From: Candidatus Pacearchaeota archaeon
GTDB lineage: Archaea; Nanobdellota; Nanobdellia; Pacearchaeales; GW2011-AR1
DNA: 53,286 bases
Assembly (NCBI GenBank): GCA_023136775.1
Contig: JAGLQO010000013.1
Location: 1-53,286, forward strand
Reading direction: 5' to 3'
The notes beneath the pieces are model-generated. The model made no database searches. It saw only the letters and a list, made by a program, of their open reading frames with translations, and was not told where the DNA came from. Position numbers and translations under genes: made by a program. Below are positions 1-53,286 of this stretch, one piece after another (position 1 is the first letter of the stretch; each line of letters begins with the position of its first letter).

Positions 1-23
1 GACGAGGTAGGCATATAATTCCT

Positions 24-104
24 AAATCTGTGAGCAAAAATTGTCTTCCTGTTCCCTGTATTAAATCCATTAAATCACCAAAATCCGCGAGCCAATTTGT
101 CTTC
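24..104 (+). repeat. Intergenic repeat family A (ATCCGTG/ATCCGCG-AGCAAAATTG-YCTTC), two partial copies
   Basis: aaatctgtgagcaaaaattgtcttcc at 24 and aaatccgcgagccaatttgtcttc at 81 match copies elsewhere in the window. Confidence 0.75.
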
Positions 105-312
105 AATATTTTTTCTTCCCCTTTGCCTTTCTCTTACTCAAATTACTTTTATCCTTAATCAAATTTCCCATCTTATCTCTTCGTTCTTCACTACTAACCT
201 CATCAACACTACTAGATCTAAATTGCCCACCACGTTTGTAAACTCGATTCTTAGCCTTTCGTTTCAAGTCCCCTTTCGTCCGCCGCTTATCGCATCCACC
301 AAAATCCATCAT
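103..312 (-). CDS. Small basic hypothetical protein (69 aa)
   Basis: ATGA overlap with the stop of the upstream pilin-like gene; K/R-rich; no recognisable motif. Confidence 0.5.
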   Translation of the reverse strand: MMDFGGCDKRRTKGDLKRKAKNRVYKRGGQFRSSSVDEVSSEERRDKMGNLIKDKSNLSKRKAKGKKKY

Positions 313-884
313 AACTTTACCACACTAAATTTATCACCAATCTTTTTTATCAAATATTTTCTTTCAAATTCATAATTAAATCCTAATGGAAAATTAACTC
401 TAGTACTATCCTTAACTCTCATAAAATAATTTTTAGAAATTTTATTCCTTACAAAAATAAATTCACCCTCAATAAACTCAGACTTAATCCTCGGATAAAT
501 TCCATTTTCAATTAAACTAATATCCTTAGATCTTTCCATAATCTCAACACCATCAATTGATAAATTACTAAATAAAAATTCTTTCATATAATCATCGCCA
601 AAAACTCCAGCAACAAAATTTCTACGAAAAGAATCATGAAACTCGTCACTTCCAAAATCTCCTACTGAAGATTCCAACGAATTAATAATCAAGACAACTT
701 CCTTTCCTTCAAAAATTTCCAAAGCATCTCTCTCATTCAAAATATTCATAGGAGAAACTACAGAATTGTGAATACTATGCTGATTAACATAAAAAAGTCC
801 AATAACTGCCCCCATCATAACTATCGCAATCGGAACCATCCATAAAGAAAATATCTGCCCTCTTTTATTTTTTATCATACTCAA
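309..884 (-). CDS. Pilin-like protein with class III signal peptide
   Basis: N-term KNKRG|QIFSLW followed by hydrophobic helix; in overlapping operon. Confidence 0.75.
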   Translation of the reverse strand: MSMIKNKRGQIFSLWMVPIAIVMMGAVIGLFYVNQHSIHNSVVSPMNILNERDALEIFEGKEVVLIINSLESSVGDFGSDEFHDSFRRNFVAGVFGDDYMKEFLFSNLSIDGVEIMERSKDISLIENGIYPRIKSEFIEGEFIFVRNKISKNYFMRVKDSTRVNFPLGFNYEFERKYLIKKIGDKFSVVKL

Positions 885-1149
885 CCCCTAACAAAGCTTC
901 ATCCAAAGATAAATCCTCATCTACCCTAGACCTAGCATCAACCAATTTAATATAATTCTCCATATATCCCGCACCACTTTCTAGTCCCAACGAATCCTCT
1001 TTAAAAACAGATTCTCCCGTATCAAGTCCAATAACCGATCTAAGAAAAGATGCAGAGAATGTAAATATAAGTATTAAAATAGCAATAACGATTGTCGCTA
1101 CAAATGTCGCTGTAAAATTCCCAGTTGTAGCCTTCTTATTATTCATCAT
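865..1149 (-). CDS. Small pilin-like protein
   Basis: NKKA|TTGNF plus hydrophobic helix; overlaps both neighbours. Confidence 0.7.
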   Translation of the reverse strand: MMNNKKATTGNFTATFVATIVIAILILIFTFSASFLRSVIGLDTGESVFKEDSLGLESGAGYMENYIKLVDARSRVDEDLSLDEALLGVEYDKK

Positions 1150-1645
1150 GTTTTATAATAACCTCTACAAGCATATTCCTCTTTAAAATTTCTCCATCTT
1201 TCAAAACATTAACAGAAAATTCTCCATTAAAATAACCCGGTTCATATTTATCTATACTTTTCGTCTTAAGCTTACTCGTATAAATTTTCTTAACCCAAAG
1301 TAATTCCTCGTTTCCTGTAGCAATTTTATCTACGCTATTTTCACCATCAAAAATCTCTAATGAAACAAAAACCTTTTCATTTATTTGAGAATTAAATCCA
1401 CAAAAAGCAAATATATCCTCCCTATCTTCCTCACTTAAAGAATCAATATCGAAAACTCCATCAGATATAACACAATCCATGACAGTCCTAGCTATAAGCA
1501 TACTTTCACTATCTCTGGTATTAACAGTATAATCATAAAACATTCCAGAAACCCCAAGTATAACAAACGCAACAAACGTTACGAAAATAATTTGATACAT
1601 CATAAGCATGGTTTCTCCCATAGCCTCTCCTTTTTTCTTCATCAT
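1139..1645 (-). CDS. Pilin-like protein with class III signal peptide
   Basis: MKKKG|EAMGE then hydrophobic helix. Confidence 0.75.
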   Translation of the reverse strand: MMKKKGEAMGETMLMMYQIIFVTFVAFVILGVSGMFYDYTVNTRDSESMLIARTVMDCVISDGVFDIDSLSEEDREDIFAFCGFNSQINEKVFVSLEIFDGENSVDKIATGNEELLWVKKIYTSKLKTKSIDKYEPGYFNGEFSVNVLKDGEILKRNMLVEVIIKHDE

Positions 1646-1995
1646 GAAATAACCACCAAAAATTTACCTTTCTCGTCGATAACTTTTACATCATATCTAG
1701 AAAAATAAGAATGCCCCTCAAACGAACTAAGCCCATCTATAGAAATAAATATTTTTCCGCCCTCAATATTAACTTTATTAATAATACCATTAACATTTAT
1801 TTTGGAAATCTCAAAACTCATTCCAGGAACACCTGCCTCAATAGCCATGGCAATTTGAGACTCAATTATATCCTGACGAACCCCTCTTCCATCAATCTTT
1901 TTTGCGGTAACTCCAAGGAACATTGTAAAAACAAGCACAACTAAAATTATCTGAACGAGAATACTCTTATCAACATCTCCTCTTTTATTTTTCAT
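1642..1995 (-). CDS. Pilin-like protein with class III signal peptide
   Basis: Start moved to ATG at 1995 (MKNKRG|DVDKSILVQIILVVLVF), 1 nt after the upstream stop. Confidence 0.75.
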   Translation of the reverse strand: MKNKRGDVDKSILVQIILVVLVFTMFLGVTAKKIDGRGVRQDIIESQIAMAIEAGVPGMSFEISKINVNGIINKVNIEGGKIFISIDGLSSFEGHSYFSRYDVKVIDEKGKFLVVIS

Positions 1996-1996
1996 T

Positions 1997-2902
1997 TTAT
2001 GCAGGAATAGACTCCCAATCGCTACAAACTCTAACACTATTTTGAGGAGTAATAAATTCAGCTAACAAGTTAAGCCCACCTGTATCTATCGGAGACAAAG
2101 ACGATATCCAAACTTCACCAAACATATCCAAATCATCTTCTTGTAGAAAAAACATATATGGATCTATAGATCTTTCATCACTTGCAAAACCTTCTTTTAT
2201 AGGCTCTGAATAAGCAAAAAACAAATCGCCTCGCTCTGGAAGAAAATATTTCGGGAATGAAAATGCAGTCTTATCTGTATAAACCTTACTCCAAGAAATA
2301 TCCAAAATTTTATCAACACTAAATCCAGTATCATTCCACCCCTTAATATAATTAAATGCTGTAGGTCCTCTACTTGGATTTAAATAATCCCAAATAGAAA
2401 CATCATAACCATCTAATTTATTATTCAATGCTCTCTTTAAATTAATTCTATTTTCCTCTTCAGAATAAAATTCTCTTACTTCGCTATCCATATGAATCCT
2501 AGAACAAACTATGCAGGGAGTCGCTTTGTCTTTGAGATAACCATTAATTCCTCCAACTCCCGGAAAAACCTTATACCCTCCTCGACCAACCATATACCAA
2601 CAACTACTAATTGTTTCCCCAATTATTTTTTCAGCTTTCTCTTTATTTTTATAATCAATTGTAATAACTTGTGTTTTACATTTTAAATCAAGACCCCCCT
2701 TAGTACTTATCATAACTCCCAAATCTTTTTCAGGAAGAGAATTTCTCATTATCAACGACTCTCTACAAATTTCCCAATCAATATCCTCCGCAGTAAAATA
2801 TGCATTAAACAACCAATAAAAAACTATTACCAAAACTATAAGACCAACTATCAACGACTTAATAATATCATAATCCATCCCTCTTTTATTATATAAACCC
2901 AT
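1997..2902 (-). CDS. Larger pilin-like/minor pilin with Cys-containing domain
   Basis: NKRG|MDYDIIKSLIVGLIVLV; several Cys (ICRES, LKCKT, SSCW, CIVCS). Confidence 0.75.
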   Translation of the reverse strand: MGLYNKRGMDYDIIKSLIVGLIVLVIVFYWLFNAYFTAEDIDWEICRESLIMRNSLPEKDLGVMISTKGGLDLKCKTQVITIDYKNKEKAEKIIGETISSCWYMVGRGGYKVFPGVGGINGYLKDKATPCIVCSRIHMDSEVREFYSEEENRINLKRALNNKLDGYDVSIWDYLNPSRGPTAFNYIKGWNDTGFSVDKILDISWSKVYTDKTAFSFPKYFLPERGDLFFAYSEPIKEGFASDERSIDPYMFFLQEDDLDMFGEVWISSLSPIDTGGLNLLAEFITPQNSVRVCSDWESIPA

Positions 2903-3060
2903 ATTAATTCATACCAAATTAACTTAATAAAACTAACTCTAAAAATAATTATTTTCTAATGGCGATTTATAGAAGCTCTTTCGAGCTTCAATTATTTAAT
3001 GAAGTTCGTTTCACTCACGACGCCATAACTCAATCGCTTCGCTCCTATGCTACAAAAAAT

Positions 3061-3171
3061 TTAACCTAACTTAAGAAAAATATTCCTAAATGCAAATGCC
3101 GCCGCCGCTAAAAGACCCAATATCATTATCCATTTCAAAACCTCATCTGTACCAGCAGCTACTTTATTCAT
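3061..3171 (-). CDS. Unlisted 36-aa mini-pilin-like peptide (MNKVAAGTDEVLKWIMILGLLAAAAFAFRNIFLKLG)
   Basis: Translated by hand; ATG overlaps the upstream stop; NKVA|AGTDE (Glu at +5) plus one hydrophobic helix. Confidence 0.65.
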   Translation of the reverse strand: MNKVAAGTDEVLKWIMILGLLAAAAFAFRNIFLKLG

Positions 3172-3676
3172 CCTTAACGACCTTACTAATTTTATATTCT
3201 TCTTCTTCTCTTATTATATGAATTTTATCTCCAGTTGAAATCGCCCACTGCCCATAATCACCATCATAATTAACAGGTCTATCAAACGATGCACAATTTT
3301 CTTTCTTACAAGCATCCTCCTCACCATCCCAGAAACATACACAAATAGAATTTTTATTATTCATAGAAACAAACCTTCTATCTCCAATATTAAAAGTATA
3401 CTTATCGCCAAAATAGATTAAAAAAACATCTCTCTCGCCTTTATCGTCCATACGTTGCCACATAATAAATTCGCCAATATTTCCCTCGTTCGCCTTAGCG
3501 ACTTCTTTCTCAAATGTTTTAAAATAAGCATCACTAGATTCCTCTACATTCCCAGACCCAAGAGATGAAAAGATCGCTCCCTTAAACACCATTATTAAAA
3601 TAATAAACACCGCAACTCCAATAATGAGTCCTATCATTTCATTAGTCTCAAGACTTCCTTTTTTTACTCTCCACAT
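3164..3676 (-). CDS. Pilin-like protein with class III signal peptide
   Basis: VKKG|SLETNEMIGLIIGVAVFII. Confidence 0.75.
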   Translation of the reverse strand: MWRVKKGSLETNEMIGLIIGVAVFIILIMVFKGAIFSSLGSGNVEESSDAYFKTFEKEVAKANEGNIGEFIMWQRMDDKGERDVFLIYFGDKYTFNIGDRRFVSMNNKNSICVCFWDGEEDACKKENCASFDRPVNYDGDYGQWAISTGDKIHIIREEEEYKISKVVKDE

Positions 3677-5250
3677 TTTTCCACCAAGTATTCATTTATC
3701 TCATTTATCTTCAAAAAATCTTCCCAATCTCCATCTTCCAAGCTAACCCAATCACCAACAATAGACCTTATACTCTTTTTCTCAACTTCTGGAGTATTAT
3801 AATTTCCATAATACGACGGACTACTCGTAGCCGTAGTGCCCCCATATCCAAACTCATCAATAACTTCTGTTTCTTTTTTAGGACTTTCAAAACTTAAAAC
3901 AAATTTACCATCTTCAAAAAATACTCCAAATCTCTCATTTTTATTAGTTTTATTAGTTTCAAAATAAATCACAACTCTTGATCTATCAACATCTTCAAAA
4001 CTATCAACTTCAACATCAAACATCTCCCCTCTTAATTCTACTTGGATATCTTCAGAGTAATCTAAAAAATCCTCAAGCAACTCACTTTGATTTTTCACAT
4101 TATCAGAAAATCCCTTCTCCATTCCCTTAAACCATTTTTCAAATCTGTCTTTAGCCACCTCCTCATTTCTAGAAATTATTCTATGATTACTTACAGGAGT
4201 ATATTCTGCTATTTTTGTATCATTATACCAAAACATCTCAGCACCTTTATTATGTGCTTCGAAAATCTCCTCTAAAACTTTATCCTCAGTAATTTCATTA
4301 AATAATCCAATAAAATTATTTTTCCTCCATTCGCCTTTCCATTCGCCATTTATCTCATAATTTGCATAAGTATAGATTGTATTGATAAACCTGTCTTCAA
4401 TCTCTATGTAAAACATAGCTTTATCCTGATTTATTGCAACATTAATATCACTTCTTCGAGAACCCAACCATCCAATAAATTGATCTTCAGAATATCTCTC
4501 CTCCCTATACTTCTCATTAAAATCTGAAATTGGAATATTAGATTTTCCATCTCCTACATAATTCCAATAGACACTATATCCAAGAACATAAGATTCAAGA
4601 ACATAATCAAGAACATCCTCTTGACTCACTTCATAAGAAACATCATCATATTCAGAAGAATAAGTCCTTAACCAACTCTCACCATCCCAATCATAAACTG
4701 TTGTCCCTTTGTCAACCCCAACTGTAATTCTAAAATAAGCCGAAGAATCAAATTCTAATGGTTTAAAAAATTCCTCTTTAGATTTTTTACTCAAACTCTT
4801 ATCATAAAAATCATTAACAATTTCCATCAATCTATCATATGCATCCTTATGTAATTCTGATATATCAACAGCATTCCCAAAAGCATCCATATTAACAAAC
4901 TTCTCACTTCCAACTTTCAAAGCCGAATGTCCACCAGAAGTAAACATAAATTCCTCATACCCTAAAAGTTCATCAGGCTCATGAAGAATAAATACACATT
5001 TATCTCGACAAGCTTTACTCTCACCAATAACTCCATCGATTTCTCCAATAACTGGCCTAATATAACAACCAACATCTGTTGTAGCATTTCCCCCACCGAA
5101 ACGACCAATGAGCAAAGCAACCCTATCTATTCCCCCTTCAAGATCCTCATATAAAGGACGAAGCCACCCAGAAGTATGTCCCCAAATCAATAAAACAACA
5201 AGTAATACTGTAGTCAACAAATAAACAAGTTTATTTATAGTCATCTCCAT
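3664..5250 (-). CDS. Large acidic pilin-like/surface protein with N-terminal TM helix
   Basis: ATG at 5250 gives MEMTINKLVYLLTTVLLVV, resembling a mature pilin N-terminus; internal degenerate ~100-aa duplication. Confidence 0.7.
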   Translation of the reverse strand: MEMTINKLVYLLTTVLLVVLLIWGHTSGWLRPLYEDLEGGIDRVALLIGRFGGGNATTDVGCYIRPVIGEIDGVIGESKACRDKCVFILHEPDELLGYEEFMFTSGGHSALKVGSEKFVNMDAFGNAVDISELHKDAYDRLMEIVNDFYDKSLSKKSKEEFFKPLEFDSSAYFRITVGVDKGTTVYDWDGESWLRTYSSEYDDVSYEVSQEDVLDYVLESYVLGYSVYWNYVGDGKSNIPISDFNEKYREERYSEDQFIGWLGSRRSDINVAINQDKAMFYIEIEDRFINTIYTYANYEINGEWKGEWRKNNFIGLFNEITEDKVLEEIFEAHNKGAEMFWYNDTKIAEYTPVSNHRIISRNEEVAKDRFEKWFKGMEKGFSDNVKNQSELLEDFLDYSEDIQVELRGEMFDVEVDSFEDVDRSRVVIYFETNKTNKNERFGVFFEDGKFVLSFESPKKETEVIDEFGYGGTTATSSPSYYGNYNTPEVEKKSIRSIVGDWVSLEDGDWEDFLKINEINEYLVEKCGE

Positions 5251-5251
5251 T

Positions 5252-5389
5252 TTATCCAAGCCTCATTCCACGACGCATAGAATCCAAAAGTTCTCCACCA
5301 CGTCCCTTAAATAAATAAATAACGGATCCAATTACTACTACTAAAACTACAATAAAAACAATTATCTTTCCTATCTCCTCAATTTCCAT
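5252..5389 (-). CDS. Unlisted 45-aa pilin-like peptide (MEIEEIGKIIVFIVVLVVVIGSVIYLFKGRGGELLDSMRRGMRLG)
   Basis: Translated by hand; stop 1 nt before the next ATG; hydrophobic helix plus amphipathic tail. Confidence 0.65.
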   Translation of the reverse strand: MEIEEIGKIIVFIVVLVVVIGSVIYLFKGRGGELLDSMRRGMRLG

Positions 5390-5472
5390 TTTATACAATC
5401 GCAAAAAGAAAATACATATCCCCCTTCACAAATAATAGACACTAAATCAATTAATAAATATTCCGAAAATCT

Positions 5473-5799
5473 CTAACAGATATCACAAGAAACAGAAAGA
5501 TTCCCTTCTTCATATAACTCCTTACATGAGCCTTCCGCATTTGGCTTCCCAGAATCCTTTCCGAACTTAAGAATTCTATTTTTCTCACAATAATCATAAA
5601 CATTGTTAGAAGCACAAGCAACCTCGCAACCTCTTGCGATATTGTCAACATTAGAATCTCCACTAGCTAACGGATCGAGAACTCCTCTAAACGCATTCCA
5701 CTGAGTACTAAAACCATAAATCAAAAAAACCAAAAGAGCAACACCAAGTGTAATCGCAATAATTGTCCCAATAGTCATCTCAGCACCCTTCTTATTCAT
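5473..5799 (-). CDS. Type IV pilin (candidate major pilin), first gene of operon
   Basis: MNKKG|AEMTIGTIIAITLGVALLVF; C-terminal Cys residues; TATA box directly upstream. Confidence 0.8.
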   Translation of the reverse strand: MNKKGAEMTIGTIIAITLGVALLVFLIYGFSTQWNAFRGVLDPLASGDSNVDNIARGCEVACASNNVYDYCEKNRILKFGKDSGKPNAEGSCKELYEEGNLSVSCDIC

Positions 5800-5819
5800 A
5801 TCATATTTAAAGCCTTTTT

Positions 5820-5833
5820 ATTTATAAAACTTG
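5820..5833 (-). promoter_or_regulatory. Archaeal TATA box for the pilin operon
   Basis: Minus strand CAAGTTTTATAAAT ~21-34 nt upstream of ATG 5799. Confidence 0.55.
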
Positions 5834-5850
5834 TTATCAACATCTTTGAC

Positions 5851-6420
5851 TTTGTAAAAAATCGTTGACAAATTTTTCGTAAGAAAAATTTAGATTCTAA
5901 ACCACTTACCGACTTCGTCGCAGATGGTTTAATATAATTCCTTTAGAGAAACTAACGTTTCTCATATTTATTCGCTCACTCGGACATAGCCCTTTCCACT
6001 CCACTCCAATTCGTCTCATCGACTTGTCCATTCAATCACGAATTAACATTCACTCCAATAACAAACCTCCATGAGAAATCACCGGCGTTTTTTCCAAAGG
6101 AAAAATCGCTATGAGGGCCTGCCCCAACCAAATTAAATATAGTTACGTGAGGATATTTTTTATGGAAGAGTACTCCCAATTAAAAATAACAAAAGCTACC
6201 AAGCATGTTGGAGCGGAAATTATTTCCGCGATTGAACAGCCAAGTTGGCAGTCTGTGTATTTTTAGGACGGATGTCCGTTAAAAAAATGCCAGCTGCAAA
6301 ATATGAGAATCGAAGATTCTCCAAATGAATTAAATCAAACCATCTGCGACGCTAGTCGGTAAGGGGTTTGGAATCCAAAATCCTGTGTGGATTTTCCCTG
6401 ACGATTTTTTTCACCAGAAA
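5851..6420. repeat. Hairpin-rich element bounded by ~90-bp imperfect inverted repeats (5851-5940 / 6327-6420)
   Basis: gattctaaaccacttaccgacttcgtcgcagatggtttaatataattc vs reverse complement of gaattaaatcaaaccatctgcgacgctagtcggtaaggggtttggaatc. Confidence 0.8.
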
Positions 6421-6426
6421 AAAATG

Positions 6427-8616
6427 TCAATTAGCCATTCCCGCCAACGCCACTGAACCAATTAAAGACAATCCAATTATTGAAGCAGTCGCAACAATAA
6501 CATAAAGAGTAATTGACTTCTTTAAATTCTTCCCAGTCTCTGCCGTAGTCTGCAAAGGATCTCGCCCAGCCTTAATCGTAACAAGAGTCGAAGTCAAAAT
6601 AAAAGTAATCTCAACCAAATAAATTCCAATAATAATCTGCAACCAATACGGAGGAATCATCACAGCAACATCAAACATCTGAAGAAGACTTCCAACATTT
6701 CCCATCCCGCCAAGTCCACCCTCGCCACCACCTGCAAACATCGCCCCAAGATTACTAAGAATCCCTGTAATCATAGCCGCAAGTCCGATAATAATACCAG
6801 ATAAAAGTGGCGCCAAAAATGTCATATTAGATTTCATATCCGAAATAATTTCAGCCAACAAATCATTCAACCTGTCATTAATCTTCTTAATATTTTTCAC
6901 ATAATCACTTATCGCAATCAAAGACCGAGCAGCAACCTGCAAACCCTTCTTAACCGACTCAACCAAAATTCTCATAGAAGTAGAAACAATCTGCGACGGA
7001 TAAAAAATAACTGCCCCCCGTCTCGGATCAAAAAGTGCCCTCTCTAAACTCATGCCCAACTGCTGAATATTTTCATTAACAACCCTAAAAAATCCCTCAG
7101 TAGAAGTTCCCCTAGTTGATTCTAACGTTTTAGCAAATGCAATCTCCGCAGGAAGTCCGTCCCCAACCCTATTCCCCAATTGAAATAACGACGAAGTAAA
7201 TTCTTTCTCAACTTCCTTATACTGATCTCGCGTAGCTATAATATCTTTTGTCCTTTCCCTTGACGCATATATGACAACCATCGCAATAGAAATTGGAATA
7301 AAAAGACTCAAAAGCAAAGCACCCGCCCCAAACGGACCAACAACCTTTCCAGCTTCCGTAGTTATAATTCCGAATACTCCTCCACTCCCCATAAAGCCCA
7401 TCCCTATACTCGCCCAAGTATAATCTCGCGTAGTTCCAAGCAATGTCGGAATAGGAGTATATCTCCAAAGAAGAGGAATAATTCCAAGAATAAACAAAGG
7501 CAACGCCATTAATGCTCCCTTCTTATAAGCTGCATTACTTTTATACCGAGGATACAAAGGATTCTTTTCCAGTAAATCACTCTCTCCATATCCACCAGGT
7601 CTACCTGCCATAGCCTTATCGGTCAAATACATAACCATAAACGGAACCAGAATATTATACACCAAAAGAACCTGATACCATTTTATAGCCCCACCCATCA
7701 TCGTCGACGCCAAAGGCATAATCGCCATAGATAACGTCGGAAGAATAACTCCCAACATATAAACATTAGTAAGTGGCGCCTTCACATCATGAGTATACTT
7801 AAGCATCTTATCATAAACACCATCTAAAATAACCTCTAAAGATTTCTCCAAAATTGTAACCCTCCTAGCCTCACTTGGCTCATATAAACTTGATTCAATC
7901 AAATGAAACGCCTCAACAAATTCTAAACTATAATCTTTCCAACCAAGCAAATAATTATCAAGACTTTCTTTTATCGTAGAATATTTTCCAACCTCAACAT
8001 CCCAAAAAATCTTTCTAAAATCAGAAGACAAAGGTGGCTGCAAATGTTGACTAGCAAACGAAATCGCCTTTTCAAAATTACTAGTATGCTTCATATAAAT
8101 CACAACATACAAAATAGCAGGAACCATCTGCGAACTAGCCTTAAGTCTCCACCTCATCGCTAAATTTTCCGGCATCTTATTTGCATAAAAAAACAAAAAA
8201 ATTCCAAGCATAAAAATCAAAAATAAAAACATCAAAGAAAAAGCTCCAGTCAAAAGCCAAACAGCAGCCGTGAATAAAACTCCGCCAAAAAGAGTAATCA
8301 ACATAAGCATTGTAGAAAAAACCATGACTTCTGACGGAGTAACATTCAAATGAGCAACTTCAATCGCCCTAGAAATTCTCTTCTCATCTTTTTCACCAAC
8401 CTTCATGGTGAACGAATTTCCAAAAGTCTTACACCACCTCTCATAACGACTAAACTCAGGGAGCATAGAATCCTTAAATTTTTCATAACTCTGAGAAAAA
8501 TCCTGACCATTCGCAACTGCACTATTATAATTACCCATCTGAGACTCAATCTTAGCCCCATACTTTTTCAAAACTTCGTCAGTCGTCGGTTTACGCTGAT
8601 TATTATTACGCCCCAT
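6427..8616 (-). CDS. Type IV pilus/T2SS F-family membrane platform protein (TadC/PilC-like, two halves fused)
   Basis: Multi-TM 729 aa with two F-domain-like segments (SQMVPAILY..., EFTSSLFQLGNRVGDGLPAEIA); next to pilins and ATPase. Confidence 0.8.
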   Translation of the reverse strand: MGRNNNQRKPTTDEVLKKYGAKIESQMGNYNSAVANGQDFSQSYEKFKDSMLPEFSRYERWCKTFGNSFTMKVGEKDEKRISRAIEVAHLNVTPSEVMVFSTMLMLITLFGGVLFTAAVWLLTGAFSLMFLFLIFMLGIFLFFYANKMPENLAMRWRLKASSQMVPAILYVVIYMKHTSNFEKAISFASQHLQPPLSSDFRKIFWDVEVGKYSTIKESLDNYLLGWKDYSLEFVEAFHLIESSLYEPSEARRVTILEKSLEVILDGVYDKMLKYTHDVKAPLTNVYMLGVILPTLSMAIMPLASTMMGGAIKWYQVLLVYNILVPFMVMYLTDKAMAGRPGGYGESDLLEKNPLYPRYKSNAAYKKGALMALPLFILGIIPLLWRYTPIPTLLGTTRDYTWASIGMGFMGSGGVFGIITTEAGKVVGPFGAGALLLSLFIPISIAMVVIYASRERTKDIIATRDQYKEVEKEFTSSLFQLGNRVGDGLPAEIAFAKTLESTRGTSTEGFFRVVNENIQQLGMSLERALFDPRRGAVIFYPSQIVSTSMRILVESVKKGLQVAARSLIAISDYVKNIKKINDRLNDLLAEIISDMKSNMTFLAPLLSGIIIGLAAMITGILSNLGAMFAGGGEGGLGGMGNVGSLLQMFDVAVMIPPYWLQIIIGIYLVEITFILTSTLVTIKAGRDPLQTTAETGKNLKKSITLYVIVATASIIGLSLIGSVALAGMAN

Positions 8617-8724
8617 ACTTCACACCTCTAAAATTAAACTTACTCATATAATCACCTAATTAAAACAGGAAAATTAATTATATAAAACTTACTTGAATGC
8701 TAGAGTCAACTTTCTAACTTCATA

Positions 8725-9681
8725 TTAAAATCTTTCTTTTAATTCTTTTATTTTAGAATCAACTTCTTTAGCATTATTCTCATTAAATGAAGCATATTTT
8801 TCATAGTCAATTAAAGCTTTTTTATTTATTTTTAATTTTTCATAATTAGGCAAAAAACTATTTTTCTTCACAATTTTTTCATATGCAAAAGCACGGGCAA
8901 AATATACCCCATCTAAATTTGGGCCTATTTTTATAGCTTTACTGAAATCTAAAATAGATTCTTCATTCATTCCCAATTGAAGTAAAAGAAATCCTCTATT
9001 TTTATACGCTGATATATTTTCAGGATCTAAAATTAATGATTTATCAAGTATCTCACAAGCTTCTATATATTTTTCACTAGCATTTTCATCATCATTTTCA
9101 AGTTTAAATTTATATGCCTGATTCTGAAGACAAATTCCTATATTGCATGCAACAATAGAGGCCAAATCGTTATTCTTTAATCTTTCTCTCTTTGATATAA
9201 ACCCATATCCATTTGGATCTGTGGTTTCTATTGATACATATTTCCCATTTATTTTTGCTTCAAGAGATATGTGTTCTTTAAAATGAATAGCTCTCGTTCG
9301 GATTCCTTTAGATTCTAATAAATAATTAATAACCTGTGGTAGTCCCACGCAATCTCCAATTTTATTCGCTTCACGAAGAATTCTTTCGCAACAATCATAA
9401 AAAGATTTTTGAGAAAAATCGTCTTCAAATCTTGGTTCCATATAAGTACTTATGAACGGAATTTCTAAACTCGAATGAACAAACTCTATTGCTTTTCTCG
9501 CGATATATTCTTCATTCATTACAATAGGCATAGGATTTTTATTTTCGTCATTAACTAAATATCCTTCAAATTTCTCACGAACCAAATGAGGAATTTTTAA
9601 ATTCTCCCCTTCGTTAACTGGATCAATATAAATTAATTTTCGAGCAAGTTCATCGGCTTTATCATGATCATTATTTTTCAT
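8725..9681 (-). CDS. Transglutaminase-like domain + TPR protein
   Basis: GDCVGL...EHISLE...IETT (Cys/His/acid) followed by TPR motifs (AYKNRG, VYFARA). Confidence 0.7.
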   Translation of the reverse strand: MKNNDHDKADELARKLIYIDPVNEGENLKIPHLVREKFEGYLVNDENKNPMPIVMNEEYIARKAIEFVHSSLEIPFISTYMEPRFEDDFSQKSFYDCCERILREANKIGDCVGLPQVINYLLESKGIRTRAIHFKEHISLEAKINGKYVSIETTDPNGYGFISKRERLKNNDLASIVACNIGICLQNQAYKFKLENDDENASEKYIEACEILDKSLILDPENISAYKNRGFLLLQLGMNEESILDFSKAIKIGPNLDGVYFARAFAYEKIVKKNSFLPNYEKLKINKKALIDYEKYASFNENNAKEVDSKIKELKERF

Positions 9682-9682
9682 C

Positions 9683-10651
9683 TTAACTAGTCTTTTTTGA
9701 TTTATTTTTTAAATATTTTATAGCATATTTAACTTCCTTTGCATTATCCTCACTAAATGAAGCATATTTTTTAAAGTCCGATAAGGCTTTACTATACCTA
9801 CTAAAAGCCTTTAATCTAATTGCGCGAGTAAAATAGGCATCTTCGAATTCAGAATTTAGTTCTATTGTTTTTGAATAATCTAATATCGCATCTTCAAATC
9901 TTTTTAATCTAGAAAAATAACCTCCACGATTATGATAAGCAACTTCGTTGTTAGGACTTATCTTTATAGCTTTGGTACAAGCATCTATAGCTTTTACATA
10001 ATTTCTTTCTTCACTATATGCACATGCCAAATTAGATAAAATTATTGAAGTCAAAGCCACATCATTTAATCTTTTCCTTTTGCTTTTATAGTTATAACCT
10101 CTTGGTAATGTCGTCTCCAAAAGTATAAACTCTTCATTATTACTGACTTCAAGACAAACATGATTTCCATAACTTACAGCCCTTGATGAAATTCCCTTAG
10201 CTTTTAATAAAAATTTATCAATCGAAGTAAAACCCAAACAATCTGCAACTTCTTTTTCTTTTGAAAGAATTCTTGTTAAGGAATCGTAAAAAGAATTTGG
10301 GGAAAAGTAATCTGCAACTTCTTTTTCTTTTGAAAGAAGTTTTTCTAAGGAATAAGAAAAAGGATCTGAAGAGGAACTATCTTCAGACGCGCCTTTCATA
10401 TATGCGCTCTTAAAAGGAATTCCCACACCAGAATGAGTAAACTCTAATACCTTCTTTTCTATATACTCATTAGTCATTACAATAGGAATAAGATTACCAT
10501 CTTTATCTGTGTTTAAATATTCTTCAAAATTTTTTAATACAATGTTTGCAGATTGTAAGCTCTTCCCTTTATTCTTAGGCTCTATGTCAATTAATTCTCG
10601 GGCGAGACTTCTGGCATTAATGATATCATAGATATTTCCTTTATTTCGCAT
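9683..10651 (-). CDS. Transglutaminase-like domain + TPR protein (paralog)
   Basis: ADCLGF...NHVCLE...LETT, TPRs (AYHNRG, AYFTRA); aligns along its length with the neighbour. Confidence 0.7.
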   Translation of the reverse strand: MRNKGNIYDIINARSLARELIDIEPKNKGKSLQSANIVLKNFEEYLNTDKDGNLIPIVMTNEYIEKKVLEFTHSGVGIPFKSAYMKGASEDSSSSDPFSYSLEKLLSKEKEVADYFSPNSFYDSLTRILSKEKEVADCLGFTSIDKFLLKAKGISSRAVSYGNHVCLEVSNNEEFILLETTLPRGYNYKSKRKRLNDVALTSIILSNLACAYSEERNYVKAIDACTKAIKISPNNEVAYHNRGGYFSRLKRFEDAILDYSKTIELNSEFEDAYFTRAIRLKAFSRYSKALSDFKKYASFSEDNAKEVKYAIKYLKNKSKKTS

Positions 10652-10741
10652 AAAAATTCTAAATAAAAACAGTTTATTAAAAAATATGTACTCAAAAATA
10701 TATCTTCAATCTCAATCAATCAATAACCAAAGCCCCACGGC

Positions 10742-10849
10742 AGAAATTGCAGATTTAGCAGGTGAGTTCGCAGTGTAAAATTTTGTGTAGCGTGCTAACA
10801 CACGTAAACAAAATTTTACCAAGAAATCACCGCTAAAGCTGCAATTTCT
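10742..10849. repeat. Long imperfect hairpin, family B, overlapping the ATPase stop codon
   Basis: agaaattgcag-atttagc...gctaaa-gctgcaatttct with inner gtaaaattttgt/acaaaattttac. Confidence 0.75.
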
Positions 10850-13124
10850 TCGCTTCTTTTTCTAACCACCGCTTCCACCTTGGAAAAACAAATTCACTAG
10901 TTGGAAGTCCAACTTCCTCTGTTGCCTCATTACTAATCTGATGAAATGCATTGTTTGACTTAACCGTAAACTCAGCCTCTAGAATATCTTCATTTTTAAT
11001 TCTGTCACTAAATTTAACAGTCTCTTCTTTAATCTTTTGACGAAGCAAAACATTATCCCAAACAGCATCCCAATTTCCAGCCCAACCCTTAACATTCGAT
11101 GCAATACTTTTCATAATATCACTATCTCCATTCATCAAATCATCCGTCGGTTGTAATTCATCAGACTCCACATCATATTTCATCAAATCAACAAAACCGT
11201 TTTCTTTCTCAGGATCATGAGTCCAATGTTTCCGACATTCCGCAATCTGCAAAACCCTTCTCCAAGAATGAAGCCCATCAGCCGACTTAATCGGATTCGT
11301 AACCACAATTATATCTGTCGCCTTAAAACTCGTCGCTGGAACCTCTAAATCATTAACAACTCTATCGAAAACCCCATAAGGACTGGCTCCATGAATTGTC
11401 CCCGCAACAACATTTGCCAAAGCTCCAACCCTCATCGCCTCATACAAAGCCTTTGCCTCACCCGAACGAATTTCCCCAACAATCAAAGCCGAATCCCCCA
11501 AACGAAGAGAAGCTCGAATACCATCTTCCGCCGCAACCTCAGTAGACTCTCCACCAAGAGCTGATCGAACCTTCATAGACAAAATATCATAATCAAGTCG
11601 TCGCATAGCAGAAACTGGAAGCTCAAGCGTGTCTTCAATAGTGATAATACGATGACTTGGCATAATTTCCAACAACAAACTCCCAAGCAAAGACGTCTTA
11701 CCAGATGAACGAGTCCCAGCAACAAGCATTGTCCGAGCTCCATCAATCATAAAACTAAGAAGTCCAGCACCAAGTCCATTAATGGCACGATTTTTTAAAA
11801 ATAATGGTAAAGTCCACGGCTTATCTCGATGACGCCTCAAAGTATAAGCAAGTCCCCCAGAAGACAATGGCTTTTGAATAATCGCAACCCTAGCATGAAT
11901 ATTATTTAAAGTTAAACTTGTATCAAGAATAGGATTAGCCTCATCCAACGCCCGACCCGAAGACATTCTAAATTTCGCAGCCCAAGAATCGGCATCCTCT
12001 TGACTCGGAATTAAATTTGATGCACATTCTCCATAATCATTATGTTTCACAAAAATAGGAGAAAGTGAAACAGGAGCATTAACCATAATGTCTTGTAAAT
12101 TTTCATCCTCCAATAAAACCTCCAAAATTCCAAACCCAATAGTATGACGAACCAAAATATTAGCAAGTTTCTTCATCTCCGAAAAACCAAGATTAATATT
12201 TTTACTTGCAGCCAAATCACTAAGCAAATCTTTAGCAACATTAAAAAAAACTTGACGAGTCCTTTCTGGATCATTAAACTCGTCGGACGTCGGACGATGT
12301 TCAATTAAAACATTACGAGCTAAATTAAGAAGCATATGCTGTTCTTCTTCTAATAAATACTCAGGAGGAGACAAGTGATAAACAAGCTTAGCCTTATTCG
12401 GTCTTTTAAAAATTGTAACAACACTCTCGTCACTCCCTCTAGCAATCGTATACTGTTTAATTATTTCAGCATCACCAGGCACTCTTGCAATCATTCGAGT
12501 AAAAGTAAAATTAGGCATAATGTCCGCCCTAAAAACCTCCAAATAAATATCCCTATCCCCAGAACGATAAATATCAAAAGAATCTTTAAGTTTTCTAACA
12601 AGTTCCAACTCATCAAAAAGATAAACAACTCTTTCTAAAATTCGAACGTAAGAACTAACCTCCATATGTAATGCGCCCGAAGAAGCAGTAGTGTTCAAAG
12701 CTGCCTTCTTAGAAAATAACATTCCCTTAAGCTCACGATAAGCACTAATTGGATCAACAGATAACAACTCATTAATAATTCTATTCAAGAAAGAATAAGC
12801 CTCAGGATAAGTATTTCCAAGGTGAGATAATTTTTCTGGCGTTACAATTTTTTCTTGCTTGATTAAAAAATCAAAAAGTGTGGCAACTTCTAGGAGTATT
12901 TTAACTTGGGGGAAATCATGAGAATAATTTCTCTGTTGAACAAAAACGACTCTGGAAATATTAGGATCCTCACGAAGATTATCAATTGTTCTTCCCATAA
13001 CTTCAGCAGAATGAGTCAAAGACGGAACCGTGGCAGCACCAAGATAATTTGTATACATCACATTCTCCCCACTTTCACGCACAACCTCATAAGAATAAAG
13101 CGGCGTATCTGGTCTAAACATCAT
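10833..13124 (-). CDS. Type II/IV secretion system ATPase (PilB/TadA/VirB11 family), pilus assembly ATPase
   Basis: Walker A GTRSSGKT, Asp box TIEDTLEL, Walker B LIVGEIR, His box GTIHG. Confidence 0.92.
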   Translation of the reverse strand: MMFRPDTPLYSYEVVRESGENVMYTNYLGAATVPSLTHSAEVMGRTIDNLREDPNISRVVFVQQRNYSHDFPQVKILLEVATLFDFLIKQEKIVTPEKLSHLGNTYPEAYSFLNRIINELLSVDPISAYRELKGMLFSKKAALNTTASSGALHMEVSSYVRILERVVYLFDELELVRKLKDSFDIYRSGDRDIYLEVFRADIMPNFTFTRMIARVPGDAEIIKQYTIARGSDESVVTIFKRPNKAKLVYHLSPPEYLLEEEQHMLLNLARNVLIEHRPTSDEFNDPERTRQVFFNVAKDLLSDLAASKNINLGFSEMKKLANILVRHTIGFGILEVLLEDENLQDIMVNAPVSLSPIFVKHNDYGECASNLIPSQEDADSWAAKFRMSSGRALDEANPILDTSLTLNNIHARVAIIQKPLSSGGLAYTLRRHRDKPWTLPLFLKNRAINGLGAGLLSFMIDGARTMLVAGTRSSGKTSLLGSLLLEIMPSHRIITIEDTLELPVSAMRRLDYDILSMKVRSALGGESTEVAAEDGIRASLRLGDSALIVGEIRSGEAKALYEAMRVGALANVVAGTIHGASPYGVFDRVVNDLEVPATSFKATDIIVVTNPIKSADGLHSWRRVLQIAECRKHWTHDPEKENGFVDLMKYDVESDELQPTDDLMNGDSDIMKSIASNVKGWAGNWDAVWDNVLLRQKIKEETVKFSDRIKNEDILEAEFTVKSNNAFHQISNEATEEVGLPTSEFVFPRWKRWLEKEAKKLQL

Positions 13125-13339
13125 CTTTTATTTACCATCCTCTAATCTAACAATTAAAACAAAATCTAATATTAAAATATATGTGTAATAAAAATCCACA
13201 TAAAATTTCAACCTTCTAAAAACAAAAAGCTCAACAAGCTAATTGCCTCACATCTATTAAATCCGCGAGCCATTCCTGTTTTCAATTAGCAAATACATAT
13301 TATCTAAACAATTATAAAATAACATTACCTAAGAAATAT

Positions 13340-13732
13340 ATGGCTCAAGAACCTCCTCAAGAACAACCGCAACTATCCGATTTCAACACAAGACTTCGAG
13401 ACATTGATGAAAGAAGCAGACTAATAAGAGAAAGAGTTTTGCTTCTTGGAAAAAATCTCATCTCATCTAGACAAGATGTCGATAACGAGCTAAAGGAAAT
13501 AAGAAAGGAAAATCAAGAAATAAAAAAAGACTTGATAAAAATAAAAAAAGTAACGAACTCACTTTTAACCGAATTTAACAAATTTGTAAAAAGAGAAGAA
13601 CTAACCGTTGTCGAAAGAATGTTAAAGGATTTCGAACCACTAGAATTCATGAGAAGAAAAGATGTCGAAGAATTAATTGAAGAAAAACTACATGCTAAGA
13701 AAGAAATAAAAACTAAGGAGCACTCTAAATAA
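13340..13732 (+). CDS. Coiled-coil hypothetical protein
   Basis: 130-aa ORF with heptad-like charged helices; divergent from ATPase; TATA-like sequence upstream. Confidence 0.75.
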   Translation: MAQEPPQEQPQLSDFNTRLRDIDERSRLIRERVLLLGKNLISSRQDVDNELKEIRKENQEIKKDLIKIKKVTNSLLTEFNKFVKREELTVVERMLKDFEPLEFMRRKDVEELIEEKLHAKKEIKTKEHSK

Positions 13733-13776
13733 TATGACACGAAGATCCAAAAATAAATTATGGAGCAATCTATAGC

Positions 13777-14583
13777 ATGACAACTCTTGACAAAATAATA
13801 CAAATGCAACAACAAGGAATGCCAGATGCAACCATAATTTCTCAGCTACAAAACGAAGGAATATCGCCAGCAGAGATAAATGATTCTATAAATCAAGCTA
13901 AAATTAAAAATGCAGTTTCACCTCCAGACATCTCTGCGGCACCAGCAACCCCACAAGGAATGGCTCCTTCTATGACACAAGATCCAAATGCAATTCCAAT
14001 TCCCAACGCCCCAGCAACTCCTAGTCCAGAAGTTTATCCACCCCAAGCTCCAATTCAATCAGCAATGCCCGCTCCTGGAATACCTGCAGGAGATCCATAT
14101 GCCGCACAAGCCCCTCAAGCTCCAGTAGCTGACCCATACGCAGGACAAGCATATCCACCCCAAGACCAATATGCTCCACAAGATCCATATGCCGCACAAG
14201 CCCCTCAAGACAATTATTACCAACAAACCCCACAAGGATATTCAGACCAAGAATACTACGGAGGCGGAGGTGCTGCCAGCACTGAAACAATTTCCGAAAT
14301 AGCAGAGCAAGTTACAACGGAAAAATTAAATGCATATAAAAAGAAAGTCGGAGACATTGCATCTTTCAAAAATACAATTCAAGATAAAGTAGCCGACATC
14401 GATGATAGATTGAAAAGAATTGAATCAACTATAGACAAACTTCAACAAGCAATCATCGGAAAAATTGGAGAATTCGGAGAATCAAACGCAATGATTCACA
14501 AAGATTTAGAAAACCTCCACGGAACAGTTGGGAAATTAATGAATCCATTAGTAGATACATATAATGAATTGAAAAAGAAGTAA
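13777..14583 (+). CDS. Protein with N-terminal helical domain, Pro/Gln/Ala-rich linker and C-terminal coiled coil
   Basis: DPYAAQAPQ repeats (29-bp exact repeat 14091-14119 / 14181-14209); GGAG SD-like site upstream. Confidence 0.8.
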   Translation: MTTLDKIIQMQQQGMPDATIISQLQNEGISPAEINDSINQAKIKNAVSPPDISAAPATPQGMAPSMTQDPNAIPIPNAPATPSPEVYPPQAPIQSAMPAPGIPAGDPYAAQAPQAPVADPYAGQAYPPQDQYAPQDPYAAQAPQDNYYQQTPQGYSDQEYYGGGGAASTETISEIAEQVTTEKLNAYKKKVGDIASFKNTIQDKVADIDDRLKRIESTIDKLQQAIIGKIGEFGESNAMIHKDLENLHGTVGKLMNPLVDTYNELKKK

Positions 14584-14594
14584 ACAATTCTAAC

Positions 14595-14662
14595 GAAGAG
14601 CGAACGAATCGCACAACAATGTATTCTCCCGTCACCTGCTACCTCAGACCCGTTACCCCTTG
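14595..14662. repeat. Intergenic repeat family D copy
   Basis: cgaacgaatcgcacaacaatgtattctcccgtcacc matches cgaaagaatcgtgcaacaatgtattcttcccgtaacc at ~33991. Confidence 0.65.
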
Positions 14663-14731
14663 ACAAAGTCAAGCAGATACATATAATGAGTTAAAGAAAA
14701 AGTAATTCTAAGTTACATAACAAAAACCAGC

Positions 14732-14833
14732 AATTTTAATTTTAGACAGATTTAGTCAAGGCGGAAGGTTGCGTAGCGTACATTGTACGCAAGTGTTCTT
14801 CCAACGCAGAATAAATCGTATAAAATTAAAATT
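14732..14833. repeat. Long imperfect hairpin, family B, abutting a stop codon
   Basis: aattttaatttta...gtagcgtac att gtacgcaa...taaaattaaaatt. Confidence 0.75.
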
Positions 14834-14834
14834 A

Positions 14835-15305
14835 TTATTTTTTAAGTTGCCAGGCGACTACACCCGCTATTATTAATAAGAGTATCATACCAAACCAATC
14901 TGTTGACATCCAGGTTCTGACTAATGCCCAATTAATTGCAGTATTGAAAACATGTCCAGCAGATAAGACAAACAAAAGAATCATTATTCCAAATACTGCC
15001 CATCCAATCCACTTACTGTCCTTGAAAATACTCGGAGCATCACCTGGCAAAAAAGCCATTATTACAAATATAAAAAATAATACAACAACTCCAACACTAA
15101 ACCATGCAGATGAAAATTGAATAAATTCTACCAACTTTGCTTGAACAATAAAAAAACTAGCTAAAACAAACGAAATCAATAGCATAACAAATTCATTGCC
15201 ACCCAAAATTTCAGACTTCTTCAACAAAGCATAAACCACAACAAGCACTAATAAAAATGCAAAAATAGGAAGAAAATACCCAATCGTTGAAATTACTACA
15301 GCCAT
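14835..15305 (-). CDS. Multi-pass membrane protein (paralog 3 of 3)
   Basis: YFLPIFAFLLVLVVVYALLKKSEILG motif shared with the next two ORFs. Confidence 0.8.
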   Translation of the reverse strand: MAVVISTIGYFLPIFAFLLVLVVVYALLKKSEILGGNEFVMLLISFVLASFFIVQAKLVEFIQFSSAWFSVGVVVLFFIFVIMAFLPGDAPSIFKDSKWIGWAVFGIMILLFVLSAGHVFNTAINWALVRTWMSTDWFGMILLLIIAGVVAWQLKK

Positions 15306-15349
15306 AATTGACTAAGAAAAATATTGTTTATATATTTATTGAATAGAAA

Positions 15350-15859
15350 TTATTCAGAATTCTTTCCCTTAACAACCAAAACAACTGCCACAACTATTCC
15401 CACAATGACTATCGCCCAAATATATTCTACAAACCATCCACCAAAACCACTAGCTCCGCTCCAACTTCCCCATGAGCTAAGTGCCCAAATAATTACACCA
15501 GCCAAAATAGCCCATCCAAACCACACATGTTTTCCTTCTGGATTCCCAGCCGGTAAAAAAAATCCAATGAAAATCATAAATACTAATAATAAAGAAAGAC
15601 CTATCCCAAACCTAGGAAATATTACTGCAAAAAATTCTGAAACAAAATCAAATTGTAAAGAAAGCAATGATACAGAAACTGCAATTATAGCAGTTATCCC
15701 TTTGTTGTTTACAAATTTATCCCCTTCTTTGCTAGCCAATAATTTTGTTTTTTCAAGAATAGCATATACAATAGCGAAAATTAATAAAAATGGCAAGACA
15801 TATGAGAACACCCCCATCTGATTCCAAGTGTTCATAATATCTGTAATTGTCACAACCAT
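15350..15859 (-). CDS. Multi-pass membrane protein (paralog 2 of 3)
   Basis: YVLPFLLIFAIVYAILEKTKLL motif; own TATA upstream. Confidence 0.8.
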   Translation of the reverse strand: MVVTITDIMNTWNQMGVFSYVLPFLLIFAIVYAILEKTKLLASKEGDKFVNNKGITAIIAVSVSLLSLQFDFVSEFFAVIFPRFGIGLSLLLVFMIFIGFFLPAGNPEGKHVWFGWAILAGVIIWALSSWGSWSGASGFGGWFVEYIWAIVIVGIVVAVVLVVKGKNSE

Positions 15860-15898
15860 AACTTATCAAGATAAATATTATTTATATATGTTTGGAAA

Positions 15899-16393
15899 TT
15901 ATTTATCACTGCCCTTTTTCTTCCCACCAACAATCGCAACGATAACAGCTCCAATAACCAACCCAACCATAATTATATTCATTAAAAGAGTACCTCCAGA
16001 ATTTCCACTAAACGTTTCAACGATTTTACTACCGAGTCCAGTTACAAACAGCACAACTCCAAATGTAAATACTCCAGCCAATCCCCCAAACACTGGCTTC
16101 ATCCATTTATGCTTTGATGCATCAGACAAATCTCCAGCAACAAATCCATATAAAATTAAAAATACTAAAATCACAGCAATACCAACTGCCATCCACGGCA
16201 TAATACCAACAATAATACCTCGAGGACCAGGAAGTGCAATCAATAAAAGTCCAACAACAAATCCAACAATCGCATCAATCTGAGCCTTACCATCACCTAA
16301 GATTTTAGACTTTTGTAAAATAGCAAATGTCACGACGAACACCAGTAAGAACGGCAAAAGCATTTCGGTAAAAAATGGGTGTTCAAATATCAT
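15899..16393 (-). CDS. Multi-pass membrane protein (paralog 1 of 3)
   Basis: MLLPFLLVFVVTFAILQKSKILG motif; own TATA upstream. Confidence 0.8.
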   Translation of the reverse strand: MIFEHPFFTEMLLPFLLVFVVTFAILQKSKILGDGKAQIDAIVGFVVGLLLIALPGPRGIIVGIMPWMAVGIAVILVFLILYGFVAGDLSDASKHKWMKPVFGGLAGVFTFGVVLFVTGLGSKIVETFSGNSGGTLLMNIIMVGLVIGAVIVAIVGGKKKGSDK

Positions 16394-16481
16394 AGTTTAA
16401 CAAATCAAATAGCTTATATAAATATTTTGAAACTAAAATCACACACTCTGCTTCCTCACCCACTCCAAATCCTCAAGCGCA

Positions 16482-16583
16482 GATTTAATTTTAGACGAGG
16501 GATTTCGCAGCGTTAAAGATTTTGCAGCGTACTGCAGTACGTAAAAAATTTTTAACCAAGAAATCACCGTATAAAATTAAATC
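16482..16583. repeat. Long imperfect hairpin, family B, overlapping the PRC-barrel stop codon
   Basis: gatttaatttta...gcagcgtac tgca gtacgtaa...ccaagaaatcaccg...taaaattaaatc; core matches the 10742 copy. Confidence 0.75.
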
Positions 16584-16873
16584 AGCTCGTCTTCTAGGGG
16601 GAGCATGTCTTCTTCCACATCTTGTGGAATTGGAACTGCATTCCTATTAATAATTATAATGTCGCCCATTGCTTTGATAAATTGATGTGGTACTATTATC
16701 CCTCTAGCTCCACCAAGAACATTTACCATTCCTGATTCTCTTGAAACTACGATTCTCCAACCATCAATTTTATTATCAATTAGATTAACTTCTTCAATCG
16801 TTCCGAATAAATCTCCAGAATCTGTATAAACTCGCTTCCCTATCGTCTCACTTAATTTCTTTATTTTTAACAT
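16577..16873 (-). CDS. PRC-barrel domain protein
   Basis: LSETIGKRVYTDSGDLFGTIEEV...IIVPHQFIKAMGDIIII is a typical archaeal PRC barrel. Confidence 0.85.
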   Translation of the reverse strand: MLKIKKLSETIGKRVYTDSGDLFGTIEEVNLIDNKIDGWRIVVSRESGMVNVLGGARGIIVPHQFIKAMGDIIIINRNAVPIPQDVEEDMLPLEDELI

Positions 16874-17068
16874 AATTCAACAACTCGAGCTTCATTTAAA
16901 TAGATTTCTATGCTCCAGAAGATGTTGAAAAAATCATGTAACGACAATCAAAGGACATCACAAGAACTCTTTCCCCAGAAGGTAAACAATGAAGTCAAAC
17001 ACTCTAAGTTTATAAAAATATAGCAACTCCGTAGCAAGTTTTATAAAAAATATTGTACTATATCTATT

Positions 17069-17695
17069 ATGGAAATTGGAAATAATAAAAAAGAAATAAT
17101 AACTATAGCTCTAGCAGCAATCATTCTAGCAATAACTGTATCATTCAAGGACCTCTCAATTTTTTATAAAGCCCTATTAAGTTTCCTAATAATAATTACC
17201 GCAAATGTAATAATAAAAAAACTAATCGGATATCATTTTGAAATTAAAATTAATACAAAAATTTGGACATTGTATCAATTTGGATTCAAGAAAAAACAAC
17301 ACTTCAAAAAACCTATGCCAATGGCATGGCTTCCATTTGTAATGGCATTTTTTTCAAGAGGATATATTTTCTGGTTAGGAATATTAGAATTTGACGCTAA
17401 CCCTCTTCCAGAAAGAGCTTCTAGAAGACACGGACTTTACAGATTTACTGAAATAACAGAAAGACACATGGGATGGATTGCATTCTGGGGAGTTGTGACA
17501 AATTTAATCATGGGAATCATTGGTTATATAATTGGATTTGAACTTTTCGCAAAACTTAATTTCCATTTTGCAATGTGGTCGATAATTCCAATAGCAAGAT
17601 TTGACGGAACAAAAATATTTTTCGCCAATCGAATACTTTGGGTAATCATAACATCAATAGCCTCACTATTATTCTTCCTAAGTTTCGGAATCTAA
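17069..17695 (+). CDS. Membrane protein, site-2 protease (M50)-like but lacking HExxH
   Basis: SIIPIARFDGTKIF resembles NLLPxxPLDG; no HExxH in the expected N-terminal helix. Confidence 0.6.
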   Translation: MEIGNNKKEIITIALAAIILAITVSFKDLSIFYKALLSFLIIITANVIIKKLIGYHFEIKINTKIWTLYQFGFKKKQHFKKPMPMAWLPFVMAFFSRGYIFWLGILEFDANPLPERASRRHGLYRFTEITERHMGWIAFWGVVTNLIMGIIGYIIGFELFAKLNFHFAMWSIIPIARFDGTKIFFANRILWVIITSIASLLFFLSFGI

Positions 17696-17790
17696 TCTAA
17701 ACAAAATTTAATTCATAAGACCTCATACTCATCAACCTATTTTTAAATTAGTGAATTGTTTAATACAAATAACAAATAAAATTCCAAGGC

Positions 17791-17957
17791 CAAATGGCTC
17801 ACGGATTTACACAGACTCTTCTTTCGAAAAGTTCACGGATCCAAGACGCTAGCTCGTATATTACTTTTGTTTATTAAGTTCTGCCTTGAATCCGTGAATG
17901 AGGAACTCATCCGTGTAAATCCGTGAGCAAAAATTGCCCCCTTCCCCTGTCTTGAAT
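17791..17957. repeat. Inverted pair of family A repeats (17791-17847 minus; 17881-17957 plus)
   Basis: gctcacggatttacacaga...ttcacggatccaagac facing gccttgaatccgtgaa...tccgtgtaaatccgtgagc. Confidence 0.85.
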
Positions 17958-17983
17958 TGGCATGCCGGGGACTACCAAGGTCT

Positions 17984-18058
17984 GGGAGCTAGCAAGGTCG
18001 TCCCTAATTGGGGATCGTTTGAGACTAACCAAATTAAAATTTAAATAGTGAGAGTGTC
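17984..18058. repeat. Intergenic repeat family E copy (core TCGTTTRAGACYAACCAA)
   Basis: Core at 18015-18032, also at 19348-19365 and 48940-48957. Confidence 0.7.
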
Positions 18059-18096
18059 GCAAGCTATTTGTTTTGAAAAATATTACTCAAAAAAAA

Positions 18097-18384
18097 TTAA
18101 TCTAAAGTTGGAATTTTTTTAACTTTCTTCCTAATTACTTTCTTTTTAGAAATCACCCTTTTCTTAATTATAACTTTTTTGTCAACACTATAAAAATTAA
18201 CTTTATTCAAAAAGAAAATATAAAGAATCGGTAAAATCCCAAAAGTATTCAAAATAAAAAATGCAACAAACCAAGACAAATGTCCTTTCCGGGCTGCCTT
18301 CCAAGCAGCAATTCCTTTCCAAATAATCGTCCAAAATAAAACAGGATAAAACCAAATAGGAAGTGCAGAATAATCAATCACCAT
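18097..18384 (-). CDS. DUF5652-like small membrane protein with basic tail
   Basis: WKGIAAWKAARKGHLSWFVAFFILNTFGILPILYIF pattern. Confidence 0.7.
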   Translation of the reverse strand: MVIDYSALPIWFYPVLFWTIIWKGIAAWKAARKGHLSWFVAFFILNTFGILPILYIFFLNKVNFYSVDKKVIIKKRVISKKKVIRKKVKKIPTLD

Positions 18385-18720
18385 ATATTTTAAAGTAATT
18401 TAAAATTTATAAATATATTGGGAAAATGAAAAAATAAGGAAAATACTATGCGAAATAATAACGAGATACTACATCAGGAATTAAATCTAAATTGTTACTA
18501 ACTAAAAAGTTATTCAAATAAAATATAGTTCCCTCAGTCACTTCGTTCTTCCACTTACCTACCCAAAGCCCAACCCAGGGTCGACGCTCAAATAAATTAT
18601 ATTTTTATCCAGAAATTCCAATGAATTTATATATATTAAAGTCCTTCATAGGCTATAACTTACAGTTGTTCAGAGTGTAACGTAGAAATTCTGAAAAAAA
18701 AGATAATTATTCTAGTTTTT

Positions 18721-19293
18721 TTAATCAACTTGCTCATATGTTATTATAACCCATCCTCTATTCATTCCAAGATCTTCGAGGCTAGCAGCGTCAAGACCAT
18801 CGAAATTAGCATTGTCAAAATATCCACCAGTTGTTCTTACTAAAGAAATATCTGTAGATGTACCAAACATTCGATCTGAACCAGTTGAACCAAAATCATA
18901 ATAACCGAGACCAGCATCATTTATTATAATAGCACTAATTCCCCTTATTCTGGATAATATAATATCATGATTTACATTAATATACCTTGTAGTATCCATG
19001 TTCCAAGATCCAATTTCAACGGTTTTTGTTTTTAGCACAACATCATCTGTGGGTATTTCTTCAGCCATATCCACACAAGTCCAGTCAGCTCCACTCATTT
19101 GTAAAATCTGTCCGTCTGAACAGGGTTGAAGTTCTAAAAGGGAATGCCCAGGATTAGGAATTGTCCCTGCTATAGCATAAACTCCTACGCTAATTATCAT
19201 TAAAGCTCCTATTACAATAAAAGTATAAAACCAACGATTTGTAAAATTTATTTTTATATTAATTAGTGTGGAAAATTTCCTTTTCATTATCAA
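18721..19293 (-). CDS. Secreted/membrane-anchored surface protein
   Basis: N-terminal TM ending GVYA, PNPGH motif, C...W.C linker, beta-rich C-terminal domain. Confidence 0.7.
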   Translation of the reverse strand: MIMKRKFSTLINIKINFTNRWFYTFIVIGALMIISVGVYAIAGTIPNPGHSLLELQPCSDGQILQMSGADWTCVDMAEEIPTDDVVLKTKTVEIGSWNMDTTRYINVNHDIILSRIRGISAIIINDAGLGYYDFGSTGSDRMFGTSTDISLVRTTGGYFDNANFDGLDAASLEDLGMNRGWVIITYEQVD

Positions 19294-19446
19294 TATAATA
19301 AATAAGTATTATTTAAATATTTCTAAAACTTATAAATATATTGGGAATCGTTTAAGACCAACCAATTTAAATTTAATATCAGCGAGGCAAAGATTACACA
19401 AAAATGTCAATATTAATTTTATAAACTTGACTGAACATATATTAAA

Positions 19447-21006
19447 ATGGAAAAAATAAAAGAACTAAAAATGGAGCCTCGAGAATACCAAGCTGCTATT
19501 TTTGAAACATGCAAAGAAAAAGATTGTTTGGTAGTTTTACCAACAGGAACTGGAAAAACATTAATTGCATTAATGATGGCAATTGATAGATTTAAATCCA
19601 ATCCACTTCAAAAAATTTTAATCCTAGCGCCAACCCGTCCTTTAATCGAACAACATTTTGAATCTTTCAAAAAATCCTTACCAGAAAATTGGGCAGATAT
19701 GCAATTATTCACAGGAAAAACACCCTCCAATAAACGAAAAGAAATCTGGGAAACAGCTGAATTTATTTTCTCAACACCTCAATGTATTACAAACGACCTA
19801 AACAAAATGCTCTACAAATTAAACGAAGTTTCACTTCTCGTAGTAGACGAATGTCACAGGTGCCTAAAAAATTATGCATACAACCATGTAGCCAGCAAAT
19901 ATAAACTCCAAGGAGAAAACAAAAGAGTCTTAGCCCTAACAGCTTCTCCAGGAAGTGACAGACAAACAATCCAAGACGTCTGCGACAACCTCGGAATCAA
20001 AGCCGTAGAAATCAGGACAAGGGATTCCTCAGACGTTGCACCTTATTTACAAGAATTAGAATTTGAAAAAATTGACGTTGATTTTCCCCCAGAATTTTTA
20101 GAAATCAAAATATTATTAGAAGAAATCTATGACAAAAAAATTGCAGAATTAAAACACAGAGGAGTTTTTTTCGGATACCCCTCAAAAACAATGCTACTAA
20201 AAACTCAAGGAAGATTAATGGGAGAATTAAAAAAAGGAAAAAAAGAATTAAACACAATGCTCGCAGTTTCAGCAACAGCTACTGCCCTAAAAATTTCTCA
20301 TGCCCTAACACTTTTAGAAACCCAAACAATGTCCTCATTCATCGCATATATGAAAGATTTATTTGACCAAGCGGCTGCTGGAAAATCTCGTGGAGTTCAG
20401 CGATTAGTAAAAGCTCCAAGCTTCACAAAAGCTTACACTCTAGCAACAGCCCTTGGAAAAGAACATCCAAAAATACAAGTATTAAAAGAAATAATAGAAA
20501 AGCAATTCTCAATAGAACCAAATTCAAAAATAATTATATTCGCTCAATTCAGAGAAACCGTAAGAACAATCTCCGAAGAATTAAATAAAATCCCAGGAAT
20601 ATCCGCAGACAATTTTGTAGGTCAGGCAATCAAAGATCATGGAAAAGGAAAAACAACTGGATTAAAACAACGAGAGCAAAAAGCAATGATTGAAAAATTC
20701 AAGTCTGGAGAAATAAATATTTTAGTAGCAACTTCAATAGCCGAAGAAGGTCTAGATATTCCAGAAGTAAACGAAGTAATTTTCTACGAACCAATTCCCT
20801 CAGCCATTCGCTCAATCCAACGACGTGGACGAACCGCAAGACTCTCAAAAGGAAATTTAAAAATTCTAGTAACAAAAAATACACTGGATGAAACTTTCCA
20901 CTACGTAGCAGAAAACAAAGAAAGAAGAATGATTAGAGCAATTGACAAAATCAAAAAAGACTTCGACTCTGGAGTAAGACGAGAATATCAAGAAACTTTA
21001 TTGTAA
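19447..21006 (+). CDS. hef: Hef/FANCM-family SF2 helicase (no fused nuclease)
   Basis: PREYQ Q-motif, LPTGTGKT, DECHR, LTASPG, ATSIAEEGLDIP, IQRRGRTAR. Confidence 0.88.
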   Translation: MEKIKELKMEPREYQAAIFETCKEKDCLVVLPTGTGKTLIALMMAIDRFKSNPLQKILILAPTRPLIEQHFESFKKSLPENWADMQLFTGKTPSNKRKEIWETAEFIFSTPQCITNDLNKMLYKLNEVSLLVVDECHRCLKNYAYNHVASKYKLQGENKRVLALTASPGSDRQTIQDVCDNLGIKAVEIRTRDSSDVAPYLQELEFEKIDVDFPPEFLEIKILLEEIYDKKIAELKHRGVFFGYPSKTMLLKTQGRLMGELKKGKKELNTMLAVSATATALKISHALTLLETQTMSSFIAYMKDLFDQAAAGKSRGVQRLVKAPSFTKAYTLATALGKEHPKIQVLKEIIEKQFSIEPNSKIIIFAQFRETVRTISEELNKIPGISADNFVGQAIKDHGKGKTTGLKQREQKAMIEKFKSGEINILVATSIAEEGLDIPEVNEVIFYEPIPSAIRSIQRRGRTARLSKGNLKILVTKNTLDETFHYVAENKERRMIRAIDKIKKDFDSGVRREYQETLL

Positions 21007-22077
21007 TTATTTAATAAATCTAATTTGAAAATTTAAATTCATAAAAAACTTTCCATTTTCCTTGTATATATTACCAAAATTATGGCGAGAAGTACTTGCT
21101 GTATCTAATTTTGTATTATTTAAAAGATAATCCCCGAATTGATCCCTATTGTAAACATGATAACATAGGACATCTCCATTTTCTTTCACTATTATATACC
21201 CACCAGTAGCATCAAACTGATCATCCCAAACCTTAGATAGGGTCATTCCTAATGCAACATTTATTAAAAAATTTTTAATTTTAATTTTATAAAATTTATG
21301 AGAATTATTTTGATTAAATTCGCAAGGATTATTATCTGTAATTTTCAAAATTAAATCCGATATTTTACTTATTCCAAATTCATAAAAATACCTAATCAAT
21401 TCCGAAGCTATAATTGGAAACTGACTATCTATAACTTGTAAATTTAATTCAAAATTAGGCTCTCTCATCTTTCTGTATTTTAAAATTCCGCCATTGGATT
21501 TTATTTTTTCAATTTTTTCTTTAATAAATTGAAAACTATTTATATCTTCTATTTCTTTATCATCCAAAACTACCCCCTCTAATTCATAAATAAAATTCGT
21601 TGTCTTCCCTGCATTTAGTAAAGTTGATGGACTTCCAAGTCTAGACTTAATACTAAAACCAAGTTCTGGATTATAACCCGCTTGGGGATCATGCACTATC
21701 ATTGATATATCTCTCTTCTTGCTAGATTTAGACTTTATTTTTGAAATTCTTATTTTCTTCAAAAAACCTTCAATACCCTCGATAGAAAAAGACCCTTTTG
21801 ATTCTTTTATTTTTTCCAATAGAAACTCTGCTTTTTCTTTAAATTCTAAAACAGGAATCTCCTCCAACAATTCTCCATTAGAAGATTTAATTTTAATTAT
21901 TGAATCATAATAGTATTCTTTATTTTCACAGGAATCTTCTCTAAGAATTTTTATAATATCATAATAAATATTATTTAATTTATTTAATTTTGAATCTGCC
22001 GCATAAAGTTTACCTTCGGATAACAATTTTAAAAATACCAATAATTCACTCCACTCTCCCCTATTTCCTTTATTCAT
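21007..22077 (-). CDS. HpaII-family type II restriction endonuclease
   Basis: GNRGEWSE N-terminus, GFSIKSRLGSPSTLLNAG, LDTASTSRHNFG; coupled to a C5 methyltransferase. Confidence 0.8.
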   Translation of the reverse strand: MNKGNRGEWSELLVFLKLLSEGKLYAADSKLNKLNNIYYDIIKILREDSCENKEYYYDSIIKIKSSNGELLEEIPVLEFKEKAEFLLEKIKESKGSFSIEGIEGFLKKIRISKIKSKSSKKRDISMIVHDPQAGYNPELGFSIKSRLGSPSTLLNAGKTTNFIYELEGVVLDDKEIEDINSFQFIKEKIEKIKSNGGILKYRKMREPNFELNLQVIDSQFPIIASELIRYFYEFGISKISDLILKITDNNPCEFNQNNSHKFYKIKIKNFLINVALGMTLSKVWDDQFDATGGYIIVKENGDVLCYHVYNRDQFGDYLLNNTKLDTASTSRHNFGNIYKENGKFFMNLNFQIRFIK

Positions 22078-23071
22078 TTTTATCAACCGATTTTAATGAT
22101 TTAATTAATTCCTTAGCTGTTGCATATATTGCAGAAACTGCAACTGAATTCCCAAATTGCTTATACGCTTGAGCATCCGAAACTAAAATTTTAAATGAGT
22201 CAGGAAACCCTTGAAGTCTTGCCCATTCTCTAGGTGTCATTTTTCTAACACCTTTTCTATTTATGGGACCCTTGATATGAGTAGTAGGAATTAAATTTTT
22301 CTGCCTTTTATCTATTATTAAATTTCTTTCTTTTCCCATTCCTCCTACAAGGATTGCATTCGCCACTCCCTTCTTATCAATAATTTGAAACCCGAATCCA
22401 TTTCCTTTTTTAGAATGCCTTTCTTTATGTCTTTTTAATGTGTTTAAATAAACATCGGATAAATAATATTTTGCTGGAACTGGGTCTTTTTCCATCACAT
22501 CTTCAAATGAAATTGTTTTTTTGTTTTTTTTAGGATAACTAAAAGAATTAATACCTAAATCGTTTCTAAATCCCACAATAAAAATTCTTTCCCTATTTTG
22601 AGCTAAGCCAAAATCTTTTGCATTCATTATCTGAGGATCTGTAACATAATAGCCCAAATCGTTTCTCAGAACATTAAGAATAGTAGAAAGAGTCCTTCCT
22701 TTATCATGGTTCATTAGACCCTTGACATTCTCTAAAAAAATAGCTTTAGGTCTTTTTTCCTTTATTATTCTAGCCACTTCAAAAAACAAAGTTCCTCGAA
22801 TATCTCCAAAACCTTTTCTTTTACCCGCTATAGAAAACGCCTGACAGGGAAACCCTCCGCACAAAATATCATGATCTGGGACATCTTTTTCATCTATTTT
22901 TGTAATATCACCTAATGGGATTTCTCCAAAATTTTCATTATATGTTTCTTGAGCAAATCTATCTATCTCTGAACTCATAACACATTTTCCACCAACTTTC
23001 TCAAATGCTAATCTAATTCCACCAATTCCAGAAAATAAATCAATGAAAGTAAACCCTCCTCCTTTCTTCAT
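22070..23071 (-). CDS. DNA (cytosine-5) methyltransferase, M.HpaII-like
   Basis: FSGIGG, GFPCQ, ENVKG, QNRERI, QFGNSV motifs. Confidence 0.93.
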   Translation of the reverse strand: MKKGGGFTFIDLFSGIGGIRLAFEKVGGKCVMSSEIDRFAQETYNENFGEIPLGDITKIDEKDVPDHDILCGGFPCQAFSIAGKRKGFGDIRGTLFFEVARIIKEKRPKAIFLENVKGLMNHDKGRTLSTILNVLRNDLGYYVTDPQIMNAKDFGLAQNRERIFIVGFRNDLGINSFSYPKKNKKTISFEDVMEKDPVPAKYYLSDVYLNTLKRHKERHSKKGNGFGFQIIDKKGVANAILVGGMGKERNLIIDKRQKNLIPTTHIKGPINRKGVRKMTPREWARLQGFPDSFKILVSDAQAYKQFGNSVAVSAIYATAKELIKSLKSVDKNE

Positions 23072-23250
23072 ATAACTATATATTTTTTCAGTTTTTATAA
23101 CTTGCTTATTCTAATGTTTATTTGTTGAATCTTCGATTCAATTATTTAATATCGTTCCTCCCTTTACGGCATCCGCCTATTATTCAACCAATCGCTCATT
23201 CATTCCACTGAAGTTCCATTCATTCACTCCAACGAGCTTACGAACTAATT

Positions 23251-23310
23251 GCCTTGATCCGTGAATACCGAAGGTATCTGTGAAAATCCGTGAGCAAAAA
23301 AATTGCCTTT
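23251..23310 (+). repeat. Family A repeat
   Basis: gccttgatccgtgaa-TACCGAAGGTA-tctgtgaaaatccgtgagcaaaaaaattgcc. Confidence 0.85.
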
Positions 23311-23328
23311 CTATCCTCTCTCCCAAAA

Positions 23329-24771
23329 TTATCTTTTCTTTATTATCGCTCTTTCTAATTTCGACGCTATAATTTTATGCGGAAAATATTCTTTCAAAAT
23401 TTCCAAATTATTATCAACCATTTTATGCCGAAGTTTTTTACTAGCCAAAAATTTCAAAGTCTCACTCAAAACATCATCTTCAACTTCAAATTTATCTAAA
23501 GCCAAAAGAGAAAAATTAAACTTCTCGATATCCTTTTTGAAAACTGGATATTTGTAAACAACTGGAATCAACCCCGACGCTAAAACTTCCAATAAATTAT
23601 TTCCAAATCCCTCAACCTCGCTAAAGTAAGTAGAAAAACCTCCAAGCCTAGCAAAAATTCGAGGATACTCATCAAACGACAATTTAGTTTTATCATAATA
23701 ATCCTCAGCAAAAATCAAAAATACTCGTTTCCCAGTTTCCTTCGCTAATTTTTTATTCAACTTAATTAACTCTCTTTTATATTTAGCACCAGTAACATCC
23801 GCCTGCCCAGAAACCAAAAAATACAACGCTTTCTTTTTGGATTTTTCAAGTAACTCGTAACAATACTTCAAAGCAAAATCAATTCGCTTCCTCTCAACAA
23901 TTCGAGTATGCTGCAAACAAAACAAAGTATCTTTCAACCTTAACCCCTCTCGTCCTAAAAACCCCTTAATATCAAAATCTCGAATAAACCGCTTAACTCG
24001 AGTTCCATTGTCCATCGCATCAATATCCCTAAACGAATTAATAAAAGTCCCAGTCGTATTATACGCGACATTATGATTCGACAAAATTTTCTTATAAAAT
24101 CCCTTATACTTTTTATCAATCTCTAAAAAATATTTCTTAACACTTCTAAGTTGTAAATTATTAATAAAAATAATATACTCTACAAATCGACCAGGAACTC
24201 CTTCCAACAAATATTTCCTAACATCATTTGACGGCCGACTAAAATGCTCTCTCTCCAAATGAGAATCGTGCCACCATAAAATATACTTAGGAGTTTTTCT
24301 CCCTCTGGCAATAGCGTCCCTATAATATCTAGAAAGCGCAACTGAACTAATAAAATTCACAGGATGCGAAGAATTATGAACAATCAAAATATCTATTTTA
24401 TTTTCTTTAACCCAATTTTCAATTCTAATCTTTGCCTTCAAAATCGAAGCCTCAATCCTTTCGCTCAAATGTCCACCATACCCACTCTCAAAATTACCAA
24501 GCATTTTTCTATTCACTTTATGCCTATCCCACAAAACCTCATCCTCAGTAATTCTTAATTCTTTCTTAGATGTCTTTCCAACAAGATAGAAAATATTTTC
24601 TTTTGGAACTTTCAAATTTTCCCTCATCACATTTTCAACCTGCTCCATAACAATAGAAACTCCATCTGAAAATCCAACCTGAGAATGCACAACTCCATAC
24701 TTCAATTTAGGAATGTCCTTCTTAGAAATCTCCCTCAACTTTTTATTACCAACTCCCGTTTTTCGGCACAT
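23329..24771 (-). CDS. GT-B glycosyltransferase (GT4; mannosylglucosylglycerate synthase-like)
   Basis: DGVSIV, WHDSHLER, QHTRIVERKRID, SEVEGFGNNLLE motifs. Confidence 0.75.
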   Translation of the reverse strand: MCRKTGVGNKKLREISKKDIPKLKYGVVHSQVGFSDGVSIVMEQVENVMRENLKVPKENIFYLVGKTSKKELRITEDEVLWDRHKVNRKMLGNFESGYGGHLSERIEASILKAKIRIENWVKENKIDILIVHNSSHPVNFISSVALSRYYRDAIARGRKTPKYILWWHDSHLEREHFSRPSNDVRKYLLEGVPGRFVEYIIFINNLQLRSVKKYFLEIDKKYKGFYKKILSNHNVAYNTTGTFINSFRDIDAMDNGTRVKRFIRDFDIKGFLGREGLRLKDTLFCLQHTRIVERKRIDFALKYCYELLEKSKKKALYFLVSGQADVTGAKYKRELIKLNKKLAKETGKRVFLIFAEDYYDKTKLSFDEYPRIFARLGGFSTYFSEVEGFGNNLLEVLASGLIPVVYKYPVFKKDIEKFNFSLLALDKFEVEDDVLSETLKFLASKKLRHKMVDNNLEILKEYFPHKIIASKLERAIIKKR

Positions 24772-24855
24772 CTTTTCTTCAATGATAAAAACTTTAAAAG
24801 TTTATCCTAAGGTCCAACAAATAAATTATTATACTTGTATATCCTTAATAAATAC

Positions 24856-25542
24856 ATGAAAGAAATAGAAAATATTTTTTCAAAATCTCCAACAATAAAA
24901 GAAGTCCCTTGTCCAAATCCAAAAATCCCAATAGTCGTCGACACCCGAGAAAAACAATCATTAATAGCCGCAAATCTTCTAGAAAGAAAAGCAAATATCT
25001 CTTTTGAAAAATTAGATATTGGAGATTATTTAATTGAAGAAACATGTATTGAAAGAAAAACTTTTTCAGATTTCGTAAGCTCGATGTTAAACAAAAGACT
25101 TCATGAACAATTAATCAACCTAAAAAAATACAATAAATATTTCTTATTAATAGAAGGATTTTATTATAATTACAATAAATTTAATATTCACGAAAACGCA
25201 ATCAGAGGGATGCTTCTTTCAATCGCAAACGATTTTCAAATCCCAATAGTTTACACAGAAAATGAAAAAGATACTTCAAAATTTTTAATAACCCTAGCAA
25301 AACGTTTTGAAAAACCAAAATCTTCTTCCTCAATAAGACACTCAAAAAACAATAAAACACTAGAAGAACAGAAACAATTTATCTTAGAAGGCTTCCCAGG
25401 AATCGGACCAGTAGCAGCCTCAACCCTTCTAACAGAATTCGGAACCCTAAAAAATATATTTAGAACATTGCCAGAAGAATTACACAAAATAAAATTAGAC
25501 GAAAAACAAATTGGGAAATTCTTTAGCTTGCTTAATGATTAA
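24856..25542 (+). CDS. XPF/ERCC4-family nuclease with HhH domain
   Basis: VDTRE, GDY, IERKTFSDF, LLIEG, GFPGIGP. Confidence 0.9.
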   Translation: MKEIENIFSKSPTIKEVPCPNPKIPIVVDTREKQSLIAANLLERKANISFEKLDIGDYLIEETCIERKTFSDFVSSMLNKRLHEQLINLKKYNKYFLLIEGFYYNYNKFNIHENAIRGMLLSIANDFQIPIVYTENEKDTSKFLITLAKRFEKPKSSSSIRHSKNNKTLEEQKQFILEGFPGIGPVAASTLLTEFGTLKNIFRTLPEELHKIKLDEKQIGKFFSLLND

Positions 25543-25818
25543 TCTTCGTATTTTACAAAATAAAAATACGCCAAGTCCGACCTAATTGCCAAGCATGCGA
25601 AACAAAATTTGGGCGATTGTTGTCCTCTGGACAGGAGCGTAAAGAAATTTTATTTCGCCTTATATTATTTAATTTAATTTCAATTTTTAATAAAAAATTG
25701 AAATTAAATTAAAACTAACTAAGGGGGTACACAGCGAAGGGGGATATCCCCCTTCGCTAAATAAAATTGGACGAAAAACAAATAGGAAAATTCTTTAGTT
25801 TACTTAATGATTAATCTT
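25487..25818. mobile_element. 212-bp palindrome-rich insert flanked by 60-bp direct repeats of the ERCC4 3' end (25487-25546 / 25759-25818)
   Basis: Two 60-bp copies differing at 5 positions; insert holds a hairpin at ~25668-25713 and a perfect 26-bp palindrome at 25733-25758. Confidence 0.65.
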
Positions 25819-26917
25819 TCTTTTGAAATTCATAAATACCTTTAATTTCCTCATCAGATAAATCTCTATTATATACCATAACATCATCAAGTGAAGCCTC
25901 TATACAATTTGTTCCTCCAGCAGTACATCCTATCCTAATAGAATTACTAGTAGTATCTGCTACAAGGTTTACCGCTCTATCTTGAACCAACTCTCCATCA
26001 ATATAAAATTTAATTGCCTTATCTCCATCATAAGTAAATACTGCATGATTCCATTCGTTAAGAACAAGCCCAGTTCCCGTAGTCTGATGGGCATCGTTGC
26101 ACCAAAATGCCATAGAAAGTTGACTATTGTTTTTTATAGATAACATTGAACCATGGGCATCACATCCGCCCCCATATGCTACAACTCTATTATATGTAGC
26201 CGTAGAATAAGAAACAGGTTTGACCCAAGCCATCATCGTCCTGGGACTATTCCCCAAAGGAGCATTATTAAAAACATCTTTTTTTACATAATCTCCAACC
26301 CCGTCTAAAACCAAAACATCTCCATTAATATTCGCATTTCCAAATATTGCCAAATCATTACTCCCAACACTATCCATCACATCACCGTCAAATTTCCACC
26401 AACTAACCAAACCAGTCATAGGCATTTCATAAATATAATCTCGTCCAATTTCATAAACAATTCCAGAACTACTTATCCCACTCGACGGCAACTCAACATC
26501 CGAAGTAGCATCCCCTTCCTTTTCTCTATTCCCCACCGCAAAAATCGGAGCAACACTAACCGAATCTGGCTCACCAATTCCATTCATATCAAAATAATAA
26601 ACCTTAGTATTCCCACTCGCAGGAGCAACAACCGAACTAGAATGACTATTTCCCTCGACGTTAAAAGTAATTTTTATCCTATTCATAACACCCTCATCAA
26701 CATCTCGCTTAACCTGAACCATCGCAATTTCCTTAACAGAATCATAAGCAGTATAACCCTTATTTAAAACACTAACTCGTCCAGACAATGAAGAAAAATC
26801 CAAGCTATCTTGAATCATCGGAATAATCGCAACCCAAACAATTCCAACAGCAGCAACAGTAATCAAAATTATCATCACCGTCGCAATAATAGCACTAATC
26901 CCTCTTTTATTATACAT
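25811..26917 (-). CDS. Pilin-type N-terminus + LamG/ConA-like lectin domain protein (copy 1)
   Basis: MYNKRG|ISAIIATVMIILITVAAVGIVW; GLVSWWKFDG...WNHAVFTYDG...LDDVMVYNRDLS. Confidence 0.85.
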   Translation of the reverse strand: MYNKRGISAIIATVMIILITVAAVGIVWVAIIPMIQDSLDFSSLSGRVSVLNKGYTAYDSVKEIAMVQVKRDVDEGVMNRIKITFNVEGNSHSSSVVAPASGNTKVYYFDMNGIGEPDSVSVAPIFAVGNREKEGDATSDVELPSSGISSSGIVYEIGRDYIYEMPMTGLVSWWKFDGDVMDSVGSNDLAIFGNANINGDVLVLDGVGDYVKKDVFNNAPLGNSPRTMMAWVKPVSYSTATYNRVVAYGGGCDAHGSMLSIKNNSQLSMAFWCNDAHQTTGTGLVLNEWNHAVFTYDGDKAIKFYIDGELVQDRAVNLVADTTSNSIRIGCTAGGTNCIEASLDDVMVYNRDLSDEEIKGIYEFQKKD

Positions 26918-27022
26918 AATAAAATTAAGAAAATATATTATATAAAAGTTGGGAATCAAATCGCCCGCTCAGTTTCTTCGCTCACTCCAAACCCTAGAGC
27001 AATTTTAATTTTAACCAAGAAA

Positions 27023-27763
27023 TTACTGCATAAATTCAGAAATTATTTTGGCACAAATTTTTATTGTTCTCATATCAAACAATTTATCCTTCGAAGGAAT
27101 AGCCTCGACAATATCCATAGCCTTCAAACTTTTAATCCTAAAAATCCTCTTCAACAAATAAAGCAATTCCTTAGAAGTCATTCCACCAACCTCTGGATAA
27201 CTTACCGCAGGAGCAAACGCAGGGTCAATAACATCAATATCAACCGAAACATAAACATCCCGCCCATTAGCTTTCTCAGTAATATAGTCCGCCGCAGCCT
27301 CCATATCATTAATCTCCGAAAAAACCTTAACATTTTTTTCAATCAAAAATCTCTCTTCTTCTGGCTCAATTTTTCTAGCCCCAACCAAAATAACATTCTC
27401 TGGATTAAACCCATCCTCAATTATCGCTCGAAGAAATTCTTCATGAGTAGGCTCTTTCATTGGAGGCATACAGTCAGCATGAGCATCAAACACAATCAAA
27501 AAAGCATTTTTATAATTTTCCCGGAAAGCCTTAAATATTGGATAAGTTATCGAATGGTCTCCCCCAACAAAACAAACTTTCTCCTGATTAGATAAAACCC
27601 CTCTAGCCTTATCTAAAATTTGTTCTTCAGACTTCTCAATATCGCTATTATCAACTTCTAATATCTCAAAATCTCGCTTAAGTTCCTTACCAATAGCCTT
27701 ACTCATATCTTCAGGACCCTTATGCCCAAGTGCATTAATACGCGGAACTCCAATAATTTTCAT
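27023..27763 (-). CDS. Arginase/agmatinase (ureohydrolase) family protein
   Basis: GGDHSIT, DAHAD, SVDIDVIDP motifs. Confidence 0.9.
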   Translation of the reverse strand: MKIIGVPRINALGHKGPEDMSKAIGKELKRDFEILEVDNSDIEKSEEQILDKARGVLSNQEKVCFVGGDHSITYPIFKAFRENYKNAFLIVFDAHADCMPPMKEPTHEEFLRAIIEDGFNPENVILVGARKIEPEEERFLIEKNVKVFSEINDMEAAADYITEKANGRDVYVSVDIDVIDPAFAPAVSYPEVGGMTSKELLYLLKRIFRIKSLKAMDIVEAIPSKDKLFDMRTIKICAKIISEFMQ

Positions 27764-27793
27764 AACAATAAAAAATAAAACAAGATTTTAAGT

Positions 27794-28960
27794 TTATTCA
27801 TTCTTTTGAAATTCATAAATAGATTTCACCTCATTTTCAGATAAAGCCCTGTTGTAAATCATAGCATCATCAATCATTCCGTCCATCTCGCCCCATGAGG
27901 CACCTATTTGATATTGACTATTCATATTAAGAACTCCGTTCACAACAGAAGACTTGCTAACTATTAATTCGCCATCTACGTAAATATACATCATAGATTC
28001 CGCCCTATCTAACACATATGCAATATGCTTCCATTCTTCTAAAGATACAATGTCAACAGGAGTACCAATAGAAAAAGAACTTGCGTCTCCATATCCTCTA
28101 CCTCCGAAAACAATCCTCCCATCTGAATGAATACCTCCCACAACCCAAACACAAGAATCTGTAGTAGACCAAGCTGAACAATAATTACTTTGTTGTATAA
28201 ATCTTATATAATCGCCACGAGATATAGAACTAAAACTTCTGGGATATACCCATAGTGAATAAGAATAGCTTTCTCCATCTGGACTCAAATCTTGACCTGG
28301 AGAATAATATACATAACTATTATCAACACCACTCAAGTCAATCCCACTCCTTTCATCTACAGAATTAAAATTTACTCCACCAGATGCCTCTACCAAATCA
28401 TTACTCCCAACACTATCCGTAGCATCCCCGTCAAATTTCCACCAACTAACCAAACCAGTCATAGGCATTTCATAAATATAATCTCGTCCAATTTCATAAA
28501 CAATTCCAGAACTGCTTATCCCACTCGACGGCAACTCAACATCCGAAGTAGCATCCCCTTCCCTTTCTCTATTCCCCACCGCAAAAATCGGAGCAACACT
28601 AACCGAATCTGGCTCACCAATTCCATTCATATCAAAATAATAAACCTTAGTATTTCCACTCGCAGGAGCAACAACCGAACTAGAATGACTATTTCCCTGA
28701 ACATCAAAAGTAATTTTTATCCTATCCATAACTCCTTCATCAACATCTCGCTTAACCTGAACCATCGCAATTTCCTTAACAGAATCATAAGCAGTATAAC
28801 CCTTATTCAAAACACTAACTCGTCCAGACAATGAGGAAAAATCCAAGCTATCTTGAATCATCGGAATAATCGCAACCCAAACAATTCCAACGGCAGCAAC
28901 AGTAATCAAAATTATCATCACCGTCGCAATGATAGCACTAATCCCCCTTTTATTATACAT
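27794..28960 (-). CDS. Pilin-type N-terminus + LamG/ConA-like lectin domain protein (copy 2)
   Basis: Same N-terminal ~190 aa as copy 1, different LamG core (WKHIAYV...IDDAMIYNRALS). Confidence 0.85.
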   Translation of the reverse strand: MYNKRGISAIIATVMIILITVAAVGIVWVAIIPMIQDSLDFSSLSGRVSVLNKGYTAYDSVKEIAMVQVKRDVDEGVMDRIKITFDVQGNSHSSSVVAPASGNTKVYYFDMNGIGEPDSVSVAPIFAVGNREREGDATSDVELPSSGISSSGIVYEIGRDYIYEMPMTGLVSWWKFDGDATDSVGSNDLVEASGGVNFNSVDERSGIDLSGVDNSYVYYSPGQDLSPDGESYSYSLWVYPRSFSSISRGDYIRFIQQSNYCSAWSTTDSCVWVVGGIHSDGRIVFGGRGYGDASSFSIGTPVDIVSLEEWKHIAYVLDRAESMMYIYVDGELIVSKSSVVNGVLNMNSQYQIGASWGEMDGMIDDAMIYNRALSENEVKSIYEFQKNE

Positions 28961-29066
28961 AATGGAATTAAGAAAATATATTATATAAAAGTTGGGAATC
29001 AATCGCTCGAAGCTCCGCTTCTCACTCCAAAAATCCATCCTCACTCCTAAAATCATAACCCCCCCG

Positions 29067-29137
29067 TCCGTGAATACCGAATGTATCCATGTAAATCCGT
29101 GAGCAAAATTACCTTCCTTCCCCTGTCTTAGATTCCA
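29067..29137 (+). repeat. Family A repeat
   Basis: tccgtgaataccgaatgtatccatgtaaatccgtgagcaaaatt...cccctgtcttagattcc. Confidence 0.8.
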
Positions 29138-29186
29138 AACTAAACATTCTCAAAAAAATAAAAATCACAATATAAAATCAAAATTA

Positions 29187-30377
29187 TTAAGGACCCAGGC
29201 TAAAAATAGAATATTCCTTTATCTTTGCCAACTCTCGAACCTCTTCTAAAGTTACAGCATTAATATTTTTCTCATAATCATAATAATCCTCAGCCTTCCC
29301 GGAAATTTCTTCCATCACTAAACTCACTGCCGTGTCATTAGAACCCTCCGACTCAACATTTCGATTTCCAATAACTTGAACTTTAGCAGTAGCTAATTCT
29401 TTATTAGTAACTTGCGACATCTTAGAAAATTCCTCCAAAGAAATATCAATAACCTGGGATTTTTTTTCAGGATCAGTCCCTGCCCAAATTATCATATATC
29501 CATATTTTTTACCTAAATCCAAATCAGTCTTAACTCCGTAAACAAGTCCCCGCTTTTCTCGAACCTCACTAAACAATTTAGAAGACATCCCCTGCCCAAG
29601 AATAGTAGAAAAAATTTCAGCAGCATATCTTTCTTTATCTGACGAACATGGAAAATGAAATCCAATTGCCAAATTAGTTTGATGGATACCTTCTCGCTGC
29701 TCTTGACTCTTAGCTATTTTTTTTACAACCTCGGGAATTTCTGCACCAACACTTCCTTGTTCAATATTCATGGATTCAGCAATCTTTACAACTTCATCAA
29801 ACTCATTATTCCCAACAACACATAAAATAGAATTACTAGGAACATACATTCTCTTATGTTTTTCAAAAAGTATTTCTCTATTCATCCCTCGAACATTCTC
29901 TTGAGACCCAGCAATAAAATCACCAAACGGACTCTCATACAAATTACTCTTAATGTTCTCAATCGTATGCATATGTGGATTATCTCTATACATTTTAATC
30001 TCCTCGCAAATAACACTAGCTTCTTTCTTAACTTCTTCTTCTGGAAAAGTAGCATTAAAAAAAATATCAAAAATAACATCCATAGCTATATTCAAATGCT
30101 CAGACGGCAACTTAACATGATAAGCAGTAACCTCCTCATGAGTAAACGCATTCAAATCTCCGCCAACCTTTTCAACTTCATCAACAATTTCCTTAACAGT
30201 TCTTTTAGAAGTTCCCTTAAAACATAAATGCTCCATAAAATGAGCCATTCCCTTTTCTTCCTGACTTTCATACGCCGCCCCATATTTAGCCGCAAGCATA
30301 ACTGTAGTAACTGGAACATCTCTCTTCTCAAACAAAACAGTCAACCCATTTTTCAAAACTTTTTTCTTAAATTCCAT
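29187..30377 (-). CDS. M16 family zinc peptidase (pitrilysin/insulinase-like)
   Basis: HFMEH (HxxEH), LNAFT, SKLFSEVREKRGLVY. Confidence 0.92.
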   Translation of the reverse strand: MEFKKKVLKNGLTVLFEKRDVPVTTVMLAAKYGAAYESQEEKGMAHFMEHLCFKGTSKRTVKEIVDEVEKVGGDLNAFTHEEVTAYHVKLPSEHLNIAMDVIFDIFFNATFPEEEVKKEASVICEEIKMYRDNPHMHTIENIKSNLYESPFGDFIAGSQENVRGMNREILFEKHKRMYVPSNSILCVVGNNEFDEVVKIAESMNIEQGSVGAEIPEVVKKIAKSQEQREGIHQTNLAIGFHFPCSSDKERYAAEIFSTILGQGMSSKLFSEVREKRGLVYGVKTDLDLGKKYGYMIIWAGTDPEKKSQVIDISLEEFSKMSQVTNKELATAKVQVIGNRNVESEGSNDTAVSLVMEEISGKAEDYYDYEKNINAVTLEEVRELAKIKEYSIFSLGP

Positions 30378-30469
30378 ATTATCTTTTACACAATTGTCTT
30401 TTTAACCATTATGGAAATAAAATTATATATTCATAACTCAATGTTAACATTAGTCTATATATTAAATTT

Positions 30470-30535
30470 CCCCTTGTCTTAAATCCGTGAACACCGAAGG
30501 TGTCTGTGTAAATCCGTGAGCAAAATTGCCTTCCC
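30470..30535 (+). repeat. Family A repeat
   Basis: gtcttaaatccgtgaa-CACCGAAGGTG-tctgtgtaaatccgtgagcaaaattgccttcc, abutting the stop at 30535. Confidence 0.85.
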
Positions 30536-31299
30536 TATTTCTTAACCTTAACAACCAAAATTCTTTCACCATCTTTCTTAAAATCCTTCTTGACAGAAAA
30601 ATTCTCCTCAAGATAATCAACAATCCACTTTCGCTGAACAGTAAATTTCTTCCGACCACCGAGACTTTCCGTAGGCAAACTAACAACTATCCACTCACAT
30701 TCTTTAGAAATTTCAGTTATAAATTTCTTAGAAAAATCCCTTTCCAAATTTTCCAAAGCATCCACAACCTGAAACAAAAACACACATCTATCTTTATTTT
30801 GCCGTTTCAAAACATCCACAATTTTTTCAAACTCAAATAAATCCATACATTCAGCCCTAGCTAAAAACATCTTTTCTTCAAAATACTTATTCATGCCGTC
30901 TACCAATTGACCAGCAGCCTCAATCCCTACATAATCAACACTTCCAAGTTCTTCTTTTATCTTACCATAAGAAAATCCATTCGCTCCACAACCAAGATCA
31001 ATAACAGAATGAATCCCCTTTATATCTTTGGGGCCACCAGAGTCATCCCTTGGGGAAAAAATTTCCTTATAAAATTCTTCATAATTTCTCTTCTTGCTAG
31101 ACATATGATTTTCAAGCATTTCTTTTTCATCCCCCTTAGCCTTCAAAACCTTATTTGTCAAAAAAACTCCAAAATATTTTCTAAGTAAAGCCCGAGCCCC
31201 CTTAACCTCTCCGCCACTTTTCTGAACAGCCCTTTGCACAATAGAATCAGGCAAACCACTAAGTTCTCTTTTTTTCTTAACCTCTTTTATCAAACTCAT
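30535..31299 (-). CDS. SAM-dependent methyltransferase, FmrO/ArmA/Rmt (16S rRNA m7G1405) family-like
   Basis: HMSSKKR (cf. HxSTxER), DLGCGAN (cf. DxxCGxNP), VVSLPTESLGGRK (cf. VVSFPTxSLGGR). Confidence 0.7.
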   Translation of the reverse strand: MSLIKEVKKKRELSGLPDSIVQRAVQKSGGEVKGARALLRKYFGVFLTNKVLKAKGDEKEMLENHMSSKKRNYEEFYKEIFSPRDDSGGPKDIKGIHSVIDLGCGANGFSYGKIKEELGSVDYVGIEAAGQLVDGMNKYFEEKMFLARAECMDLFEFEKIVDVLKRQNKDRCVFLFQVVDALENLERDFSKKFITEISKECEWIVVSLPTESLGGRKKFTVQRKWIVDYLEENFSVKKDFKKDGERILVVKVKK

Positions 31300-31355
31300 A
31301 GCTATACAATTCACTCAAAGTTTAAAACAATTTCGAAACTTATATCTTCTAAAAC

Positions 31356-31403
31356 TTCCATAAGAAATAGTAGCGTCCGCAGATGCTACGATTTCTTATG
31401 GAA
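31356..31403. repeat. Hairpin family C (TCCATRAGAAAT...ATTTCTYATGGA)
   Basis: ttccataagaaat-a-gtagcgtc-cgca-gatgctac-g-atttcttatggaa; relatives at 48998-49054 and 6068-6167. Confidence 0.75.
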
Positions 31404-31511
31404 TAAATAATCTACATTCCTAAAAATAAAATAACAAACACTCCCCAAAACGGAAATTTCTCCTTCGTTGATTCGTAGCTGGGCGCGTCAAATGACCACC
31501 AGAAAAAAATA

Positions 31512-33395
31512 TCAACTGAACCATATTTTCAAAATACCACGAATCTTCTCTATCCTTTTTATCAACATCTCAACTTCCTTAATCTCTCGAGGAACTACTA
31601 CCAAAAAACATTCCGCATAATCCTTATCAATCATTTTAATATTAGCTTCCTTTATAACAAAACCACCTCGAGAAACAGTATTTAAAATGTCTGATAAAAT
31701 CCCAGACCTCTCATTCACTTTCAACTTAATTTTAATTGGACGATTAAATGTCTCCTTCCAATTTACATGTATCTGAGATTTTGTTGAATGATCAATTCTA
31801 TTACAATTCTTTTTATGAACAAGAATTTTCCTATAAGATTTTATCACCCCTACAATCTCATCAAGTGGAAGTGGATTACAACATCTTGCCAAATTATATT
31901 TATGATTCGGAAACTCTTCACTTATCACTAAATCTTCAAAATCTAATTTTCGATCCTTAACAGTCGGAAATAATCTTACAACCTTTACATCCTCATATCT
32001 CTTAACACCTTTCTTAATATGAGATTTTGCCCTAGAAGTAACTACAAATTTTAACCAAGCTCTTCTCGGTCTTTGAAATTTATTCGTAACAATTTCGACA
32101 ACATCTCCCGATGTCAATTCTTTTTTTAACGATGAGAAATTTCCGTTAATCCTCCCCCCAGTTGCCAAGTCCCCAACCTTACCATGAATCCTATATGCAA
32201 AATCCAGAATTGTAGAATTCTTAGGAAAATCAAAAACATCACCCTTCGGAGTATAACAATAAATTCTATCCTCAAATAAATTCAACTTCAAAGATTCTAA
32301 AAAATCTTTATCCTCTCCACCCTTCTGTAATTCAAAAATTTCTTTCAACCATGCAGTCTTTTTTTCAAAACCAATATCTGTCTTTAGTTTTTTATAAGAC
32401 CAATGAGCAGCCACTCCTTCTTCCGCAACCTCATCCATCTCAACAGTTCTTATCTGAACCTCCAAAATCTTACTATCCAAAAGTTCCAAACAAGTATGAA
32501 TTGATTGATAGCCATTTTCTTTTGGACAAGAAATATAATCTTTCAAAGTACCTGGAATAACTTTATAATTCTCATGCAAAACACCAAGACAATCATAACA
32601 ACTCTTTTCATTTTCCACAATAATCCTAATCGCCAAATGATCCCTTTGCGTCTCCAGCGGCTTTTTCAAATCTTTCATCTTTTTATAAATACTATAAATC
32701 TGCTTTTGACGACCCTTAATTTTCACGGACTTGCCTTTCAAAAAATTCTCAAATTCTTTTATTATTTTTTCTAAATACAATTGCCTCTCCTCATAAGTTT
32801 CTTTCAAAAAATTCTCAATCTCTCTATACTTTCGAGGATTAATAACCCTAAAAGAAACCTGAATAATTTTCTGTTTTAATTTCTCAGCCCCAAGTCGACC
32901 AGCCAACGGAGCATAAAACTCCACAGCGTCTTCAGCCAATCTCTTCTGCTCTTTTTCCGCAAAAGATTCCATGGTCTCTAAATTAACAAGTTTAGAAGCA
33001 AGCCGAACGAAAACAACTCGAATATCATAAAGCGTTGTAAAAAATATTTGACGCATCAAATCCGCCGAAGCTGATTTTGACTTCTCTTTTATTTCTTTTA
33101 ATTTTAATTGTTCAAAAACCAAATTAACAACTTCTCCATCAAAAAATTCCTTCAAATTTTCTTTAGAAATTTTATTTTCAAGACCATACAAAAATCCAGC
33201 AACAACAACGCTTCTTGACATCTTAGATTCAATCAAATATTTAGCAATTTTCAAATTATAAAAATAAACTGATTCCCCATTCAATCTTTTTTCAGAAAAC
33301 AAATATTTCTTAGAAAAATCCAAAGCATGCTTAAAACTATTAATATCTTCCTTTGAATAATTTTTCTCCTTACATAATAACTCTAAATTTTCCAT
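31512..33395 (-). CDS. relA: Long RelA/SpoT homolog: degenerate HD + synthetase + TGS + Cys/ZFD + ACT
   Basis: GRQKQIYSIYKKM, KDYISCPKENGYQSIHT, EVQIRT, AEEGVAAHWSYK; TGS (YTPKGD...LDFAYRIH); LARCCNP; ACT (ERSGILSDI). Confidence 0.88.
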   Translation of the reverse strand: MENLELLCKEKNYSKEDINSFKHALDFSKKYLFSEKRLNGESVYFYNLKIAKYLIESKMSRSVVVAGFLYGLENKISKENLKEFFDGEVVNLVFEQLKLKEIKEKSKSASADLMRQIFFTTLYDIRVVFVRLASKLVNLETMESFAEKEQKRLAEDAVEFYAPLAGRLGAEKLKQKIIQVSFRVINPRKYREIENFLKETYEERQLYLEKIIKEFENFLKGKSVKIKGRQKQIYSIYKKMKDLKKPLETQRDHLAIRIIVENEKSCYDCLGVLHENYKVIPGTLKDYISCPKENGYQSIHTCLELLDSKILEVQIRTVEMDEVAEEGVAAHWSYKKLKTDIGFEKKTAWLKEIFELQKGGEDKDFLESLKLNLFEDRIYCYTPKGDVFDFPKNSTILDFAYRIHGKVGDLATGGRINGNFSSLKKELTSGDVVEIVTNKFQRPRRAWLKFVVTSRAKSHIKKGVKRYEDVKVVRLFPTVKDRKLDFEDLVISEEFPNHKYNLARCCNPLPLDEIVGVIKSYRKILVHKKNCNRIDHSTKSQIHVNWKETFNRPIKIKLKVNERSGILSDILNTVSRGGFVIKEANIKMIDKDYAECFLVVVPREIKEVEMLIKRIEKIRGILKIWFS

Positions 33396-33429
33396 ATTGA
33401 TTAAAATTAAAAATAATTTCTCCTGTTAT

Positions 33430-33957
33430 TTACAAGTTAATGAAATTTAAAATCATTTCCCTATTCCGAACTTCGGGATGAAAAAGCGTTCCATAAATTT
33501 GCTTCTCCTTATGCTTAACAGCTTGAGCAACTTTACCTTCAGAAAAAACCTCAAAATCATCATTGAATTTAACATAATTATTATGCAAATGATAAACCTC
33601 TAAATCTCCCTCAAGCTCCAAAAATTCCTTATCAAAGTTTTCATGAAAATATCCAATCTCCAAATTCTTCTTTAATCCACCACCAAAGACAAGTCCAATT
33701 AATTGAAACCCTGCACAAATACCAAGCAATGGTTTCTCAAAATTCTTTATCCAATTAAACTTTTCAACATCTTCCAAAAAAGAATTATCTTTCAAACTAG
33801 TACCACAAATAATTACCTTATCACATCCATCAAAATCCTCTTCAGTTAACTCCAAATAATACTTAGTAAAAAAATCCCCCTCCAAAATATCCTCAATAGG
33901 TTTTACAAATTCTAAATAATGAAGTTTTTCTTTACATAGATTAATAATTAAAATCAT
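33430..33957 (-). CDS. Class I glutamine amidotransferase (GuaA/TrpG-like, stand-alone)
   Basis: PLLGICAGFQ nucleophile motif and FHPE triad motif. Confidence 0.88.
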   Translation of the reverse strand: MILIINLCKEKLHYLEFVKPIEDILEGDFFTKYYLELTEEDFDGCDKVIICGTSLKDNSFLEDVEKFNWIKNFEKPLLGICAGFQLIGLVFGGGLKKNLEIGYFHENFDKEFLELEGDLEVYHLHNNYVKFNDDFEVFSEGKVAQAVKHKEKQIYGTLFHPEVRNREMILNFINL

Positions 33958-34139
33958 GAATTAAGACCTCCATCTTGAAAAGAACAAGCACGAAAGAATC
34001 GTGCAACAATGTATTCTTCCCGTAACCCCCGTCCTGTTAGCTCTCCGAAAGAGTGCCTGTTACCTCGCGGGATACGCGCGGGTTTTACAAATTCTAAATA
34101 ATGAAGTTTTTCTTTACATAGATTAATAATTAAAATCAT
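33899..34139. mobile_element. 123-bp structured insert flanked by identical 59-bp direct repeats of the GATase 5' end (33899-33957 / 34081-34139)
   Basis: Exact duplication encoding MILIINLCKEKLHYLEFVKP; insert contains a family D repeat; creates a 61-aa chimeric ORF at 33954-34139. Confidence 0.7.
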
Positions 34140-34675
34140 AACACTACCTCCTCAAGTTTTTCACGAATAACTTTAATTAATTTTTTATGGACTTCAGTTA
34201 ATTCTCTTTTTTCCTCAACCACTTTCAAAATTTCTTCAGTTTCTTTTTTATATTTTTTAGCAAATTTAATATCCATCGTAATTAAATCACTAACATTATC
34301 AAGCCTATCTGCAAGCTTAATCACAAGTGCCCAATTTCCAAGAGCATTCTCACTTGAAAGTTTATGTGCCAAATATGCTGTTTTGCCCACTTTCGAACAA
34401 GAAAATTTATCCGTCGTCAACTCAACAACCAACAAAGCAACTAAGTAACCAAAATTCTCACTCAACTCATAAACTCCCGTATCTGTCTCCTCTAATGTAT
34501 CATGCAAATAAGCAGCCGCAACTAAATCATCAATCTTATGACTTTTCTTAAATTTTGAAACAATATCAGCAACTCGTATAGGATGATTAACATAAGGACT
34601 TCCATCTTTTCTAGTCTGTCCTTTATGTTTTTTTATCGCAAACTCTTTCGCCCTAATTATCAAATCACTTTCCAT
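34136..34675 (-). CDS. Stand-alone HD-domain small alarmone hydrolase (Mesh1/SAH-like)
   Basis: HKGQTRKDGSPYVNHP, AAYLHDTLEET, IKLADRLDN. Confidence 0.88.
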   Translation of the reverse strand: MESDLIIRAKEFAIKKHKGQTRKDGSPYVNHPIRVADIVSKFKKSHKIDDLVAAAYLHDTLEETDTGVYELSENFGYLVALLVVELTTDKFSCSKVGKTAYLAHKLSSENALGNWALVIKLADRLDNVSDLITMDIKFAKKYKKETEEILKVVEEKRELTEVHKKLIKVIREKLEEVVL

Positions 34676-35342
34676 TCTTTAAATTTAATTCCCTCCTCCA
34701 AGAATGCCCCTCTCCAAAATCTTCGAAACTCTTTACTTTCAATCCAGATTTAAACAAAGGACAATTTATTGTAAAACTTTCAAACTCTCCACCCTCACCA
34801 GCTGGATTAATCTTATATTTATTCCACAAAACTTCCATTTCTTCAATAAATTTTTTATCAATTTTTCGTCCTAAAAAATTTTCATCTAAAGGATAAGCCA
34901 TAACTCCAACAACAATTATTTCAAACTTCTCATCAATTAAAGTTTGCAAAATATCAAATTGCCCTCGCTGCCAAAGCGGATTAAAACACTCAATATTTAA
35001 TTTATTACAAATTTTTTGAACCCTAGTGGCCTGATAAACAGACTCAACAGCCCCCGTAACAACCCCTTCAATTTTATATTTCTTCATAGCTTCCAAAATA
35101 GCCCTCTCCAAGTCTTCCAACTCTTTTTCCTTTTCCCCTTCAGTCTCAACAACAATCAAAGGCAAATCCATTTTCTCTGCCTGCTCTTTAACTCTAGAAA
35201 TCGAAGGCGTATGAAACATAAAACTTTCCTTATTTTTAGAATCAATTGTAATCAAACAAGAAATCTCATATCCATCTTTTTTAGCAAGCCAAGCTGCTAA
35301 GGCAGAATCCTTTCCCCCACTAAACAAAACTCCTAACTTCAT
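34665..35342 (-). CDS. Diphthine-ammonia ligase (Dph6/DUF71) family PP-loop ATPase
   Basis: LFSGGKDS, SFMFH, PLWQ, PAGEGGEFES. Confidence 0.88.
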   Translation of the reverse strand: MKLGVLFSGGKDSALAAWLAKKDGYEISCLITIDSKNKESFMFHTPSISRVKEQAEKMDLPLIVVETEGEKEKELEDLERAILEAMKKYKIEGVVTGAVESVYQATRVQKICNKLNIECFNPLWQRGQFDILQTLIDEKFEIIVVGVMAYPLDENFLGRKIDKKFIEEMEVLWNKYKINPAGEGGEFESFTINCPLFKSGLKVKSFEDFGEGHSWRRELNLKNGK

Positions 35343-35412
35343 AAAACAATAACACAATTTCGATTTAACAATCTTTTGACTAAAAATTAATTAAAAATAT
35401 TTATCATAATCC

Positions 35413-35754
35413 TTACTGTTTTATTAGCTTAGGTTTTTTCCATCTAACATCCGGACCAGCAGCCAATTTATACAAAAAATAAATTACAATCAATAAAACC
35501 AAAAATCCAAACCCAAGTGCTAAATAAAATTCCTTCGTATACTTAGTAATAGCTATACCCTTATCCCTACTTCCATATACTACAGCATCTTCATTAGAAG
35601 CATCTTCCGAAACACCTTCTTCTGTTACAACCTCCTCCGAAGTTCCTTCATCAGTATTAATATCACCAAATCCAGCCTCTACAAAAGCACCCAAAAAAAG
35701 GAACAAAAACACGAATAACCCCATCAATACCTTTTTCATAGACTTCATAAACAT
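35413..35754 (-). CDS. Small exported protein with acidic linker and C-terminal TM anchor
   Basis: Signal peptide, E-rich segment, TM helix, basic tail. Confidence 0.65.
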   Translation of the reverse strand: MFMKSMKKVLMGLFVFLFLFLGAFVEAGFGDINTDEGTSEEVVTEEGVSEDASNEDAVVYGSRDKGIAITKYTKEFYLALGFGFLVLLIVIYFLYKLAAGPDVRWKKPKLIKQ

Positions 35755-35855
35755 TTTTTATTTAAAAAATGTTCCATAACAAAAACCTAAAAAATAAAAA
35801 TTTTTAAAAAAAATTATCTTCCAATCTTTACTAAAAACATCAACACTCTAAAAAT

Positions 35856-35980
35856 CCCTGCCTTGAATCCGTGGGTATCCGTGTAAATCCGTGGATAAAA
35901 TTGCCTTCTTTTCCCTGCCTTGAATCCGTGGGTACCGAAGGTATCCGTGTAATCCGTGAGCTAAAAATTCGTCTTCCCTC
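35856..35980 (+). repeat. Two tandem family A repeats
   Basis: ccctgccttgaatccgtgggta occurs twice; second copy carries TACCGAAGGTA, first lacks it. Confidence 0.85.
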
Positions 35981-36062
35981 CCCTCCTCAAATCCACTAAC
36001 CTAAAAATCCACTAACAAAAATCAGCCAAAATCTTATTAAATTAACTTCAACTAATAATTTT

Positions 36063-36977
36063 ATGGCATCTACTAATCAATCACCATTCTATCAAAGAGC
36101 AGAACAAGAATACCACGAAGCAACCACCGACGAAGAAAGAATCGCATGTTTAGAAATAATGATGAAAGAAGTTCCAAAACACAAATCTTCTGAAAATATG
36201 CGGAAAAATTTAACTAACCGTTATAAAAAATTAAAACAAAATGTTGTCAAGCAAAAAAAATCCGGAAGAGGAGGAGCTGCAGGAATTAAAAAAGCTGACA
36301 TGCAAGTAGTCTTAACGGGATTCACAAATACAGGTAAATCAACGTTATTTTATACTCTAACAAATATGAACGCAAGAATTTCCGAGCACCAATTCACAAC
36401 ATTTAAACCACAACTCGGAACCTTCATGTTCGAAGACGCACAAATCCAAATAGTAGACATCCCATCTTTACCAAAACACGATAAATCCCTAATCAATTCC
36501 ACAGATACTCTACTCTTAGTTATAGATAACATAAACCAAATAGAAAAAGCAGAAAAATATATTTACAGAACAAAAGCAAAAATAATTTTAGTTTTCAACA
36601 AAGAAGATATACTATCTATAAATGAAAAACGAAAAATTGAAGCAACTCTAAAATCAAAATACAAAAATTATGATTATATTTTCTTTTCAGCCTCCCCAAC
36701 AAAAACAAAATTAAAAGAATTAACAAAAAAAATATTTGAAACTTTTCCAATAATTAGAATCTACACAAAAGAACCAAAAAAACCAGCGAGCAAAGACCCC
36801 ATGATTCTAAAAACTGGATCAACATTCAAAGAAGCCACAGAGAAAATCCTAAAGGGAATGTCTAAAAAAATCAAACAAGCAAAAGTTTGGGGACCCTCAA
36901 GCAAATTTGGCGGACAAGTAATAGGACTAGACCATATCTTAAAAGATAAAGATATAATAGAATTTAGAACTAAATGA
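36063..36977 (+). CDS. OBG/DRG-family GTPase with C-terminal TGS domain
   Basis: PKHKSSE N-term, GFTNTGKST, FTT, NKED, WGPSSKFGGQVIGLDHILKDKDIIE. Confidence 0.85.
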   Translation: MASTNQSPFYQRAEQEYHEATTDEERIACLEIMMKEVPKHKSSENMRKNLTNRYKKLKQNVVKQKKSGRGGAAGIKKADMQVVLTGFTNTGKSTLFYTLTNMNARISEHQFTTFKPQLGTFMFEDAQIQIVDIPSLPKHDKSLINSTDTLLLVIDNINQIEKAEKYIYRTKAKIILVFNKEDILSINEKRKIEATLKSKYKNYDYIFFSASPTKTKLKELTKKIFETFPIIRIYTKEPKKPASKDPMILKTGSTFKEATEKILKGMSKKIKQAKVWGPSSKFGGQVIGLDHILKDKDIIEFRTK

Positions 36978-37252
36978 ACTCCAAAAAAAAATATTTTATC
37001 CTAACACTTCTAGGAATTTTAACATTAATGCTCCTCGGAAATTTCAAAGAATCTCAAACAGGAACTATTCAAGAAATTAAAACCTCAGCAAAAAAAACAA
37101 CGATTCTTTTACAAGAAAACGACATAGAACTAATCATCTTTAATTCAAATATCAACTTACAAAAAGGAAACATAATAAAATTCTATGGAAAACAAGACAC
37201 CTACAAAAACAAAGAACAAATAATAATAGACAAAATATGGAAAACCAAATAA
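36974..37252 (+). CDS. Small membrane-anchored OB-fold-like protein
   Basis: N-terminal TM; GTIQEI...LQKGNIIKFYGK...YKNKEQIIIDKI pattern. Confidence 0.6.
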   Translation: MNSKKKYFILTLLGILTLMLLGNFKESQTGTIQEIKTSAKKTTILLQENDIELIIFNSNINLQKGNIIKFYGKQDTYKNKEQIIIDKIWKTK

Positions 37253-37271
37253 AACCACCTACAAAATCATT

Positions 37272-37439
37272 GCCTCCAATCAGTGAGAATCCGTGTTAAT
37301 CCGTGGATAAATTTGTATTCTTGACTTGAATCCGTGAACGCGATAGCGTCCGTGTGAATCCGTGAGCCAAATTGTCTTCCTTCCCCTGTCTTGAATCCAC
37401 ATAATCAAAAAAATCCGTGGCTAAAATTGTATTCTTGCC
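37272..37439 (+). repeat. Cluster of three family A repeats between convergent genes
   Basis: aatccgtgttaatccgtgg; ttgaatccgtga-ACGCGATAGCGT-ccgtgtgaatccgtgagcc; aatccgtggctaaaattg. Confidence 0.85.
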
Positions 37440-37994
37440 TCACCTTTTAAAATATTGAAACTTCAAAAACAATTTAACCGTTTTCGTATAATACCATACC
37501 ACCAAAGCTATCAAAGATGCAATAAACCCAATAAGAAAAGATAACAAAACCAAATTTAACACATTCTTAACTAAAGACAACAAAACATTTACCGACAATA
37601 AAACCCCAATCATCAAAGGAATTAACGCAGAAGAAATCACTGACGCCAACACAACACTAAGAGAAACTTTTTTCGTAACAATTTTGAAAAAGAAAAACAT
37701 AAGCTCGAAAACAGCAGCAAATAAAACTAAAGTAATTAATTTATTAAAACCAGTAATTCCCAAATCTCCAAAACCAAATGTTAACAATGCAAAAACAAAT
37801 GAAAACAAAATTGCAAACCCAGATTTTGAAACAATGCAAAATGAAACAGATAATAAAAGAACAAACAAAAACAACGAAACAATATAAGACATCTGAAAAT
37901 CCAAAAAGGCAGAAGACAAAAAACTAAAAATAGCACAAATAGCCGAGGCTATCAAAACCAAAACAAAATCACGAATCTTAACTTTATTCTTCAT
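37440..37994 (-). CDS. Multi-pass membrane protein
   Basis: Six hydrophobic segments; 1 nt from the upstream stop. Confidence 0.7.
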   Translation of the reverse strand: MKNKVKIRDFVLVLIASAICAIFSFLSSAFLDFQMSYIVSLFLFVLLLSVSFCIVSKSGFAILFSFVFALLTFGFGDLGITGFNKLITLVLFAAVFELMFFFFKIVTKKVSLSVVLASVISSALIPLMIGVLLSVNVLLSLVKNVLNLVLLSFLIGFIASLIALVVWYYTKTVKLFLKFQYFKR

Positions 37995-37995
37995 C

Positions 37996-38982
37996 CTACA
38001 CCTTCAACCCAATAGTTTTATTAGCATTCTTATTTTTAATCTTACTTTCTTGTCCTAAAACTTTCTCAAGTATTTTTATTTCATTTTGTATCTTAACCAT
38101 ATTTTCCTTATACCTTTTTTCCCGAAGTCTATAAGTTGCCGTTGTTATAGTCTTCGCATTAAAACAATTCTCCTGTGCTTGCTTAAGTAATTCCCTAGTA
38201 GAAACTAATTCAATCCTGAAATTAGATAACTTCTTCTCCTTAAGATACCTATTTACTTTTTTAGTTATTGGAACCGATATCCCCCCGAGGAATAAAAGCA
38301 CCAAAAGAATCTGCCACCAATATCGAACAAGAAACCCTTGAGTTGCCTTAATAGCAGATTTAATTCTTTGGCTTTCCGCAGCTGCTTGAGTTAATTCTAA
38401 ATTAGCATCACCAAGAATAAGTTCCGCATCATCATATCTCTCTCCCTCAAACGCAACCTTCGCCTCTTCAAAAATAACACGAGCATCATCAGTAATTACG
38501 CCATCTTTTTTATACTGTGCTTCTTTTTCTTCAAATAAAGAAATCTCGTCAAGAATTCTATAAGCCTGGTCCCTTCGCTGAACAATAACATAAGCAAGTT
38601 TCGCGGACTGAAAATAATCTTGAGTTTTTCTCTCGTAAGAAGGTGTTTCTTCTCCAATAACAATTAAATCCTCAAGATAAACTCCTTTAGGTCCATCTAT
38701 TTCTAATTTAAACAACTCAGTCAAATCCGAAGGAGTCATTCCAATAAAGTATCTCTTGGCTTCCAATAAAGTATCTTTAACAAAAAAACTAGAGAATCCC
38801 TCGGCCTCCATCTCGCTCACAAGACCTTCTGCTTTCATCAACCCACCCAACGCCTCTCCATAATTAACTTCCCGAACCTCATCATAAGACTGCGCAACAA
38901 CAAAACAAAAATTCATAACTAAAAACACAACTAAAACAGTCACCCCACATCCATTCTTTTTCGCATTCCAAATTCTATTCAT
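37996..38982 (-). CDS. Partner of giant surface protein (signal peptide, helical bundle, TM, cytoplasmic helical tail), copy 1
   Basis: Paralog of 49406-50344; ATGA overlap with the giant gene. Confidence 0.8.
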   Translation of the reverse strand: MNRIWNAKKNGCGVTVLVVFLVMNFCFVVAQSYDEVREVNYGEALGGLMKAEGLVSEMEAEGFSSFFVKDTLLEAKRYFIGMTPSDLTELFKLEIDGPKGVYLEDLIVIGEETPSYERKTQDYFQSAKLAYVIVQRRDQAYRILDEISLFEEKEAQYKKDGVITDDARVIFEEAKVAFEGERYDDAELILGDANLELTQAAAESQRIKSAIKATQGFLVRYWWQILLVLLFLGGISVPITKKVNRYLKEKKLSNFRIELVSTRELLKQAQENCFNAKTITTATYRLREKRYKENMVKIQNEIKILEKVLGQESKIKNKNANKTIGLKV

Positions 38983-41900
38983 TTTCGCATTGTCCTCTCT
39001 AAAAAAATTTTTACCTTATCACTCATATCATTCAAAAACTTAAGAAGCTTATATTTTTTTGTGTTTTTTTCTTTTCTATGTTTTTCTTCAAGTATAATTT
39101 TTTCTTCATCTAATTCCGATAGTCTTTCCTTCTCAAGATTATACAACCTCTTAAATTTCCTCTCCGTCAACTTCTCCTTATTAAAATAATCTTCTTGAGT
39201 TTTCACCATCATCTCATTTAACTCCCTCTTCTCCTTAACTAAATTCTTTATCTCTTGGTCAGTTCTCAAAATTCCAATACGCTTATTTCTAAGTTTAATC
39301 CTCAAATGTTTAAGATCATCCAATCTATTCTCATATTGAACTATAGCCTGCTTATATCTCTCTGGAGAAAAAGAACCCTTAGATAAATAACTAGTCTGCG
39401 ATTCTTCCATTAAGGTATTTATAGATTTCTCCTCTTTATCCAACCCCTTAAGTCTTTGATTAATAATAAATATCGTACTATGCTTATAACTCAAAAAAAG
39501 AACAATCAACAAAATAATCATAGAAATTATAATCAACCACCAATAGTTCACAATAACCCAAAGCAAATCAAACTTTCCCTTCGTCTCCAAAATTAACGCC
39601 AACTGAGCATCCTTAGCCCTATCCATTGCAGCCTCGAAATCCTCTCTCTCAAAAGCTTTTATAGCCAAAATTAAATTATTTTCAGTTTCGCTAACATCAA
39701 GCCATCTCAATTTTGCCTTCTCAACTTCACCTTGAATTTCTTTAATTAATAAATCCGCCTCGAATGCAGTTTTTGCAAGTGCCAAAATACGGTCAGTAAA
39801 TTCAAGCGTCAACTCATAATTCAAGTTCCCAAAAGCACTAGTTGCCTGTCTCAATAAATCCTCAATACTCCCTACAGGAAATCCAGCATCCCTCATCAAT
39901 AAAAGACTCTTTTTAGCATCATCTAACCCTTTTATAGCCTCATCACTACTTTTCTCAATCAATCCAAAAATAAGTGTTCTATATTCCAAAAAAGGCTTAG
40001 ACATAAATCCTGCAGCTTCACTATCCAAGGCAACAATGTCAGCACTAATTTCCAAAGTAATTTCATAATCTTGCTTCTCCAAATAAGGCGGAGCAAAAAT
40101 CTCAAAAGTATAATTCCTACTTTCTAAGAAATACAATCTTGCTTCTTCAGCAGGTCCCAATTTATGAATCCAAATTTGTGCAATCCCATTAGTTATGTCC
40201 CATAAAGTTATAGCAGAATCATTCACCCCGTCGCCATCCAAATCAATATTCTTAGATTCCTTCAGATCCAAACTCATATTAATAGGATTTGAGGAAATAA
40301 TAAAATATGCAGAATCTCCTCTAAGTTCCGACAACAAAACAGAATGTCCTCCCAGCTCTGTCAGATTAAACGGCAAACTTCCGCCCTGACCTGATAATCT
40401 TAAATTTCTACTTTCAACATAAACAAGTTTTTCAGGATCAAAGTCAAAAGATATCTTAACATATTGTGTCAAAAATCCCTGCATTTCTAAGTCCAAATTC
40501 TCAAAAACCGCATTCTCATAAAAATTGGTAATGGTAATTGGTAAAAACTCCGTAGTCCCTCTAACCAAAGAAAGCTTCTCAGTGGTATAAATCGTCTCGC
40601 TATCACTCTCAACCTTCTTTCCACTGGATACCTCAGTTGAAGTTGATGGTGGACTAGGAGTATCTCCTCCTCCAGAATCAGAATATTTAGAACTTGCCTG
40701 AACGCTCACAGTTACAGTATCGGCAAAAATCAATCCTAACTCTGTTAAATTCGCACCAGAAGCATTAATCGCAGTTGTACTAACAGTTACCACATAATCT
40801 CCAACAGGAGTATCTGTAGGAATCGTCACCTCTATATTATTCTCCGAACTATCCTCTGGGAAAAATTCTCCTTCAAAAGTTATGCTCTCAGACCCAAAAG
40901 TAACAACCCAATCCTCTGGTAAATCATAAAAGAACATAGTATCGTATGCGTCACCCTCTCCGATGTTTTCCAACTCTGCATTAAACTGCACCCCCGTAGC
41001 CCCTTGAATTACGACCAAACTTCCAGTACTTGGATTTAAAAATCTATTAACAAGAACGGGTTGATTCGGCGCAACAACAATAGATCCAGTAATTATTTTT
41101 GAAGAAGGCTCTGCATCTAACGTAGAACTACTAATATTTAATGTAACAACTTTTACTCCCGCCTGAGTTGCAGTATCATTTATAGACAAAACCTTGACCG
41201 CACCAGGGGATAAATTAAAATTTTCACTTTCATTATAAATAGTCTCATTAGAATCACTAGTTATATCAAAATCTAATGCAAAATCTCCAGCATTATTAAT
41301 AACAAAATCTTCAAAAGTTATATCCTCTAACAAACTTACACTTATAGGATCAAAAGACACAGGAGGCTCAGTTATCCAAGTATGATCGAATTCTATAGTT
41401 CTATTAATAACACCGCTAAAATCAGAATTGCCCACAGAATCATTTGCAAACAATCTTAAATTATAAATTCCGGGAACAGTCGTATTTAAAATACTAACAT
41501 AAAAACCTGAAGAATCATTAAACACCATACTAATGTTTGTATAATCAGTTGTATTCGTTAATTTATACTGGAAAATAACTGCCTCCAAAGAAGTATCATC
41601 TTCAGTTACATTAGCATTCACAGTTATATTTACACCCGGATCTAATCCATCAATCGAATTAGGATCCGTCGCTAAACTAATAAAATCAGGAGCAATATTA
41701 TCTATCGTAAAAACTCTTGTCTCGCTTAAATCTGAATTTCCTGAAGCATCCAAACAATTAATCGTCCAATTATATGTTCCATGAGGAAACTCACCAACAT
41801 CAAATACAGTAGGAACATTATTAACAACCATAGAATTGGTTTGATTCAATAAAGAATTTATCAAAACAGAACAATCAAGAGTAGAATCATAATTATCAAT

Positions 41901-44900
41901 CACAGTAAAATTAAGGTAGATACTTGAATTCATTACATTAGACAAATTAAAATTATTAATTGGAAGAATTAAAGTAACATCAGGATTTATTACATCGCCA
42001 ACACCAAATAAACTTTCATTTGTTTCACTGTTTCCACTTGTGTCATTTGCAAACCAACCAACATCATATTGTCCTGTCATAACAGTATCTGAAAAAGTAA
42101 AATAATAATTATCAGTTATATTGTTCACCCCAGCAAGAACAGCAGTTCCATTTGGATAGGTTATATTCGCTAAAACAGTACTTATTCCAATATCATCGCT
42201 CACACTAACATTACAAATAACACCCTGGCTTAAATTTGAATTTTCAGGACTACACCCCAAGTTCAACAAAACAGGAAGAGCAATATCATTGACATTAAAA
42301 TTATTAACTTCGGTTGAATTTAAATTTCCGCTTGTGTCGTTCGCAATAATTACCACATCATAAGACCCAGGCAAAGCTGGAGCGATGAATGAATTATTAT
42401 ATTTATCTCCGACGGTGTTGGTTAGGGTTAGTTGGATAACGGTTGAGTTTGGGTAGGTTATATTAGCTAAAACAATATTTACATTAAAGTCGTCAATTAC
42501 GTCAGTAGAAATTTCAATAATATCTGAAATGTTGTAATCGCTATTCGCTATTGGAGAAATTGAAGTTACATCGGGGTTCACTACATCATTGACATTAAAA
42601 TTATTAACTTCGGTTGAATTTAAATTTCCGCTTGTGTCGTTCGCAATAATTACCACATCATAAGACCCAGGCAAAGCTGGAGCGATGAATGAATTATTAT
42701 ATTTATCTCCGACGGTGTTGGTTAGGGTTAGTTGGATAACGGTTGAGTTTGGGTAGGTTATATTAGCTAAAACAACGTTTACATTAAAGTCGTCAATTAC
42801 GTCAGTAGAAATTTCAATAATATCTGAAATGTTGTAATCGCTATTCGCTATTGGAGAAATTGAAGTTACATCGGGGTTCACTACATCATTGACATTAAAT
42901 AAACTTTCATTTGTTTCACTGTTCCCACTCGTATCATTAGCAAACCAACTAACATTATATTGCCCAGTTAAAGAAGTTTCACTAAAAGAAAAATAATAAT
43001 TGTCAGTTACATTCGAAACAGCAACGGTAACCGAAGTTCCATTCGAATAAGTTACATCCGCCAAAACAGTACCAATACCAATATCATCAACAACCGTAAC
43101 ATTACAAACAACACTCTGACTTAAATTTAAATTTTCAGGACTACATCCAAGATTCAACAAGACAGGAGAAACAATATCCTCGACGCTAAAATTATTAACT
43201 TCGCTATCATTAATATTCCCACTAGAATCCCTAGCAATAATCTTTATCTCATAGGACCCAGGTAATGCTGGGGCGACAAAAGAATTATTATATTTGTTTC
43301 CAACAGTATTGGTTAAAGTTAGTTGGATAACAGTTGAGTTTGGGTAGGTTATATTTGCTAAAACAGTACTAATTAAATTACTATCAGTCACATCAGCTGC
43401 AACCTCAATAGTATTTGAAACATTATAAATTTCATTTTGTATTGGAAATAGCGCGGCAACATCAGGATTCACAGTATCAACATTAAATGTAAAATTAGAA
43501 ACCGCAAATATTTCATTACTAGAAATATCTTCAACCAAACAATTCCAAATATAATTTCCATCCACAATATTATTTATTATAAAATTACTTTCGTTTGAAA
43601 CCCCAGAAACATTTTGGGTTTCATTAATTCCAAAAGGCTGACCAATATTATGGTAAAAAGATATACTGCTCAAACCCGTATCATCCGTCGAATTACAAGT
43701 AAAAGTTATATCATTTAATTTTAAATTGGCATTATTTACAGGAGATATTAAATTGACCAAAGGCGAGTTACTCTCCTGAATACTAAAGCTTCTAACCTCA
43801 CTATCATTTAAATTATCACTTGTATCATTTGCAAATATCTCAATCTGATAAATTCCAGTCTCATTAACATTGCTAAAAGTAACATTATAAATTCCATCAA
43901 AATTACTATCTGTTAACTGAAGTCTAACAACAGTTAAATTTGGAAGAGTAAAATTAGCATAAACATATGAAACATTTATTTCATCACTCACATTAACAGT
44001 TAAACTAATATTTGCTAATTGTAAAAAATTACTTCCAATAGTTGGAGTCAATATTTCCACATCAGGGTTCATTATATCATTAACATTGAAATTACTAACC
44101 TCGGTTGAATTTAAATTCCCGCTTGTGTCGTTTGCAATTATTACCACATCATAAGATCCGAGTAAGGCTGGGGCAATAAAAGAATTATTATATTTATCTC
44201 CGACAGAATTGGTTAGGGTTAATTGGATAACAGTTGAGTTTGGGTAGGTTATATTGGCTAAAACAAAATCAACTTCTAAGTCATCGGTCACGTCAGTAGA
44301 AATTTCAATAATATCTGAAATGTTGTAATCGCTATTCGCTGTTGGGAAAACTGAAGTAACATCAGGGTTCATTATATCATTGACATTAAAATTACTAATC
44401 TCGGTTGAATTTAAATTTCCACTTGTGTCGTTTGCAATTATTACTATATCATAAGATCCGAGTAAGGCTGGGGCAATAAAAGAATTATTATATTTATCTC
44501 CGACAGAATTGGTTAGGGTTAATTGGATAACAGTTGAGTTTGGGTAGGTTATATTGGCTAAAACAAAATCAACTTCTAAGTCATCGGTCACGTCAGTAGA
44601 AATTTCAATAATATCTGAAATGTTGTAATCGCTATTCGCTGTTGGATTAATTGAAGTTACATCAGGGTTCATTACATCATTGACATTGAAATTACTCTCA
44701 CTCGTCTTAATATTCTCACCAGTATCATTTGCAAACCAACTAACATTATACTGTCCCGTCATAACAGTATTTGAAAAAGTAAAATAATAATTACTATCTA
44801 TATTATTCACTCCCATCAAGACAACTGTTCCATTAGGGTAAGTTACATTAGCCAAAACCAAACTAATGCCAATATCATCAACAACCGTAACATTACAAAC

Positions 44901-47900
44901 AACACTCTGACTTAAATTTAAATTACTAGGAACACATCCCAGATTTGTCAAAGTCAACGCAACATCCTCGACGCTAAAATTATTTATTTCACTTGAGTTT
45001 ACATTCCCACTAGAGTCATTTGCAATAATTTTTACCTCATAAGACCCAGACAAAGCTGGGGCGACAAAAGAATTATTATATTTATTATCAATAGAATTAC
45101 TTAAGGTTAATTGAACAACAGTTGAGTTTGGGTAGGTTATATTGGCTAAAACAAAATCAACCCCTAAGTCATCAGTCACATTAGCAGAAATCTCAATATT
45201 ATCTGTTACATTGTAGGCATCGTCCTCAATCGGAAGTACCCCAATTACAACTGGATTCAAAATATCCGAAACACTAAAATTGCTCACCTCTGTATCATTC
45301 AAATTCCCACTCGTGTCATTCGCAATAATTACTATATCATAAGATCCAAGTAAAGCTGGGGAAGTGAATGAATTATTATATTTATCTCCAACAGCGTTGG
45401 TTAAAATTAGTTGGATAACAGTTGAGTTTGGGTAGGTTATATTGGCTAAAACATCATCAATTAAATTATCATCAATTACGTCCGCTGCAATTTCAATAGT
45501 TTCACCAATACCAAAATCACTATTCAAAACAGGAACAACCGAAGTAACATTGGGACTAGTATACTCAGCTATAACAAAACTCACCACCTCACTTGAATTT
45601 ACATTTTGATAAAGACTCGTATCATTAACAACAATCCTGATAACATAATTACCATACATAATTGTATCCGTAAAAATTAAATTATAAACTGAAGTCACAT
45701 TAGTCATACCATACCCAATAGTTGTTCCATTAGGATAAGTTACATTAGCAAATACACTATCAAGCTCAATATTGTCAGTTATATTTACCGTAACATTCAC
45801 CGTATCTGAAATGTTATACATTTCTCCATCTACCAAAACAAGATCTTCAACAAGAGGTGTTGGGTCATAACGATACCAATCAAACATTGCATTTTCCTGT
45901 TTTCCATTTAAAACAGTAGTTGTTCCCTCAATAGGAGATGTAGCAATAGTTTGGAAAGAAGAACCATCCCATCTAATAAGACTTACATCCTCAAGTAAAT
46001 CCATCGCAACAACCATTATTTCATCCGTCGTCGGATGTTGAGAAAATCTAAGGCTTTTTATATCATCGCTTCCGAACACTGTAGTAATTGAAGTAAAGGT
46101 TAAATCCGCAGTGCTCCAAACATTCGGTTTTGTAAAATTAAAATAATCCATAGAAAGTGCATTTCTATCAACAAAACCAAATAACGCCCTAGTCCCTTCA
46201 TTGTTCCATGTACAATCAACATTAGCATTATTCGCCCCATTCAATTCAACAGAAGCATCCTCTACAGGTTCTCCTGCAAGAATAGTACTCCCATCCCACA
46301 TCCTTGCTTGCACATCTGATCCAGAATCTATCCAAATTATACCAATATAATCTGAATTTTTATCACTACACATCCTAACTGCACCAATTCCACCATCCCC
46401 AACATCTACAGTATTTTCTGCGCCCCAACTCCCCGTCGAATGAGTATAAGTTCTATAAGCCCAATTGCTTAAACTACCATAAGATACAATACCATCATTA
46501 CTTAACTCCTCCCAAGCAAACGTAAAATGCTCCTTAATATTTGAAATCATTCCAGTAAATAAAACATCTTTCGTACTATCAAAAGCTGTCCCATTCCAAG
46601 GTATCACATACAAACTACTTAAACTGTCATGCGCCAAAAGCATAATATCATTTGTCCCAGTTTTAGAAACCAACGAAACCCAATGAACAGTATTAGAAAA
46701 AGGAGTTGTTAATATCTGCTCACTAGAATAACCAGTTCCATTCCAAAGTCGATAAGCCAAATTAGAATCAGCAACGCTAGAACTCTCATAAACAATCAAA
46801 GCATTTCCAGAAATTCCCTCATATTCAATATCAAAAGCCCTATATGCTGAATTGGGAACACCCGTACTAACTTCCAACAAATTACCCCAACTCCCATCAT
46901 AAATCTGAACATTAACATCATTGGCATTATCTAACATCCCAACAATTACTTCATCTCTCTCATGACTCGCCTTCGTTACCGTCCAAATAATATTTGCTCC
47001 AACAGAATTTGCATCAACCAGCTCAGCACTAAAAACATTACTTTCATTCCAAGTCCTATACCTTGGAGTCTGAACATTTAATTCCTCATAAGCAATAAAA
47101 CCATCAGCCTGAGTAAAAGTGATATAATCATCATGGATATAATCAAACTCCAAAAAAGAATTAACATCAGGGTCAGCACTCGAAGAATTATCAGGGTCAT
47201 CATAATGAACTTTTCTAATCTTAAAATCAAACACACTAGTAGGCTCCGTTAAATTATCCACAATTATATACAAAAGATCCTCCCTATTAGAAATTCCAGA
47301 TTTTCCAACATGTTGTCCTGTCTCAGTTTCATAAATATCAAAATAAGCCAAAGTATCATTACTCCGAACATAAACATCAATAACTCTTCCATTGGTCAAA
47401 TTAGATTCAAACCAAACCCTAACAGACTCTCCCGCATAAATAGCTTCACTCCAAACACCGTCGGTAACCGAAACGTCATCAAAAATATTAGAAATCTCAA
47501 CTCCATTCTCGTCCAAATGAATAGCATCAATTGCAATAATTTCAACAAGGTCATAAACCTGAACTGACAAATGCGGAACAACCCACTCGATATAATCAGC
47601 ATAATTATCCCCATCAAAATCGTAAGGAATAAAGTCAACTTCCACACGAATCCCTTTAGCTTTATTTTTCCCATCCATCATCTCCATAACTTCAGCATCA
47701 ATATCCTCATCTTCTTCCGACTCACCTCCTACCTGTTGCCCGTCACCCCCGATATCAGCGTACCAATACAACTTAAATTCAATCTCATCCATTTTCATAT
47801 CCATATCTTCCACCACGCTGTACGCCAAAATATCACTATAATTCAATTCACTCGGAGCCGAAACAATAATCCTCTTACCATTCAATACCGAAGTCTCATT

Positions 47901-48686
47901 CGCAACAGGCGCTTCAGTATAATATTCAACCGCAACCCTTTCCTCCTGTTCGACGATATCCGCAACTTCTATAATCACAGCGTCGTCAGTTACAATAATA
48001 TTCTCCGAAATATCTTCCTCTAATATAACCTGTCCCGTAATCGTAAAGCTCGTCAACCAATCCCAAAACCTAGTCAAAATACCTCCCCCTTCTCTAATAT
48101 CCAAAGCAACATTCCCAGTTAAAACATTTTTTTTAACAATATCTTTTCTATCACTTTTCTCAACAATTTTATCATATTTCTTTATATCCTCGACGGCGGC
48201 AGTAATTTCCTCATCAATTAAAATAGAAATATCCTCCGCCCCCTTCGGCAACTTAACGTCTACCTTTTTATCACTAACATTAACTATCTTAATCCATTTC
48301 ACCGGACGACCAATTACCGCCCTATATTGTAAAGTAGAAACACTAGATTCATCAACCACAGTCGAAGAAACATCTAAAACAGACTCCTCAGCTTCTTGAG
48401 AAATGTTCTCTACTTCATCAACATGACTTTGATTAGTTAAATTATTCTGAAGAGTTTCTTCTGTAACGTTAAAAAGTTCAGTTTCATTTAATGTTTCAGT
48501 CACATTTTCAATAGACAAATTTTCAAAAACATCAGAAGAAACATTCTCAAGACTTTCATTCGTATAATTTAACGTTTCATTTGCTGCCGAAACCAGCAAA
48601 ATAGACGCGAAAAAAATACTTGCAATTATCGTCAGAAATGAAAAAATAAATTTTTTATTAACATTAATTGTCTTCAATGCCACCAT
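38979..48686 (-). CDS. Giant (~3,235 aa) surface glycoprotein with ~15 Ig-like ~100-aa repeats and C-terminal TM anchor
   Basis: GGAGGT SD next to ATG/GTG at ~48686; N-terminal signal; ANITYPNST...IIANDTSGN repeats; many N-x-S/T sequons; DxDGDG motifs; YWW-TM plus cytoplasmic helices. Confidence 0.88.
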   Translation of the reverse strand: MVALKTINVNKKFIFSFLTIIASIFFASILLVSAANETLNYTNESLENVSSDVFENLSIENVTETLNETELFNVTEETLQNNLTNQSHVDEVENISQEAEESVLDVSSTVVDESSVSTLQYRAVIGRPVKWIKIVNVSDKKVDVKLPKGAEDISILIDEEITAAVEDIKKYDKIVEKSDRKDIVKKNVLTGNVALDIREGGGILTRFWDWLTSFTITGQVILEEDISENIIVTDDAVIIEVADIVEQEERVAVEYYTEAPVANETSVLNGKRIIVSAPSELNYSDILAYSVVEDMDMKMDEIEFKLYWYADIGGDGQQVGGESEEDEDIDAEVMEMMDGKNKAKGIRVEVDFIPYDFDGDNYADYIEWVVPHLSVQVYDLVEIIAIDAIHLDENGVEISNIFDDVSVTDGVWSEAIYAGESVRVWFESNLTNGRVIDVYVRSNDTLAYFDIYETETGQHVGKSGISNREDLLYIIVDNLTEPTSVFDFKIRKVHYDDPDNSSSADPDVNSFLEFDYIHDDYITFTQADGFIAYEELNVQTPRYRTWNESNVFSAELVDANSVGANIIWTVTKASHERDEVIVGMLDNANDVNVQIYDGSWGNLLEVSTGVPNSAYRAFDIEYEGISGNALIVYESSSVADSNLAYRLWNGTGYSSEQILTTPFSNTVHWVSLVSKTGTNDIMLLAHDSLSSLYVIPWNGTAFDSTKDVLFTGMISNIKEHFTFAWEELSNDGIVSYGSLSNWAYRTYTHSTGSWGAENTVDVGDGGIGAVRMCSDKNSDYIGIIWIDSGSDVQARMWDGSTILAGEPVEDASVELNGANNANVDCTWNNEGTRALFGFVDRNALSMDYFNFTKPNVWSTADLTFTSITTVFGSDDIKSLRFSQHPTTDEIMVVAMDLLEDVSLIRWDGSSFQTIATSPIEGTTTVLNGKQENAMFDWYRYDPTPLVEDLVLVDGEMYNISDTVNVTVNITDNIELDSVFANVTYPNGTTIGYGMTNVTSVYNLIFTDTIMYGNYVIRIVVNDTSLYQNVNSSEVVSFVIAEYTSPNVTSVVPVLNSDFGIGETIEIAADVIDDNLIDDVLANITYPNSTVIQLILTNAVGDKYNNSFTSPALLGSYDIVIIANDTSGNLNDTEVSNFSVSDILNPVVIGVLPIEDDAYNVTDNIEISANVTDDLGVDFVLANITYPNSTVVQLTLSNSIDNKYNNSFVAPALSGSYEVKIIANDSSGNVNSSEINNFSVEDVALTLTNLGCVPSNLNLSQSVVCNVTVVDDIGISLVLANVTYPNGTVVLMGVNNIDSNYYFTFSNTVMTGQYNVSWFANDTGENIKTSESNFNVNDVMNPDVTSINPTANSDYNISDIIEISTDVTDDLEVDFVLANITYPNSTVIQLTLTNSVGDKYNNSFIAPALLGSYDIVIIANDTSGNLNSTEISNFNVNDIMNPDVTSVFPTANSDYNISDIIEISTDVTDDLEVDFVLANITYPNSTVIQLTLTNSVGDKYNNSFIAPALLGSYDVVIIANDTSGNLNSTEVSNFNVNDIMNPDVEILTPTIGSNFLQLANISLTVNVSDEINVSYVYANFTLPNLTVVRLQLTDSNFDGIYNVTFSNVNETGIYQIEIFANDTSDNLNDSEVRSFSIQESNSPLVNLISPVNNANLKLNDITFTCNSTDDTGLSSISFYHNIGQPFGINETQNVSGVSNESNFIINNIVDGNYIWNCLVEDISSNEIFAVSNFTFNVDTVNPDVAALFPIQNEIYNVSNTIEVAADVTDSNLISTVLANITYPNSTVIQLTLTNTVGNKYNNSFVAPALPGSYEIKIIARDSSGNINDSEVNNFSVEDIVSPVLLNLGCSPENLNLSQSVVCNVTVVDDIGIGTVLADVTYSNGTSVTVAVSNVTDNYYFSFSETSLTGQYNVSWFANDTSGNSETNESLFNVNDVVNPDVTSISPIANSDYNISDIIEISTDVIDDFNVNVVLANITYPNSTVIQLTLTNTVGDKYNNSFIAPALPGSYDVVIIANDTSGNLNSTEVNNFNVNDVVNPDVTSISPIANSDYNISDIIEISTDVIDDFNVNIVLANITYPNSTVIQLTLTNTVGDKYNNSFIAPALPGSYDVVIIANDTSGNLNSTEVNNFNVNDIALPVLLNLGCSPENSNLSQGVICNVSVSDDIGISTVLANITYPNGTAVLAGVNNITDNYYFTFSDTVMTGQYDVGWFANDTSGNSETNESLFGVGDVINPDVTLILPINNFNLSNVMNSSIYLNFTVIDNYDSTLDCSVLINSLLNQTNSMVVNNVPTVFDVGEFPHGTYNWTINCLDASGNSDLSETRVFTIDNIAPDFISLATDPNSIDGLDPGVNITVNANVTEDDTSLEAVIFQYKLTNTTDYTNISMVFNDSSGFYVSILNTTVPGIYNLRLFANDSVGNSDFSGVINRTIEFDHTWITEPPVSFDPISVSLLEDITFEDFVINNAGDFALDFDITSDSNETIYNESENFNLSPGAVKVLSINDTATQAGVKVVTLNISSSTLDAEPSSKIITGSIVVAPNQPVLVNRFLNPSTGSLVVIQGATGVQFNAELENIGEGDAYDTMFFYDLPEDWVVTFGSESITFEGEFFPEDSSENNIEVTIPTDTPVGDYVVTVSTTAINASGANLTELGLIFADTVTVSVQASSKYSDSGGGDTPSPPSTSTEVSSGKKVESDSETIYTTEKLSLVRGTTEFLPITITNFYENAVFENLDLEMQGFLTQYVKISFDFDPEKLVYVESRNLRLSGQGGSLPFNLTELGGHSVLLSELRGDSAYFIISSNPINMSLDLKESKNIDLDGDGVNDSAITLWDITNGIAQIWIHKLGPAEEARLYFLESRNYTFEIFAPPYLEKQDYEITLEISADIVALDSEAAGFMSKPFLEYRTLIFGLIEKSSDEAIKGLDDAKKSLLLMRDAGFPVGSIEDLLRQATSAFGNLNYELTLEFTDRILALAKTAFEADLLIKEIQGEVEKAKLRWLDVSETENNLILAIKAFEREDFEAAMDRAKDAQLALILETKGKFDLLWVIVNYWWLIIISMIILLIVLFLSYKHSTIFIINQRLKGLDKEEKSINTLMEESQTSYLSKGSFSPERYKQAIVQYENRLDDLKHLRIKLRNKRIGILRTDQEIKNLVKEKRELNEMMVKTQEDYFNKEKLTERKFKRLYNLEKERLSELDEEKIILEEKHRKEKNTKKYKLLKFLNDMSDKVKIFLERTMRK
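42285..42899. repeat. Near-perfect 300-bp tandem repeat in the giant gene
   Basis: Lines 42301-42600 and 42601-42899 differ only at aacaatattt vs aacaacgttt. Confidence 0.92.
44059..44696. repeat. Second highly similar 300-bp tandem repeat in the giant gene
   Basis: Offset-300 identity with a few substitutions. Confidence 0.9.
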
Positions 48687-48795
48687 ACCTCCTGATTCGG
48701 ACAAAACAAACATCCCTAGAGATATCCATACTAACAGCAAGAACTTCCCTTATGCAAAATAGCAAAACAAGCCAAACTAAACAAACCTTTCTCAT
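48664..48795 (-). pseudogene. 43-aa fragment resembling the signal peptide of the partner gene
   Basis: MRKVCLVWLVLLFCIREVLA vs MRRVCLAVLLVFVLSGVLA (49406-50344). Confidence 0.4.
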
Positions 48796-48997
48796 AGATA
48801 AAGACACCAAATAAAACTCAAATACTTCTACGCGAACATATTCCAGCTCTTTTTTATTCAAACTCACCCCAAAATCCCCGTCTTAGATTCCAAAAAATTA
48901 GAATGCCCCAAAAGCTTGCCCGGGGCCAGCAGGGTCATGTCGTTTGAGACCAACCAATCATAGTTAAAATCAGTGATGGTGTCAACAAACAAAAAAC

Positions 48998-49054
48998 TCC
49001 ATGAGAAATTGTGGCGTTTTTTCCGAAGGAAAAATTGCTATAATTTCTCATGGA
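48998..49054. repeat. Hairpin family C copy
   Basis: tccatgagaaatt-gtggcg-ttttttcc-gaa-ggaaaaa-ttgctat-aatttctcatgga. Confidence 0.75.
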
Positions 49055-49194
49055 AGAAAATTCCAAAAACAAAAACCCACTTCCAAAATCATTGCCCCAA
49101 TCCGTGACATCCTCCCCACCCTAAAGGATTGCCCTACGGGCAACTTTTTGCTACGCAAAAAGTGGGGCTTCCCGGACTGGCATTAACTAACCGT

Positions 49195-49370
49195 CTGTCT
49201 CGAATCCATCAAATCCGCGAAATCCGCGAGCAAAATTGCCTTCCTGCCTTTTGTATTTATCTTAAATATATTTCCGTAACTAAAAAACTAATCGCATTCC
49301 TATACACATTGAAATATGTAGCTTCCTGCTCCAAAGAAGTGAGCAATTTGCCTTCCTGCCCTGCCTTAAA
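49195..49370 (+). repeat. Family A variants (ATCCGCG form) and a partial copy
   Basis: aaatccgcgaaatccgcgagcaaaattgccttcctgcc; gtgagcaatttgccttcctgccctgccttaaa. Confidence 0.75.
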
Positions 49371-49405
49371 TATTCAATCACTCGAACAAGTTCTCATTCC
49401 AAAAA

Positions 49406-50344
49406 TCATCGCACAATCTTCAACCCAACAGCCTTAGCCCCATTCACTTCCTCAACAGCCTTACTTATACCCAAAATCTTCTCAAGAATCTTAATCTTAT
49501 TCTCAATAGTAACCATATTATCTTTATACCTCTTCTCCCTAATTCGATAAGTCTCCAGCGTAATAGTCTTGGCATTAAAACAATTCTCCTGCGCCCTCTT
49601 CAAAAGATCCTTAGTAGTAGAAAGTTTAACCTTCAGTCCACCCAACTGTCTTTCCTTAAGCTTCTTAGATATTCTCTTATAAGCAGGTATGGCAATCGCA
49701 ATCAAACCCGCCAAAACCAAAAGACTCTGCCACCAATACCGAATAAAAAAACCCTGCGTAGCCCGAATAGCCGAACCAATCTTTTGCTTCTCCACAAACA
49801 ACTCATTCAACTTAAGATTCGCATCTTCCAAAAATTTCTCAGCATCGTCATATCGCTCTCCCTCAAAAGCCACCTTAACATTCTCAACTATAACCAAAGC
49901 GTCCTCAGTCAAAACCCCTTCATCCCTATACTGAATCGCCTTCTCCTCGAACAAAGAAACCCCATCAAGAATCCGATAAGCCTGTTCTCTTCTCTGTACA
50001 ATAACATCGGTAAGCCTCAAAACTTCACTATAATCTTGAACCTGTCTTTCATAAGAAGGAAAATTCTCACCAACAATAATTAAATCTTCAAGATAATCCT
50101 TACGTGCCTCATCACTCTCCGAATTAACATTCTCCACCAAATCAGAAGAATTAAGTCCAATAAAAAACTTCTTAGCCTCAAGCAAACTATCCCGAATAAA
50201 AAAAACAGAAAAACCCTCACTCTCCATTTCAAACAAAACATTATCAGCAGTAATCAATCCATCCAAAGCCTCATAATAAGAACCCTCGGCCAAAACCCCG
50301 CTCAAGACAAAAACCAACAAAACAGCTAAACAAACCCTCCTCAT
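49406..50344 (-). CDS. Partner of giant surface protein, copy 2
   Basis: EMESEGFSVFFIRDSLLEAKKFFIG, KVAFEGERYDDAE, RYWWQ-TM, AQENCFNAKTIT shared with copy 1. Confidence 0.8.
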   Translation of the reverse strand: MRRVCLAVLLVFVLSGVLAEGSYYEALDGLITADNVLFEMESEGFSVFFIRDSLLEAKKFFIGLNSSDLVENVNSESDEARKDYLEDLIIVGENFPSYERQVQDYSEVLRLTDVIVQRREQAYRILDGVSLFEEKAIQYRDEGVLTEDALVIVENVKVAFEGERYDDAEKFLEDANLKLNELFVEKQKIGSAIRATQGFFIRYWWQSLLVLAGLIAIAIPAYKRISKKLKERQLGGLKVKLSTTKDLLKRAQENCFNAKTITLETYRIREKRYKDNMVTIENKIKILEKILGISKAVEEVNGAKAVGLKIVR

Positions 50345-53286
50345 TTTCGCCTCACCATCTTTTTAAAAAACTTTTTCGTTTTATTATTAACCCCGTTCAA
50401 AATCATCAACAACTTATATTTTACCGTGCCCTTCTCTTGGATGCACTTTTCTTCTAATATCATTTTCTCCTCATCCAACTCAGCTAACCTTTCTTTCTCA
50501 AGATTATGTAAACTCTTAAACTTCCTCTCAGTCAACTTCTCTTTCTTAAAATAATCAGTCTGCGTCTTCTTCATTAACTCCTCAAGATCACTCCTTTCCT
50601 TACTTAAATTCAAAAGCTCCTGATCCGTCCTCAAAATCCCAACACGCTTATTCCGAAGACTAACCCTCAAATGCCGAATCTCATTAAGCCGCTCCTCATA
50701 CTGCGCAATCGCCCGCTTATATCTATCAGTAGAAAGCGACCCCTTCATCAAATAACAAACCTGAGCCTCCTCCATCAAAACATTAATAGAAGACTCTTCC
50801 TTGGTCAAAAGCTTAAGCCTCTGATTAAGAATAAACATATAACTATATTTATAACTCACAAAAAGAAGAAATGATAAAATCATAGACCCAACAATAATCG
50901 CCCACCAATAATTAACCAAAACCCATAGCAAATCAAACCTACCCTTAGTCTCCAAAATCAAAGCCAACTGTGCATCCTTAGCTCGAACCAAAGCAGTCCT
51001 ATAGTCTCCCCTCTCAAAAGCCTTAACCGCCAAAACCAAACTATTCTCAGTCTGAATAGTCTCAAGCCACCTCTCCTTAGCATTATCAATTTCACCCTGA
51101 ATTTCCTTAATCAAAACGTCCGCCTCAAATGAAATCTCCCCAAGTTCCAAAATCTTATTCACAAATTCAAGAACAGCCTCATAATCTAATAACTCAAAGG
51201 AATCCTCAGCTTGAGCTAACAGTCCCTTAATTTTCTCAACGGGGAAACCAGCTTCGCTCATCAAAAAAATAACCGCCTTAGCATCTGCCAATCCCAAAAC
51301 AGCCTCATCGCTACTCTTCTCAATTAAAGCAAAAGTTATTTTCCTATGCTCCAAAAAAGACTTAGACTCAAACCCTGCAGCAACACTGTCCAAAGCCACA
51401 AGGTCAGCACTAATTTCCAAAGTAACTTCATAATCTTGCTTCTCCAAATAAGGCGGAGCAAAAACCTCAAAAGTATAATCTCTGCTTTCCAAGAAATACA
51501 ACCTATCCTCTTCAGCAGACCCTAACTTATGCATCCAAATCTGTGCAACTCCATCAGTTATATCCCACAAAGTTATAGCAGAATCGCTCACCCCGTCGCC
51601 ATCCAAATCCACATTTTGAGACTCCTTAATATCCAAGCTAACATTAATCGGATTTGAAGAAATAACAAAATCAGCAGAGTCATTCCTTATTTCAAAAAGA
51701 GTAACAGAATGACTACCCATCTCAGTAAAATTAAAACCATAACTAGCTCCCTGACCAAACAACTTTATATTCTTACTTTCAATATAAACAAGTTTATCAG
51801 GATCAAATTCATAAGATATCTTAACATATTGAGTCAAGAAACCCTGCAAATTCAAATTCAAATTTTCAAAAACCGCATTCTCATAAAGATTAGTTATAGT
51901 AATAGGTAAAAACTCAGTCGTCCCCCTAATCACAGAAAACTTCTCAGTGGTATAAATAGTTTCACTGTCTCCCCCATCAATTTTCTTCCCACTTGAACTT
52001 GAGTCAGAACTAGAAGGAGCAGGAGAACTTGGAGTAGTCGTATCCCCACCACCGGAACTACCAACCGAACTAGCACTCTCCTGAACAGTCACGATAACAA
52101 CATCATCAAAAATAAGCCCAGCACTACCCAAATCAAACCCAGAAGAATTAACGGCACTAACTTTAACTTTAACCTCATAATCTCCGACAGAAGCGTCAGA
52201 AGGAACCGTAATCTCTACAACATTTTCAGCAGTATCCCCAACATAAAACTCATCCTCAAACTCAATGCTAGACGAACCAAAAGTAATTGTCCAATTGGCC
52301 GGGAACTCATAAAAAAATGTAGTATTATAAGCGTCCCCCTCTCCAATATTCTCTAGCTCCGCAACAAATTGAACCCCAGAAGCTCCCTGAGAAACAGTCA
52401 AAGCCCCAGTGCTAGGAGTCAAAAATCTCGTAACAAGCGCTGGCTGATTAGGGGCAACAACAATTGCACCAGTAATAACTTTCGAAGAAACACTTTCATT
52501 AGAACCAGCAATAAAACTATCAACATCAAAGGAAATCATTTTAACACCAGCCAAAGTAGCAGTATCATTTATAGACAAAACTTTAATCTCGCCAGGAGCC
52601 AAACTAAAATTTTCACTTTCATTATAAATCGTCTCAGCAGAATCACTTGTTATATTAAAATCCAAAGCAAAATCTCCAGTATTACTAACAACAAATTCTC
52701 CAAAAGTTATATCATCAGAAAAATTAGCATTAACAGGAGCAAACGAATTGGCAGGATTAGTAGTCCAAGAATAATCAAATTCAATCGTCCGATTAACCAC
52801 ATTACTAAAAACTCCATTACCCACAGAATCATTGGCAAACAACCTCAAATTATAAATCCCAGAATCGCTCACATTCAAAACATCCTCATAGAATCCAGAA
52901 GTTCCATTAAAACTCATACTAGAATTAACATAACTACTTTCATTAAACATTTTATACTGAAGCAAAACAGAATCAACAGAGGTCAAAGCCTCCGAGACAT
53001 CTGCTAAAACCGTTATATTGACATTCGGATCCAGCCCATCAATAGAATTAGGATTAGTAATCAAACTAACAAAACTAGGAGCACTATTGTCTATCTTAAA
53101 AAATCTCACCATACTCTCATTGGAATTCCCCGAAGAATCCGTACAGTTAACCGTCCAATTATGATCCCCTTCGGAAAAAATTGCAACACTAAACAAAGTA
53201 AACACTCCACTCAAAACACTAGAATTACTATCCTCCAAAACAGAATCAACAAAAATAGAACAATTCAAAGTAGCATCATAATTATC
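50341..53286 (-). CDS. Second giant surface protein, C-terminal part (5' end outside window)
   Basis: Collinear paralog of the last ~970 aa of 38979-48686; frame open to the window edge. Confidence 0.88.
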   Translation of the reverse strand, partial: DNYDATLNCSIFVDSVLEDSNSSVLSGVFTLFSVAIFSEGDHNWTVNCTDSSGNSNESMVRFFKIDNSAPSFVSLITNPNSIDGLDPNVNITVLADVSEALTSVDSVLLQYKMFNESSYVNSSMSFNGTSGFYEDVLNVSDSGIYNLRLFANDSVGNGVFSNVVNRTIEFDYSWTTNPANSFAPVNANFSDDITFGEFVVSNTGDFALDFNITSDSAETIYNESENFSLAPGEIKVLSINDTATLAGVKMISFDVDSFIAGSNESVSSKVITGAIVVAPNQPALVTRFLTPSTGALTVSQGASGVQFVAELENIGEGDAYNTTFFYEFPANWTITFGSSSIEFEDEFYVGDTAENVVEITVPSDASVGDYEVKVKVSAVNSSGFDLGSAGLIFDDVVIVTVQESASSVGSSGGGDTTTPSSPAPSSSDSSSSGKKIDGGDSETIYTTEKFSVIRGTTEFLPITITNLYENAVFENLNLNLQGFLTQYVKISYEFDPDKLVYIESKNIKLFGQGASYGFNFTEMGSHSVTLFEIRNDSADFVISSNPINVSLDIKESQNVDLDGDGVSDSAITLWDITDGVAQIWMHKLGSAEEDRLYFLESRDYTFEVFAPPYLEKQDYEVTLEISADLVALDSVAAGFESKSFLEHRKITFALIEKSSDEAVLGLADAKAVIFLMSEAGFPVEKIKGLLAQAEDSFELLDYEAVLEFVNKILELGEISFEADVLIKEIQGEIDNAKERWLETIQTENSLVLAVKAFERGDYRTALVRAKDAQLALILETKGRFDLLWVLVNYWWAIIVGSMILSFLLFVSYKYSYMFILNQRLKLLTKEESSINVLMEEAQVCYLMKGSLSTDRYKRAIAQYEERLNEIRHLRVSLRNKRVGILRTDQELLNLSKERSDLEELMKKTQTDYFKKEKLTERKFKSLHNLEKERLAELDEEKMILEEKCIQEKGTVKYKLLMILNGVNNKTKKFFKKMVRRK

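Follow-up and report, generated by a model that had tools for sequence, protein, structure and literature searches.

A predicted synthesis-only RelA/SpoT homolog of DPANN archaea and its probable pairing with stand-alone hydrolases by gene content, not as a conserved operon

Long RelA/SpoT homologs (RSHs) are typically bacterial. Among stand-alone hydrolases of the RSH type, MESH1 reportedly accepts NADPH as a substrate. In the toxSAS-SAH toxin-antitoxin modules, as presented in bioRxiv 10.1101/575399, the hydrolase degrades the product of the synthetase. Reviews of archaeal second messengers state that archaeal (p)ppGpp has yet to be described and that archaea rarely have RSH enzymes (PMC10249747, 2023; PMC8646023, 2021). 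An earlier note on the DNA analyzed here likewise held that archaea are regarded as lacking long-RSH signaling; this remains the position of the reviews, but RSHs had already been recorded, as a DPANN survey of 2021 found RelA/SpoT in 41.7% of Woesearchaeota (PMC8407392). The presence of RSHs in DPANN is therefore already known at survey level.

The window analyzed here is a stretch of 53,286 nucleotides from Candidatus Pacearchaeota archaeon (contig JAGLQO010000013.1 of assembly GCA_023136775.1) that carries a long RSH and a small stand-alone hydrolase (SAH). We consider it probable that the two, one a synthesis-only RSH of a DPANN clade and the other a member of an older gene block, form a make-and-break pair by gene content and not a conserved operon.

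The RSH gene (31512..33395, minus strand) encodes 627 aa, and Pfam places an N-terminal HD-fold domain ahead of a RelA_SpoT synthetase domain, the order that marks a long RSH. On the same strand follow one another a pseudo-hydrolase domain (HD_4, aa 24-170, 32886..33326; Pfam, 8.2e-24), the synthetase domain (aa 228-336, 32388..32714; Pfam, 5.7e-36), a TGS domain (aa 378-437, 32085..32264; Pfam, 3.6e-18), a remnant of about 58 aa of the alpha-helical region, delimited by alignment and motif distance (aa 438-495, 31911..32084), a zinc-finger/RIS domain with an invariant CC..H..C motif (aa 496-548, 31752..31910; PF28438 RelA_RIS is precomputed for homologues), and an ACT/RRM domain (aa 553-624, 31524..31739; Pfam ACT_4, 1.9e-06). 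The NCBIfam model TIGR00691 (spoT_relA) scores 498.3 bits against a cut-off of 499.2, a shortfall of 0.9 bits that is in keeping with the shortened C-terminal half. In the alignment, the synthetase motifs GRxKxxxSIYxKM, DxxAxRI, KDYIxxPKxNGYQSxHT, and EVQIRTxxMxxxAExGxAAHWxYK are all found and are identical to those of Bacillus subtilis Rel. The earlier description of a 627-aa RSH with these motifs and with TGS, cysteine/zinc-finger, and ACT domains is thus borne out by the open reading frame, Pfam, the alignment, and the invariant residues given below. Judged by its residues, the protein is hydrolase-dead and looks synthetase-competent, with conserved sensor domains.

Residue states of the hydrolase half were read from alignments to B. 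subtilis Rel (6yxa) and Escherichia coli SpoT. Where bifunctional Rel/SpoT enzymes have intact HP, HD, ED, and KLADRxHN signatures, the window RSH has Y/N (Y46 and N47), Y/G (Y70 and G71), N/K, and S (S134, for the D of KLADR). All of the metal ligands (Y46, Y70, G71, and S134) are therefore replaced, as had been read at first sight. The same state extends well beyond this genome: of the 120 nearest homologues only 2 retain the Asp of the HD dyad, as does 1 of 29 sequence-checked RSHs of another DPANN family (f20), and 14 loci from the order of the window or from named archaeal metagenome-assembled genome (MAG) records (L024-L026) all lack the full dyad. The RSH thus belongs to a large DPANN clade in which the hydrolase site appears dead in almost all members checked. 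The label "bifunctional" that NCBI gives to many of these members is probably wrong, which would make "bifunctional synthetase/hydrolase" a likely systematic misannotation of this clade.

The SAH gene (34136..34675, minus strand) encodes 179 aa with one recognizable domain (HD_4, 1.4e-13; HD, 2e-07), which agrees in its single domain, its length of about 180 aa, and its fold with known SAHs; the open reading frame is bounded by the dph6 gene and by a duplicated start of a glutamine amidotransferase gene. Its motifs read YVNHP, YLHDTLEE, and KLADRLDN, and Q20, R22, H31, H58, D59, E62, D123, and N127 are invariant among 120 relatives. The first reading of the SAH motifs as wholly intact holds for HP, HD, and KLADRLDN but not for the ED pair, which reads EE; E63 stands in place of a catalytic D found in 117 of the 120 relatives, a conservative change. 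The best solved relatives are human MESH1 (3nr1, 1.5e-17) and Drosophila Mesh1 (3nqw). The closest named relatives, however, are jumbo-phage genes (40-43% identity), and SAH-like genes from elsewhere in the phylum sample are 30-41% identical.

These affinities bear on the strongest alternative, namely that the SAH has no functional connection with the RSH and acts on NADPH, (p)ppApp, or phage-conflict nucleotides, the RSH product being removed by a NUDIX enzyme, by dilution, or by residual activity of the pseudo-HD domain. We regard this as unlikely, though a real contender. The genome has two NUDIX genes, and the block in which the SAH lies is conserved without an RSH. All five tested genomes with small SAH-like genes (93-100% complete) are without any RelA_SpoT domain, and SAH-like genes are found in 16 of the 291 genomes of the order that have no RSH of the synthesis-only (hS) type, so an SAH need not serve an RSH. 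Conversely, both the SAH and the larger hydrolase candidate described below are missing from 4 of the 12 genomes of the window's family that carry an hS RSH (G001, G222, G262, and G129; 85-93% complete). On the other hand, the invariant signature of the SAH is that of RSH-type hydrolases, and the SAH is present in the other 8 of these 12 genomes; in the order sample it is found in 6 of 10 hS carriers versus 16 of 291 noncarriers, a contrast that is inflated by relatedness. Moreover, a bacterial synthetase without a hydrolase is reportedly toxic (PMC3153485).

A second, unrelated hydrolase family that tracks the hS RSH also argues against this alternative. In f20, an unannotated protein of about 400 aa occurs in 53 of 62 RSH-carrying genomes, and its RSH-type HD signature is intact and invariant in 14 of 14 sequences. 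Within the phylum sample it is present in 37 of 42 f20 genomes versus 2 weak matches in 358 others. Most members of this family (11 of 14) share with the window SAH an E as second residue of the ED pair. Because the dead-hydrolase RSH of f20 co-occurs with this protein, the combination of a synthesis-only RSH with a separate hydrolase is a lineage-level pattern and not an operon; the independent lineages behind the co-distribution number only about two (f20, and genera g1 and g39).

The gene order around the window pair had suggested a tighter arrangement, a dead-hydrolase RSH and an SAH forming a dedicated, co-located two-gene module that is conserved and coregulated. Both genes do belong to a single run on one strand (Dph6-SAH-GATase-RSH), in which adjoining genes overlap or are a short distance apart. 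At the head of the conserved block, the gene for the archaeal diphthine-ammonia ligase Dph6 (34665..35357, minus strand; TIGR03679, 262.2 bits versus a cut-off of 197.3) overlaps the SAH start by 11 nt. The distance of 740 bp by which the SAH was said to lie upstream of the RSH in the same run is exact, being 740 nt from the SAH stop to the RSH start, but the interval is not empty. It holds the gene of a 175-aa class I glutamine amidotransferase (GATase; 33430..33957, minus strand), which is part of the older Dph6-SAH-GATase block, and a GC-richer repeat element of 123 nt (33958..34080, minus strand) with a Shine-Dalgarno-like GGAGG just upstream of the GATase start codon. A GMP-synthase C-terminal partner for the GATase was not found in the genome. 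On either side of the element is a perfect 59-nt copy of the GATase 5' end (33899-33957 and 34081-34139, unstranded), and contigs from two other runs of the same study show the same junctions of duplication and element. A 61-aa open reading frame at 33954-34139 was rejected as a gene, being a by-product of the duplication. None of the RNA runs searched for the stretch contains it.

The element, with a ribosome-binding site of its own, splits the SAH from GATase-RSH, which argues against coregulation as a module, and comparison with relatives leaves little of the module's supposed conservation. Adjacency of RSH and SAH is seen in one of the eight genomes that have both genes, that of the window, and no SAH was found in the 7-10 kb around the RSH at 14 loci of relatives and 6 metagenome loci; in one genome of the same genus (G015), the two genes are on different contigs, both large (369 kb and 84 kb). 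This genome and a second one of the genus (G003) are collinear with the window over about 20 kb, from Hef to the DRG GTPase, and possess the Dph6-SAH-GATase block, but they have no RSH between the Rmt-like methyltransferase gene and the GATase gene. Their RSH is at another locus, which in turn is empty in the window's genome. The window RSH is therefore a lineage-specific single-gene insertion beside an older block, and the adjacency is a one-off accident of this genome with little significance of its own. The expectation that the pairing would recur in relatives thus failed at all 20 further loci, and of the proposal in the earlier note that the off switch is a separate, co-located protein, the gene content survives (8 of 12 genomes) but the co-location does not (1 of 8). 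Largely refuted by synteny, the module is very improbable.

About equally improbable is the view that the RSH makes no alarmone in vivo and persists as a pseudoenzyme or regulator, a leftover from a bacterial donor retained for its binding domains. It could appeal to the truncated helical region and to a T in the RxKD-type motif of the window RSH where the clade consensus has R. However, no variation was seen among 86 clade sequences at the synthetase residues G228, R229, K231, D252, K292, Y296, H300, E312, and Q314, at F399, A400, and H404 of the TGS domain, or at C505, C506, P510, H527, and C531 of the zinc finger. Conservation within the clade is highest in TGS (0.76), followed closely by the synthetase domain (0.73), and the pseudo-HD domain (0.61) is among the lowest. 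The clade is also large and old. The archaea that have been assayed so far (Haloferax and Sulfolobus) have no RSH genes, so those assays are uninformative on DPANN.

As for the truncation itself, 176 residues separate the AHW motif from the CC.P motif in the window RSH, versus 237-262 in 15 bacterial RSHs, and the alignment with E. coli RelA skips from chain residue 520 to 596. The helical region thus falls short of that of bacterial RSHs by about 75-85 aa, in agreement with the shorter linker between TGS and cysteine domain noticed at the outset. Hydrolase-intact archaeal RSHs of the same phylum have an equally short region (motif distance, 172-181), so the shortening is not tied to hydrolase loss. 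The suggestion that it represents an adaptation to the archaeal ribosome is unsupported, as the trait is common to the hydrolase-intact archaeal RSHs and short bacterial RSH clusters (606-642 aa) may exist too, according to a lead from the ESM Atlas.

Bacterial contamination of the bin, which might be suspected because long RSHs are typically bacterial and the genome yielded no 16S rRNA gene, is ruled out for practical purposes by archaeal markers flanking the RSH on the same contig (Dph6_archaeal, a Hef helicase at 578 bits, and a FlaI-like ATPase), by the collinearity with two genomes of the genus, by a contamination estimate of 0.69%, and by at least 120 homologues (43-60% identity) with archaeal names in a clade distinct from the sampled bacterial RSHs, so that the assignment of the gene to an archaeon was right. 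The homologues are named Woesearchaeota or Nanoarchaeota and lie on contigs of up to 1.47 Mb; one of the closest (P0002) shares 60% identity with the window RSH. In trees with 14 to 15 bacterial rows, the hS clade is a single branch (SH-aLRT, 100 and 99) separate from bacterial RSHs, and in the best tree one branch of weak support (69) splits all 37 archaeal rows from 14 bacterial rows. Against the window RSH, hS members score 498-610 bits and hydrolase-intact archaeal RSHs 296-417 bits. Long RSHs are common in this archaeal phylum, where 224 of 401 genomes yield HD_4 matches; the 150 matches listed include full-length RSH frames in about 146 of these genomes.

Overall, our preferred reading of a pair by gene content would run as follows. 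The hydrolase active site was presumably lost at the base of the DPANN RSH clade, and the synthetase, TGS, zinc-finger, and ACT domains appear to have stayed under constraint afterward, on which account we view the RSH as a RelA-like, synthesis-only enzyme. With ATP and either GDP or GTP as substrates, it would most likely make an alarmone of the (p)ppGpp type under the control of its C-terminal sensor domains, perhaps gated by tRNA or the ribosome; the control of dormancy suggested in the earlier note could conceivably be its role. The SAH of the genus's older block is the most likely alarmone-degrading enzyme in this cell and may act on the RSH product. In this lineage, the RSH gene was inserted 0.5 kb downstream of the block, and only for this reason are the two neighbors. 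More tentatively, and with somewhat less than even confidence, we speculate that Woesearchaeota-type DPANN have genuine alarmone signaling, the first in Archaea. A once-acquired RSH would have been stripped of its hydrolase, with a truncated helical domain and a conserved tRNA-facing TGS/zinc-finger part, and its off switch outsourced at least twice, to unrelated RSH-type hydrolases (the SAH of about 180 aa here and the family of about 400 aa in f20). One large clade is predicted to combine a RelA-like enzyme with lineage-specific stand-alone hydrolases, including a hydrolase family hitherto unannotated and recognized by its HD signature. These genes are cloneable candidates for asking whether Archaea have a stringent-type response and how a bacterial ribosome-sensing enzyme would work with an archaeal ribosome.

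Compared with known systems, the window recalls toxSAS-SAH modules in that the genes of a synthetase and of a stand-alone hydrolase are close together (as outlined in the same bioRxiv report), but the synthetase is a long, sensor-bearing RSH and not a small, single-domain SAS. Nor is the pair bicistronic, and its arrangement is not conserved, so the locus was rejected as such a module, which would be a conserved bicistronic SAS and SAH. Like MESH1/Mesh1-like enzymes, the SAH is a single HD_4 domain with the HP, HD, and KLADRLxN signature; unlike them, it has EE for ED, and jumbo-phage hydrolases are nearer to it than the remaining SAH-like genes in the phylum sample are. The hydrolase-intact long RSHs of the phylum (e.g., L002, L004, L059-L068, and L070) share the short helical region of the window RSH but keep all eight signature residues (8 of 8 sequences, and likewise L002 and L004). 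B. subtilis Rel, the best solved relative (E value, 4.7e-102; residues 18-487), has the same domain order and synthetase motifs but is bifunctional, whereas the window RSH has lost the metal ligands and has the shorter helical region. E. coli RelA (3.8e-89 to 5iqr chain 8), a monofunctional long RSH of the hS type, resembles the window RSH in its degenerate HD domain, its intact synthetase, and its TGS/zinc-finger/ACT half. The window RSH differs from it in independent origin (in the trees, with their small bacterial sampling of 14-15 rows, RelA groups with proteobacterial SpoT and an alphaproteobacterial Rel, and the window RSH is not placed in the RelA subfamily of beta/gamma-proteobacteria, which goes back to the RelA/SpoT duplication), in the motif before DYI (TLKD, clade consensus RLKD, versus EFDD), in a helical region about 80 aa shorter, in its archaeal host, and in having as partner a small SAH and not a SpoT paralogue. 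The logic of the division of labor is nevertheless the same, with a separate hydrolase encoded at another place in the genome.

The gene at window positions 31512-33395 on the minus strand encodes a 627-aa long RelA/SpoT homologue (RSH) in which Pfam recognizes HD_4 (aa 24-170), RelA_SpoT (aa 228-336), TGS (aa 378-437), and ACT_4 (aa 553-624) domains; NCBIfam TIGR00691 matches it at 498.3 bits, 0.9 below the cutoff. Aligned with E. coli SpoT and a Bacillales Rel, it shows Y-N, Y-G, N-K, S, N where the hydrolase signature has H-P, H-D, E-D, D, N, and this alignment bears out the earlier note's claim that the HD metal ligands are all replaced. The replaced residues correspond to all four Mn ligands of S. 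equisimilis Rel (H53, H77, D78, and D144). In an alignment of 86 clade members, the synthetase residues G228, R229, K231, D252, K292, Y296, H300, E312, and Q314 are invariant, as are F399, A400, and H404 in the TGS domain and C505, C506, P510, H527, and C531 in the zinc finger. Conservation is highest in the TGS (0.76) and synthetase (0.73) domains and among the lowest in the pseudo-HD domain (0.61). At the level of sequence, we thus show an archaeal long RSH that is hydrolase dead, looks synthetase competent, and conserves its TGS, zinc-finger, and ACT modules, and the same genome carries a stand-alone RSH-type HD hydrolase (SAH). The RSH's own ESM Atlas model has a pTM of 0.57, and its nearest clusters serve as leads only.

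The host of this contig is archaeal. The source genome, at 1.2 Mb larger than the 0.5 to 0.9 Mb of most relatives, consists of 38 contigs, is 87.5% complete and 0.69% contaminated, and contributes the window as one entire contig. Archaeal Dph6 (Dph6_archaeal, 262 bits; cutoff, 197), a Hef helicase (578 bits), an ERCC4 nuclease, and a FlaI-like ATPase are all encoded on it. The 120 best RSH homologues (43 to 60% identity; 607 to 663 aa) are, where named, from a Woesearchaeota or Nanoarchaeota archaeon, on contigs of up to 1.47 Mb, and two congeneric genomes are collinear with the window over about 20 kb around the RSH gene. No 16S rRNA gene was found in the assembly. The markers, homologue names, collinear relatives, and low contamination together answer the earlier note's concern that the contig might be bacterial. 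A search for sequencing runs containing the stretch listed six, all of them DNA runs from cold-seep or marine-sediment metagenomes and none of them RNA.

Judged by its residues, hydrolase loss is a property of the whole clade. Of the 120 nearest homologues, 2 retain the Asp of the HD dyad (98 have Gly there), 19 retain the Asp of KLADR, and 93 retain the first His. In f20, another DPANN family, all 29 sequence-checked RSHs belong to the dead-hydrolase clade (498 to 610 bits against the window RSH), with the HD Asp kept in 1/29 and the ED pair in 0/29. An intact HD dyad was found in 0 of 14 loci from the window's order or named archaeal MAG records (L024 to L026). Many other long RSHs of this phylum retain all eight hydrolase residues (8/8 checked, plus those of genomes G045 and G050). 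An HD_4 match occurred in 224 of the 401 genomes of our phylum sample; among the 150 matches listed (there were 142 further ones), 147 lie in frames of at least 560 aa, from about 146 genomes.

In quick tree searches with 14 or 15 bacterial rows picked by pattern matching, the dead-hydrolase clade formed one branch (SH-aLRT of 100 in the 56-row tree and 99 in the 51-row tree), and all 37 archaeal rows lay on one side of a branch from the 14 bacterial rows, though with a support of only 69. Because the bacterial sampling was small and pattern chosen, we name no donor. The dead-HD RSH of genome G055 nests among intact archaeal RSHs, and a 466-aa form found in the window's genus (locus L005 on contig C20 of G006 and L006 on C1 of G035; also in G085 and G151) has its own long branch. 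This form comprises a degenerate HD, a synthetase, and a TGS domain and ends right after the TGS, without zinc finger or ACT, and the four genomes carrying it have no detected SAH. The placements of G055 and of the 466-aa form therefore indicate that the hydrolase was lost more than once in these archaea. The two synthesis-only (hS) RSHs from L045 and L046, in genomes without any stand-alone hydrolase, keep the most hydrolase residues of the clade (L045 in G222, H-N, H-G, E-D, D, N; L046 in G262, H-N, Y-D, G-E, D, N), which may reflect residual activity or recent loss.

The SAH (179 aa; 34136-34675, minus strand) is recognized by Pfam as HD_4 and HD, and its best solved relative is human MESH1 (3nr1; 1.5e-17), followed by Drosophila Mesh1. 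Where the earlier note read all of its motifs as intact, the residues Q20, R22, H31, H58, D59, E62, D123, and N127 are indeed invariant in 120 relatives (51 to 73% identical), but the ED pair reads EE, the residue after E62 being D in 117 of the 120 relatives. The closest named relatives are jumbo-phage hydrolases (40 to 43% identity; also PHROG 990), which are closer than the SAH-like genes of other phylum-sample lineages (30 to 41%); ESM Atlas neighbors are likewise mostly viral, as a lead only. Homologues occur in the Burkholderia phages BcepSaruman and BcepSauron, several Vibrio phages, and uncultured phages of >480 kb. We rejected an origin by fission of the RSH's own HD domain: the SAH has no match to the window RSH at 1e-5, and its 48 to 58 bits against HD domains of archaeal HS-type RSHs are no better than its 48 to 63 bits against bacterial ones. 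By these scores, it is no recent RSH fragment.

Both genes lie in a run on the minus strand. Dph6 (34665-35357) is overlapped by 11 nt by the start of the SAH, which is followed by a 182-nt duplication/insert, a 175-aa class I glutamine amidotransferase (GATase; 33430-33957), the RSH, 34 nt past the GATase, an Rmt-like methyltransferase (30535-31314) directly downstream, and, last, an M16 peptidase. The positions and lengths of RSH and SAH and their 740-nt spacing were confirmed by an ORF check. The claim built on that spacing in the earlier note, a co-located split alarmone system of dead-hydrolase RSH and intact SAH, is only partly supported, its co-location not being borne out by a synteny survey. 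Among eight genomes with both genes, only the window's genome (G000) has them adjacent; in 14 other RSH loci, none of the window's neighbor genes was found within 7 to 10 kb, and in six metagenome loci no SAH was found within 8 kb of the RSH. A scan of genome contigs for the closest RSH relatives yielded three archaeal loci, and a metagenome scan yielded none above 46% identity. The same-genus genomes G015 and G003 have the window's order (Hef, ERCC4, M16, Rmt-like methyltransferase, GATase, SAH, Dph6, DRG GTPase), with no RSH between methyltransferase and GATase. Their RSH sits elsewhere, flanked by two genes whose homologues are direct neighbors on contig C23 of G000, and no RSH remnant was found at that empty site. 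The window RSH is 47 to 49% identical to theirs, and most flanking proteins are 50 to 80% identical. Collinearity without the RSH, together with this low RSH identity, therefore indicates that the adjacency is a derived single-gene insertion, which arose either through relocation of the gene or through its replacement with one from a related archaeon, and the co-location of RSH and SAH is incidental.

Relative to the collinear G015, G000 has two further insertions (window 21007-24771 and 25811-29056). One, separating Hef from the stand-alone ERCC4 nuclease gene, carries an HpaII restriction enzyme, a C5-methylase, and a glycosyltransferase; the other, between ERCC4 and M16, is a three-gene block (a TafC-like pilin, an agmatinase-like protein, and a 420-aa LamG-like protein). 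A 22-nt inverted repeat (31356-31403; 91% complementary, 4-nt loop), some 110 nt past the stop codon of the RSH, is possibly a terminator or a boundary of the inserted segment. A perfect 23-nt direct repeat (35855-35877 and 35912-35934; spacing, 57 nt) occupies the divergent intergenic region between the genes for a 113-aa membrane protein and a DRG-like GTPase. Giant ORFs of 3253 aa (38979-48740) and 975 aa (50341-53268) lie on the minus strand, the latter with no family match, and no tRNAs or Rfam families were found in the window.

The Rmt-like protein is a distant homologue of Rmt-family 16S rRNA (G1405-N7) methyltransferases (57 bits; cutoff, 250), and its gene is syntenic in relatives without the RSH, so its proximity to the RSH is incidental. 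The Dph6-SAH-GATase block (34136-35357 plus 33430-33957) is kept in three genomes of the genus (the others at loci L115 and L116), with reading frames that overlap or abut. The GATase was dropped as a GMP synthase subunit (58.8 bits against a cutoff of 198; no GMP_synt_C in the genome); placed beside a diphthine-ammonia ligase, it might supply ammonia to Dph6. The alarmone-type hydrolase gene sits between the two.

A repeat element at 33899-34139 precedes the GATase and has five copies in the genome (the others on contigs C10, near 28765, C11, C19, and C24). It consists of G-rich GGTAACAGG/ACGGAGG repeats followed by a conserved core, a GAATACATTGTTGCAC..TTCTTTCGTGC hairpin. Both in the window and on C10, where the downstream gene is ParA/MinD-like, the element lies just before the GGAGG+ATG of a gene whose duplicated 5' end flanks it (59 nt, perfect, in the window; imperfect on C10). 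It resembles a MITE-like insertion or a mobile leader, and its target duplication would be unusually long. The 123-nt element had no Rfam match near the gathering score (best E values, 1.3 and 4.6) and did not fold better than shuffles (z, -1.35). Among four DNA runs whose reads were placed on the site, two, both from the study behind the source genome, again contained its junctions, and no insert-less form of the site was seen.

Adjacency aside, the two activities may be paired at the level of genomes. In the order sample, HD_4 matches were found in 34 of 301 genomes, 10 of which carry an hS RSH; a small SAH is present in 6 of these 10 versus 16 of the 291 genomes without an hS RSH, a contrast inflated by kinship, as five of the six come from one genus. 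With G003 and G015 of the genus added, 8 of 12 hS carriers have an SAH (G000, G003, G015, G104, G152, G156, G172, and G204). Neither an SAH nor another stand-alone hydrolase was found in the other four (G001, G222, G262, and G129), and MAG incompleteness bears on every absence reported here.

Small SAH-like frames are rare in f20 (7 genomes, plus one ambiguous, of 71); many of its genomes, however, contain ~400-aa frames that match HD_4 weakly. One of these, L117:876-2030 (contig C14 of G721), scores 32 bits for HD_4, and its best PDB matches are the N-terminal halves of Rel. In its family (L117:876-2030, L118:878-2128, and L120 to L131; about 385 to 430 aa), R, H-P, H-D, E-(E/D), KLADR, and H-N are invariant in 14 of 14 members. 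The source records, from Woesearchaeota, label them "hypothetical protein," mostly without a Pfam hit; one member has an N-terminal DUF1653. The family may represent a new kind of long alarmone hydrolase. Its distribution follows that of the dead-hydrolase RSH: members occur in 58 of 71 f20 genomes and in 53 of the 62 with a long RSH; in the phylum sample, the family is present in 37 of 42 f20 genomes versus two weak partial matches in 358 others. It was not found in G000, G001, G222, G262, G129, or G006. In none of eight genomes with coordinates compared is it next to the RSH: the listed copies in G477, G554, and G437 are either widely separated on one contig or placed on others, and those of the remaining five lie on different contigs.

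Two archaeal lineages with a dead-hydrolase RSH thus have different stand-alone RSH-type hydrolases, and the ~400-aa proteins are absent from families whose RSHs are intact. This pattern favors a division of labor between RSH and stand-alone hydrolase, on about two independent lineages. Against it stand the SAH-only genomes, in which no synthetase domain was found in any of the five tested, and the 4 of 12 hS carriers without a stand-alone hydrolase.

A passage in Atkinson et al. 2011 (PMC3153485) holds that archaea lack long RSHs, reviews of 2021 and 2023 (PMC8646023 and PMC10249747) state that no (p)ppGpp is on record from archaea, and a 2026 paper continues to assign it to bacteria and plants. 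A section of Li et al. 2021 (PMC8407392) reports RelA/SpoT in 41.7% of Woesearchaeota and in other DPANN phyla and predicts a bacterial origin; NCBI already names clade members "bifunctional" enzymes. A literature search returned nothing on clade-wide hydrolase loss, a common short helical region, the insertion history of the RSH, or the ~400-aa family, although the RelA/SpoT tree of fig. S34 in PMC8407392 may already contain parts of our clade structure. The presence of RSHs in DPANN is known at survey level.

The best solved relative of the RSH is B. subtilis Rel (6yxa; 4.7e-102), with which it shares its synthetase motifs. DYI is preceded by TLKD (clade consensus, RLKD), a motif of the basic type seen in Rel and not in RelA. 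By analogy with bacterial RelA/Rel, the RSH would use ATP as pyrophosphate donor and GDP or GTP as acceptor, the His of the TGS domain and its neighbors would recognize deacylated tRNA by its free 3' end on stalled ribosomes, and the SAH would take off the 3'-pyrophosphate. The earlier note was also right that the linker from TGS to the Cys domain is short: the AHW and CC.P motifs are 176 residues apart, versus 237 to 262 in 15 bacterial RSHs, and therefore some 75 to 85 residues of the helical region are absent. Hydrolase-intact archaeal RSHs share this short region (172 to 181 residues). E. coli RelA matches the RSH in two stretches that skip RelA chain residues 521-595, and the absent segment is the one lying along the A-site finger in RelA-ribosome structures. 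On the placements and residues compared here, hydrolase loss in these archaea is independent of that in proteobacterial RelA.
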